From Callorhinchus milii (taxonomy: Eukaryota), in contig NW_024704742.1 in the NCBI RefSeq assembly GCF_018977255.1, forward strand, positions 98,954,001-99,018,000: 64,000 nt of DNA, given 5' to 3'. The notes beneath the pieces are model-generated. The model saw nothing but the letters and a program-made list of their open reading frames with translations. It had not been told where the DNA came from and did no database searches. The position numbers and the translations under genes were made by a program. Of the stretch, positions 1-64,000 are shown piece by piece; position 1 is the first letter of the stretch; each line of letters opens with the position of its first letter.

Positions 1-814
1 TTCCGGATGTTGTTTGTATCAGAGCAGCGTATCTATGGGTGGACTGACATACTTCTGATTACCGAAAGGAATTCAATATTGGTGACTGAATCCTTATTAA
101 GGAATCTAGTTAAGAAATAGAATTTATATTTATGTAGCGCTTTTCATGTCAAGAGGACGCCTCAAAACAATTCACACAGTCGAGCTGTTGGGGGTGGGGG
201 AAGGTTGAGGAAAGCAAATACTCCAAATTAGTTATTTGCCATAGATGAGGTAAATAGCATAAATTAGATCCCAATATCTGCGAAATCTTTAGAATACATT
301 AGAATATACAGCACAGAAACAGGTCATTCGGCCAGTGTTTAAGCTCCACATGAGCCTCCTCCAACCCTTCCTCAACTAAGCCTATCAGCATATTAGAATA
401 CAATATGTGAAACCTGTTGTAGATTAACCATTGATTCTGTTTAATAATATATTTCATAGGTGAAGGATGCTATATAAATGCAAGTTGTTTCTGTGATTAC
501 ATATAGGCAACAGTTAATCAACTTAGTTTCTGAAAATCTTACTTCAAAATAAGTTTCAAGTGAGGCTTATTTTTAGCCCTGAGGAAGTGAGGATTGTGAT
601 GTTTGAGTGTATGTGGCTTAAGTACATCCCTCTTAGGACTTCACTGTAGCTCAATTTGCAGTTCATTCCTTGTGACGTTAACCTATTTTATGAGATTGTC
701 ACACAAGAACATTTGTTGTGAGGGAAATTTCCTACTCAAATGATTTTAGCTTTTCTCGTAGAGGTTGATAAGTGGTCAATGAAGATTGACCGTTCTCAAG
801 AGAACGCATTGGTA

Positions 815-1178
815 ATCCATCCATTTCTTGGCATCCCCCTATCTCTCCAACCTCCTCTCTCCCCACAGCAGTACCCGCTGCCTCCACTCTACTGGGTCCA
901 GCCCCTCCTTGTCCCCTGAATCCTCCGCACCACCATCAGTGACCGTGCCTTCAACCACTATGCCCCAAAACTTTGGAACTCTCTCCCTCAACCCTTTCGC
1001 CTCGCCCCCTCCTTTCCCATCTTCAGGTCGTGCCTGAAGACCTTCCTCTTTGACCGCGCATACGGTGACCTTCCCCCTCGCCCTGGCTCGGTCTCAGGCT
1101 CCGCCATTATTAAGCGCTCTGAGACGCCTCGCAGTGTGGAGGGCACTATATAAATGCAAGTTGTTGTGGTTGTTGTTG
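815..1178 (+). mobile_element. L2-clade LINE 3' fragment, tail type B
   Basis: Decayed ORF2 C-terminus (LASPYLSNLL...). Tail GCGCTCTGAGACGCC...GAGGGCACTATATAAATGCAAG(TTG)n. Very similar to 47483-47814. Confidence 0.85.
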
Positions 1179-1299
1179 TAATACACCAACCAAAGGGGAG
1201 GGGCATGGAAGGAGGGAATCGCTGGTTAAATATTCTGCAAGACTTTCCTTTGTGGGCTAGTGACTGTTCTCCAGGAGAGTTCCTTGTCTGAAGGATGGT

Positions 1300-1530
1300 T
1301 AAACATTCTCCAGAAAATACCTTAAGTGCTCAGTGATAAGTTATCTGGAGTAGCAAGTTAGCCATATATATGTATACTTTTTTTCATCAATAAATGTAAC
1401 CGAGATATTGACATCATGATGACAAGTGATCCTGACAAGTTAAACCAGGGTCGACTTACTAGGAGTTTACTGTACGACGACTGTGTTTTTAAAAATAAAG
1501 GAGAAAAATGGAACAATCCTGTTTCACTTG
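1300..1530. repeat. Second unclassified dispersed repeat; its sister copy is at 3265-3389 plus 5016-5090
   Basis: Shared blocks GCTCAGTGA(T/C)AAGTTATCTGGAGT, GACAAGTTAAA, CTGTACGA(C/T)GACTGTGTTTT and AAATGGAA(C/T)AATCCTGTTT. Confidence 0.7.
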
Positions 1531-2480
1531 GGGTGAAGTCAAATTTAGCTACTCTCCAAGACAACTGCCTGGTGATCCGATGGCTAAGAGGAAATGTAAT
1601 GGTTCTCCGGAAGACTTCACAAGTGCTCCAATGTTAGTTTCAGCAGAGGAGAATTCCATAACATTACTAATGTTGAAGCTAAGCCTGACTCACACAAATT
1701 AAAACAATTCTTTTAAAAAAATGACAGCAAACACAATTAAGGCGGCAAAAAAAGGTTTAGCAATCAAACAAAGCAATCAAACCGTAGCTTAATTTTAAGA
1801 AGTGGACTGAACTGCATGATTTACTTTTGAACACAATCAACTTATTTTTGAAAAAGCTTATTTTAAAACACATTTCATAAGTGATCCATTACCATCACTT
1901 TCCTTGGCAATCAGTTTTTGATGTCGTGGCATCTCAGCATCAATCCTGAAAACGTCCACTTGGGAGTTTTTAACCGATGTACAGAAGCTAGTGAAGAATC
2001 TGGGAAGCAATGTTCTGAAGTCAATGTAGGAGAGTCTGCTTCTGTTAATTTGTGCACATATCACCTTCGGGCAGATATTTTCGCCTGTCATTAACTGACT
2101 GCAGGCCTGTTTTCACCCCCGTGAAACATGATAATTATTAATCTTCCCGTTAAAAGATTCATGAGGCTTTGGATTACTTTTCAGTGAAAGGTCACAAGGT
2201 AAAGTAAATTAACAGACCTTTCAGTAAATGTTACAATAGGGCACTTTTGGTGTAATACTAACCGGTAGGTTTCAGATGTTGGGTTTCATCTAATTCAGAA
2301 TTTAGTTTCCTTCAATTATTTGTGTTACTAAGCCTTGTTTAGATTTCTGTTCATCAGTTGAATAGTAGAAAGTGATTTTGTCACAAATTCTGTTGTTCTC
2401 TTTATTTGAGAATTTTCACTCAAAATCTACATGTCATCTTGTTTGAGGTTGGATAGTTATCTCAAATGCTTTGGATTTGT

Positions 2481-3219
2481 TTTTTTTATTGTTCTTATTT
2501 GGTCAGCCAGGGGTCTGACACATGCGGAAGCCCATTCCATGCTTAAGAGTATCCAAACCAAGCTGAGATTTTCATGCATCCCATCTACACATGGAAATCC
2601 CAGAGATAGCTTGTTGGAATGATATGCACACTCTCTCCCTGGAGGTACACATCATGCTTAATTCTGGAAAGTATTAGGCACAGGTTAGCAAGAGCCAAGG
2701 CTTGGGAACCCCAGAATACTGCTGGAGTCTAAGCAGCTAAAACCACATGGCTTGCCATTGATATTACTGCTTTAAGCTTTCCTGCTGCTTGTCCAGCTAG
2801 GACAAAATAACTAATAATAATAATTTGGTCACTCAATCCACAACTGTTTGTGGGACACTGCTGTGCGCAATTGGCTGCCACGTTTCTCCCACAAAATATA
2901 CAATCAATTCACTTTACAGTATATCCTGTGAAGCTCTTTGATATGTGATAAGGTGCTATATCAAATGCGAGGATTATTATTGTTATTAGGATCACCCTAC
3001 CCATTAGGGCTTTGGTTACCAGGGTTAACAGCCGAGTGGGATGACTTCCTACCCCCAGTGACTAGTTTGCCCTTCCAGGTCCTGCCGATGAGCCAGACCA
3101 TCAGCAGTGCTGATACTGCGGACCCACCTGGCTCAGGAACCGGGCTACTGAGACTGCCACATTCCATTGCCAGGCTTGTCAATTTGGAGCCTGTTCAGCT
3201 CCAAGGAGACCCCGCTTAC
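2481..3219 (-). mobile_element. Unclassified A-tailed retroposon, copy A (contains a SINE insert)
   Basis: Aligns by eye with five other copies. Flanked by CTTTGGATTT(T)GT at 2469-2480 and 3220-3232. Confidence 0.8.
2803..2986 (+). mobile_element. 5'-truncated tRNA-SINE nested in the unclassified repeat
   Basis: 3' half of the SINE. TSD TAGGA at 2798-2802 and 2987-2991. Confidence 0.85.
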
Positions 3220-3389
3220 CTTTGGATTTTGTAGTGTTGAAGAATGCAATTGGAATAAAGTCTCATCACTCCAAGAGAAAAGGGCTCAGTGACAAGTTAT
3301 CTGGAGTGACGAGTTAGGCATTCGTGTGTGTGTGTAAAAACAAATGTGCCCAGGAAATTGACAGCATAATGACAAGTTAAATCTTGGTC

Positions 3390-5010
3390 AGGAACAAGGT
3401 GGGGATACGTTCAGCCACCTCAGCCCCCCCACATCACCTCTCCCTCATGACCCCTCCACCCTCCACCCCTATACACCTTCGACCGTATCTCTCCCTCCTC
3501 CCTCACCACGACTGTCCGCAAACTCAAACCCACCACCTGCTCCCTCGATCACATCCCCACCTCTCTCGTCTCCCAGCTCCACCTTATGACCCTACTTCTG
3601 TCCGATGTTGACAACCTCTCCCTTTCCACCGGTTCAGTTCCCACCCCCCTAAAAAGAGCCGTCATCACCCCCATCCTGAAAAAACCTTCCCTGGATCCAT
3701 CCATCCTCTCCAGCTACCGCTCCATCTCTAACCTCCCATTCCTCTCCAAGGTCCTGGGATGAGTCGTCGGGTCCCAGCTCCGCTCCTTTCTCTCTCGCCA
3801 TTCCCTCTTTGAACCCCTCCACTTCTCCTCTTTACTCAATCTTCACAGACCTGCCCTTGTCTGTTCGATTCCTATCTCTCTCACAGTCTCCACTTCGTTG
3901 CCTCTAACGGTTTCTCCTCCAGGCCCCGCACTGTCACGTCTGGCGTCCCCCAGGGCTCTGTCCTTGGCCCTCTCCTCTTTAATATCTACATGCTCCCCCT
4001 TGGTGACATCATCCACAGACATGGGGTCAACTTCCACATATATGGGGATGACACCCAACTCTATCTTTCAGCCTCCACCCTCAACTCCAGGACCACTGCT
4101 GTCCTGACAGACTCCCTGTCGGACATCAAGTCCTGGATGAGGGCAAATTTCCTACAGTTGAATGTGAACAAGACTGAGGCCCTCCTGATTGACTCGCGCC
4201 AGCGCCTCAGCACCTCAGGCTCTGGCAGCATCAATCTCCATGGCTGCACACTACAACTCACCAGCCAGTCAGGAACCTCGGTGTCTTGTTCGATCCTCAA
4301 CTGTCTTTTCTCCCCCACATTCAAGCCAGGACCCGCTCTGCCTTCCCTCACCTCCGTAACATCGCCCGACTCCGCCACTAACTCACCCCTCAGGCCACTG
4401 AAACTCTTGTTCATGTCTTCATCACCTCCAGGCTTGACTATGCAAATGTCCTGCTTGTCGACCTTCCCAACTCCTCCCTCCACAGGCTGCAGATAATCCA
4501 GAACTCTGCAGCCCATGTCCTCTCCCGCACCAAACTCCGTGACCCCATCTCCTCCACTCTCACCTGACTCCATTGGCTCTCTATCCTTCAGAGGATCCAG
4601 TTCAAGATCCTTGTCCTCACCTACAAAGCCCTCCATGGCCTCGCCCCACCCTACCTCTGCGACCTCCTAACCCCCTACCAACCCGCCCGTTCCCTCCGCT
4701 CAGCCGGCTCCGGTCTGCTCCATGTCCCCCAACCCACCCGCCCCACCAGTGGTGGGAGAGCCTTCAGCCACTCTGCCCCCAACCTCTGGAATTCCATCCC
4801 CCAATCACTCCGCCTCGCACCCTCCTTAGCCTCTTTCAAGTCCCACCTCAAGGCCCTCCTCTTTGACCATACCATCGGTCACCCCCTTCCCTTCTCCTCC
4901 CTTACCCCCCCAACCCCAGCTCAGGTCTGAAATGCTGTACTCTGTCCAGCGCCTTGGGACGTCCTCCCGACGTGAAAGGCGCTATACAAATGTAATCTTG
5001 TTGTTGTTGG
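3390..5010 (+). mobile_element. 5'-truncated L2-clade LINE, tail type A, frameshifted RT
   Basis: Motifs YGDDTQLY and [11 protein letters not shown], plus GGRAFS..AP.LWNS. 3' stem-loop and (TTG)n tail. TSD TGGTC at 3385-3389 and 5011-5015. Confidence 0.92.
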
Positions 5011-6245
5011 TGGTCGAGTTATCAGGCGTTTGCTGTACGATGACTGTGTTTTATAAAATAGAGGAAGGAAATGGAATAATCCTGTTTGATTTGACATTTA
5101 GCAAAATCTAAGTTAGAATAATTATTCACTGTAATGAGCAAACGAGAATTGTTCTCCATTGCTGATTTGAGTTAAATGGCTCTACAAAAGTTTCAGATCT
5201 AAAGTGTTGCAGTGAGGAGATTTCATGATTTCTGCAACTAAATTGGAAAAAAATCCTGTTTGCAATTGCAGCAATGTCCTTCACCAATTTTTGAGTCGTG
5301 TAACTTGAGCTTGCCTCCACACTACAAAGTGGGTGGGAAGATGACCAAATATTCAATATCAAAGTTCATATATGAATAATGAACATTTGGTGAGGGACCA
5401 GAAGACACCAACAACAACAACTTGGATTTATATAGCGCCTTCCACGCCAGAGGGCGTCTCAGAGCACCAATAATTTTGACATGCAAAAGAAGGCAAATAC
5501 CTTGAGGATAAAAGAAAGGGAAGGGAGAAAACTGGTAAAAAGGAAAAAAGTAATAAAAGTGGAATTTAGCCTGCATGGGCAACTAAGATTTTTTTTGATA
5601 ATTTGGGGAGATTTTTGGCATCAAACTGGCTGATTTAATATTGGGGTTTTTCACTCTCCTGCAAGAGACGTCATTGGAATTGTTATTTGCCCTTGTTAAT
5701 TTTTTTCTGTTATTTACACAATTTCATTTTAATGCTTTTGTGGAACTTCCGGTAGTTTGGTTTGAATACTCTTAGCATGGTGATGGTTTTCTGGGTGTGT
5801 CACATTCCTGGCTAATCAAAAATAACATTCTGCTATATTATTTTGTTTTCATTCACCTGTTTGTGGATGGCTTGGCAATAGCTGGTGTATTTAGTATCTA
5901 TTTTAAATTAGTATGTTGTTATATATAACAAAGTAGAAAGGGCTTTTTTCTCATGTTTGGCATTGGACCTCAAAGAAGAATTTGGGCTCTTAATCCATCA
6001 TATCTTGCTAATTATGGAATGACCGCTTGTATTGGGTAGGTTTGCTCAAGGGTTTGTGGTGGATTTGTTTGTATGGTTGCTCATAGGTGCTAAGATTGCT
6101 AAGGAGGTTGTGGTGATTCAAACCTTATCCATTTCCACCCTAAGATAATATTGTTCCCCACTCCCAGTCCCAGCCAAACAGAAACCATTGTGTCATATGG
6201 AGAAACTGTCCATATGTCCTTCAGTACTATTCTACTTCATACAAG

Positions 6246-6898
6246 TAATAATAACCATCCTTGCATTTGATATTGTGTCTGATCTAGTCAGTGAGATGCA
6301 TCTAAGTGCTTCACAGAATATACTGTAAAGTAGATTGACTTTGTATTTGTGGGCTAAACACAGCAGCCAATTGCGCAGAGCAGTGCCCCACAAATAATCA
6401 TGGATTTTTTTGAGGAATTATTAGTGGAGTCCTGTAGCTCAGTGGTTAGAGCACTCACTTCGCAAGCGAGAAACCTGGGTTCGATCCCAGCAAGGCGAAA
6501 CCTTGGGCAAGTTTCCTCACTCCACACGCCTGATAATAATCCCTCAAACAAAAGAAACAATAATAAATTGGTCACTTCAATCCACGACTGTTTGTGGGAC
6601 ACTGCTGTGCACAATTGCTGCCACGTTTCCCCCACAAATATACAGTTGATTCACTTTACTATATATTCTGTGAATATACGTTTCAACGCGCTATATCAAA
6701 TGCAAGGATTATTATTATTATTAACCTCCCAGAAAGCGATCCGCCAATCGATTTAACAACTGGATTCCTACTTACTGATAGGTAAACAGCGGCGTTTGGA
6801 GTAAGGAAACTTACCCAAGGTTTCACCCCGCCAGGGAATTGAATCCGAGTCCTTTCACTTGCAAGACAAGCATATTAGCCACGATGCTGCAGAACTCC
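6246..6898 (-). mobile_element. tRNA-derived SINE, long form, split by the 6426-6723 insertion
   Basis: Tail half (6246-6423) and head half (6724-6898) join into the sequence seen at 9632-9987. Confidence 0.85.
6426..6723 (+). mobile_element. tRNA-Ala-derived SINE, short form, nested in another SINE
   Basis: A box TAGCTCAGTGG, B box GGTTCGATCCC, anticodon-like CGC, Deu-like core CTGTTTGTGGGACACTGCTGTGC, tail CAAATGCAAGG(ATT)n. Confidence 0.92.
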
Positions 6899-9631
6899 CA
6901 AAGCCAATTTACTGCCATATTAATGCCAGCATTTGCCCAGCGCACTGACAACACTTTGCTGGTTGATAAAGATAACAAGACTGTGGCAAGTTCCCTTACC
7001 CACCAATCAGCAAGCAACATTATTGCCCATCCCCAGATTATCTGTTTCACTTCAATCTCCTTTCATTTGTCCAGCTGTGAATGATGACAACATCAGGTTG
7101 TGCATGACTACTTCAATGCAAAGTAATGCTTAGGTAACTGCTGCGGTAAGCAGAAGAACTGCAGATAACTGATTTGTAAATTAAGACGACAGTTCTGAAT
7201 TTTCAAAAAAATCTGCATGATCTTAAACTTTAAATCTTACAGCTAAAACAATGAAAAATCTCAGGCTTCTGGTGAATTGAGTCTGCGACCTTCTGGTTTA
7301 AGAAGTTTGCTTTCCTGGGCAGTGCTTTTCAGTGCTATCAGAGAAAACCCAAATTCAGTTATTTGCTGAATCAATCGGAACTGCCCTGGCTTGAATCATT
7401 TTGTTTTTGTAATTTGGGTCACTTCTCTTCCCAGCAGATGTGTGCTTGTGATTGATCCAAATGTTAAATTAAAAAGAACTGGTTTCTCGCAGAGTGAAGA
7501 TGGGTCATTGTTTAAAGTGCTTTGAGATGTCCTCCCAAGGGGAAAGGAACTGCATAAATGCAAATTGTATTCTGTGTTCAAATAATGCTTAATGTCACCA
7601 AGTTAAAGTAATAATATTAATCTGCAACACGTAAGAATGTTCTCTTCGTTTTATTACTCCATGTATAATAAATAATGTGAATATTTCTTTCAGAAAGACA
7701 AGAATTCATCAAGTAATGAATGAGTGCATGGGTTGTATGTTACCATAATAAAGATTCAGAATTAATTAATTGAAATATAAATTTGACTATGTAAATATAT
7801 ATAGGGAGCATAGTATAACATGTCATCCAGTAAATGGCATTTAAAAGCCTGAGTAAAGCCATGAATCTATAACAAAAATGAGTTGGAGCAATGGTGTCTC
7901 CAAATGCAATGTTACAAGTAATACATAGTAAGGAACTGGCTTCTGTGAAACTATATTGCAGTTTAGGGTTCTCTTAGGGTTCTATTGGTAATTGCCCCGT
8001 GTAAAAATCACCCGTACCAACAGAAATGCCTTCAGATTCCATATCCTTTTTCAGTCTGTGCTGAATTAGTTGAACCTCGTATCAAAAGTCCTATGATTGA
8101 TCTATGCATCCCTAGGTCAACCAGAGTTCCCACACCCGATCACAATCATTCGATGAGGCCAGGATCAGGCTTAGCTGGACTGCCCTACATTATTGAATAC
8201 CTGTCAACAAACATTGTTTGACTCAAATTTGAGACAAAAGGTTCTTGGACAAGGTACCAAGCAGTAGTCAGTGCCTGTGAAACCGAACACCAGCATGTCT
8301 CACTATGAACAGCTTTACGAATGGAAGGGGGTAAATTGAATGAAATATTTGTATATTGTTTTCCATATTTATTTATCTATTTATTTATTTTCTATATACT
8401 GGAAATGTTGATGCTTATTCTGCCTGTTAGTTGTAAGAATCAGATCACTAGTTAGTAAGCCTGTTCCACAGAACTATTCATCAACATGTGTAGTTATTCT
8501 TTGTACATATTTTACAAGACTTAGGGAGCCTATTGTACAAGGTTGTGACTAGGTGGACTCCAGTGTATCTATTCGAACAATGTGCAATTGGATATATTTG
8601 AACTGTGCATCTGTTTTCAGAGTTGGAGGGCTCATATTTTAGCTGCTGTGAATTCAGAATTGAAGCTGGTGAAAAAGTGGAAGGACCTCCACTGGGTATG
8701 ACATGTAATCTAGTATACATTTGTGACTAGATTGCCAATAAATCAGACAGACACCTTCTACCCAAGAGATTCTTCACATGTGAGTACAAACTATGAAGGG
8801 TTGGCCCTGCTCAGCTGATCATAGGAGATTTGTGTAGCACAGACAGACATTACTGGTGTAGTTCTAATATCCTGCAAGCAAGCAGATGTGGTTCTCCTAT
8901 TGAAGAAATGTGGCAGAACCATTTTGTCCCACAAACTATACAGTAAATTCACTTTACAGTATATTCTGTGAGGTGCTTTGAGATGTCTCGAAGACATGAT
9001 AAGGAGCTATATCAAATGCAAGGATTATTATTATTACCTGGCATCTGCAGACCCATTAGGCTGACCCCAATAATTAGAAAAATGATAAGAGCCAATCATC
9101 AGAAAGAAAATAAAGGATTACTTATATAAAAATAATAAATGACACCCAACCTGGGCTTAGAAGGGTTAGATCTTGTTTGACCAACCTCCCGCACATTTTG
9201 AGGAAGTGAAATTCCAAACTGACTGTAGATAATCATATGACATAATTTGTCTAGACTTTCAAAAGACATTTGACAAAATATCACATTGTAAACTCCTTCA
9301 CAATCTGTTGTGACCGAGTATGAAGGGTAAGACATGGGCCTGCATTCAAAATTGGCAGAAGGCAATAAAACAGAGGGTAGATCTTAACTGGGTCAAAATT
9401 AGGGGAGGTATCAAGCGGGATGCATCAAGCATCTGACCAGAGTACCCTTCTGTTCCTCATAAACATTAATGACCTGGATTTGCAGACCCAGTGTAGGGTA
9501 ATTCATTTTGCAGATGACACTATGTTGGGAGAACTGTGGAATGAGATGAGACAGTATAGATCTTACAAAGAGAGCTGGATCGGGAATGCACATCGGCTGA
9601 CTGGCAAATGAAGTTCAACACAAATAAATAC

Positions 9632-9987
9632 AATAATAATAATAGTCCTTGCATTTGATATAGTGCTTTATCATGTCTTTGAGATGTCCCAAAGCGCTTC
9701 ACATAATATACTATAAAGTGACATTTTATGGGCGAAACCAGCAGCCAACTCTGCACAGCAGTGTCCCACAAACAGTCGTGGATTAAAGTGACCAATTTTT
9801 TTTGAAGGAATTACTACCCCCGGAAAAATAATCCACCAATCGACTAATAACCGGGTTCCTACTTACTGCTAGGTAAACAGAGGCATGTGGAGTAAGGAAA
9901 CTTGCCCAACATTTTACCTTGCTGGGAATTGAACCCAGATCTCTTGCTTGCGAGGCGAGCGCTCTAACCACTGAGTTACAGGACTCC
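9632..9987 (-). mobile_element. tRNA-SINE, long form
   Basis: Full head (GGAGTCCTGT...), internal segment, core and (ATT)n tail. Confidence 0.92.
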
Positions 9988-10267
9988 ATGGTATTATATA
10001 GAGAAATTAAGAATAAGATGGACATTTATGGTAATATTGAACTTGCCAAGAGGAAAGCTGAAAAAGATCTAAGGGTGTCAGTTGACACATTACTCACCAT
10101 GTTAAAACATTGTAAGATAGCAAGACAGCAATAAGCAAAGCGAACAGCATGCTAGGGCTACATTTCCAAATCAGATTAATTTAGAAATTTAGAAATCGTA
10201 TTCAATCTGTACGGTGTTCTGGTAGCCCATACCAATACTGCACATAGTCCAGCACTCGAATCGTAAC

Positions 10268-10848
10268 GTCCTGTAGCTTATTAGTTATGAGCACTCACCT
10301 CACAAGCAACAGGACTTGGGTTCGATTCCCAGGCAGGGCGAAATGTTGGGCACGTTTCCTTACTCCACACGCCTGTTTACCTTGTAGTAAGTAGTTGATT
10401 GGTGGATCGCTTTTCCAGGGGTAATAATCCTTTTAAAAAAATTTAAAAGTAATAATTTGGTCACTTAGTGCATGACTGTTTGTAGGACACTTGATGCATT
10501 TGATATAGTGCTTTATCACGTCTTCGAGATTTCTCAAAGCGCTTCTCAGAATATACTATAAAGTGGATTGACTGTATATTTTGTGGGTGAAAGATTGCAG
10601 CCAATTGCACACAGCAGTGTCCCACAAACAGTCGTGGATTGAAGTGATCAATTTTTTTTTGAAGAAATTATTACCCCGGAAAACTGATCTGCCAATCGAT
10701 TAACAACCGGGTTCCTACTTACTGTTCCTACTGGTAAAATGGACGTGTGGAGTAAGGAAACTTGCCCAACAAGTTTCATTCCCTGGGAATGAAACCCAGG
10801 TTTCTCGCTTGTGAGACAGGTGCTCTAACCACCGAGCTACAGGACTCC
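10268..10848. mobile_element. Tail-to-tail tRNA-SINE pair (10268-~10492 +; ~10495-10848 -)
   Basis: Two long-form copies in inverted orientation, directly abutting. Confidence 0.88.
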
Positions 10849-12297
10849 AATAGTTTAAGATGAACAAGACAGGGTTTTGCAAGGGCCAATTTCACAAAAG
10901 ACACCAGGAAGTATTTCTTTAACCAGAAAGTAATTAATAACTGACGTACTACTGGGAAGGATGGTTGAAAAACAGCTTAATGCTGTGATAGGAAGATAGA
11001 AAGGAAGTTATTCAGCAATGAGACATTTAGACTGTGGGTACCTATAATATTATGCGTCACATGTAATACTCACTTTAAATTGGCCTTGAGAAATGTCTTG
11101 AAGTGGGGTAAAATGTTTTAGCTCCATCTAACGAACAATTTTTTTGTTTGACCATGAACAGCATTGTAGTAAAAGGTTGGCTTAGTTGTATTTCAGCAGA
11201 TCTTTTGGGGCAAGATGTATAAACCAATGTTAGATTTAAATTAATGTAAGACAAAATTAAATCCAACTTTACAAAAACAGAATTAAATGAATGGGAATGC
11301 ATTACATGTTATATCACAATCATTCAATTGGCATGACATTAAAGACAATAAAATCTTGATCTATATAAAGAAGGGACAAAAGTCTCTTTGTGTTTCATTT
11401 AAATGTATACAGAAGCAATATTTATTGGCCCATAAATAAATGAATGAATGAATGTTTATTTCTGTGTTATTGATGGCTAATTTTCTTTTATTAATGCATT
11501 TAGACTTCGGCATAATTAATTTTTAAAAATTGCCAGATGGAATACCCATTGGATAAGTTGGTAAAACTCACTCCCTGGTATAAAGTGGTACAAGGTCCCA
11601 GATTCAGTTGTCAGTAGGTGCCAAGTTTGCTAATCTCAACTGGGGTGGAAGTAGGGAATGAACATATAACATCAGCACCCATAGGTGAGGAAGAGTGAAA
11701 ATCGCTCCTGTCTGATGATCTCTATTGGCAAGTTTATGCGTATGGATGTTAAATATGGGCATGATCAGATTTGCAGATTTAGCTGGGACATTTTCTCCAT
11801 TCCAACTCATCCATCATTTGCATTATTATGTGGCTTGACTACACGCATGATTTCTTGGGTGGGGTACAATTTCCTGTGGAACCTTATCCTGGCACCATCA
11901 GTAGATTAAAAAAATGCACAAGAGAAATTTTGGATAGGTAAATAAATTGACGGTGGAGCTTTGATATTTTTGCAAATATGTATTTTGCTGAGGGCAAAAA
12001 AATATCTCTGAGGTTACTGCATACGTAAGTTGAAAAGCCCAAACTTAACCAAGCAGTGTAATGTTCTGTGGCTGACACCACAGTGAGTCATGTTTATTTA
12101 GCCAGAGGTCTACACAGTTAAATGATGTTATCCACCCGTACAGTAGGAAACAAAGGTGTGGCTTGTTTCTAATTGATGTTTAGCCTGAAAATTTCTCTTG
12201 GTCAGACACAGGGTTGAGAAATGTGCACATAGTGTTTTGTAGCACAGAATCTGTTCTGGCTAGTTGTGTCTTTACTGGCAAATCAGAAGTAAATTAC

Positions 12298-12580
12298 AAT
12301 AATAATCCTTGATTTGTATTTCAAGTTTTCTAGACGTCTCAAAGCGCCTCACAGAATTGACTGTATACTTGTGGGCGAAACCCAGCAGCCAAATGCACAC
12401 TGCAGTGTCCCACAAACAGTTGTGGATTGAAGTGACCAATTTATTATTGTTTTTATTCTGGAGGGATTATTATCAGGTGTGTGGACTAAGGAAACTTCCC
12501 CAAGGTCTCACCCTGTTGGGAATCAAACCCAGGTCTCTCGCTTGCGAGGCAAGTGCTCTAACCATTGAACTACAGGACAC
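12298..12580 (-). mobile_element. tRNA-SINE, short form
   Basis: Head, core and tail present; internal segment absent. Confidence 0.88.
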
Positions 12581-12822
12581 CCGTAGCTAAATTGGTAGAA
12601 ACAAACATTGCCACCAAACTATAGCGACCTCTGTAAATATCGCTTTATGTTTACTGAACATTTCAAAAGTTGAAGAGAGAGAAAACGAAGAAAATGAAGT
12701 GAGCAATGAAAGAAAAGAAGTGTGTTACTTTTTTCCACTCCTTTTTTTAGATCTCCTTGGTCACATACAGTACTCATTCCATTGTCTAGAGGGTGGGCAT
12801 CTAGTTTACTTAATAGTAATCA

Positions 12823-13050
12823 TGGAGTCCAGTGGCATAGTTAGAGCACTCACCTTGCAAACAAGAGGACACAGGTTTGTTTCCCAGGTGGGGCAAAACC
12901 ATAGCAAGTTTTCTTACTCCACACACCTCTGTTTACCTAGTAGTAAATAGGAACCCGGTTATTAGTCAATAGGCGGATGGCTTTCTTGGGGTAATTATCC
13001 CTCAAAAATAATGTGGCTACTCAATCCATGATGATTTGTGGGAACTGTTG
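12823..13050 (+). mobile_element. tRNA-SINE, long form, 3' end missing
   Basis: GGAGTCC head and the CCTCTGTTTACCTAG..GGAACCCGG segment. Confidence 0.8.
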
Positions 13051-13889
13051 TATCCAAACCAGATTGAGAGTTTTATAAATGCGTGCCACCTATGATTGGA
13101 AATTTCCCTTTGTCTGGAATGGAATATATGCCAGTCTCCAAATACTGTAGGACTTCACAGCAAGGAGTATCATCCTGTACTTCAGTACTGTATATCTGTT
13201 CTGTGTCAATGTGTTGTACCATTATGCCACTTACAAGAGCATCCTTTCATGTGAAAACAACAAAATATCTTAAGCAAATACAACTACTGTGCAGTATGTA
13301 GTGCTATTTCTAGATGCATGAAAATTTGATAGATACTGCGCATTTTCTTTCTAGATGACTGACAGTAAATGTTCCTTAAACAAATTATCAAATCCAAAAC
13401 CATCTCTGCTAAAGGTATAGTTCAAGTTGAAGAGTTAAATCTTAAAATACCTGAAATAGTCCTGAGCACTCTCAGAACATGTTGAGATTCCACTTAGTGT
13501 TCATTAATCCTGCACAGCACAGGCTCCAATAGTTCATACAGCACAAGACAAATCATCTGATCTTCCATCACACTACCAAACCATTTTTTTCTTTCTAAAT
13601 GCATAAACAGAAATCACATTCATACACATCACCACTCATGTATAAATGACATCCATATGGTATACTTTGTCCTGCACTTTGTCCTACTACTGCCACAACG
13701 GAGATCAACCAATTTAGCATGGGCAAGGAAGTAAAGGTGAGGTCTTTTTGTTTTTTTTTGGCTCAACCAGTCACCTAGCTTCACCAACTGAGCTGGCAGA
13801 GGAACAATTGCATCACTCCAATGAGAAATCGAAACACCGAGGGTAAGCTCTTTCAATGGTCCCTCGTGAATAGAGATACTGCGATGAAC

Positions 13890-14520
13890 TAACTCATTTT
13901 AGTTGGGGCACCATTATTTTTCTCAATGAACCTAGATTAGGGAGGGTAAAATAAAACAGGATTCACACTGGTGATCCCTATCACTATCCCAAAGGAAATC
14001 CACATTTGTGGATGACAAGTAGGGGCAGGATTGGACTCATGCGGTGATGTTCCCACTTCATCCTCTGCCTTAGATAATTAGCCGGTCTACTTTCACTGTC
14101 AAGACACGCATGGACAAGTGCCACTTTGGCAAGGGGGCAGAACCAGGACCTGCACTTGTGGAACTATATACAGTACCTATAGAGGAAAAATATAAATCAG
14201 CTTCAGGAGAGGAATGAAGAGAAAAAAGTAATTCAGAGTCAATTACACAGTTGTGATCTGATTAAATGATTATCACACTTGAAAGCGAAGGTCAAGCAGT
14301 TTATTAGCATCGATGCCAGTTCTTTTGGTGGCTCAGTGGGTAATGATAACAAGAATCATCCTTGCATTTGATATAGTGCCTTATCACGTCTTCAAAATGT
14401 CTCAAAGCTAGATGCAGCATGTGGTGTGATGCTGTCATGCAGATCAGGAAACTTTCAGCTTCAATCCCTGATCTGTGTTGAGTCAGCTGATCACAGCTAG
14501 AATAGTTATAATTGGTCACA
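13890..14520 (+). mobile_element. Highly decayed ancient SINE fragments (AmnSINE2-like)
   Basis: GATCAGGAA..TTCAATCCCTGATCTGTGTTGAGTCAGCTGATC and TTAGGGAGGGTAAAAT motifs. Similar remnants at ~8020-8300, 11545-11790, 17030-17180 and 20580-20720 (-). Assignment is from memory only. Confidence 0.45.
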
Positions 14521-14789
14521 TCTTTGTGAGATGATCATCACCACACTGGAACACACAGTTCTAATCTTTAGGTTCACGATGTTTTGTTCACAGAGAATAT
14601 TCCGAGAATAGCAAGAGTGAACTTGGACATCTAAAGACATTACTAAATTATGCTAACGCTTATTCAGTAATATATTCACAATTTGGGACTTTTTACTGTT
14701 TGCAAGATGAGGTGAAGGATGGTCCAGTGAATAGGACAGTGACACCATGTTCTTAAAGAAACATAGGAAGAGGATATTCACACCATTTT

Positions 14790-15790
14790 ATTCGATCGTG
14801 GCGGATCTTTTAATTCCATTTTCCACCTTTTCTCCATTCCTCAATTCCTTTCATTATTTTAAAAGCCTCAATCAAGTCATATCTTAACCTACTCTGCTAT
14901 GAGATATAACCCTATCTTATCAGACTCATCAAAGCTAAGACCATTCAACCAAGATATTAATCTAGTGAACCATCACTGACCACCCTCTAAGGCTAATATT
15001 TTCTTTCTAAGATTGAGTACCCTAAACAGTGTACTCCAAATGAGGTCTAACAATGCTCTATATAATTGGGGCAGAACCTCCTTGCTTTTATATTCCATAT
15101 TTCTTGTTATAAAGTCCGTATGACTTATTGACTGTTTTATGCACCTATTAACTTGATTTTAATGATCTACGGACTTGAACTCCTCGGTCTCTCTGCTCAT
15201 CTACCCTTCCTCATGCTTCCCCATTTACATTTTTCATCTGTGCTCTTCACAATTTGCAATACCTCTTAGCTTTGTTTTGTTCACAAACTTGTCACTGCCT
15301 GCCAATTAGAAAATGTCCCTCTTATGCTAACTCTCTCTATCCAATCTCCCAACCAAATTCCTACTCTTGATGCAATATTTCCTTCAATTCATTTTAATTA
15401 TTTAGTTAATAATCTCTTGTGTGGTTGATATCAAATACTTTCTGGAAGTCCATATGAATGGCATTCAATTCCCCTTGATCTATCAGCTCTGTGGTTCTGT
15501 CAAAAAAAACTATTAGATTTGTGAGACATTATCTACCCTTCGCACACCATGTTGATTCTCTCTGATCTCTGCATAGATATCTACGTGCTCAGTTAGTCTG
15601 TCCCTGATGATAGATTCCAGTAATTTACTCACCACTAATGTTAAACTCACAGACCTATATTGCTTGCTTTGTCACTTCCCATCTTCCTGAATATTGGAGT
15701 TACATTTGCTGTCCTCCCATTGTCTGGTTCAATTCCTGAATCAATTAAACATTAGAAAATAATAATAAAAGCCTCTACAATTTCTTATTT
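14790..15790 (-). mobile_element. Decayed CR1 LINE fragment
   Basis: Minus-strand remnants of ENQHG, HMDFQK, EQRD.GVQV and LYRALLDLIWS/VRPHLEY-type motifs. Confidence 0.7.
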
Positions 15791-15813
15791 CTTTTAGCAG
15801 CCTGAGGTGGAAA

Positions 15814-16895
15814 ACAACAACGACAAAATTACATTTGTGTAGCACCTTTTACGTCGGGAGGATGTCCCAAGGCACTGGACAGTCAAAGTTTTGGACCCAA
15901 GCTGGGGTTTGGGATCGGGGAGGGTGGAGGGTAGGGGAGGAAGCAGGATGATCAAAAGCACGGTTGAAGAGGTGGGTCTTGAAGGAGGCAAGGGAGAGGG
16001 CGAGGTGGAGGGACTGCAGGATAGAGTTCCAGAGGATGGGGGCAGAGTGGCAGAAGGCCCGACCACCAATGGTGGGGCAAGCGAGGCAAGCAAGCAAAGT
16101 GCAGTTCAGAGCTTGCTGAACGGAGGGAGCAGGGAGGATGGTTGGGGATTAGAAGGTTGCAGCGATAGGGTGGAGCAAGACCAAAGCGGGCTTTGAAGGT
16201 GAGGACCAGGATCTTGAACTGTATCCTGTGTAATGGGAAGCCAGTGGAGTTGGGCAAGGATGGGAGTGACAGGGTCGCGGAACCTGGTGCGGGAGAGGAC
16301 ACAAGCTGCAGAGTTCCAGATAATCTTCAGCCTCTGGAGGGAGGAGTTGGGGAGGCCGACAAGCAAGGAGTTTGCATAATCAAATCTCAATGTAATCAAA
16401 GCGTGTAGGGGGGTTTCGGCGGCCTGTGGTGTGAGCCGGGCAATGTTACAGAGGTGGGGGAAGGCAGAGCGGGTCATGGCACAGATGTGGCGTAGAAAGG
16501 ACAGTCGAGGTTCAAACAAGATGCCAAGGTTCCGGATTGGCTTAGTAAGGTTGAATGTGCAACCGTGGATGGTGATGCTGTCAGCGCCTGAGGTGTGGAG
16601 GCGCTGATGAGAGCAATCAGAAGAGCCTTGGTCTTATTAACATTCAACTGAAGAAAATTAGCTCTCATCCAGGACTTGATGTCTGCTAGACATTCTGTCA
16701 GGACAGCAGTGATCCTGGAGTTAAGGGTGGAGGCAGAGAGGTACAGTTGGGTGTCATCCTCACACATGTGGAAATTGACCCCAAGTCTGCGGGTGATGTC
16801 GCCAAGAGGGAGCAATAGATATTGAAGAGGAGGGGACCAAGGACAGAGCCCTGAGGAATGCCGCATGAGATGGTGCGGGGGCTAGAGGAGAAAAC
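15814..16895 (-). mobile_element. L2-clade LINE fragment, tail type A
   Basis: Minus-strand ORFs contain [22 protein letters not shown] and IGGRAF. Confidence 0.92.
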
Positions 16896-17809
16896 AGCTG
16901 GGCATGGAGATTTGTCCGAATTCAGTCCTGTAAATTTATCCTCAGAACCAACATAGATTTTGCTCAATTATGTTGAGATTATGATTCCACTATGATATGA
17001 TATGAATAGGATTTGTGTACAAGCTCCCCTCATAGCTCAGTCAGCATGTCTAATTGCTTTATATTAAGCAGGACAGGCAAACACAAAAGTCCCAAATTTG
17101 ACCTCCCAAGTCTGTCCTGGGTTAGCTCATCTTGTAGTGGACAAGGGTGAGAGTGTTACAATTGGCCTCCATATCTTAGATTAATAATAATCCTTGAATT
17201 CCTTATCACATTGTTGAGACATCTCAAAGCGCTTCACAGGATATACTGTTACGTACAGGATAAGAGCCTTGTGATCACAGTTCAGCATCCAAATTGTTGC
17301 CCCAGCACACCACTTGACTAAAACTGAAGGTGATGCAAAGGTTGTTTCACAAATTAATACCAGGGAATACTATGTTTCCAATCTTTTATAACCTAATGTA
17401 CGATCCAAGTACAAGGTGGTAGAAGTAAAATGACATATCACCTGACTGACCCAAGCAAACTCTTGTCTTCTCAGTTTATGCATTAACGTTCCAGCTTTCA
17501 GTCTCATCCTGCCAGCTAGTTTAATCCAGTCCGCACCTGCTATCACTTCACTTGTGATTGACAGACGGTGACATTCCTCTTCAATCATCACAACAAGAGC
17601 AGTTGCCAACATAAGTACAAAACATTTGTGTCTCCTAGTCTCTGATTCTTCAAAGGACAGTTTTGCACCCTCTGATTTTCATTCAGACTTGAGAGAAGAT
17701 GACTCATATGGGACTTCATACAGATGAATAAAGGTTTAACTGGGTTTGAACAGGATGCACCAAAAGTATAGTACAAGAGGGCAAAGGTTTAGAGTTGAAA
17801 AGGGCAAAA

Positions 17810-18156
17810 TGGATTGCAGTGTATTAGTTAGAGCACTCGCCTTGCAAGCGAGAGGACCTGTGTCCAATTCCCAGGTGGGGCGAAACCTTAGACAAGTTTC
17901 CTTATTCCAGACACCTCTGTTTACCTAGCAGTAATTAGGAACCTGGTTGTTAGTCGATTGGCAGATCACATTTTAAAAAATAATTTGGTCACTCAATCCC
18001 CGAGTCTTTGTGGGACATTGCTGTGTGCAATTGGCTGCTGTGTTTCTCCCACAAAATCTATAATCAATTTACTTTACAGTATAATCTGTGAAGCGCTTTG
18101 AGACATCTCGAAGATGTGATAAGGCGCTATATCAAGTGCAAGGATTCTTATTATAA
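17810..18156 (+). mobile_element. tRNA-SINE, long form
   Basis: Head with a TGC anticodon-like loop, core and tail. Confidence 0.88.
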
Positions 18157-21100
18157 TTTCAGTACATATACTAGTAAAGGTTTTCTTTACTGAGGGAGTA
18201 ATCAGTGACTGCAACAGATTACACAAAGGATGGCTGAGGCACTGGGCCTCATTTAAAAAGTAGCTTGATGCTGTGATGGGGCGGGGGGGGGGTTGGTAGG
18301 GTGGGCTTTCTAGAAGGATGAGATTGGAGGGCTAAGATCATTCTTCACCAAAATCAATCTTGTGATCCTGTGTGTGCATGGATATGTTGATTGAGGAGCC
18401 AGGCAAGTATGAGAAAAGCTGGAGGATGTTGTTCAATCACTATAAACATTTATCCAGCTGTTACTTTAAGCTCTCCTCCACATGTCAAGTTTCCCTCACT
18501 TTAGATTTTTTCCAACACACATACAGTTGCTGCTGTGAAGTAAATGAGACATGGAGCTGAGTGATAAATTGCTGCCTCCAGAGAAGCTGAATTGAGCAGT
18601 TTGAGCATGAATGAAAAGTGCTCAGTGGTTTTCTCCTTCCACGTGAGGAAGTTCACAGGAGAGTCCTGCATTCTGCTGCCCTCCAGAGTAACAAATTGGG
18701 CTGCTATCTTCACTGTCTAGACTTGGCTTTGATGTACAAGGAGCTTAACAATGACTCAGTAGGTTCATCAGAGGGAAGAAAATTGAACCAGGTTAAAGAT
18801 TAATAGAAAATACTGTTTAAAATAAAGTTGTTTGTACATGGACCGGAAATAAGTAAATAACTTCATTCTCAAGATTGTTAAACACAACAGAGTAAAATGT
18901 GAATTCACGCCAAAATAAGAAGGTGGGTGGTGGTGGGGGTGGAGAGTTAGATACTGCACCCAAAATGAATACAATTGAGTAAAACTAGATTTATTTACGT
19001 TTTTATAGTATCTGCCTTTGGGATGCCTTAACCAGTCAGTACACAGTGTAACATAGTGTCACAGATATCATGTTGCTGTATTGAATTACATTATCATATG
19101 CAGATATTATGAAATTCCCTGGTTCAGTGATATAATTTGTGGCTCAATCATGCGCTGCACAATTAGGAGCTGACCATCTGTCACTGTCTGTCATGACAAC
19201 ACAACTGACAAGAAAACAGAAAATGATGCAAAACAAAGACAACACAAAGGTTCAAAAAATTGCTCAATTGTTATGCTCTGTACAGAACAGCGGTCTGGAT
19301 TGTGTTCCAAGGCAGAAACACATCTCAGGGCTGAGACAATGTGTAACACATACCAGATTTTTTGTTAAGCTATATCTTGATGATTGCATGCATGTCTTTA
19401 AGTACCGCATTGAAAAGGCTTTGTTATTGTGTGAGTCAAACCAAATACACACCCAGTAGAGTCCTGAAGCCTAATTCTCTGATAGTGTCTGGTTATTTGT
19501 CCGTAAAGTATTCCTGCTGAGTCAGTTCAGTTTACGTTGCTGTTATGATGAGTATCAGATTACTCAATTAACCATCAATTGATTACAGTATTTTGCAAAA
19601 AAGCCTCTCCCTCACACACAATATTATTTTTCTGTTTTGTTTTTCTGTTTATGTTTGTCTTTTTTATTTCTCCCTTTCTATTTAATTCTCTCCTATTACC
19701 TATTCATAGAATTATAGAATTATACAACACAGAAGGAGGCCATTCAGCCCGTCGTGTCTGTGCCGGCTCTTTGAAAAGAGCTACCCAAATCAATCCCATT
19801 CCCCCGCACTCTCCCCATAGCCCTGCAAACTTGTCCTCCCCATAAAAAAGTATAATTCTTACTTTTTTTGTCATTTTTGCTCGATTGCCCTTTACCTCTC
19901 AGCTACAGGGGGTAAGAGAAAAAGGGCAAATAAATAAGACTGAAAGGATTGCTCTTAAGAGAACCAGTACAGTCACAAAGGACTGCATCTGGGCCATGTA
20001 TTTCCAAGGTTCTCTTCTCTCGCTGTTTGCCCTTTCCCTTTTATAACTGCAGATGCTCCTTTTGGTATTTGTAATGACTCATCCAATTCTCCCTCTGATT
20101 TTCTTCCCTCACCCCTCTCTCTGCCTGTTACATTTCCATGGACAATTCTGGTCTGTGCTCATAGCCAAAGCCTGTTGCAGTCCTCGTAAAGCAGCCATAC
20201 AGACACTTCCTGTAATGAATTACTGCATAGCAATCAAAAGCGAGAGCCCTGACCCACGTCCACCATTTTAGCTCTGTCTCATTTGAGATTATCCAACAGC
20301 ACAGTATAAGGAACAAGTTCAGCACGTTCCTGTTTTACCCGACTCAGTGCAATACCATGTAGTTCATCCATCTAAAAAGCCATCAGGAGGACTCTACTTG
20401 CACGTTCCACTGAGACCCTGTGTTGAAATCAATACTTTATTTGATACAGAAATTTGGATTACAAAATTTGAGGCTTTTTTCTGAAGGCTCGCAGGGAAGT
20501 TCAGACAAGTGTAGTACTCACTGGCACCTCATTGTCTGATACCTCACCCATTCTTCACATGACCTGAGGATTTTGAGGGTGTCACAGCTTATCCTGAAGC
20601 TGTTTTCATTCAATATCTACATAGACATACTTTTCAGTATACGTCATCAGGATAGAGAATGGGAGAGGGAACCTTGGCTGATTTTTCTCTTTCCTAGCCC
20701 AGGGATGCTAAGGCCAACTTCACCAGGCTACATACATAGCACAAAACTGCCCCACACAGCAGTCTTGCTCAGAGAGACTAGATGGCAGGTGTGAGAAATG
20801 GAAATGACCCACTGGTGCATCAAGAGGTGCTTTTGTGATGTCAGAATGACGAGCATATTGTTTAAATTGTTGTGGCAATACATTTTGGCAATCTTAACCA
20901 AAATTTAACAAAGTTTTATTCTGAGTGAACCTGGTGCTGATAGTAGATGCCAAAGGATGGAAATCTTTCTATTTCCAAACCATGGCAATCCTTAACGTCG
21001 GTAACCAAAACAAAGTTCACCGTCATAAATCTATGAATATCTTAAATATCTTTTTACTCTTATGAGAACCCCTGTACTAGCCATCACTCTATGAATAACT

Positions 21101-22864
21101 TTTTTTTGATCAAAGAAAAATCATCCCAAGGGTCCCTCTGGAACTCCTTCCCTTTATGTCTTTGTCCTGCTTTCAATTCTACCTCTTTGAATGTGTCTAT
21201 AGCAATCTCCCTTGCCCTATTCCTCCCCTCTCCCTTGCTCAGTGTCCAACTCCATTGCTGCGAAGCAACCCGAGACATTACCCTATATGAAGGGCACTAT
21301 ATAAATGAAATGTTGTGGCTACCATTCTACGTCAGTACAAACCACCAAATGCACAGATTATCCTGCTTATGATCCTTTGCTGCTCATTGAATGCATCAGT
21401 AAGTGATTTGTGTGACATCACTTTAGCCCCGATTGCAGTGCAGAGAGTAGTGTTAACTAGTGTTATTGAGGAGGTGAGGCCCAATTAATGTCTACCCAGG
21501 TAAATGGTGTGTCTGTGTGGCACGTTGAGAAAAACGGGCCACTGATCATTTGACAAAAAATACACAGAATACTACGTCATCCAATGTCTTAAGAAATATT
21601 AGATTAGTTCCATATAACATGATGAGAATCAATTCTATTTGCCTTTATTTATAAAAGATAGACTTGTTCTCCCCCAGATATTTTGATGTAAATAAGGGAG
21701 AAGGGTACTTAGGCAACCACAAAGACATCCTGCCACTGCAGCCCAGCAACACAGACACAAACATCCAATCCATCCGAGAGAAAAGAAGAAGACCCTGAGA
21801 GCAGATGGAGAAAAAACGTAGTAGGGGTAAGAATTGAAATCTTACACTTGTAACAAGATTTCCAACTTTTACAGCAAAGCAATTATAACAGAGATGACAG
21901 AGTTCTATATTTTGATGAGCGTTTTAGCTGTGTGCCAAATTAACTCTTCATATTTGCACTCTGGTTTTACTAAGTACACACCAACAGAAAGAAGCCTGGA
22001 TATAATGAAACTAACTGTCTTTGTGATTTTTCTTAGTGTGTCCTCTCAGAGAATGCTTCATTCGGCTATCAAATTTCAAAAGATTTGTTACATATAAATA
22101 CACAATGCAAATCAATCATATGTGTGCAGAGAGATATTGCTCTAAGGATGAAATGTAACATTTGTTATTGTTTCTCTGTCCTTCACACATTCTTTCTTTC
22201 CCTTTTTGTTGTGACTCGTTGGGCCGAATGACCTGTTTCCATGCTTTAACTGTCTATGTAATTCTATGTAATTATTGTTTTTCTGTATCTCACATGCTCT
22301 CTCCCTCTCTGCTGTTTTTTTAAGATTCTATTCCTTGATTTTTCTTACATTTCTCCTTGTTATTTGCCATTAGATTCTCTCAATGTATTTGGCTCACCCT
22401 TTCCCCCATTTCTCTTCCCTCTCTGCCTGTGAATTGTTACTGCCATTGCTGGGCATGTATGCCTCCAACACAACACATTGCTGTCACACTTTTGATTGTG
22501 TTTGTGGCAGTGCACTTCTACTAGGATTGGAGGGCTGGTTCAATCTGACCTCCTTCATACTCAAAGCACTCTGAGTTACCACACACAAAAAAAACAGCTG
22601 CCACTTTTTAATTCCGATCACTACAGCTCTTACAACATCAAACTTAAACCAAGTCAACCCTGGAAAATCCCAGCAGATTCAAATTACGATTCCTTCCTCT
22701 ATCTGTGGACAAGTACAAAGTTCGTTTAGATAAGGGAATTCTCATTGCAATTCCCTTGGAGAGGCCTTTATGTTTTTTCAATAAAGTGTGGTATCCATTC
22801 CAACACTGGTCTCTACAATTTGAGCAATCAAACTTTTACTTCTTGATTTTTCTTAAACTTTCTA

Positions 22865-23395
22865 CTCTGTTGCTCGGCTCCACCACTGACTCGAACCTCA
22901 TCTCACCGAGACCCTCATGCCCGCATTCACAACATCCAGGCTCGACTACGCAATCTCCCTGCTTGTCAGCCTCCCCAACTCCTCCCTCCATAGGCTGCAA
23001 ATCATCCAGAACTCTGCAACCTGTGTCCTTTCCCGCACCAGGCTCCGCGACCCTATCACCCACATCCTCGCTCGATTCCACCGGCTTCCCATCACATAGA
23101 GGATACAGTTCAAGATCCTGTTCCTCACCTTCAAAGCCCTCCATAGCCTTGCTCCCCCTACCTCTGTAACCTCCTAACCCCTACCAACCTGGAACTCCAT
23201 CCCACAGTTCCTCCGCCTCTTTCAAGACCTGTCTCAAAACCCTCCTCTTCGAACGTGGCTTTGGTTACCCTCCTTCCCCAGTGCCCCTCCACCCTTGGCG
23301 ACCCCCAGTTCAGGTCTGAAACACTGATTGTTCAGCACCTAGGGACATCCTCCCGACGTGAAAGCTGCTATACAAATGTAATTCTGTGTTGTTCT
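22865..23395 (+). mobile_element. L2-clade LINE 3' fragment, tail type A
   Basis: [22 protein letters not shown] in ORF 22917, and an L2 tail at ~23335-23395. Confidence 0.88.
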
Positions 23396-24879
23396 TGTAT
23401 TCCTTTCAACCCGGTGATATCCTTCACAAGGACCCTTGATCCTCCCTCTATGTTTTTCATTTTTTTTTTAAAAATCACTCTTCAGCCAGCCATAATCCAC
23501 ATTGTTGGTCAGGTGGGCCAGAGCTGGCTTGAAACAGAGAAACGTTGCAGGGCAATGTTGCTTTATTATGTCATTAAGAAGCCCCTGTTGCCACTGTTAC
23601 ACATTAGTAGGCCTTGTGACAACAGCATGTTGATATAGTAGACCCTCTGTTAAGTGCTGCAACCCAGTGTTAAACTGCAGTTATAATCAAGAGGTACATG
23701 ATATCTGATATATGTAGTTTCTCTATATTTGAGGGGGGGGGGGGGGGGGAGTCATGAAGAATCCAATAGAGTAGCCAAGGTCATGGGATATCAAGATCAT
23801 TGTGGGGTGGGGAAGTACTTTCATGATTTAAACTGGCCAACTCTGTCAACAACAACCACAGCTTATAGTTATATAGCACCTTTCATGCTTGGATAAGGAT
23901 AGCATGTTGCATAACATCTTGGGAGTGCTTTACAATCTGAATTTGGATGTTGAGCAAGGGAGAGAGGTATGGAAAAAAAAAGGGACAGGGCTATAAGTGT
24001 GTTTGAAGAGGTAAGTTTTAAGGCTGCACATAAAAATAGAGAAGGGGCGAGAGACAGAGGAGTAGAAAGCAGGAGTTCCAGAGGTTAGGGCCCTACTCAA
24101 CTCGATTTAAACTATTGAAACGAAATAGCTCCCAGGGTTGAACACAGCAGCTTCACTAAGCATGAATTAAAGAAAGATTTTCCAAGGAGCTTGAGCCAGA
24201 CATGGACAGTATCATTACTCAGATGCCCAGGGGAAAGGGATATTTCAGAACATGTTTTGCCTTGTTCCTTAAACAAGGAACATAATAGTTTAGGAATATC
24301 ACAGTTGTGACCCCAGTGTTGTCTGTTCGATGCATTAGCAGACAACCAAAATTACCAAGAAAGGTAGTTGAGGCCAGGACACTGGGTTAACAATAATAAT
24401 AATCCTTGCATTTGATATAGTACTTTATCACATCATTTAATAATGCAGCCTTTTTAATAAATTTGATGAAACACTTTGAGGCGTCCTCTTGATCTGAAAG
24501 GTGCTATGTCAAATGCAAGGATTATAATTATTTTTATCATTATCTGGTGAAATGTAATCTTACCATACAGCCTATATCAGTAGCACTCTGAATCAGAAGT
24601 TTGTGCATTCAAGACCCATGTCAGGAATTTTGAACTCACAATCTAGGGTGACAGTTTATAAGTTTGGGGTGCACCACATTGGCAGAGGTGTCGATTCTGG
24701 CTGTTCAGGTGAACATCAAAAATCCCATGGTACTATTTGAAAAGTAAGGGAATTTCTTCTGGTTAACAATGCTCCAGATAAAATTGGTAATTCACTTTTT
24801 GGTTGTTTGTGGGATACTGGGGTGTGCAAATTGGCCGCTGTGTTTGACTACAACTACACAGTAAAATTTTCAACCAGGT

Positions 24880-25011
24880 CATCGGTCACCCCCCTTCCTC
24901 TCCCTTCTCCCCCCTTGACCCCAGCTCGGGTCTGAAATGCTGCACACCGTCCAGCACCTTGGAACATCCTCCCGACATGAAAGGCGCTATACAAATGTAA
25001 TCTTGTTGCTG
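24880..25011 (+). mobile_element. L2 3' UTR/tail fragment nested in a Deu-type SINE
   Basis: Closely matches 4873-5010. Confidence 0.8.
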
Positions 25012-25830
25012 TAAATCTGTAAAGTGCTTTGAGATGTCTTATGATATAAGACTCTGCACCAAATACAAAGATTATTTCTACTTAAAAGCATAGTTTATAT
25101 TTATGTACTTCTATATGTATGTATAGTAATGATAAATAATAATCCTTGCATTCAATATAGCACCTTGATCACATCATTAAGTTGTCTCAAAGCGCTTGTA
25201 AGTAAAACACTAAAGTGAATACATGTTTCATAGTCGGTAAAATTTCCTTGCGTAAACTCACCCTAAGATCAGTACAGTTGTCAATGCAGAACCTTTTAAC
25301 TTCCTTAATTCGCCCGCAAGAGTTACTCCCTTTTACGGTAAATCAAGTGAAGTGTTTTGACACAGAGGTCCAGCTGACCTGAAAGGCATTACATCAAATG
25401 TATGGATTATTATTTTTTTTTATTTAATTCTATCATTATACCTGAGTCAGTGCAAAAACAAACACCGCACACAACTTCACAGAAGAGGCATTTTAAAGGT
25501 AGAGAATCATGCAGACTTGCTTTCAAAAGCAGCCATCAGAGGCCACTTAACACTTCCAACTGGTTTGAACTGACCTTAACCCTATATAATTAGCTTCTTG
25601 CAACAGGCAACTGGTTTCACAGAAACCAAAATAACAAAACAGGGAGAGCATCAAAATATAGTTCAACCCAGTCTCTGCTGCAGCTAAAGCTTGAGTTTCC
25701 AGGTCAGTTGGGGATGGTGGTGATGCTGATGTTTTGGTTGGTTGGTGCTGTAATGGTGGTGGTGTTGTTTGTGGTGGTGATGATGATGATGATGTGTACT
25801 TTCTGATCACTCCCAGTGCTGCCATTCTTC

Positions 25831-25912
25831 TTCCTGGAATAGAGGGCGGGAAGTACACGTTGTTCCTGGAAATCGGGCGACCAATCGACGAGGACTGGTG
25901 TTTTCGGTGACG
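25831..25912 (+). promoter_or_regulatory. Candidate promoter module: two STAT/GAS sites, GC box, CCAAT box, half-CRE
   Basis: TTCCTGGAA at 25831-25839 and 25863-25871, GGGCGGG at 25844-25850, CCAAT at 25881-25885, TGACG at 25908-25912. CpG is locally retained in an otherwise CpG-poor window. Confidence 0.5.
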
Positions 25913-25939
25913 CCGAGTGCCCCACTGCTAAAAGGAAAC

Positions 25940-26520
25940 GGAGACACACACACACAGAGAGAGCACAGCCACTGCACTGCACTCACTGGGGAGACACACA
26001 CACAGAGAGAGCACAGCCACTGCACTCACTCACTGGGGAGACACACACACAGAGAGCACAGCCACTGCACTCACTCACTGGGAGACACACACACACAGAG
26101 AGCACAGCCACTGCACGCACTCACTCACTCACTGGGGAGACACACACACACAGAGAGAGCACAGCCACTGCACTCACTCACTGGGGAGACACACACACAC
26201 ACAGAGAGCACAGCCACTGCACTCACTCACTGGGGAGACACACACACAGAGAGAGAGCACAGCCACTGCACTCACTCACTGGGGAGACACACACAGAGCA
26301 CAGCCACTGCACTCACTCACTCACTGGGGAGACACACACACAGAGAGCACAGCCACTGCACTCACTCACTGGGGAGACACACACACACACAGAGAGCACA
26401 GCCACTGCACTCACTCACTCACTGGGGAGACACACACACACACACACCCACAGAGAGCACAGCCACTGCACTCACTCACTCACTCACTGGGGAGACACAC
26501 ACACACACACACCCACAGAG
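25940..26520. repeat. Complex minisatellite, ~11 full units plus a partial: GGAGA(CA)n(GA)nGCACAGCCACTGCACT(CACT)nGG, ~45-65 bp each
   Basis: Read directly. Unit length varies through internal (CA)n and (CACT)n microsatellites. Confidence 0.95.
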
Positions 26521-26734
26521 AGGAGCTCAGACCCTCGGCCCAGGCAGACTATCAGCACCAGGGCCCGGGCGGGCACTGACCCCCTCCCCACACCCCCTCT
26601 CTGCGTTGTCTGTCTCAACCTCTTTAGTCGGTATCTGAAGCTCGTGGTCCCCTCTCCTCTCCGCCGCTCAGACACCGCCTGTCCCGCCGGACTGACCGCC
26701 GGACTGACCGCCTGAGTGAGTGGCTCCTCGGGGG
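26521..26734 (+). other. Candidate non-coding first exon of the ZFAND5-type gene (start uncertain)
   Basis: GC/CpG-rich stretch ending at GTGAGT donors at 26716 or 26735. The ATG exon has its own acceptor, so an upstream exon is required. Confidence 0.45.
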
Positions 26735-26811
26735 GTGAGTTCACAGCCTCTCGTGTCTCTTGATTCTGTGTTGGGGTTTTACCCGAATACCGGTGTGTGT
26801 TGTGTTGTGTG

Positions 26812-26812
26812 T

Positions 26813-26838
<26 letters not shown>
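26812..26838. repeat. (TA)n microsatellite
   Basis: Read directly. Confidence 0.9.
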
Positions 26839-26843
<5 letters not shown>

Positions 26844-26983
26844 AGCGGAGACGGGACAAAAGCCTGAAGTGTGAGTGAGTGAGTGAGTGTGTGAGGAGGA
26901 GAAATGGGGGACATTCCCGCAGGTCTCTCTTCCGGGGTTGTGAGCCGCTGGAACCGCGTAGCCGAGGCCGGTGTTACACTGTA

Positions 26984-27363
26984 CCCCCCCCCCCCCCCCC
27001 CGGGGGGGAATGCCCCCCTCTCCCCCCTCTCTCTCACTCCCCCCTCGCTTTAACTTTTTCTTCCTGAGTCTTTTTTTTCCTCTTCTCCCCCCTCTCTCTC
27101 CCCCCTCTCCTCTCCTCTCTCCCCCCCCTCTCTCCCCCCCTTCTTCTCCCCTCTCTCTCCTCTCTCCCCCTCTCTCCTCCCCTCTCTCCTCCCCTCTTCT
27201 CCCCTCCCTCTCTCTCCCCCCCTCTCCCCTCTCTCTCTCCCCTCTCCCCTCCCTCTCTCTCCCCTCTCCCCCCCTCTCTCTCTCCCCCTCCCCCTCTCTC
27301 TCCCCCTCCCCCTCTCTCTCCCCCTCCCCCCTCTCTCCCCCCCTCTCTCCCCCTCCCTCCCCC
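26984..27363. repeat. Poly-C run followed by a ~350 bp C/T low-complexity tract
   Basis: Almost purely pyrimidine on + (CTCTCTCCCC units), G/A-rich on -. Confidence 0.92.
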
Positions 27364-28342
27364 AAAAAAAAATTATTGACCAGCAAACCAGATTCAAACA
27401 ACAACCAGTCACTGTGGGGGGGTTCGTGTCTCCCTGGGGGTTGACTGTGTGTGTTTCAAATCCTTATCTTATGTGAAGGCTGCTGTATAAATGAAAATTG
27501 TTGTTGTTGCTGCCCTCCTGGAGGGGGTCTGTGTCTCTCTCTGTCTCCTCTCCTCTGGGGTGGAGGTGTGTGTCTGCCTATCCCTTTCCCTGCTCTCCCC
27601 AGGCCCGGGGGGGGGTGGAAGTGTCTCTAAGGTGCTGTCTGTAGAAAGGGTGCTATATAAATGCGAGTTGTTGTTGTTGTTGTTGTCCCCGTCTCCTGTG
27701 GCTTGTGTCTGTCTGCTATTCCCGGTGTGATTACAAGGCTCCTGATGATTGGGTCTGTGATGGTGTGCGCCACTCTCTGCTCTCACGGGGCTGGGGGGGG
27801 ACCTAACGGCTCTCCTTTTTTGTGGGAAGGCATTTGTCCATTTATCCTCTTTCTCTCCTCTCCCCCCGAGTTGGAGTTGTCTGTCCGTCTGCTATTTGTG
27901 TGCCTCAGACTGGAAGTCTGTCTCTTTTCCCCGAGGCTGGATCTGTCTATTCACAGAGAAATGGCTGCAGGTGCCTCGCTCGTCCCCAGGACTGGGGCCG
28001 GAAGTATCTTTGTCTGCTGTTCCTGGGGCGCCTGCGTCTCCTCTTCGGGCCTATAGCTGGAGCCAGACTGAAGCCGGTGGGGCCTTGTTTGACTGTGCTT
28101 ACCAGGCCCGTCTGTGTTCTGACCAGGACTGGGGTCAGAGGGTTCAGGTTGGCTGAAGTTCAATCTGGCCACTGAGGTAGAACAGACAGACTATCATCAA
28201 AACTATTGGTGGGGGGTAATTTGTTAGTTATTGAGTCTTTTTGTTGGAGACTCGGCTTGTGTTCTGGGTTGGCAGTTTTTCTCTTGCACACAGCGGATGA
28301 CTCATTGCTTCACGCAACTTTTTTTTTCCTATCTCAATTCAG

Positions 28343-28390
28343 AGAGGAACTGTGACCTTTTACAATACAATAACCCAAATCAAACTGAAG
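28343..28390 (+). other. Candidate 48-nt 5' UTR exon
   Basis: Polypyrimidine tract plus tcAG acceptor at 28341-28342 and AAG|GTATGG donor at 28391. Confidence 0.35.
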
Positions 28391-31300
28391 GTATGGAACT
28401 GGATGAACTGTTTACACAGAATGACTGATGTTACTGCTGTGCTTTGAAGCCAAATATCGAGTTTTTTCTGGCCGGCTGGCTTGTCATAAAGTCTGTTAAT
28501 GTTTAATCAATAAGCAAAAGGGCCAAGATAGGGGTAGGTAACGTGTCAAATTTTTATATTAAAATTCTGATTCATTGGAATCTTGAAATGCTTGCGGCTT
28601 GTGTGATCATTTAATGTTAAGGATTTTTTTAGTCTATTTAGCAAGTTTTAAACTATGAAGTTCAGTGGAATTGCACAGTCATCCTAATGTACTGAGATGT
28701 AAAGCAACCTTTTTCTCCTGGGAGGGATTTGGGAACTATTTCTGTTTGGGTTTTTTAGGGGGGAAAGAAAAGGCAGGAAGAACTACACATTGATATTGCA
28801 ATGTGAAAATGTCCAGGGCTGATTCAAACCTGAGGGGTATGGTTTCTGTCTCTTTTTTTAAATAACTCGTTGAGTGATATTTGGACAGTAAATTGTAAAC
28901 ACCTCCAAGGTGACAAATATTAGGAAATAACTGGAGTGTTTCTAAGGTAGATTTTTACTTTGATTACATTTTACAAGCACTGTAAATATCATAGGAAGTG
29001 CTGAATTTATAATGTGTGATGGAAAGGTATATTTGGGGGCCTGGGGGGAAAGGGTAAGGAAGAACGGTGTTTTTATGCAGGCTGTTGATCAGATGTACTA
29101 TGTAGCTCGCCCACTTACAGTGGGTATCTTATATGTTGAGGTTTGGACTGTGCTGCTGTATAAATAGCAGCTGATTCTGTCTGTGTGGATTACCGCTTGC
29201 TGTCACATTGCAGCCTTGTGACGGGCAGAAGTTAATGCTTTGGTCCATGTGACCCTCCTGAGCTCAGGGAAAGAAGAATGTTGCTGTTGAGAGAGATTCA
29301 CGTGAAGGCTCTTAACTTTCCATTTACTAGGTGAGAAACTTGCTGTTGTTCAGTTACATAGGCCTATTTTTGTTTAAATTTTCCATTGCCCAGTCACCAT
29401 ATAATATGGGTTTGGAAGAGCTGATAAAGTGGACTCCCCAACAGTCTCCGGAATTGCAGCACAGAATCAGGCTGGAAGTACTGTTTCCTGACGATACAAA
29501 AGCTGACTTTTTAAGGGGAGGAGTGATGTGTGACCTTGGATTCTTTTTTCTTATTTGAAGACTTCTGTTCAAGAAGTTGCCATATGCTTTGGCATTGTAA
29601 ATTTTCTATCCAGGGGAACTTTCATACCTCGTGGCTTATTTGACTTTTGATAACCTCTACAGTGGTTGACCATCACATTTTTTTTTAACGGGGGAAGTTG
29701 TGGAAAGGGATTATTAAAGAGAAGAGAGGGAAGTGATTGAAATAACAAAGTCATCACTGCGAGGAAGGAGGGTGCTTCTTTTCTGTAGTGGCAGTTGACG
29801 CAACAGTTAACTGAGTTCACAATAAAAATAGGTGTGTCATATCTAGAACCAAAGTGCTGTACAGGATTGCAAAATGCTTGTTTTGACGAAATTGATGACA
29901 CTTTTTCACCGATGCATTGCGAGTTTCGACCTGTGGGTGTCTTTCCCTGGAAATGTCCATTGAGGCCTATGATTGTAGGAAGAAATGCTGCTGCGTGAAG
30001 TAAAATGAAGCTAATGGCTGTGTTCAGTGGACGCTGAGGAGGAGATGGTGTCGGTGCTATGCATTCTTACTGATTCGAGTCTCAATTTCCACTAATGGGG
30101 GGATCTGATAGATTTGTTAGGTTTCATTTCAACTTCTGTTAGTTTGAAATGAGATTGCCTATATTTTTTAAATGGGGCATTCCACTGGTAGTTGATGCTA
30201 GAACATTTTTAAGGTAATTTGGCTTTTACAGATACTATCCTCCACTCCAACTTCTTAAGGGAAGTCCCCTCCTCTCCTTTGGCCTGAAGCATGGTGCTGC
30301 AATTCATGTAAGCAGACTAGTTTCACAACCCTCTTGCTCAATAATATTCATGTAAACCTAGGCAGTGAGTACTAGGCTGTTCCTCTGGTGGAGAGAATTC
30401 AAAACAAAGGGAACATAATCTTCAAATCCGAACCAAAACTCTGATTTGAATCTCAAATCAGAACTAAACTTGTTAGTGGCAAGATTAGAAATGTTTATTC
30501 ATGCAGAACATGGGGCAATGCAATGCACAAAAGACTATGGGGGCAGAATTGTCTTGGATCACAAGATCAGCTTGGATGAAGGTTCTTCAACCATTTAATC
30601 TCGAACTTCCAGATTACCTACCTTACCGTCTTCCCGTTACAACATCAAGCTGTTTATTAAATGAGTTCATCATCCTGGCTTTGACCACTTCCTGGTAATC
30701 TGTTCATTTGCCCACAAAATAGTCAATCCACTTTGCAGTATATCCTGTGAAGTGCTTGATATGACTTGATAAGGCGCAATATCAAATGCAAGGATTATTA
30801 CTACCCAATGGGCAAAGAAATGTTTCCTGGTAGTTGTCCTGAAACTGCCCTTTGCCACCTTCAATCTGTGTCCTCTTGTTCTGCTGCCCTGATGTATTTG
30901 TGGTTTACTTTTTCCAATTACAATTAAGTAATCAATTGAATTTCATAGAGCCTTAAGTGATTTTTTTATTGTGAAATTTGGTGACTATTTGTAGGTGATT
31001 GTGGCAGGCAATTTTACACTCAGTAATAACCGCAAACTTGGGCACAACCAACCAATTTAACAAACAACAATCTGGGGGATTGCTGCTCTGGATCCCTGTA
31101 AGAAACTCCATTTTTTTTCGGGTAGTGCCATGGGATTTTTTTTTTTTAAAAAAACAGCTTGGTAAAAGTAAACTGGCATTTGCATCCTTGATTTTTAACA
31201 TCTTATTTGAAGTTCCATACCTCAAAAAAGCAAAGTGCCAATGTGGGGATTGAACCCACAGCCTTCTGAACCGCAGACAGCAGTGCTATCGGTTGAGTCA

Positions 31301-33714
31301 AACTGACACCAGAATATCCTTTATGTATTTTTTAAAAAGAAAATAGATACTCGAGTAAGGAATATGGAGAAATTTGATAAAAGATTTGTCTGAATTAATG
31401 AACAAATTGAATGGCCTACTCCTGCTTCTATATTTTGCAGGGTGAGGTGACGTTCCAGCAAAGCCTGATGCTGTCTACACGTGTCCAGACAGCAAGGTTT
31501 ACTGCCCAGTAATGGAGTTTTCTAATGTAAATAAAAGTCGGTGTAACATACACTCCAAAGCTGCAGTGTGTATTAGTCCAGGAATATGTTTTGCCTTCCA
31601 TTCGGGTGGGCAGTATACAGACTATTTCAAATGAAGCTTGTACTAGTCTGCTTCCTACGGTGTATGGTGGGTTTCGCCCACGGTAAACTGAAGTTCAGAA
31701 TTTTTTGGCAAGATGTTTAGTGGAATCTCCCAAATGTTTCAAATGACGCAGGCTGTTTAAAGGGGTGGAATTGAGTAGTGATAGTACTCTCATACCTTGT
31801 ATAAATTGCAGCTTTGTTTAATATTTATCTTGCAAACTGAAACCCCATAAAACTATTTGAAGACACAAGGAAAGTTTTAGTAATCCCTACACTTGATATA
31901 GCACTGTTCAAGTTGGGACGATGAAACAAAGCACTTTGCAAGATATACCATAAAGTGTAGTGACTAATTGTAGGCAAATGCAGCAGCCAATTTGCACAGA
32001 ATAATGTCCCACAAACAACCATAAAATTAATGACCAGTTTTATTTGTAGGGTTGTTAGGCGGGAGAAACTCCCTTGATTTTTTTTAGCAATGCTCAAACA
32101 TCCACCTGAACAGGCAAAGATGGGACCTTGCACAGAAAGTGGAGGAGGGGAGCCTAAATGATATCTACAGACTAGATTTATTACATTCCTTGTGAACATC
32201 AACAGATTATGCACCGGCATTTCTTAAATGCAAAATTGCCATTTTCCTCCAGTGTTTTTGCTCACTGGTTTATTTTCTGACTTCGCTGCTCGAGATTTAC
32301 AATTCACCAGCCGTGAATTTCAGAATCCATCAAATCTAGTTTACGGCTTGTTTTTAAGATCATTGCATGCATAAACTGGTGTGTGGATTAACAGGCAGAG
32401 TAATCGTTAGTCTTGTGCTTGTTGCTATAGTCCGGTAAAGCAAGATTTTATTTATTGAGTGCCGGTAATAGATATTTATTTTAATTTTCATTCCTCAATT
32501 GTATTTTTAATCCACATTGAAATATTCAGTTATTTGAAAGAAGCAATGACTGAACTGTCTAACTGCTTCCATTTGACTACTGCACCTGTTGTGTTTGACT
32601 GTCTTCTCTGACCCCAGACAAGACAGAGTAACTGTTTGCCAGTGACTAATGCCGATGCCTTTGCAAGCAGCTGAGGTTCACGTGACCTATGTTGTTTGGA
32701 GGAGTGGGGGGTGGTAAATACAAGAGAAGGTGATGAAATGTATTTACTGTTGGGAGTACATTCATTATATAATTCAGAATTGTGTTGCAAGGAAGCTAGT
32801 ATTTGTGTAATGACAGTTTATATTGAGACTTTTTTATGACAGTCGTATTGAGCCCATGGACATGAGAGCACATCTTATTCAAAAGGAGATGCTTGTAGTC
32901 ATGCTATTCAATATACGCTACTGCAGTATATCTACACAATTTTCTAAAAGAAAGCCATTTGGCCATCAAGCCTATGCTATTGCTTCCGCTGGAGCTATAA
33001 CTTCAATTCCCAATTTTCCTACCAGCATCCTTTCTCTTATATACTCCCAAACAAACTACTTATCTGTTAAATCCTATGACCTTAGCAGCAATATGTGCAG
33101 TGTTTGTGGCAAATCGTTCATGTTCTAGTTGCAAGACAGTCTTGTACTTCTGCATACCATGTTACTGATTGCAATGACCATTCTATGTTACAAAATGGGA
33201 CCAAATTTGGAATATTCGATGCAAGGTTTCAAAACTGTAGTATTACATTTCTAGTATTAGTGTGTATGTTACTGCAATTATTGTGTAGTAGAGCCACCAA
33301 ATGGCTGTGAAAAGGTAGTGTAGCCTTAGTAGTGATAGTAGAAAAGGTAGTAATAGTAAATCCTTGCCTTATCACTTTGTCAAAATGTCATGTGCTTCAC
33401 AGAATTTTACTATAAAGTGTGCTGACTATAAAGTGTATCCAAAAATCAGTCCAGGCTTTATTTCTCCTTCTCCCTCCCCCTTCCCAATTAGCCTTATCTT
33501 AAATTCCTCAAGATCCTGCACAAAGAAATAGAGTAGATTAATATTGCACCCTAAAGCTAGCTTTCAATTAGCTTTTTTTTCCCTGATTCCTACAAGGATG
33601 TGTACAGTATATAGAATCCCATTTGTTGTGAAGGATCCTTATGAAGGGTGTGGTATCCTGTGCCTAATTTGTCCTTTTTGCTCTATATACGCTGTGGTTG
33701 GATATCTAGAATAT

Positions 33715-34120
33715 CCAGTGTCCCCAGAGCGACGTACCTTGCTTACCCAATTCCTGAAAATAGGCAAGATTGTCAAGAACCAAGGCTTGGGGACCCGAAA
33801 ATGTATGGGAGTACTCCTGGAGTTTAACCAGCTAAAACAACATAGCCTGCCATTGAAAGCGTTGCCTTTTGCTTGTCTGTACCCATTAGGGCTTTGGCTT
33901 GCATGGTTAACAGTAGCTGAGTGTGAGGAATCCCAGTTCAAGTGACTAGTCAGCTTTTTCAAGTCCTATTGATCATCCCGGCTGCTGTGCTTCATTAGCA
34001 GTGCTCTGGATTACTGCAGACCTACTTTGTTTAGGAATTGTACTATCGATACTGCCACAAAAGAGTGACTTGATTTCTGTTGCCCAATGTCACCTTGGAG
34101 CCAGTTCAACTCCCAATAAA
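33715..34120 (-). mobile_element. Unclassified retroposon, copy B (in the 5' intron of the ZFAND5-type gene)
   Basis: On +: CCAAGGCTTGGGGACCC..CCCATTAGGGCTTTGG..TTGGAGCC. Confidence 0.75.
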
Positions 34121-34561
34121 TCTGTTATCACTGCCCAATGATCCCTGCAGGAAAGTGTGTGGGGTTGGGTGAAGAGGTTCAGGGAAGGCTTGTTCTCTGA
34201 GGGTGTTTAGGGACTGTTGGGTCTGACTGTGCAGTGATGCTCACAGTTACAACTGGGGAACTATACCCCAGAGATACTTGACATCTGGAAAATTATGAGA
34301 TTGGGGAATGAAGTATTGGCTCAGTATGTTTGTATACTACCTGTATAAGTACTTTAGGATGTCCTCCTGATATGAAAGGTGCTATGCAAATGTAAATTTA
34401 TATTGTATCAAAATGAATTGGTGGGAGAGGAGACTGAATAAGTGTAGTTTATTACCATATGGCAAACTTCTGTGTATTATTGCATGATGTTTTACAAAAT
34501 TAAATCCTTTGCATAAGAATAACCAGTGATTAAGTGTTCTTTTTAAACACTATTTACAGGT

Positions 34562-34712
34562 ATGGCTCAAGAAACTAATCCGACCCAAGGGCCTATGCTA
34601 TGTGCGACAGGCTGTGGGTTTTACGGAAATCCTCGGACAAATGGAATGTGTTCGGTTTGCTACAAAGATCACCTACAAAGGCAGCAGAATGGTGGTAGAA
34701 TGAGTCCAATGG
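34562..34712 (+). CDS. ZFAND5: ZFAND5-type gene, coding exon 1 (A20 zinc finger): [50 protein letters not shown](G)
   Basis: Acceptor tttacAG at 34558-34559, ATG at 34562, donor GTAAG at 34713. 151 nt, phase 1. The translation closely matches the vertebrate ZFAND5 N-terminus, with A20 motif [23 protein letters not shown]. Confidence 0.96.
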
Positions 34713-34834
34713 GTAAGCTATGAATTATGCTGCATTTGCTAGATGTACATGTATAATCGGACATCATCCTGACGTGAAAGGCACAAGATGCATGTAAATT
34801 ATATTGTTAATAATGAACTTGTTCCATCTTCCAT

Positions 34835-35255
34835 TCTTTCTACCTTGTGAGACGTTACTAAGTAAATTAGGCATGTTCACATTGGAAAAGAGACTGAGAG
34901 GTGACGTGATTACTGTCTTTAAAATTCTAAAGGAGCTAGACAATATAGATCATGTCAGGTTGTTTCAACTTTTCCAGAATAGTAAAACCAGAGGACATGG
35001 CCTGCGATTGAAAGGGGTAAATTCAGAATGAATCTACGCAAACACCAATTCAGTGAGCAAATAGTGAACCTGTGGAATGGTCTCCCTAGGGAGACGGTTA
35101 AAGCAGGAAGTGTTGATTTTTTCAAGCACAGATTAGACTACATTATGGGATGTAGTACATAGGTAGTTTGGGACATATGTGCGTGCGACTGCCAGGATGG
35201 TGGAAGGCAAACTAAATGGACCTTGGTCTTTTTTCGTCTAGCATTTCTTATGTAC
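34835..35255 (+). mobile_element. CR1 3' fragment in an intron of the ZFAND5-type gene
   Basis: LGMFTLEKRLRGDVITVFKIL..TRGHGLRL in ORF 34804, then VNLWNGLP and a TTTCTTATGT end. Confidence 0.85.
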
Positions 35256-36876
35256 CTTCACCCCACCCTTGTTATCTTGTCATTGTAATCTGTGAATAGA
35301 TAAGATTAGTCTCTTTCTTACTATTCGCCCGTCTGGGAGCATGTTCTCCCTCATACAGCCCTGACTCAATATTTTCGAGACCTCCAGAAATCAAATGTGT
35401 TAAGCATAATTTGAAGGGCTTTGGAAATATCAAATGTAGCATGTAAACATCGATCTCTTGTGCTAGAAAGTGTCTCAGAGGCTGATCACTTGATAGGCCA
35501 AGTGGCCTACTTTGGCTGCAATCTGATATCATTGAAAGACAAGTCATGCCTGAGTGGAGTTTAGTGGGATGGCATGAGATACATTGGTGTAATGTCCAAC
35601 ATTTGATATTTTACAATCTCACAGAAAACTTTGTGAAGGGTTTGTATTACACATCTATCAGCATTGCATAGGATGACCACAGTTGCTTGCTTCACAGCCG
35701 TGGCTGAGTGTATAATGACGGCAGTTTACGTTCTGCACAAGTAGGCATGCATAGATCAAAAACTCAAAAGCAATTTGTGATCAAAAATGTGTGAATATCT
35801 CTGAAACTCTGACTTTGAATGCGTTTGAACTTTCAATTTAGCTTTGACCTCTCTTTGACAAGAGTGAAATAGGGGAGAGTAGTCTAATCTAGGATTTTGT
35901 TAGCAGCTATATGGCCAACGATGACAGCTCCTCAGGATGAATTCCACCCTGAGCCACCTGGCAATATTCAACACTAAAAATGAATACAGTCTAGATCGGG
36001 GATGGCCAACTTGCTTTCCCTGTGACTATTTCGCGTACGCTTCATGTGGCCTGCATATGGCCTACAAATTGGCCATTCCTGGCATCCCTTGCATAGAGAT
36101 TATCTTCTCTTTGCAAGTCCCAAGTATCGTGCTTGAAATTACCCAAGCCTACTGGCTTTTACTTAATCTTTCAGTTTTAGAGTAATTATGCAAGAAGCTT
36201 TATGATACCATATCTTTCACCAGGAGTCTTGACTTTCACCATTATGAAGCACTGTTTCACAAGCTACCTAGAGTACGGTTCATCAACTGAGCTGCATTTA
36301 CAGCTTTGCACTCTCCCTACTGTCTATTTTTAAAACTATGAATAGCCTGATGAACTACAATTGTCAGAACTGGTTCTACTACAGGTTACCAAGTTACTAG
36401 ACTAAATGTAAATCTGAAAAGCTATTGGTTTATAAAAGGCAGATTGTTCAACCACAGAGCTTTCAGTCTGGATTGAATCAGATGGATAGGAACAAATCAA
36501 ATCAAGTTTTTAGCTGAAGAAATGTACTTTCCTCAAATATAGAATTATGAATGAAGGGCTATTATCTGCTTCAGAGCTAACCCTAATAGCTGGTTGGAAA
36601 GGGTGCTGTGTGGTACTGAAATGTATGTCTTTCATTACGGAGTGAGCTCATGGCTTGACGACCTTTTTGATGACTTCAGTGATGACAAAATTAGTTTAAA
36701 CAGTGCTGAGCTAGGAAGAACCCTGCCCCCAACCCTCTTTGTCTTCATAAGTGACAAGTGTCAACGTTGGGTGGTGTACCTGCTTGTGACAGTGTTATTT
36801 GGAGTGGAAAGTCTATTGTATTGCATTGCGTATTTTGTGATCAAATTTGATTAAATGGATAAACCATTAAATTTTG

Positions 36877-37217
36877 TCCCGTAGCATAGTGGTTAGCTTG
36901 CTCATCTCGCAAGCGGAAAACCCGGGTTCGATTCCCAGGTGGGACGAAACCGTAGGCAAGTTTTCTTACTCCATACACCTCTGGTTACCGAGCAGTAATT
37001 AGAAACCGGTAGTTAGTCGATGGGCAGATCGCGTTCCAGGGGGTAATAATCCCTCATTAAAAAAAATTGGGGGCATTCAATTCATGACTGTTTGCAGGAC
37101 ACTGCTGAGAGAAATTGGCTGCCGTGTTTCACCCACAAAATACAGTCGATCCACTTTTGCAATATATTCTGTGAAGCGCTTTGAGATGTTTCAAATACAA
37201 CGGTTATTATTTATTAT
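36877..37217 (+). mobile_element. tRNA-SINE, long form, ending just upstream of coding exon 2
   Basis: B box GGTTCGATTCCC, core, and a degenerate (ATT)n tail ending ~30 nt before the acceptor. Confidence 0.88.
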
Positions 37218-37246
37218 ATAACCACATTTAAAACTTATTTGTTCAG

Positions 37247-37355
37247 GACCCGCAAATAATTCAAATGGATCCAGCTCTGATTTCACTCATGCCCAGCGAA
37301 CAGAAAGCTTAAGCAACATGGAGGGTGCCACCATCAATATAACTGCCAAAACGAG
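37247..37355 (+). CDS. ZFAND5: ZFAND5-type coding exon 2 (linker): (G)PANNSNGSSSDFTHAQRTESLSNMEGATINITAKT(R)
   Basis: Acceptor gttcAG at 37245-37246, donor GTAAG at 37356. 109 nt, open in the required phase, and resembles the ZFAND5 linker. Confidence 0.88.
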
Positions 37356-38986
37356 GTAAGAATCCAATTACAACATTCCAGGCATCTTGTTGTGCACATC
37401 TGATCCTAAAAGCCTTGAACTAGCATTCATTTAACTACTGTTGCTGATGTTTTGAAATTTGACCTCCAAGTAAGATTCCCCCGAAGGAAGGGAGCAGGTT
37501 GGTTAACAATGTTATCAAACAATAGTTGGTCAAATTCAGTCTTCTTTCATCATCAGGAACCCTCACCTGACATTCCTGCATTGCCTCAATAATGTGGGAT
37601 ACAGACACATTTCCCTAGGGAAGGGAAGTCTCTTTGCAAAATGGCATTGGGTTGTATCTGTGCTTTCAATTCTTGTGGCTAAGTAATCCAATTTTAAAGA
37701 TTATTAAAATGTTGTATAGAACCAGGTCCAAGTTTCATTTTTTTAAAAAAGTTAAAGCAAGCACTCAGTCATAATAAATCTTGCATTTATATAGCTCCTT
37801 ATTACATCATGCTGCTTCAATTCAGAAAGCTGTGCTTCAGGCATTTGAGTAGGCCCATAAAGCTTTCCCTTTCTCCCAACTTTGGGCTCTCCTCCACTAC
37901 CAATTGAGATGTCTGATCAGGTGGGGGTTAAAGATACTGTGGCACCCTTCGAAAAGAGAAGGGGGTTGCTATATGCAAATGGCCTACCACCTTCGCTGAC
38001 AAATACAGTTGATGCACTTTACACTAAATTCTGAATACAGTAATCCTAGCATTTGATATACTGCCTTCCACATTGGGTTGTCACATCTTGACTATAAACG
38101 ATTAGGTGCTGCATTAAAGGCAAGTATTTTTCTTTTCGCAGCCTCAGTGTAAGATTTCTGGAATGACTATTTAGAAATGTACCCTTTTTCTTTCAGAAGT
38201 AAAGGAAAAGAGCGCATTATGAAGACGTAACTGTTCTTCCTTCATAGTGAAAGATTTTGGGAAGTTTGGGGCCAGGGTTAGGCAGGCAAATTGGTACCTA
38301 CTGTAATTCAAATCATTACTGATGAATTCTTGCAAATTCAAATATTCAATGTTAAATCCTTTTGAGAAATGTAAAGGTTATTCCATTTCATTATATTAGA
38401 AAAGAAAATCTTTGAAATAATTTGGGAAAATTATATCCCAAAATGGCATTTCAACTTTTTCAAAAGGTAGATTAAATCAACAATTAAATTCTACTGGTGC
38501 CAACTCAAATTGACTTAGTTTAAATACAGCAATATCCCAGTTGATTCTGGGTACTTGAATGCAAGGACAGCAAATGTAATTCATGGCAAATGTTATTCAA
38601 TGTATTGCCTTCTGTCCCCCACTCAATCTTGCTTTCAGTTTAACCAAGAAATTAAAATGATGGAATGCCGTAGGTGTTGTAAATATACATATAGTGCCCC
38701 AACTTTTGAGACTGATTTTGTTTTGAAATTGGCTCTTATTGAACTTCAACTTCAAGAAAATTAGTTTGAGGTAAAATGTTTTAAGGCGTCTCTAGATTTA
38801 ACAGGTTGTAGGAATTCTGGTTAAACTTTGCATAGAAGTGCTAGTTATGTGCGTTTAAAGATGTGAGACTTCTCTTCCTCATGGGAGGTGTAAAGGCCAA
38901 TTGCTATATTTCAGTTATACTGCAGTCGACCGATTCCATTGTGCTAATCCACCCACATAACCAAAGTGAATTTTGCTTCTTTGCAG

Positions 38987-39084
38987 AAACATGCCTGGAT
39001 CAGCCTTGCCGGTGACACAGCAGATGACAGAAATGAGCATTTCTAGAGAGGAGAAACCCACAGAAGCTGAGGTAGAGGAGCCAG
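38987..39084 (+). CDS. ZFAND5: ZFAND5-type coding exon 3: (R)[32 protein letters not shown](V)
   Basis: Acceptor ttgcAG at 38985-38986, donor GTATG at 39085. 98 nt. Contains the ZFAND5 motif [16 protein letters not shown]. Confidence 0.95.
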
Positions 39085-39814
39085 GTATGTAAAATTGCAT
39101 GATCTGAAAAGCTAGAGCATATTTTTCATTGGATAAAATCAAATTGTCTCAGGATTTCCAAGATTAAGATCTACTTATGAAAAATGAGTAGTTGAAGGGA
39201 GTTGCAGGACCTACTACATAGTTGTTCATAGAGACAGAACATAGTTCTTCCTATTGCTTTCAAGCCATTTGTGACTTGGTTGTTTGATGCTACATAAAGA
39301 TCCAAGCGCATAGACTACCATTTCCACCTGCTTCTAGGGAAGATGTGTAGTGTCGGAAGTGGCATCTATCAGATGAAGATAGTAAACTGAGGCCATGTCT
39401 GCTTGTTCAGATTGATGTTAGATTCCTTTAATATTGGGGAAAAGGGAGGACTTTCTCTCAGCATCACAGCCAACAATCCTGCAGAATAATTTGTAGTTTT
39501 GAATGATCTTGCTAGTTCGAATGTTGGTTGCTTGTCCTCGTTACACTTGATGATAAATCCTTGTATAGCATTTTAAGGCTTTTCTACATTTTAGAAATTT
39601 TTGATTTAATCTCTTTTGAAAAACTTCAGATGACATTTTGGGATATGTTTTTCCCAAGTTATTTCAAAGATTTTTTCCTAATATAATGAAATGGAATAAC
39701 CTTTACATTTCTCAGAAGGATTTAACACTAAATATTTCAATTTGCAAGAATTCATCAGTAACGATTTGAATTACAGTAGATTGCTGTTATATACTGTTCA
39801 ATTTTAGAATAAAC

Positions 39815-39995
39815 ATGATTTGGTCATTCAGTCTGTGGCTGTTTGTAGGACACTGCTGTGTGCAATTATTATTATTATAATTGGCTGCTGTGTTTAGCCC
39901 ATTAAAATGGTCGATGCACTTTACTATATATTCTGTAAAGCGCTTTGAGACATCTCAATGACATAAGGTGTTATATCAAATGCAAGGATTCTTAT
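39815..39995 (+). mobile_element. 5'-truncated tRNA-SINE
   Basis: Core and CAAATGCAAGGATT tail. Confidence 0.75.
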
Positions 39996-40257
39996 TTTTT
40001 TAATAACCGCTAGTATATTTCCAACCTGCCTTCCAACTAGGCTCAATCCAGAGCTGCTGGTCATTGTACCTACACCAAACTGTCACTGATGATATCACTG
40101 CAGAAAGCCAACCAGCTCCACTGCATTACAAATTACAATGTTGTGCTTCAAAACACATTTGTGGCTGAAAGGTGATGCACAAAACCAGGCTGAAAGCGTG
40201 GCTGTTTGAAGTGACTAAGTATGTCTGCAACTTAATGGCTCTTTTCCTTTGTAACAG

Positions 40258-40380
40258 TTGTAGCTCAGCCATCTTCATCAATTGCGTCAGAGAGTGCTTC
40301 AGGGAATGAAGAATCTCCCGAAGTACCCAAATCAAAGAAGAACAGGTGCTTTGCATGCAGGAAGAAGGTTGGTTTTACAG
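40258..40380 (+). CDS. ZFAND5: ZFAND5-type coding exon 4 (start of AN1 finger): (V)[40 protein letters not shown](G)
   Basis: Acceptor taacAG at 40256-40257, donor GTAAG at 40381. 123 nt. Carries the KKNRCFxCRKKVG start of the AN1 finger. Confidence 0.95.
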
Positions 40381-40984
40381 GTAAGAGGAATTTGTTTAAT
40401 TTGAAATAAGCCAGTGTGCTTTCTGCATGCATCTTGGATTTTCTTTGATAAAAGTGCATGTCAGGATCCGCACTTCCAGAGTTGACTCAGTGTTATAACA
40501 AAGTGATATATAATGAGGAGTTATTTAGGTAGTAACGGTCATCGAAAGAATATCAAAGGCTCTGCACATGTTTCTGCTGAACGTTCAGCCAAGAATGGAG
40601 AGAGAAGAGACCTCGTAATATTAAGCACAAAGTAAATTTCTTTCTTTCATTAACTAGTCAGCCAGTGAACGGTGTGCTGCTGCCTGCACAAGTATAATCT
40701 TAAAAGTAACATTCCTAGTAGTGTGGTTTAATTCTCTGCTTGAAACCAATAACATTGCTGGTGCCTCATGGACTGCTGATTGTGTCTCAAAATCAGCTTT
40801 GTCTTCCACGAGGGAATTTGTAACTATTATTCTGAGGGAGGGGGGCTTTGTGTATTACCGTGACTCGTGAGGAGATCACGGGGAGGGGGTCAAGGAGCCG
40901 AACAATATCCCAATTCTCAAGGTGATGTTGGGTGTGAGCTAAAGTCTTAAAGGTCAGCGTGCTTTACCAGGTGGGCAAGGGAGT

Positions 40985-41330
40985 CCCACCTGGCACCCCA
41001 TCTCCCTGTGGACCGAGTTCAAGATCCTCATCCTAGTCTTTAAATTTCTCCATGGTCTTCCCCCACCCAACGGTCCACACAGTTCCTCTGCTCGGTGGGC
41101 ACCAGTATGCTACAGCCTTCCCCGCCACCACCTACCTGCTCCACCATTGGTGGTTGGACTTTCAGCCTATTTGCCTCCACTTTGGAACTCCAGTCCAGAA
41201 TCCTTTCCCTCCCCTACTTCAAGGTCCGTCTCACAACATCCCCTGACTTCCACCCCCAGCTTGGGTGGAAACCCTGTATTGTCCACTGCCCTGGGACATC
41301 TTCCAAACATGAAAGGTAAACTTGCTGTTG
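40985..41330 (+). mobile_element. Degenerate L2 3' fragment in the last intron of the ZFAND5-type gene
   Basis: GAGTTCAAGATCCTC, TIGGWTFS and a GGGACATCTTCCAAACATGAAAGG tail remnant. Confidence 0.7.
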
Positions 41331-41442
41331 ATTTCAGGGTGCTTTTTTAGGTGCAAGCCACTTAACCAGGAGCGTGTTTTAAAGCCTGTTAGTTATGACA
41401 TTAACTGAGGTGATGTACTAAAATTTTAACTTTCAACAGCAG

Positions 41443-41591
41443 GTTTTGACTGCCGGTGTGGAAATCTGTTCTGTGGACTCCATCGTTATTCGGATAAGCA
41501 CAATTGTCCTTACGATTACAAGGCAGAAGCAGCAATGAAGATCAGGAAAGAAAACCCTATTATTGTGGCTGAGAAAATTCAGAGGATTTAA
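41443..41591 (+). CDS. ZFAND5: ZFAND5-type last coding exon (AN1 finger): (G)[48 protein letters not shown]
   Basis: Acceptor cagcAG at 41441-41442, stop TAA at 41589-41591. The five exons sum to 630 nt (209 aa plus stop) with consistent phases. The C-terminus KIQRI is ZFAND5-like. Confidence 0.96.
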
Positions 41592-43550
41592 ACAGACAAC
41601 TGAAGAGGACAGTAACTATCAAAGACTGTGTTTATTCCTTCCATGTCCTCTGATCTATTTGAGGATTTTCATAGAGCAGATGCATGGGCTACTGTTCCTT
41701 GTCTGTCCAAGTTTCTGCTTTAGCCCTAGTTTCTATTAATTGTAAGGTGGTTGGACGTCAGTTTCGGATTAATTGGGCACATCGTATTGCATGGCAAGCA
41801 TTGACCTACAAAGTGGATAATGGACAGGTTAGCAGTGGTTCTGATGTGCCAAGTCAACACGATACCATGCAACATGCTGTAGTGATTTAAATTCTGAGTA
41901 AAATGACCAACCTGAAATTTCAGTTGACTTCAGTATATTGCTTTTCATGTCTAAGCACTGAGCGTTAGTAGCCTTTAGATTTCATTGTGATATATGTTCT
42001 GTAGAATTAATCGTTATATGTTGAATACTATAGAACATATCTTTGCATAGATAAGGTTTGAAGGTGTGTGGCTGGCTCCAGTAGTACTGTTATGGTTCTT
42101 GACTCTCTCCCTATCTCTCTAGGTATATTTAGAAACAGTTTTGTAGGTTAATGATTTTCATTCTGATCAGATAGTTCTTTTTCTTGTGAAAATTTTTAAG
42201 AAGGCTTCCAAAGTCGTTGATTATTCACTTTGTAGTTGGGCAGTGATTATTGCTGCTTGCCTCTGCAAAAACTAGCTGGGTCCACAAATGGTGGCCAAGT
42301 TACGAATCACTTCTGCCAGCAACCAGAAGTGCATCACACTGATCCGCTTCCATGTGTTTGGAAAGTATTTTACTCTGCATGTCAGACTGAACAATGCATA
42401 TTGCTGTAGTGGCCAAGTTAATCTGGCTCAGTTGGGTTACATTTGACTTAACAGTAGTGAAGCCTGGCTTTATGTATTAGCATATGTACATTAGTCGTCT
42501 GTAGCTGTATGATAAATGCAGGCTGTGCTTTACTAAAGGTTGCATATGTCTTTAGCAGATGTGTTAGTAAAACAGGTCAATTCTTAGCTGAGATTATGCC
42601 CAAGCAACTTTTCTGATGTCCTGCTTGTATGAAACATTGGGTGTTGGTGGTGCAGATTATTTTTACACTGCATTGATGCCAATTGTGCAGTATAATGCTG
42701 GTATCTTTCCAATGGCTAAAACTAGACCCCTTCCCATGGCTGATGCTCTGCATTACCCACAGTATAACTGTAGCACAGCCAACTTTTGATTTTAAAAACA
42801 CTCTGGCAGTCTCCTGGACTGAAGTTTGCCACTTCTAATGCTAGAGTTTACAAAAGTTGGCTCTTTAACATTAACTAGAGAGATTTGTGCAAGGTGCCGT
42901 ATGTGTGCATTGAAGTATGCATGCTCTGCTTTCCCCATAGATGGAACAGTACAAACCAGCAGTGCTATCGTGGCTGTATGCACTCGGCTCATAAGTGCCC
43001 TCAAATAAGTGCACTGCTTAGTTCAATGTAACTGGGGACATAATGTTAAGTGTACAGGGGTAGGAGTCTAGTGTTGGTTTGTATTGCATGGGTCTCATAT
43101 CTTCAGCAGTGTAATGTACTAATGGCAAAATACTTCACCGAAGCTGTTGTACTTTTTAAATCGGTTATATTGGAAGGTTTTGTGATGTACTAAGTATTTG
43201 CATTTTTAAACCAGTACAGTTAGACATGTAGTGTGATTGGAACCTTTAAATAGATATTAAGTTAACAATTTGTTACCCAAGCTGTGATCTTGATTGCTGT
43301 TCATTCTTGCAATACCGGGTAACTCTGCACAGTTAACTATAATACACAGGGGCTTAGATTTTGACAAAAGTATAGATAGTATTTATGCCTTTTTAATTTT
43401 TAATATTCTAGATATGTAATTTTTACAGAAGTGTTTATATTTATGTAATGCATATAATCATGCTACAGCATCTATGCTAAATGGGGTGTAAATAAAACTT
43501 ATGTACAGAAATAACTTTTGGCATGTTGCTGCTTTTTCTTGAGAATAAAA
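41592..43550 (+). other. ZFAND5: 3' UTR of the ZFAND5-type gene
   Basis: AT-rich and nearly repeat-free after the stop codon. It ends at AATAAA signals (43491-43496, 43544-43549) followed by GT/T-rich sequence; repeats resume at ~43615. Confidence 0.7.
43491..43549 (+). terminator. Polyadenylation signals (two AATAAA)
   Basis: AATAAA at 43491-43496 and 43544-43549, TGTA motifs upstream, T/GT-rich tract downstream. Confidence 0.65.
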
Positions 43551-45604
43551 TGATGAAATAAGCTTGTGTTTCTTCCCTTTTTATGTTTATCTACCATACA
43601 TTTTGTGTGCAGTAGGTGCCAGCCTGGCTCGGTTGGTAGCACTTTTTCCCCAGAGTTAGAGGGTTGTGGGATTTGAACTTTGTTTAAGCGGACACTCCCA
43701 ACTTAGTGCTTGGCAAGGCCTGTATTATTGGTTTTCTTCAAATGAGAGATTAAACTGAGGTCCCATCTGCCTGTCCAAATGAACATTAATCATTCTATGA
43801 AGTTATTTGATAACAGAAGGGAATTTCTCCCAGTGTCAACAATTCTCTTTTTTTAAAAGTTATTCATTTCATAACTGTTTGGGGTTTTGCTTTGTGCAAA
43901 CTAGCTGCCAATCTTGCCTATAAATAGTCGTTACACTTACAGTAAACTGTAGTACTTTCACCTTGTCATGAGATGCTAATTCAAATGTAATTTACATTAG
44001 AAGTTATTTAAAACTAAATTGGGGAAGGTCCCCTCATCTGCTCCTTAATCCCCTCCCTCGCCATTTTTCTCCAGTATAAATGTTTGACTGCAGACACTGA
44101 GTACCTAATAGCCCTTACATTTAATAATGCATTCAGAAGGATATCCCAAACTGGTTCACATGATGCAATACAAAACAATGCCATAATATAAAGTGGAGAC
44201 TGTTTTGGGGGGCAAATGAAATGGCAACCAATTTGCACAGCAGTATCCCACAAACAGCCTTGAAGCGAATGATCAATTTTATTTGGAGGATTGTTGGTGA
44301 GGACATGAGGAGTAACTCCCTTCTCTTCAAACAGTGCTGTGGGATCTTTAACCTCAATCTGAACAGGCGACAGGGACTCAGTTTAAACTGAGTTCTAGAT
44401 CACAGCAAATATCGACTGGACCAAAGCATTTTACTTAAATTGATAGGTTGAGAAATTCCAGACAATTTTCAAACAGTAAATAATGGCCTCCACTGCAGTA
44501 AAAGTATGCAGTATGCTATTTGCTTCAATCTGCTTATGGCTGAAAATAGAAACTGGAGATTAATGTGTAATATTTAATTCTACGTCTTGATGGGTAAAGT
44601 AAGTTTAATGATCCCACAGATGTGTGACGAGAATACTACCACATCTGGCGTGCTGCTTAATGGTGATTTAAGCAGTCCGCTGAAATGACTCACGTGGAGA
44701 ATCTCTTGGTAAGTAAATTAAGGTTTAAGCTTTTTCAATGCAATCTATTCTGGAGAGAAATAATTTGTATGTCTCAGAAATAAGTTGTCTTTCCTGTGTT
44801 GCCAAAACTTGAACTTCAAAATACAATAGCTTTAGTTTGTATAATGTCAGCCTGACTTAGTAGCATCTTTTGCGGTTTCTTCAGCAACTTGCATTTATAT
44901 AGCACCTTTCATGAGGGTAGCATCTCAAAGTGCTTAACAGTGGCAGAGCTTGACACCAAGCTGAGAACAGGGAAGATTATTGTAGTCTTCAGATGTGATC
45001 TAAGTGCTAACAGGGAGGGAGCAAGGCAAAGGGTTTGAGGTAGAAGGTACAAGAGTTTTGAAGTGTGGTGGCTGAAACTACAGCTTGGTAGACAGGGTGA
45101 GGGAGTCCCCCATCTGGATTTTGAGTCATAGACCTGGCTAACACTCCATTACAGTGATCAGGCCTGTGGCACAGTCGGATTTCAGCAATAGAATATAGTG
45201 GAGGTTAATTCACAAATGTTCTTTAATGAGGAATCAATTTGCAAGTTACACAAGTTGACTCTCTCTGGTACCCAGGTATGTTTTGCTGTCCAGCAAAAGC
45301 TGATGCAATTTAGCTGATAAGTGAAATTCCTGTTCAAGGCAAAAAGATTGAGACTGAAAGTACCAGAGTTTTGGAGTGTAGTGGCTGAAAGCACAGCTGC
45401 CATTGGTGGAGCTGAAGGGACGAGAGAGTCCCACATCTGGATTTTTATGTGAGTAGGGAGAATGGTGGCACCTCCAACACTGCAGCACTCCCCCAGCACT
45501 ATGCAAAGAAGTACATTTTCTTCAACCTTTGTGCGCTATTTTGAAAGATTATAAATGAACACACGGAATGTGCAGTAATTATCTGCACACCCATTCACTG
45601 TAGT

Positions 45605-46035
45605 GTGTGGCGTTAACAGCATTACCCTTCATGGATGCACTTTACACTTCATGGAGCCAATACAGAACCTCAGCATCCTGTTTGAACCTCAACTGTACTT
45701 CATCCCCCCACATCCAAGCCATGACCCTCTCCGCCTTTCCCCATCTCCGCAACATCGCTCGGCTCCGCCACTCTCTCTCACCCAAAGTCACTGAGACCCT
45801 CATCCACGCATTCATCACATGCAGGCTCGAATATGCAAACTCCCTGCTTATCAGCCTCCCCAACTCCTGCCTCCACTGGCTGCAGACCATCCAGAACTCT
45901 GCAGCCCATGTCCTCTCCCGCACCAGCCTCCGCTACCCTATCACCCCCATCCTTGCCTGACTCCACTGGCTTCCCATCACTCAGAGGATATAGTTCAAAA
46001 TCCTGTTCCTCACCTTCAAAGCCTTCTATGTCCTC
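45605..46035 (+). mobile_element. Internal L2 fragment
   Basis: [28 protein letters not shown] in ORF 45607. Confidence 0.85.
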
Positions 46036-46174
46036 GCTTGCTGTTGGATCTTTACTGAAATAATCAATTTTCGTGCAGGTAAGTATCTGGATTCGTGTGG
46101 GACCCTCAAAATCCATGTGCAATAGGGCATTGTATGTTGTGCATTATTTTAAGGAATACTTGTGTTGTCTCTCT

Positions 46175-47900
46175 CATGAGTCAGGTTTCTAACTGATCGC
46201 AATTCTTAATAGTATCCAAACAAACAGTTCTGTGCATGTCACCTACACAAGGAAATTCTTGTGTATTTGAATGGAATGTACACTCCCTGGAGTGATGGAT
46301 TCTGCTTATTTAATTCCAGATAGAAATAGGTGTGTGTTGGCTAGAGCCAAGGCTTAGGGATCCCAGTGCATATTGGGGTACTGCTGGAGTCTAACCAACT
46401 GAAACCACGTAGCTTGCCATGATATCCCTGTCTGGCAAGCTTTCCCTCTGCATGTCCAGCTAGGATCACCCTACCTGTTAAGGCTTTGGCTTGCAGGTTT
46501 AACGGGAGCTGAGTAGGAAAAATCTTTGCCCACAGTATCTGGTCTGACCCTCTAAGTCCTACTGATGAGCAAGGATGGCTGGAATATCATCAGCACTACC
46601 TGCAGCACTGTTACCAGGGCTCCGTCTGCCTCCTCGTCCTCCTGGACCTCTCCACCATATTCGACACCGTCGATCACACCATCCTCCTCCACTGCCTGTC
46701 CTCCATCATCCACCTCAGTGAGATCGCACTCGCTTGCTTCAATTCCTATCTTACAAACTACCAGCACTACATTTTGCAAATAGCTTTTCTTCGGGCTTCC
46801 ACCTGGTCAAGCTCGGCCCCCATCCTTGGCCCCCTTCTCTTCCTCATCTATATGCTCTCTCTCGGTGATATCATCCTCAGATACGGGGTTAACTTCCACA
46901 TGTATGTGGATGACACTCAACTCTTCCACCTCCAGCTGCGACCCACAGTCCCCTAATGTTCTGTTAGCTTATTTGTCGGACATCAGGAGCTCGATGAGTA
47001 CAAATTTCCTGCAGTTAAACATCAACAAGACGGAAGCCATACTCTTTGGCTCCCACTAATGTCTTCTGTCTACGTTTCCAACCTCCTCAACCTATCTGAC
47101 CTGTCCTTAATACTCTCTGAACCCATGCGCAACTTAGGCATCAGGTTCGATCCCCAGTTATCCTTCCTCCCCCACATCAGGTCCCTAACCAGCACCGCTT
47201 TCTTCCACCTCTACCACATTGCCTGTCTCCGATAATACCTAGCCTCATAAGATGCCGAAACCCTTGTCCATGCCTCTGTCACCTCTCGGCTGGACTACTC
47301 TAACGCCCTCCTCACCGGTCTCCCCTCCTCGACTATTCCCAAAATCCAGCTCATTCAAAACTCCGCCGCCTGCATTCTCACCCCCACCAAACTTCGTACC
47401 CCGATTACTCCAATCCTTGCCAAACACTGGCTCTGTCACAGAGCGGATCGACTTCAAGATCCTCACTCTTGTGTTTAAATCCCTCCATTCCTTGGCATCC
47501 CCCTATCTCTCTAACCTCTCTCCCCACAGCAGTACCCGCTGCCTCCTCCATGTCCCCCGAATCCTCCGCACCACCATCGGTGGCCGTGCCTTCAGCCACT
47601 ACACCCCGAAACTTTGGAACTCCGTCCCTCAACCCATTCGCCTCATCCCCTCCTTCCCCATCTTCAGGTCACGCCTAAAGACCTTCCTCTTCAACCGCCC
47701 CTGCAGTCACCTTCCCCCTCCCCCTGTCTCGGCCTCAGGCTCCACCATTGTTAAGCGCTCTGAGACACCGCCGAACATGGAGGGTACTATATAAATGCAA
47801 GTTGCTGTTGTTGTAGACCCACCTGACCCAGAAATTGAATAACCGAGACTGATGCTTTGTTGCTAAGCACGTTCAGCTCCACGAAGACCCTGTTTATCTC
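46175..47900 (-). mobile_element. Unclassified retroposon, copy C (split by the L2 at 46612-47814)
   Basis: 46175-46611 and 47815-47900 join collinearly with copies A and F. Confidence 0.75.
46612..47814 (+). mobile_element. L2-clade LINE fragment, tail type B, nested in the unclassified repeat
   Basis: LLDLS, YVDDTQL, NINKTE and IGGRAFS motifs, and a (TTG)n tail. The host repeat resumes at 47815. Confidence 0.9.
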
Positions 47901-48964
47901 CCATTTCATTCTCCGTCCCAATCTAGGAGGAGAGAGCAATTAATGTTCATCTTCTGTGTCAGTCATAGAATAAGACAGATCAGTTAATATTCCAGGAGTA
48001 AGAATCTTCATCAGACTGGAATGAGCAGACATTAGAAATTTAAACTTTAAAATCACGAAATACTGCGCATGAACAAAGAGGTAGCAAATAGATCACTAAC
48101 TGATTGAGCAAGTAGGTAAGTGGTGAAACTGGTGGACTATACAGTATTTCAAAATTGCTCTTTTCCCTTACTCCCACCCCAGCAATGATTCCCTTTTAAT
48201 AAAGTACAGCTTAAACGGCACTTTTGCTCTGTTTGCAAGGCAAATCTCTGAATTGATTTGCTGGGGAGAATAATTAAAGTCAGGGATATTAAACTGCAAA
48301 AACCTTGCAGCAATAATAATCCTTGCATTTGATATTGCCTTATCACATCGAGTGTCTCTAAGCACTTCACAGTAATTACTGTTAAGTGAAGTGACCGTGC
48401 AGGCAAATGTGCTTCACAATCTAGAACAAAACTGAATTAGCATTCGATGAGCAATTATAGAAAGCTATAGTAATTCCATTAAAAATTACAGCTATTGCTG
48501 GTTTGTTCCTTCCAGTGTTGTTCATTTCATAATTGCTGCTGATAAGAAGGAAATTTTAATAAGTTTTTTTAATAATCAACTTTGCCACCAAGTGGTAAAA
48601 TGTAAGTATGGCAGCTTTATGTCTTCAACAACTCTACCCTTACATATTGAGTCTGTATTTGTACACTTTCAATATATGTGAATCATTGGAACAATTGTGT
48701 TGTTTATTTTTCCTCCTCCTATCCGCCCCCTACCCCCACACACACCCCATGCAATACCTTTTTTATTTTGTTTCTCTCATCAGCAGGAAAAGCACTGTTT
48801 TATAGTTTGCTATTCTGGAGGCAGGAAGAATGCCACAAAAATGAATGCAGTGACAATAAGAGGTAAGCTAGGCAAACCAAATAACATGTACTGACAAAAG
48901 TACTGTATTGTTTGCAAAGAACCACCCCTGCCCAGAAACCTGAACTGAACCAGAACAGCAAAGT

Positions 48965-49281
48965 AATAATAACAATAATCCTTGCATTTGATATAGCGCT
49001 TTTCACATCTTCTAGACGTCGCAAAGCACTTCACAGAATATGCTATAAAATGAATTGACTGTATATTTGTGGGCGAAACGCGGCAGCCAATTGCGCACAG
49101 CAGTGTCCCACAAACCGTCATGGATTGAAAATGACCAATTTATTATTGTTTTGTTTTTTGTAGGGATTATTATTAGGAGTGTGGAGTAAAGAAACTTGCC
49201 CAAGGTTTCGCCCTGCCTGGAATTGAATCCAGGTGTCTCACTTGCAAAGCAAGTGCTCTAACCACTGAGCTACAGGACTCC
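48965..49281 (-). mobile_element. tRNA-SINE, short form
   Basis: Well preserved full-length copy. Confidence 0.92.
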
Positions 49282-49454
49282 ACAAATACGTAAATATCAT
49301 GAAAGCAAAATTCTATGACTTTCAGTATCTAAATGCTTTTTACTGAAACCTCCAAGCTTATTTCTTTTGGTGAAATGTCATAGTGAAATCACCATGCCTG
49401 TGACCTCATTCTGTTTGTTGCACAATTGTTACCATAGATCCATCACCAGTGCCC

Positions 49455-50015
49455 ATGTGGCTCTTAGGTGATATGCTTGGCAATGGAATTTTGGAATTGA
49501 ATCTATCATTTGTGGTGGTCTCGGTCATATGGTTTCTGAGCTAGGCAGGTCCACAGAACTCCAAGGCTTTATTGATGACAAAGTCAGGAGATCTTCAATG
49601 AACAAAGCAGTCAGTGGGGGCTGAAATTCTTCCTGCTCAGCTCCCGTTAACCCTCCAAGCCAACGCTCCAATGGTAGTGGGGTGGTTGGATAAAGGGCAA
49701 ACTTACCAGTCAGTGACAAACTGCATGGTTTTTGATAGTTAACCTCTAGCAATACCCCAACAGCAACAAATTACATTTGTATAATGCCTTTCACATCGGG
49801 AGGACATCCCAAGACACTGTTCAAGGCTACTCCAAACTACTTTGAGATCCCCAAGCTTTGGCTCTTGCAACCCATGCTTAATGTTTCAGGATTAAGAAAG
49901 CATCATGCATTCCTCTGGGGAGAGAATCTACACTCCATCCCAGACAAATGGAAATTGTCATGCATAAGTGGAACATTTAGTAGTTTTGTTGGATACTTTT
50001 AAGCGTGGTGATGGG
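49455..50015 (+). mobile_element. Unclassified retroposon, copy D (contains a short L2 tail insert at ~49760-49825)
   Basis: CTCAGCTCCCGTTAACC and CCCCAAGCTTTGGCTCTTGC blocks. Confidence 0.7.
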
Positions 50016-50319
50016 ATTTTGAGTGTATCATGCAAAAATGGCCAAAACTCTTGAGGGTTTGCAATTTTGCAATTCTTATGAGATTGGCTCATGCATTAAA
50101 ATATTAGGAACTGCAGCACAGTAGGAGGAGGCAATTCAGCGCATTCAGCCTAAATACTCACTACCTCATTCATTGAAGCTAACTACTGTACTTCAATCAG
50201 AGCAAGTCAAGTTGGCAAACAACAACTTGCATTTATATAGCGCCCATCAACCAGAGTCATGCCTTGGAATGCTTAAAGCTGTTTTTTAAAAAAAAGCTAA
50301 TGGGATCCAGGAATTCATA

Positions 50320-50650
50320 ATAGGAACATAGAATGTAAAAACAAGCAAGTACTGTAATGTAAACCATATAAATCATTGGGTACATCACACTGGAGTATTG
50401 TAACCAGTTGTGGGCACCCCCCCTTTTGGAAAAATGTCAAAGAAGATTGCCTAGAAGGATGTTAGGGATGGGAAGTTTTCGAATATGAAAAGAAACTGAA
50501 GCTGTTTTCATTAGCAAAAATTAATAGGAAGCTTGAAAGAGGTGTTTACAATGATTAATTGTTTTGATAAAGTAAATGGGGAGAAATAATTTTCACTGGT
50601 AACTGGACAGCACAAATATATGATCATTATCAAACAAAACTTTTTTCTCC
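50320..50650 (+). mobile_element. Degenerate CR1 fragment
   Basis: YKSL...LEYCNQLWAP remnant at ~50365-50420. Confidence 0.6.
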
Positions 50651-50689
50651 TCAGTTTTGTATTAGCTAAGGGCCATATTTCATTATGAC

Positions 50690-51079
50690 AGTTGGGGCAG
50701 GGAGTCCCACTCAGCTCCTGTTAACCTTGCAAGCCAAAGTCCTAACAGGGAGGGCGGTCCTAGCCGGACAAGCAGGGGGAAAGCTTGCCGGAAAGCAATA
50801 TCAATGGCAAGCTATGCAGTTTTAGCTGATTAGACTCCAGCAGTACCCCAATGCACACTCTGGAGTCCCCAAGCTTTGGCTCCTGCCAACCTGGGCCTAA
50901 TTCTGAAATTGGGTAAGCAGGATGCATCCCCCCAGAAAGAGAGTGCACAATCCATTCCACAATCTATCACTGCGGTTTCCATCTGTCGGTGGAAGGCAAG
51001 AAAATCTCAGCTTGGTTTAGATACTCTTAAGCATGATGATGGGTTTCCGCATCTTTCTGACTCCCGGTTGACAAAAAAA
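50690..51079 (+). mobile_element. Unclassified retroposon, copy E (5'-truncated, A7 tail)
   Basis: Ends with ...GGTTGAC followed by AAAAAAA at 51073-51079. Confidence 0.8.
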
Positions 51080-52689
51080 GTTATGGCATGTCAAATGCCT
51101 TTCCCCGACAATACTTTCTGGTAATTTGAGACATAAAGCATGAATTAGACTCATTCTGTATTTAGATCACCATAAAACCTAGTTAAGAAACAATATATAA
51201 TTAATTGCATTAAATGAACAGAGTTGCAGTGCTCCAAGATGCTATCCATTGTGAAGGGCACAATATAAATACAAGGAGCTGTTGTTGAGCTTCAGAATTG
51301 AATGAGGGGACATCTTAACCTTCCTCCTAATACAAATCAGACAGACCATTGAGTGGGGAGGATCCAGTGAGGGGAAGACTCAGATTAGGGAGTGCAGGCT
51401 TGGAGTTCTTCCGACATGAAAGGCACTATATAAATGTAATTTGTTGTTGTTGGAGTTTGGGTTGGAGCTTGAGAGTTCAACTGTTTTTTCTGTGTTGGAA
51501 AAGCCTATTGCTTGATGTATGATCTTGATACACTGGGGTCCTTCAGTAGAAATACATTATGACCATTCCTTTTTAAATTTCATATGGTGACAATTGTACT
51601 GCTTATTGGTATAATTAATCTTTATGAATCTATATGAGAAATATTTCTTCCAATTCTCAACAGTTTTGCTCTGCTGAGTCTCTTCTGATCAGATTCTATT
51701 CCTGGAAATACTCAGTAATGTCACCAACTGCCACAACACCAAGTTTTGCTTCCTGGAAGGATATTGCTCTAAATTATATTTAGTGCACATTTTTGGCTTT
51801 GATAGCCAGAGTGAGGGGAGCAGAACACATGTATTTGGCAACTATCACGCTAAGACTTAAAATAGGTTTATCTTAAATGTGATATATTTAATATTATATT
51901 GTAATTTAGTGTCAGCTTGGTTCAGTCAGTAGCATTCCACCTCTGTGTTAGACGTTTATGGGTGTAAGCTCAACTAAGGACTTTAAGTTCACAGTGTACA
52001 AAATACAGAGTCGCTATACTTTACGCTAAATGCTTTTAGAGGTTCTCTTGACTTGGGTGCTGTAACTAATACAAGGCTATTTTTATTTAAGTTTACAAAT
52101 TCAATGCACTCATTTTGGGTCTTTTCCATCCTCTAAAAATTGTTTCTTGTATTATGATTTGATCAGTTATCCAATCAATCAATGTTAATTTGGCAAGTCA
52201 ACTCCAGGTGTTTGACCTACTCATTTTGCTCTTAATATTATTTGTTCTGCACAAATGCATTCTTCCCACCATCCTCAGGTAATGAAACCTGAAGTAAAAA
52301 TAAACTATTTCCTTTGGTGTTTCCAAGAGAGAAAAAAAAATTACCATGTGCATTCAAGTAAAAACAATTGCTTGCAAAAACTAGCTTTTAAAATTCTACT
52401 TAATTTTTAGACTGAATGAGTAAAATACTTTATTTGTTTTCTACAAAATCGTATTAGGAAATCAATTTTGTGACAATGAAACCGACAAAGTAAATGATAT
52501 GCTATTCTGTTAGTTATTCAGTTAACTTTGCTTTCCAATTCTACTTCCTTTCTCCTTTTTCTTTTTTTTAAAAAAACTTTTCTAACGTAAAATCCTGTTC
52601 CAACTATCCCTTTTGGGAGTAAGAGTGGGTGTCTGCTTCTAATTGATTTTTTCATTGGTTGAAAGTCAAAAGACTTGTAATTGACAAGG

Positions 52690-52990
52690 GTGGGAAGAGT
52701 AAAGATGACCAACGGTGCGGTCGAAAGGTAGGTCCTGAGACAGACATTGGTTGAGGTGATGGAGCAAGGGAGTTGGAGAGACTCCAGGATGGAACTCCAG
52801 GGACTGGGGGCAGAAAGACTGAAGTCCCACTTGCCAATGATGGGGGAGGATATATAGCAGGTGTAGCAGGCTGAACGAAGGTAGATACAGTTTAAGGAGG
52901 TCACAGAGTTAGAATGGGGTGAGACTATACAAGGAATAAAAGATAGGAAAGAGAATCTTGAACTTGATCCCCTGGGAAGGAGAGCCAAAT
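52690..52990 (-). mobile_element. Degenerate L2 3' fragment
   Basis: On the minus strand: GGATCAAGTTCAAGATTCTC and an IIGKWDFS..APSPWSSI remnant. Confidence 0.6.
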
Positions 52991-54030
52991 AAATTTGAAG
53001 GGAGATGATTGCAAAAAATTATGATCAGTGGCTCATTCAAAAATGATCATGTAAATCCTTCCATCCTTCAAATGAGATGTTAAGCCTATATCCTGTATGA
53101 TTATTAAGATAGGCCTTAAAAATGCCATAGCACTGTTTGAAAAGGGAGTTTATTTTGGTGTCCTGGTAAACAGCCTTCATGGCTGTTTGTGGAACACTGC
53201 AAATTGGGCTGCAATGTTCATCACTTAACAGTATATCACGTGAAGCGTTTTGAGATGTCTTGGTGACATGATAAGGCACTATATCAAATGTAAGGATTAT
53301 TTTAATCGCACAACTGTAGGAAAATCCAAAGATGATTATTACCCTGACTCAGGGGGGCCAGGTTTGGAGGGGGGAGGGGTGAGAGAACAAGCTCATGGTT
53401 TAATTTGGTTCTCATCAATCTAACAGTTGAACACATGATGTAAGGCTAGGGAAAATGTAATGTTTACATTGATCTATGATGTTGAAAAACACAAAGTTAC
53501 TTGTATAAGTGTGCAGTTAGTTAAACTGTAAAATTGAGACATTGTGTCAAGATGCTCTACATTAATCTATTCCCATCTTGTTTGTTTAGCTTTGTATATT
53601 GGTTGGTAAATTACAGCAGGATTCAACAGGAAGCATAACAAGGGCAGACAGCACTTGCATTTGATCCGGTGGTTAGTGAGACAGTACAAAAATATTCCTG
53701 AGGACATTGAACAGGAGCACCAATACTATCTTTGGGAAGACCTTTGACACAACCTTACTGTATATTACAACAACCTAGATTCTGTAGGCGATACATTACG
53801 AAAGTAAAATTATGATTGTGTGGTTTGCACATTGACTCACACAAAAAGTTTTTGTGAGACAGATTTATACAGAATTAAATAACTCATGAGACATCTTGCA
53901 TGGAGTTATTTTGTAGTAGGATTTTATGTTAGAAATTCCATGTTGGTTGCCACATCATTTGTTCACAAGTAGTAAAATAATATAAAAATCATTGTACATT
54001 ATTAAGACATCCTTAACCGTTTCAGTTTGT

Positions 54031-54629
54031 GGAGTCCTGTAGATCAGTGGTTAGAGCACTCGCCTTGCAGCAAGAGACCTGGATTTGATCCCCAGCAGGG
54101 CAAAATGTTGAACAAGTTTCCTTGCTCCACATGCCTCTGTTTCCCTAGCAATAACTAGGAACCCGGTCGAATTTGCAGATCGCTTTGCCGAGGGTTATAA
54201 TTCCTTCAAAAATAAATTGCACAATTGGCTGCTGCGTTTCACCCACAAAATATGCAGTCAATTCCCTCTACAGTATATTCTGTGAAGCGCTTTGAAATGT
54301 CTAGAAGGTGTGATAATAATAATAATAATCCTTGCATTTGATATAGCGCTTTTCACGTCGGGAGGACGTCCCAAAGCGCTTCACAGAACACACTGTAAAG
54401 TGAATTGACTATATTTGTGGGCGAACGCGGCAGCCAATTGCGCACAGCAATGTCTCACAAACAGTCGTAGATTGAAAATGACCAATTTAATTATTGTTTT
54501 TGGTTTTGGAGGGATTATTATTAGGGGTTTGGAGTAAGGAAACTTGCCCAAGGTTTCGCCCTGCCTGGAATTGAACTCAGGTCTCTCGCTTGCAAAGCGA
54601 GTGCTCTAACCACTGAGCTACAGGACTCC
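54031..54629. mobile_element. Tail-to-tail tRNA-SINE pair (54031-54316 + long form; 54317-54629 - short form)
   Basis: Begins with GGAGTCC and ends with GGACTCC; the junction is at (AAT)n. Confidence 0.92.
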
Positions 54630-55228
54630 AAAGACAGGACTGTAACCCAGCATGAGGAAGAGAGAGAAAAGGCTGGAGGGAGAGTGCGAGTAAAAGGGTG
54701 GGGAGCAAGAGACTAGCAGCTTTCCGAATGAGGAGGGGACATTATAAACTCACTGCCCCCTTCATTTTCATGGTGCAGAAAACGCAACTGCATGGTTTCA
54801 ATCATGAATGTGGAAAATGAAAGCAAATGTAGACATAGAGATAAGCACAATGTCAAATGCAAGGATTATTATTATTTACTGTTAAGTGCAGTGACTGTGT
54901 ATTTGTAGGCAAACACTGCAGCCAATTTGCGCACTACAATGTCCCACAAACAACCAGATGGTGAAGGAGTTTTATTTGGGGAATTGTCAGTCAAGAGTTC
55001 AAGAGAAACTCCCTGCTCTTTGGAGTGGTGCCATGCGATCTTTAATATCCATCTGGACAGACCTCAGGTTAACATCTTATCCGAAGCATCTCCAACAATG
55101 CAGCACAACCGCAGCTCTGCATTGGAGCATCAACTGGTTAGTTCAAAGTTGCGAAAGGCCACTACACCGCAGCCAAAAAGGTAGTTTAATTGTTATGTAC
55201 GAAATGCAAGGATTATTGCCACTGCTTT

Positions 55229-55799
55229 TACTTTTTGGTCAGCCAGCTGTCTGACACATGAGGAAACGATCACCATTCTTAAGATTATCCAAACCAAATT
55301 GAGAATTCCATGTATCCCACCTATCAATGCGAATTCCAGATTTTTTGAATGCCCACTCTCTCCCTGAAGGGACGCACCCTGCATATCTAATTCCAGAAAG
55401 TATTAAGTGCAGGTTGGCAAGAGACAAGGCTTGGGGACCCCAGAGTGTGTGTTGGGGTACTGCTCGAGTCTAACCAGCTAAAACCGCATAGCTTGCCATT
55501 GATAGAACTGCTTGGCAAGTCTTCCCCACTGCTTGTCCAGCTAGGACCACCGTACCCATTAGTGCTTTGGCTTGCAAGGTTAACAGGAGCTGAGTGGGAT
55601 GACTCCCTGCGCCCAGTGATTGGTTTGCCTTTCCAGGTCCTGCCGATGAGCCAGTCTGGCTGTATTGTCATCAGCAGTGCCCTGGCATACTGCGGACGCG
55701 CCTGGCTCAGGAATCGGACTACCGAGATCACCACAGAGGGCTGGCTCGATTCTGACATTCCGTTGCCAAGCACATCACTTTGGAGCCTGTGTCAGCTCC
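55229..55799 (-). mobile_element. Unclassified retroposon, copy F, with a 27-bp TSD
   Basis: Flanked by AAATGC(A/G)AGGATTATTGCCA(C/T)TGCTTT at 55202-55228 and 55800-55826. Confidence 0.85.
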
Positions 55800-56099
55800 A
55801 AATGCGAGGATTATTGCCATTGCTTTCGTTTTCCGGCTTCTCGCCTCTTCAATGCAAATGCATTCTCCAAACCCTGACACGAGGAGGCGTGGGTGTCTTG
55901 CTTTGTGTCTGGTGTGACTGAAGTTCTCTCCACCAAACCTCCCCCACCAGAACCCTTCCCCCTGCTTCTGGTGTGGAGGATGATTGGAGGCTGAGCCGCC
56001 GCACCCCTCCGGCTCTGATCCTTGTCCTCCCAGTGGTGGAGACAGATGTCCATCAGAGCCTGAGGCTGATGTTGGGCTCAGCTCAGCTGGGAAGTGAAT

Positions 56100-56424
56100 C
56101 CAAAGGAAAGAGGAGTGAGGCTCAGAGCAGCAGCAGCAGCCAGTCTGCCTCTCTCGCTCTCTCTGTGTGTGTGAGAGTCAGTCATTGAGTGTACAAACTG
56201 TTCCTCTTTTTGGGGGGGATTTCACGTTTTACATTTTTTTTTGTTTGGAGTTGGCATTTTATATATTTTTATTCTGTATTTCAAAGAAAAAAAAATGTAT
56301 TGTTGCTGAAGGTTGTTCCCACAGCCAGTCAGGGAGGGGAAGGCAGAGCAGAGGAGACTCAACACCAAAACACCAGCAGAACCAAAGAGAGGAAACCCAT
56401 TTCAGGGACAGACCAAGTGAGAAG
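56100..56424 (+). other. Candidate non-coding first exon of an unidentified downstream gene
   Basis: (CAG)n, (CT)n and (GT)n leader resembling a vertebrate 5' UTR, ending in a perfect AAG|GTGAGT donor at 56425. No long ORF. The start is approximate. Confidence 0.45.
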
Positions 56425-56743
56425 GTGAGTTTTGGGGGATTTCTTCTCTGGTGACTGATACACTGTAGCCCCAAGCCCTTTCTTTCCAGTGTGAATTAAC
56501 TTGAGACAGTATTGCGAGAAACGTTAACAACAAGGGTTTGTTGTTGTCAGTTTGTTGAAGTTCCACACATTTTTTTGTGGGGGGAGGGGGGAAGCAGGGT
56601 CTCATAAGTTGCCATTTTTTAAAAAAAAGTCCTGTCACCGCAAAAGATAGGATAATGGTAACTTCAGTCTTGAATTTCTTATGTTTGTGGCTGTCAGACA
56701 CAAGTTAACGTGAGCTTCTGTCTTGGGCTCTAACTGTCTCCAT

Positions 56744-56985
56744 CCGTCTCGGGCTCCGTCCGGGACCGTCTCGGGCTCCGTCCGGGACCGTCTCGGGCTC
56801 CGTCCGGGACCGTCTCGGGCTCCGTCCGGGACCGTCTCGGGCTCCGTCCGGGACCGTCTCGGGCTCCGTCCGGGACCGTCTCGGGCTCCGTCCGGGACCG
56901 TCTCGGGCTCCGTCCGGGACCGTCTCGGGCTCCGTCCGGGACCGTCTCGGGCTCCGTCCGGGACCGTCTCGGGCTCCGTCCGGGA
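56744..56985. repeat. Perfect minisatellite, 11 x 22 bp (CCGTCTCGGGCTCCGTCCGGGA)
   Basis: Read directly, 242 bp. The ORF track shows the expected 22-aa periodicity. Confidence 0.97.
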
Positions 56986-57769
56986 CCATGAATTTGTAGA
57001 GCTGGAACCTCATTGAAGCCGCCCATCTGCCGAACTGAATGAGTGGTGTTTGTGCATTTCCCTTCCTGTCTCAGTCCAGGGATGGTAGTTTACAGTTCTG
57101 CAAAACATCATCCAGAATGTTTTCTAAATCATTATCTCAAACTTTTCTTTGCAGGTTCTTGGGAATATTGCAATGATCTAAAAAATATAGTGAATGAAAA
57201 GAAGAAAATTTAGTGGTTGCCCTTCTTTGATGGGTCTAAAGTAACTTGTAGCTTAGAAAACATTTTGAATTCACAAAAACATTGTGTGTTCATTTATGTT
57301 CTTCATATTGAAATATATGCACTCACTGCTCTGTATTGTTCACGGTGTTATAGACTTTGCAATATTTCATGGACTAGAGTGATAAATGAATTATATTGTA
57401 CAATACAATATGACGCATTAAAACTGTACAAGGAATACAGGCAGAAAGTCCACTTTTCTTTCTTCCCCTGCTGCCCCTTTCTGCATATACCAAGGAACCC
57501 AACCACAAGGATGTGCTGGAAAACAGTAACATTGTGAGGAAGAATATTTTAAAAATAGAAAACAGATTGGCTCGAAGAGAAATGTGATAAACGTGTGAGA
57601 TTTGACATCTGTTTCTGCTGACACAAACTGCCTTCGTAATAAGCAAAATTAACTGTGGTATGAAACCCACAGACAAACAATTTGTGGCAACATGAATAAC
57701 ATCCCTGCCTGATCTCGCCCCACCCTACCTCTGCAACTTCCTTCAACCCCACCAACCCTGCCACTACTT

Positions 57770-58065
57770 TTGCTCAGGGCTTACTGACCTGCTTCATGCA
57801 CCCTGTCCTGTCACCCCCACCATCAATGGGTGGCTTTTCAGCCATCATGCTTCCTCTATCTTTAGAATTGGAATTCCATCCCAGAACCCTGTCGACTTGC
57901 TCCCTCCTTATCCTTTTTCAAGGTACGCCTCAAAATATACCTTTTTGACTGTGCTTTCAGTCATCTTTCCACTGCCCACCCCTCTCAGCTCTCACCCGCT
58001 TAGGTGCCCATCCATCACCTTGAGATATCCTTCCGAAGTGAAGGCGGGATTACATAAATGTAGAG
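57770..58065 (+). mobile_element. Degenerate L2 3' fragment
   Basis: CCACCATCAATGGGTGGCTTTTCAGCC..GGAATTCCATCCC and a tail remnant. Confidence 0.55.
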
Positions 58066-58844
58066 GTATTTTAGACTGAAAAGTAACAGCCTTTCAAATT
58101 TACATTAATAACTGAGTGTTTGGGAGTTACCAGTAAAATGCTTGAGGGGCTGGGATGATGCCAATTGTATGTCAACTAAACTAAGAGAGAGCATTCCAGC
58201 ATTGCTCCAATTTTCCTCTTCACCGCCACCCCCCAACTTCCCCCCAAAAAGATTGCACTTTTCTGTTTCTCTTGTTTTTGAGTTCATATGTTCTGTTACC
58301 ATTGTCTGTGGTTTCTTATTAGTTTTATGAGTATTGGTGTACTGCTGTACCACACCTTACTGTGTTTAAAAGGTTTATGCAATGCAGTGAATTTCACTGG
58401 AAAGCTAAACATGGAGGGAACACGTGCAACAAAATGATTTATTGGGATCAATTACCTCTACGTAGCTTAGTCTTATCTAATTTATGGATTCCCATGCATA
58501 ACTTACATTACACAGAGTAATTCGCAATTTTTAAAAAAACATCAGTAACATGAAAAATGACTACATAATTTACTGTATCTTCTATTTTGTTCTGATTTCT
58601 ATCTTGGATTTAAAATAATCCTTTTTTTACTCATAACTGACATTGGAATCCCCTCAATGTAATTTGCTGTCGTATATCTTTTTTAGGAGCAGCACAGACT
58701 GAGTCAGCCTGGGTGCATAACTGAATGTACAAAATTAAGTTTCACATGAAAGTGATTGGAAAATTGGTGCACATAAATTCCTAATGCACAAATGTCCAGA
58801 TTTACAATATTTTGTTTGAAGTTTTGATCTAGAATAGGATAATA

Positions 58845-60140
58845 ATAATAATGTATAATATAGCACCTTTTGAGTCAGGAGACTGTCTCAAAGCACTTCA
58901 GGATTTACTGTGAAGTGTAGTGAATATGTATTTTGTAGGTGAATGCGATTGCCAAATTGCATATAGCGGTGTTTCACAAACAACCATTGACTGAATCACA
59001 ATTTTGTTTAGGGGATGGTTGGTCAAGCCTTTGGAAAATACTCCCTTCCCTTCTCTTTTCGAATAATACCATGGGATCTTTGACATCCACCTGAACAAGC
59101 AGACAAGACCTTAATTTAACATTGCATCCAAAGGACGGCACCTCTAACAATGCAGTGCACCCCCAACAATGCACTGCAGTGTCAGCCTAAACTATGTGAG
59201 ATCAAAGTGCTAATATGGCACTGACACCATCAGCATCCAAGGCTGCACTCTCCACCTCTCAAAGCCGGTCAGGAACCTCGGCGTTTTGTTCGACCCTGAG
59301 CTGTCCTTTCTCCCTCACATCCGCACCACAACTGGCACCGCCTTCCATCACCTCCGGAACATCGCCAGACTATGGCATTACCTCACCCCTCACGCTGCTG
59401 AAACCCTGGTCCACGCCTTTGTCACCTCAAGGCTGGACTACGGGAACTCTCTCCTCGCCGGCCTTCCCGCCACCTCCCTCCACAAGCTGCAGGTCATTCA
59501 GAACTCTGCAGCTCGTGTACTGTCCCGCACCAGGCTTCGGGACCACATCACTCCCACCCTCGCTCGCCTCCACTGGCTCCCCATCCCCCAGAGGATCGAA
59601 TTCAAGATCCTCATCCTCACCTACAAGGCCATTCACGGCCTTGCTCCCTCCTACCTCTCCAACCTACTATCCCCCTACCTGCCTGCTCGTACCCTCCCTT
59701 CCTCTGGCTCCGGTTTGCTCCACGTCCCCCGCCCCAACCGCCCTACCATCGGTGGTCGGGCCTTCAGCCTCTCAGCCCCGAGGCTCTGGAACTCCATCCC
59801 CCAGTGCCTTCGCCGCTTCCTCCAAGGCCGGTCTCAAGTCCTTTCTCTTTGACGTGCTTTCAGCTCCCCTCTCGACTCTCTTCCCCCTCCTCGCTCCCTC
59901 CCTTCCCTCCCCTCACCCTGACCATTTCCCCCCTCCTCGCTCCCTCCCTTCCCTCCCCTCACCCTGACCATTTCCCCCCTGCTCGGGTCATGACCCAACT
60001 GTGCAGCGCCTTGGGACGTCCTCCTGACGTGAAAGGCGCTTTATAAATGGAATCTTGTTGTTGTTGTTGTTGATGGGGCTTGAACCCACAACTCTGTGAC
60101 TAATTTTGTGAGAGTGATACCAACTCAACTAGGCTGACAC
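58845..60140 (-). mobile_element. Older Deu-domain SINE (SacSINE1/AmnSINE1-like), split by the L2 at 59219-60072
   Basis: CCATGGGATCTTTGACATCCACCTGAAC..GGACGGCACCTC..GTGTCAGCCTA, with the head GGGGCTTGAACCCACAAC..GGCTGACAC after the L2. Related decayed copies at ~24570-25075, 31930-32130, 39330-39540, 43615-43990, 44190-44390 and 54875-55140. Family name is from recall. Confidence 0.7.
59219..60072 (+). mobile_element. Relatively young L2 3' fragment nested in a Deu-type SINE
   Basis: Uninterrupted 188-aa ORF2 C-terminus (59286-59852), stem-loop, (TTG)n tail. ATGG is duplicated at 59215-59218 and 60073-60076. Confidence 0.92.
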
Positions 60141-60147
60141 CAATAGA

Positions 60148-60513
60148 TTAATAATCCTTGCATTTAATATAGCTCCTTATCATGTCTTTAGGATTTCTCA
60201 AAGCGCTTCAAAGAATATACTGTAAAGTGAATTGACTGTATATTTTGTGGGTAAAATAAGGCAACCAATTGCTCACAACAGTGTCCCACACACAGTTGTG
60301 GATTGAGTGACCAATTATTATCATTTTGTTTGAGGGGAATTATTACCCCGGGAAAAGCGATCCACTAATCAACTAACAACCGGGTTCCTATTTACTGCTA
60401 GGTAAACAGAGGAGTGTGGAGTAAAGAAACTTGCTAAACGTTTCACCCTGCCGGGAATCGAACCCTGGTCTCTCGCTTGCTCGGCCCGTGCTCTAACCAC
60501 TGAGCTACAGGAT
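60148..60513 (-). mobile_element. tRNA-SINE, long form
   Basis: Head, internal segment, core and tail present. Confidence 0.9.
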
Positions 60514-62769
60514 TAGTTCCTTGGGAATGCAAAATTTATTGGAATATAAAGGCAGAGAATTGAGGTAAAAGGGATATTCTCTGATAAGCAAGTGGTGACA
60601 ACTGGGATTAGTGCTGTGGCACCAGTTGTGCCTCTTCTTAGAAATGGTTTGGATCATCAGTGAGTATTTCTAAGTTTGCAGAAGACTCAATGCTCGGTAT
60701 TGAAGAAGAATGAAGACAGCAGTAAATTGCAAAGGACGAAGATAAATAAAGCGCGTGGGCAGAACTACGGCCAATGCTGCAAAGTTTGAAATACATTAAA
60801 GATGGAAGAATAGTAAATGGGAGTATATCTTCAATGGGAGAAGCACCTAAGAGGGATAGCGGAGCAAAGGGATCAAAGTGGAGAATTTAGATTACGTAGA
60901 TCTGCCATGATTTAATAAACTGGTGGAGTAAGTTGGATGGGCTGAATGACGTGCTCCCAATTTTTCTGTCAATATTGCTCTCCTACTGGATATACGGAGG
61001 AGGTTCAGAGCAGCGTAGGATGATTGATGCTGTTACCTGAAATGTGCATTTTGTTCTTGTGAATAAACACTTAGCATCAGACTTGGTAACCACCCCTGAT
61101 AATATGTAAAACAGGGACTTGCCACATGAGCAATCCCAGGTACAGATCTTCATCATCAGCGAGCCAAACCACAGTGCAGTATCAATCAATAGCTATGATG
61201 CCATGAATTTTTCTTGTTGGAAATGCTGTTCTTTTCAAAATTCCCCAATGTGGTGACTGTGGCTGAGAGGATTCAGAGCTAAATGATTTAAATGTATTAG
61301 AACACTCCAGCGATGAGAGATCTGGATTCCACTTGTTTATTATCTTTATATATTTTTTAAGAAAACCAAATCATTAGGTTTCTGTTTTAATTCACTAAAA
61401 CATGTATCCTTGAAGAAGAAGAAATTTGCCCACAAAATACAGTCAATCTACTTTTCAATATATTCCGTGAAGCATTTTGAGACATCTTGACAATATGATA
61501 AGACGCTATATCCAATGCAAGAATTATTAGAAAATAGTCTTATACAACAGTTACCACACATACTGTATTCCCTTCAAGCTTCAAACCCTAGTGTGCAACT
61601 AATTATGGTATCTGCTTTAAATTGAAGAAAAAATCCTGTGCCCATTGATTGAAAGTTTGTTCCAGCCAAGGTCAGCTGTCTTAAGTTAAGAAATAAGGAA
61701 TGTAAAGCACAATCCGCTTTTGTCTTGCTCAATAGACTGCTTGATATATCCACACTCTCAGAGTTCCACAGTGTTAACCTTCCTAAAGATGCTGTAATAC
61801 ATTTCAGGGAGCCTCAAGGGATGAACATAGCAAAAGAGAAGAACCTAGTGGGTCATTTCACATAATAATGGAGCTCAAAATCTGTTTTTGTTTTAGATAT
61901 TTTCTTTGGTTCAGCACATAATCTACTTTATATTATTGAGCAAAGCTTAATATTTGATGGCCTGAGTAGGTCAGCTGCAGCTGAATCCATTTTCCATTTG
62001 ATTACCTGTAGATCTGAATTTGAATCAGGGTACCAAATTGAATAAATTGAGATGGAGCAGAAAGAAGAGATGCAAATAAATGATGTATGATGAAAAGCCA
62101 CAGGATATCATTTATATTCATTAGGATTGTTGTGCCAAGTCCCAGTTTTTCATCTTGCATTCTTCATACCATATGTTATTTAAGTATTTTTTTAAAAGTT
62201 TGAGACAAAATAAAGGTCGTGATTTCCCCTTGTGCACCATCTCCTCATACAAACATATTCACAAGAGCCCCAAGATGTGGACTTTAGCTTTTACGGAAGC
62301 TGGTGTTTTTTATTCCGGTAGTTATCTTTTTGGGTAGCAGCTGGTCTCATGGTAGACAGTAACTACAAGCAGCCTCTTGCAACTTGAAACTGAATTGATG
62401 ATAGGTTTATACCTCTGTATTTGAGTGTGGGGCTAACTTAACCTGCAAATGGCAGTGTAAAGCTTGTACCAAAACATCTCTGTCCCACAGATGTTATTGC
62501 ACTTGTACATGCATAACTTACAATTTGTTAAAATGTGACTAAACTAAAATAGATTAATAATTTTAGAAAATTCAGAAAAGATTGAAAGTATACTTTTAAA
62601 CTCTAGCTACTAATGGGTATTAATAATAATAATAATATTATTATTATATATTATATATATTAGTATATTCATGTGAGATTACCCGATTAATACTTCTTAT
62701 TAGCTTTGTTAATGAAGTACCCACTTAGATAGCAGAGCCTATTTGGTCACAAAAATATTATCTTCAGAA

Positions 62770-63072
62770 AATAATAATAATAATCATTTGACATAGCGCT
62801 TTTCACGTTTTCTAGACATATCAAAGCACTTCACAGAATATATTGTAAGGTGAATTGACTGTATATTTGTGGGCGAAACGCAGCAGCCAATTGCACAAAG
62901 CAGTGTCCCACTAACAGTCATGGATTGAAGTTACCAAATTATTATTGTTTTTTTTCTTGAGGGATTATTATCAGGCATGTGTAGTAAGGAAACTTGCCCA
63001 AGGTTTCGCCCTGCCGGGAATCGAACCCACGTCTCTCGCTTGCGAGGCAAGTGCTCTAACCACTGAGCTACA
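62770..63072 (-). mobile_element. tRNA-SINE, short form
   Basis: Head, core and tail present; internal segment absent. Confidence 0.9.
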
Positions 63073-64000
63073 AATGATCCAACTTCAATAAAGAACACTG
63101 AACATACTTTATTTTGTAGTACTATGCCTAAGGCTCAAAAATCCTCTTTGTTTGTAGTCTTTCACGTCTTTCATTTTCTTGGAATTTAAGATTTTGCTAA
63201 ATTGTTTTGCAGGTTTTCAAACAGTTTGTGGAAATCTAGCTTTCAGATTAAGTTCTGTGGAACTTCAGCCCTTTGATGTGTTGGCTAGTAACAGAATATA
63301 AATATTGTTGACTAGAAATAAATGTTTTTTCAAAAATGCATCTAGGCATTTCATGAAGATAAACTAGTTTAAGTGGTGCTCTTTGGTTGAATGGGGAACT
63401 GAAGCAAATCATGTTGACCATTAATTGATCCCTTTTCAAATAACCAGATCCTTTGGTGGGTCTCTGCCAAGAGGAAAAGTTTAAGTTTTTTTAAAAGAAA
63501 AATAGACGTTTGGGTTGCAAAATAACCACAGTCTGTAGTTGCATTTGGCAGCTTTACAGCTGTTGGAAGTGGTTGGGAAAAATATGGATTAACAAACTGT
63601 AAGGCTTCCTGGAAAGCGGGGGAAGGAAATGACAGCTGGTGAAATTCTTCTCTGTCAATGATATAAACATCTTACTGCAGTCAATCAACTTAGTGAATAG
63701 AAATAATAGAATCAACTGAGTAACCTACTTTCTAATGGATGACAGGGATCCTGGGATGCCATAAATTTGCTTGATCTCTCCCTCCTCCCACATCCCACAC
63801 TCTTAATACCCATTTCTACTGAATTAACGTCTAGGTTGAATGCATTGTGATTGCCTGTGCAAACTATTCCATTCTGCTCCTTTTTTTGGTGTTCTTTTGG
63901 AGGTACTTTAAGATCTTCTGATTTATTACACGTTTAATAAGGGTATTACTGGTGTTAGCTTTCTGTAGTTCTTATAGATTTCACAAAAACAGTTTTGCTT

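Follow-up and report, generated by a model that had tools for sequence, protein, structure and literature searches.

The window analysed here, a 64,000-nt stretch of DNA from the elephant shark Callorhinchus milii, contains eight homologous fragments of a dispersed repeat of about 600 nt, designated A to H, and the copy at the locus under study is copy F. Six of the fragments (A to F) had been listed as members of one family by a first-pass annotation of the sequence. Their homology was confirmed by a blastn search of the window with copy F, which found A, B, C, D and E at 67-76% identity (E values of 1e-15 to 1e-75) and also recovered G as a seventh, 3' fragment. When the window was searched with a profile of the family copies, two extra fragments were obtained, G (5727-5824, plus strand, E 5e-16) and H (13050-13128, minus strand, E 3e-9). 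In the alignment, pairwise identity among the copies ranges from 62 to 82%, and comparison with the majority sequence of seven copies gives about 90% identity for F and A and 70% for D. This degree of divergence indicates that the family is old. Copies B, C and D have 9-18 differences in common per pair, which suggests that these three sequences may form an older subfamily, and younger insertions split copies A, C and D. The family is thus a real, old and very abundant non-LTR repeat, and the positions of its copies are collected in Table 1.

Table 1. Copies of the repeat family in the window and features associated with copies F and A
Feature	Position	Strand	Remarks
Copy F, body	55237..55801	-	Begins 17-19 nt inside the family 5' boundary
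Copy F, short A-rich tail	55229..55236	-	
Copy F, target-site duplication, 3' side	55202..55228	.	27 bp; 16 bases shared with the abundant SINE at its 3' end
Copy F, target-site duplication, 5' side	55800..55826	.	2 mismatches; final 2 bases also fit the element
Copy F, stop-free frame of 134 codons	55387..55791	-	Without a family or LINE-protein match
Copy A, 5' part	2988..3221	-	Extends to the family 5' boundary; 5' hairpin at 3164-3221
Copy A, 3' part and A-rich tail	2479..2803	-	Copy A is divided by a SINE piece at ~2804-2987
Copy A, 10-bp direct repeat	3220-3229 and 2469-2478		
Copy B	33707..34115	-	Begins at ~+17; 3'-most ~170 nt and tail missing
Copy C, 5' part	47809..47899	-	Extends to the 5' boundary
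Copy C, 3' part	46169..46608	-	L2 fragment between the two parts of copy C
Copy D	49455..50035	+	Most diverged copy; begins at ~+33; ~65-nt insertion at 49763-49827
Copy E	50687..51082	+	5'-truncated at ~+200; A8 tail
Copy G	5727..5830	+	Last ~100 nt only, with a short A-rich tail
Fragment H	13050..13128	-	Internal, from the 3' third

The 3' end of the family is well defined. Copies A, E and F end in GGYTGAC(C) followed by an A-rich run, as had been described, and G carries a decayed form of the same end, so that the run stands at one fixed point in four copies; C and D are decayed there, and B and H lack the family 3' end. Copy F is indeed flanked by a direct repeat of 27 bp with two mismatches. 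A repeat of about 12 bp had been claimed for copy A; a repeat does adjoin both ends of this copy, but its length is 10 bp exact, or 11 bp with one mismatch. Repeats of at least 10 bp occurred in 55 of 20,000 random pairs of flanks. Target-site duplications were also sought at B, C, D, E and G, where none rose above chance, so the long duplications attributed to the family hold for F and not as a family trait (one of the seven copies examined, A to G). The duplication at F is complicated by the fact that 16 of its 27 bases are identical to the 3' terminus of a tRNA-headed SINE that is abundant in the window and that we take to be SINE2-1_CM. This places copy F inside or at the remnant of a SINE tail, and since the remaining 11 bases do not belong to that tail, the duplication is considered real. 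At both F and A the duplication begins with AAA and the target junction shows a 2-nt microhomology. For these two copies, the combination of tail and duplication fits target-primed reverse transcription, as the first-pass annotation had proposed for the family. We infer that the family as a whole was made by target-primed reverse transcription with the machinery of a poly(A)-type LINE. The contrast that had been drawn with the L2 and SINE insertions of the window held up: the SINE inside copy A and the L2 piece inside copy C show duplications of 3-5 bp and (ATT)n or (TTG)n tails. The tRNA-headed SINE, with its (ATT)n tail and its duplications of 3-5 bp, has no sequence in common with the family, and no 3' end common to the family and the L2 or SINE elements of the window was found. 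Because of these differences in tails, duplication lengths and 3' ends, the family is likely to be independent of the L2/SINE system of the window. An empty site of F was not seen in the contigs assembled from the runs of organisms B and C, which, being contigs, give no proof on this point.

The 5' end of the family was located by combining the copies of the window with contigs from sequencing runs. At position 55787, a loose end is reached from which 209 contigs of the run X1 continue for 30 letters, the last 19 of which pass the end of copy F and correspond to copy A at 3205-3221. The agreement among these letters is 0.61, compared with 0.42-0.63 at internal loose ends, and copy C holds the same stretch beyond the F end as copy A. 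On the basis of the 209 contigs and of copies A and C, copy F is 5'-truncated and the family continues at least 19 nt further in the 5' direction. Measured from the boundary defined in this way, A and C begin at 0, B and F at +17 to +19 and D at +33, and the other limits lie farther inside, at ~+200 in E, ~+465 in H and ~+490 in G. Five of the eight limits therefore lie inside a 35-nt interval (p 0.0024 if starts were uniform over 600 nt, a simple null applied to one window; p 0.0010 for five of seven), and none of the eight copies was seen to extend beyond the boundary. Copy A stops at the boundary with its duplication, copy C enters unrelated sequence within 30 nt of it, and the sequences found upstream of A, B and C do not match one another. 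Among copies translated in protein models (see below), the alignment starts near the boundary for the one in P0002 and only at ~+105 for the one in P0005. The similar 5' limits from which the first-pass annotation had suggested a defined full-length RNA are thus confirmed as a real clustering, but they do not demonstrate a discrete RNA, given the truncation of F and the position of the limits of E and G far inside the unit. Contig depth along F drops most in its 3' third, where F diverges, and the depth profile was for this reason not read as a curve of truncation. The boundary at 3214-3221 (minus strand) resembles a splice donor (AG followed by GTAAG) and also contains TAA, a possible stop codon of an upstream ORF. 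A start exactly at the GT of the donor-like sequence was considered and rejected, two further upstream bases being common to copy C and the contig majority.

The description of the unit as structured applies to its reconstructed ancestor and not to F. Folding of F alone is like that of shuffled sequences (z -0.10), whereas the majority sequence of seven copies folds with a z of -4.25 (-3.51 for the reverse strand). Folding is strongest over its first 100 nt (z -4.6), where one hairpin begins at the boundary; the individual hairpins in A and F have z values between -0.3 and -2.4. At the 76 confident pairs, however, paired and other positions have changed equally (0.167 each) and double changes that keep a pair were found in 7 of 340 cells, all of them in C and D. 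The folding model thus suggests that the ancestral RNA folded well, while selection on its structure is not supported by the decay rates. RNAalifold applied to five 5' ends, which are ragged, returned no pairs. No tRNA head or other Rfam family was detected on F with Rfam, at gathering thresholds and at E values up to 10, or with ARAGORN, in agreement with the first-pass annotation; the same searches do detect the tRNA heads of the SINEs, and the sole Rfam signal on F is a chance-level match to mir-24 (E 0.82). The stated absence of Pol III boxes is nearly correct, except that the majority sequence contains a pair with one mismatch, an A-like box at +20 and a B-like box at +91, 71 nt apart, which 80 of 3000 shuffled sequences equal. 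An internal T4 run at +324 is present in five of the six copies that cover the site. Such a run is expected to end Pol III transcription, and its presence argues against read-through by this polymerase. A purpose-written descriptor of the HDV-like fold, used without a positive control and matched by 3 of 40 shuffled sequences, gave no match in either strand of the majority sequence and one internal match in B. Readings of the unit as telomerase RNA, 7SK, pistol or hammerhead were considered and rejected, as Rfam was blank and the hairpins are plain; a hammerhead-like word near +135 forms one arm of a plain hairpin.

The coding signal of the family is equivocal, and the statement that it has no conserved ORF turned out to be too strong. 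Copy F contains stop-free frames of 134 codons in sense and of 176 codons in antisense, the latter running into the flank, and the two frames have their third positions in common. Compared with the majority sequence, the sense frame has a pN/pS of 0.72 (p 0.011, uncorrected). A permutation null on its synonymous bias gave p 0.019, or 0.086 family-wise, and by column third-position changes amount to 75 of 192, against 64 expected (p 0.059). Eleven new stops occur among the copies. Pfam returned no match for the long frame of F, PDB sequences gave none when queried with the antisense translation, and the Atlas recognition score of the F frame was 1129, under a threshold of 2300, with no usable match. 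A search of the long frame against 1.84 billion proteins gave six matches, none of them a LINE protein, and the C-terminus of an ORF2 is not recognisable in the unit, a result that is silent on a pure 3' UTR. Three of the six matches are the C-terminal tails of predicted C. milii proteins in UniRef (a carboxylesterase, COP9 subunit 5 and one resembling gelsolin), another is an unnamed frame of 71 residues, and the other two, P0003 and P0004, are repetitive proteins that were set aside as spurious. P0001, P0002 and P0006 are matched in the 134-codon frame, the sole frame queried. The UniRef entries P0001, P0002 and P0005 of C. milii terminate in translated pieces of the retroposon, and these tails are probably gene-model artefacts or the product of exonisation. 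Searches with a word index, a weak method that missed P0001 as well, scored 0 of 5, 260 and 2 candidates. With regard to host genes in the window, Pfam was run on 147 of 204 candidate frames and detected no domain, its one match being a tandem repeat.

The matches in three C. milii protein models demonstrate, at the level of sequence, that the family occurs in the elephant shark. Its abundance was estimated by aligning the contigs of four coded runs to 55000-56200 at 80% likeness. The run X1 contributed 32,683 records on this stretch, part of which is SINE sequence. Its summed depth rose to a maximum of 304,702 in the F core, compared with 7.19 in the unique flank; the runs of two other species labels reached peaks of 434,721 and 322,661, with single contigs ~26-64 deep. 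Summed contig depth is no copy number and was read solely as an order of magnitude, which would be 10^4 copies of the family in three species labels. The presence of eight fragments in 64 kb agrees with this high abundance. A pattern scan of viral contigs and of prokaryote genomes gave no hit, and the three loci that it returned from metagenomes were dismissed, all of them being chance 20-mers without further homology. No description of the family was found in the literature covered, with Repbase Reports, subscription papers and supplements outside that coverage, nor in the available portions of PMC3747384, PMC4350176, PMC9004415, PMC5753468, PMC12952989 and PMC5381603. Unless it is already catalogued (Repbase, Dfam, GenBank DQ524329-DQ524339), the family would be new, although of a known kind.

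The reading that we favour, with a probability of about 0.47, is that the copies represent the dead 3' ends of a LINE with a poly(A) tail, old and abundant in chimaeras and belonging to a clade other than the L2/CR1 elements that dominate the window. According to this reading, a LINE protein would nick an A/T-rich target and prime on the A-rich 3' end of the RNA, as the tails and the AAA-initial duplications would imply. Copying would mostly halt at or inside the strong hairpin located ~600 nt from the 3' end, the hairpin being the presumed cause, and the cDNA would then be joined through a 2-nt microhomology such as that observed at F and A. A second nick would yield the duplication of 10-27 bp seen at two copies, and the inserted sequences would subsequently decay and receive the SINE and L2 insertions now visible in A, C and D. 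The truncation of F with respect to the family, the deep cuts of E, G and the P0005 copy, the very high abundance under three species labels, and tails and duplications unlike those of L2 and SINEs are all consistent with a truncated LINE tail. The stop-free frame that extends up to the 5' boundary, with its pN/pS of 0.72, could be the terminal part of a longer ORF. Further, no convincing route to a discrete RNA emerged from the searches for a small-RNA head, an HDV-like fold or a promoter compatible with the T4 run. Against a truncated LINE tail stand the clustering of the 5' limits and the lack of any copy seen to pass the boundary, the long frame that matches no LINE protein and whose synonymous bias is insignificant once corrected, and the weak pair of A-like and B-like boxes. 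The position of the hairpin is also awkward, because it begins at the boundary and a stalling enzyme would be expected to halt at its 3' base. Finally, 27 bp exceeds the duplication lengths given for L1 (7-18 bp) and RTE (7-15 bp) in the accessible part of PMC6007223. If the copies are LINE tails, they are ordinary genomic debris whose use is limited to repeat libraries and the cleaning of gene models, and the sharp boundary would still be a clear example in which a hairpin of the RNA determines the point at which LINE insertion stops.

The closest competitor, to which we give only slightly less credence than to the truncated LINE tail, is a discrete non-autonomous retroposon of ~600 nt, as the first-pass annotation had proposed, whose own 5' start would lie at the foot of the first hairpin. 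Its source may be the 3' UTR of a LINE, fused LINE ends or some other RNA; transcription would depend on an internal Pol III promoter, now decayed, or on a Pol II promoter outside the unit, a poly(A)-type LINE would supply the copying machinery in trans, and F, B and D would be near-full-length copies with short 5' losses. The clustered 5' limits are the best fact for a discrete unit, together with the behaviour of A and C, the sole copies that reach the boundary, both of which stop at or near it. The fold of the first 100 nt, whose hairpin starts at the boundary, and the box pair at +20 and +91 point in the same direction. Comparable headless elements exist, as the parts of PMC5786205 and PMC4494074 available describe bipartite RTE and Vingi derivatives and Sadhu. 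On the other hand, the sharp start is known from the copies of the window and not genome-wide, the internal T4 run should end Pol III transcription and no HDV-like fold was found, the equal decay of paired and unpaired positions and the few compensatory changes give no demonstrated selection on structure, and the truncations of E, G and the P0005 copy lie deep within the unit. In the available text of PMC5786205, ORF-less bipartite derivatives of LINEs are reported for RTE, Ingi, Vingi and R2 only, and this restriction of headless non-autonomous LINEs shifts the prior towards a truncated tail. It is this prior, together with the lack of a credible promoter, that ranks the truncated LINE tail above the discrete unit. 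The most novel form of this reading, an uncatalogued headless retroposon of ~600 nt with its true start at the base of the long hairpin and with neither a small-RNA head nor a ribozyme, we regard as unlikely to be both true and new. Such an element would have spread to at least 10^4 copies in chimaeras with the machinery of a poly(A)-type LINE and would be a vertebrate counterpart of Sadhu-like elements, outside RTE, Ingi, Vingi and R2, the groups known to give rise to ORF-less derivatives. Were the discrete unit correct, a very high copy number would be possible in vertebrates without a tRNA, 5S, 7SL or snRNA head or a ribozyme, and the question of how such an element is transcribed would be raised.

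Far less probable is a small protein-coding retroelement or an amplified retrocopy, composed of the 5' hairpin, an ORF of ~125 codons, a 3' UTR of 170 nt and poly(A). HAL1 is an example of an ORF-only derivative to which such an element could be likened. The 134 open codons of F, shared in frame with P0001, P0002 and P0006, and the uncorrected bias in pN/pS would be expected from it, but the bias loses significance after correction, 11 new stops have accumulated, neither a protein family nor the Atlas threshold was reached, and the named protein matches are the tails of unrelated elephant-shark gene models. The least probable reading, in which the family was not target-primed but is a solo LTR, a DNA transposon or a Penelope-like piece and the duplication at F has a separate origin, could draw on the short tails, on a duplication in only two of the seven examined copies and on the partial identity of that of F with a SINE tail, but it is opposed by the 11 duplicated bases foreign to that tail, the A-rich run at the same point of four copies, the plain hairpin that holds the hammerhead-like word, the absence at the family ends of TG...CA termini with a 4-6 bp duplication, and the lack of terminal inverted repeats (best 6 of 8), as previously noted.

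Comparison with known systems helps to place the family. With truncated poly(A)-type APE LINEs (L1/Tx1, or alternatively Vingi/Ingi), it has in common an A-rich 3' end, an A-initial duplication of at least 10 bp, 5' truncation with a 2-nt microhomology and a high copy number; it differs in that its 5' limits cluster within 35 nt, in lacking a match to ORF2 and in the 27 bp of F. In the accessible part of PMC5203782, only fragments of L1 are mentioned for Chondrichthyes. The bipartite ORF-less LINEs covered by the available text of PMC5786205 (Bov-A, RTESINE1/2, RTE-N2_Lch, RIME, NARTc and the Vingi-1_EE derivatives) resemble the family in having no small-RNA head, a length of a few hundred bases, a favoured 5' limit and mobilisation in trans, the last a candidate property here. 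In contrast to them, neither a LINE 5' end nor an HDV-like ribozyme, the latter known at the 5' end of some bipartite non-autonomous LINEs, was found in the chimaera family. SVA and Sadhu are described, in the part of PMC4494074 available, as retroposons that are neither SINEs nor non-autonomous LINEs; Sadhu is a plant family, of Arabidopsis, and is likened to the present one by description and not by sequence. Within the elephant shark, SINE2-1_CM and SINEX-1_CM with CR1-2_CM are abundant non-LTR elements of the same lineage (PMC3747384 and PMC1845163, as far as their accessible text goes), and the available portion of the second paper gives ten repeat consensus sequences, three of them LINE-like and one unidentified.

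Several other features were observed in the window. Unique GC-rich sequence at 55820-56143 adjoins the 5' end of F and is a candidate exon or regulatory region; a contig of organism C spans ~55842-56010 with scattered differences, which indicates conservation of this flank in another species. Decayed sequence at 47920-48020 (minus strand), immediately upstream of copy C, contains the word CTGATGA. It resembles the ends, with their hammerheads, of the Penelope-like repeats known from cartilaginous fish. Just upstream of copy A lies one member of an unclassified two-copy repeat (1324-1427 and 3280-3377, 71% identity). The tRNA-like heads of the SINEs are located at 6428-6498, 9914-9985, 12508-12579, 49208-49279, 54033-54103, 54556-54627, 60443-60514 and 63012-63072; all eight exceed the Rfam threshold for tRNA, and ARAGORN reports a tRNA-Ala in six of them. 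Both strands carry L2-type fragments that are truncated at the 5' end and retain long frames, at 3813-5010, 15815-16893, 46620-47810 and 59200-59970. The region 25900-28200 is GC-rich, with simple repeats and frames without a Pfam domain, and is a possible promoter island. A GC-rich tandem repeat, whose translation has a period of ~25 codons, occupies 56700-57090, and an inverted pair of 188 bp with 90% identity lies at 38298-38485 and 39596-39779, with 1.1 kb between its arms.
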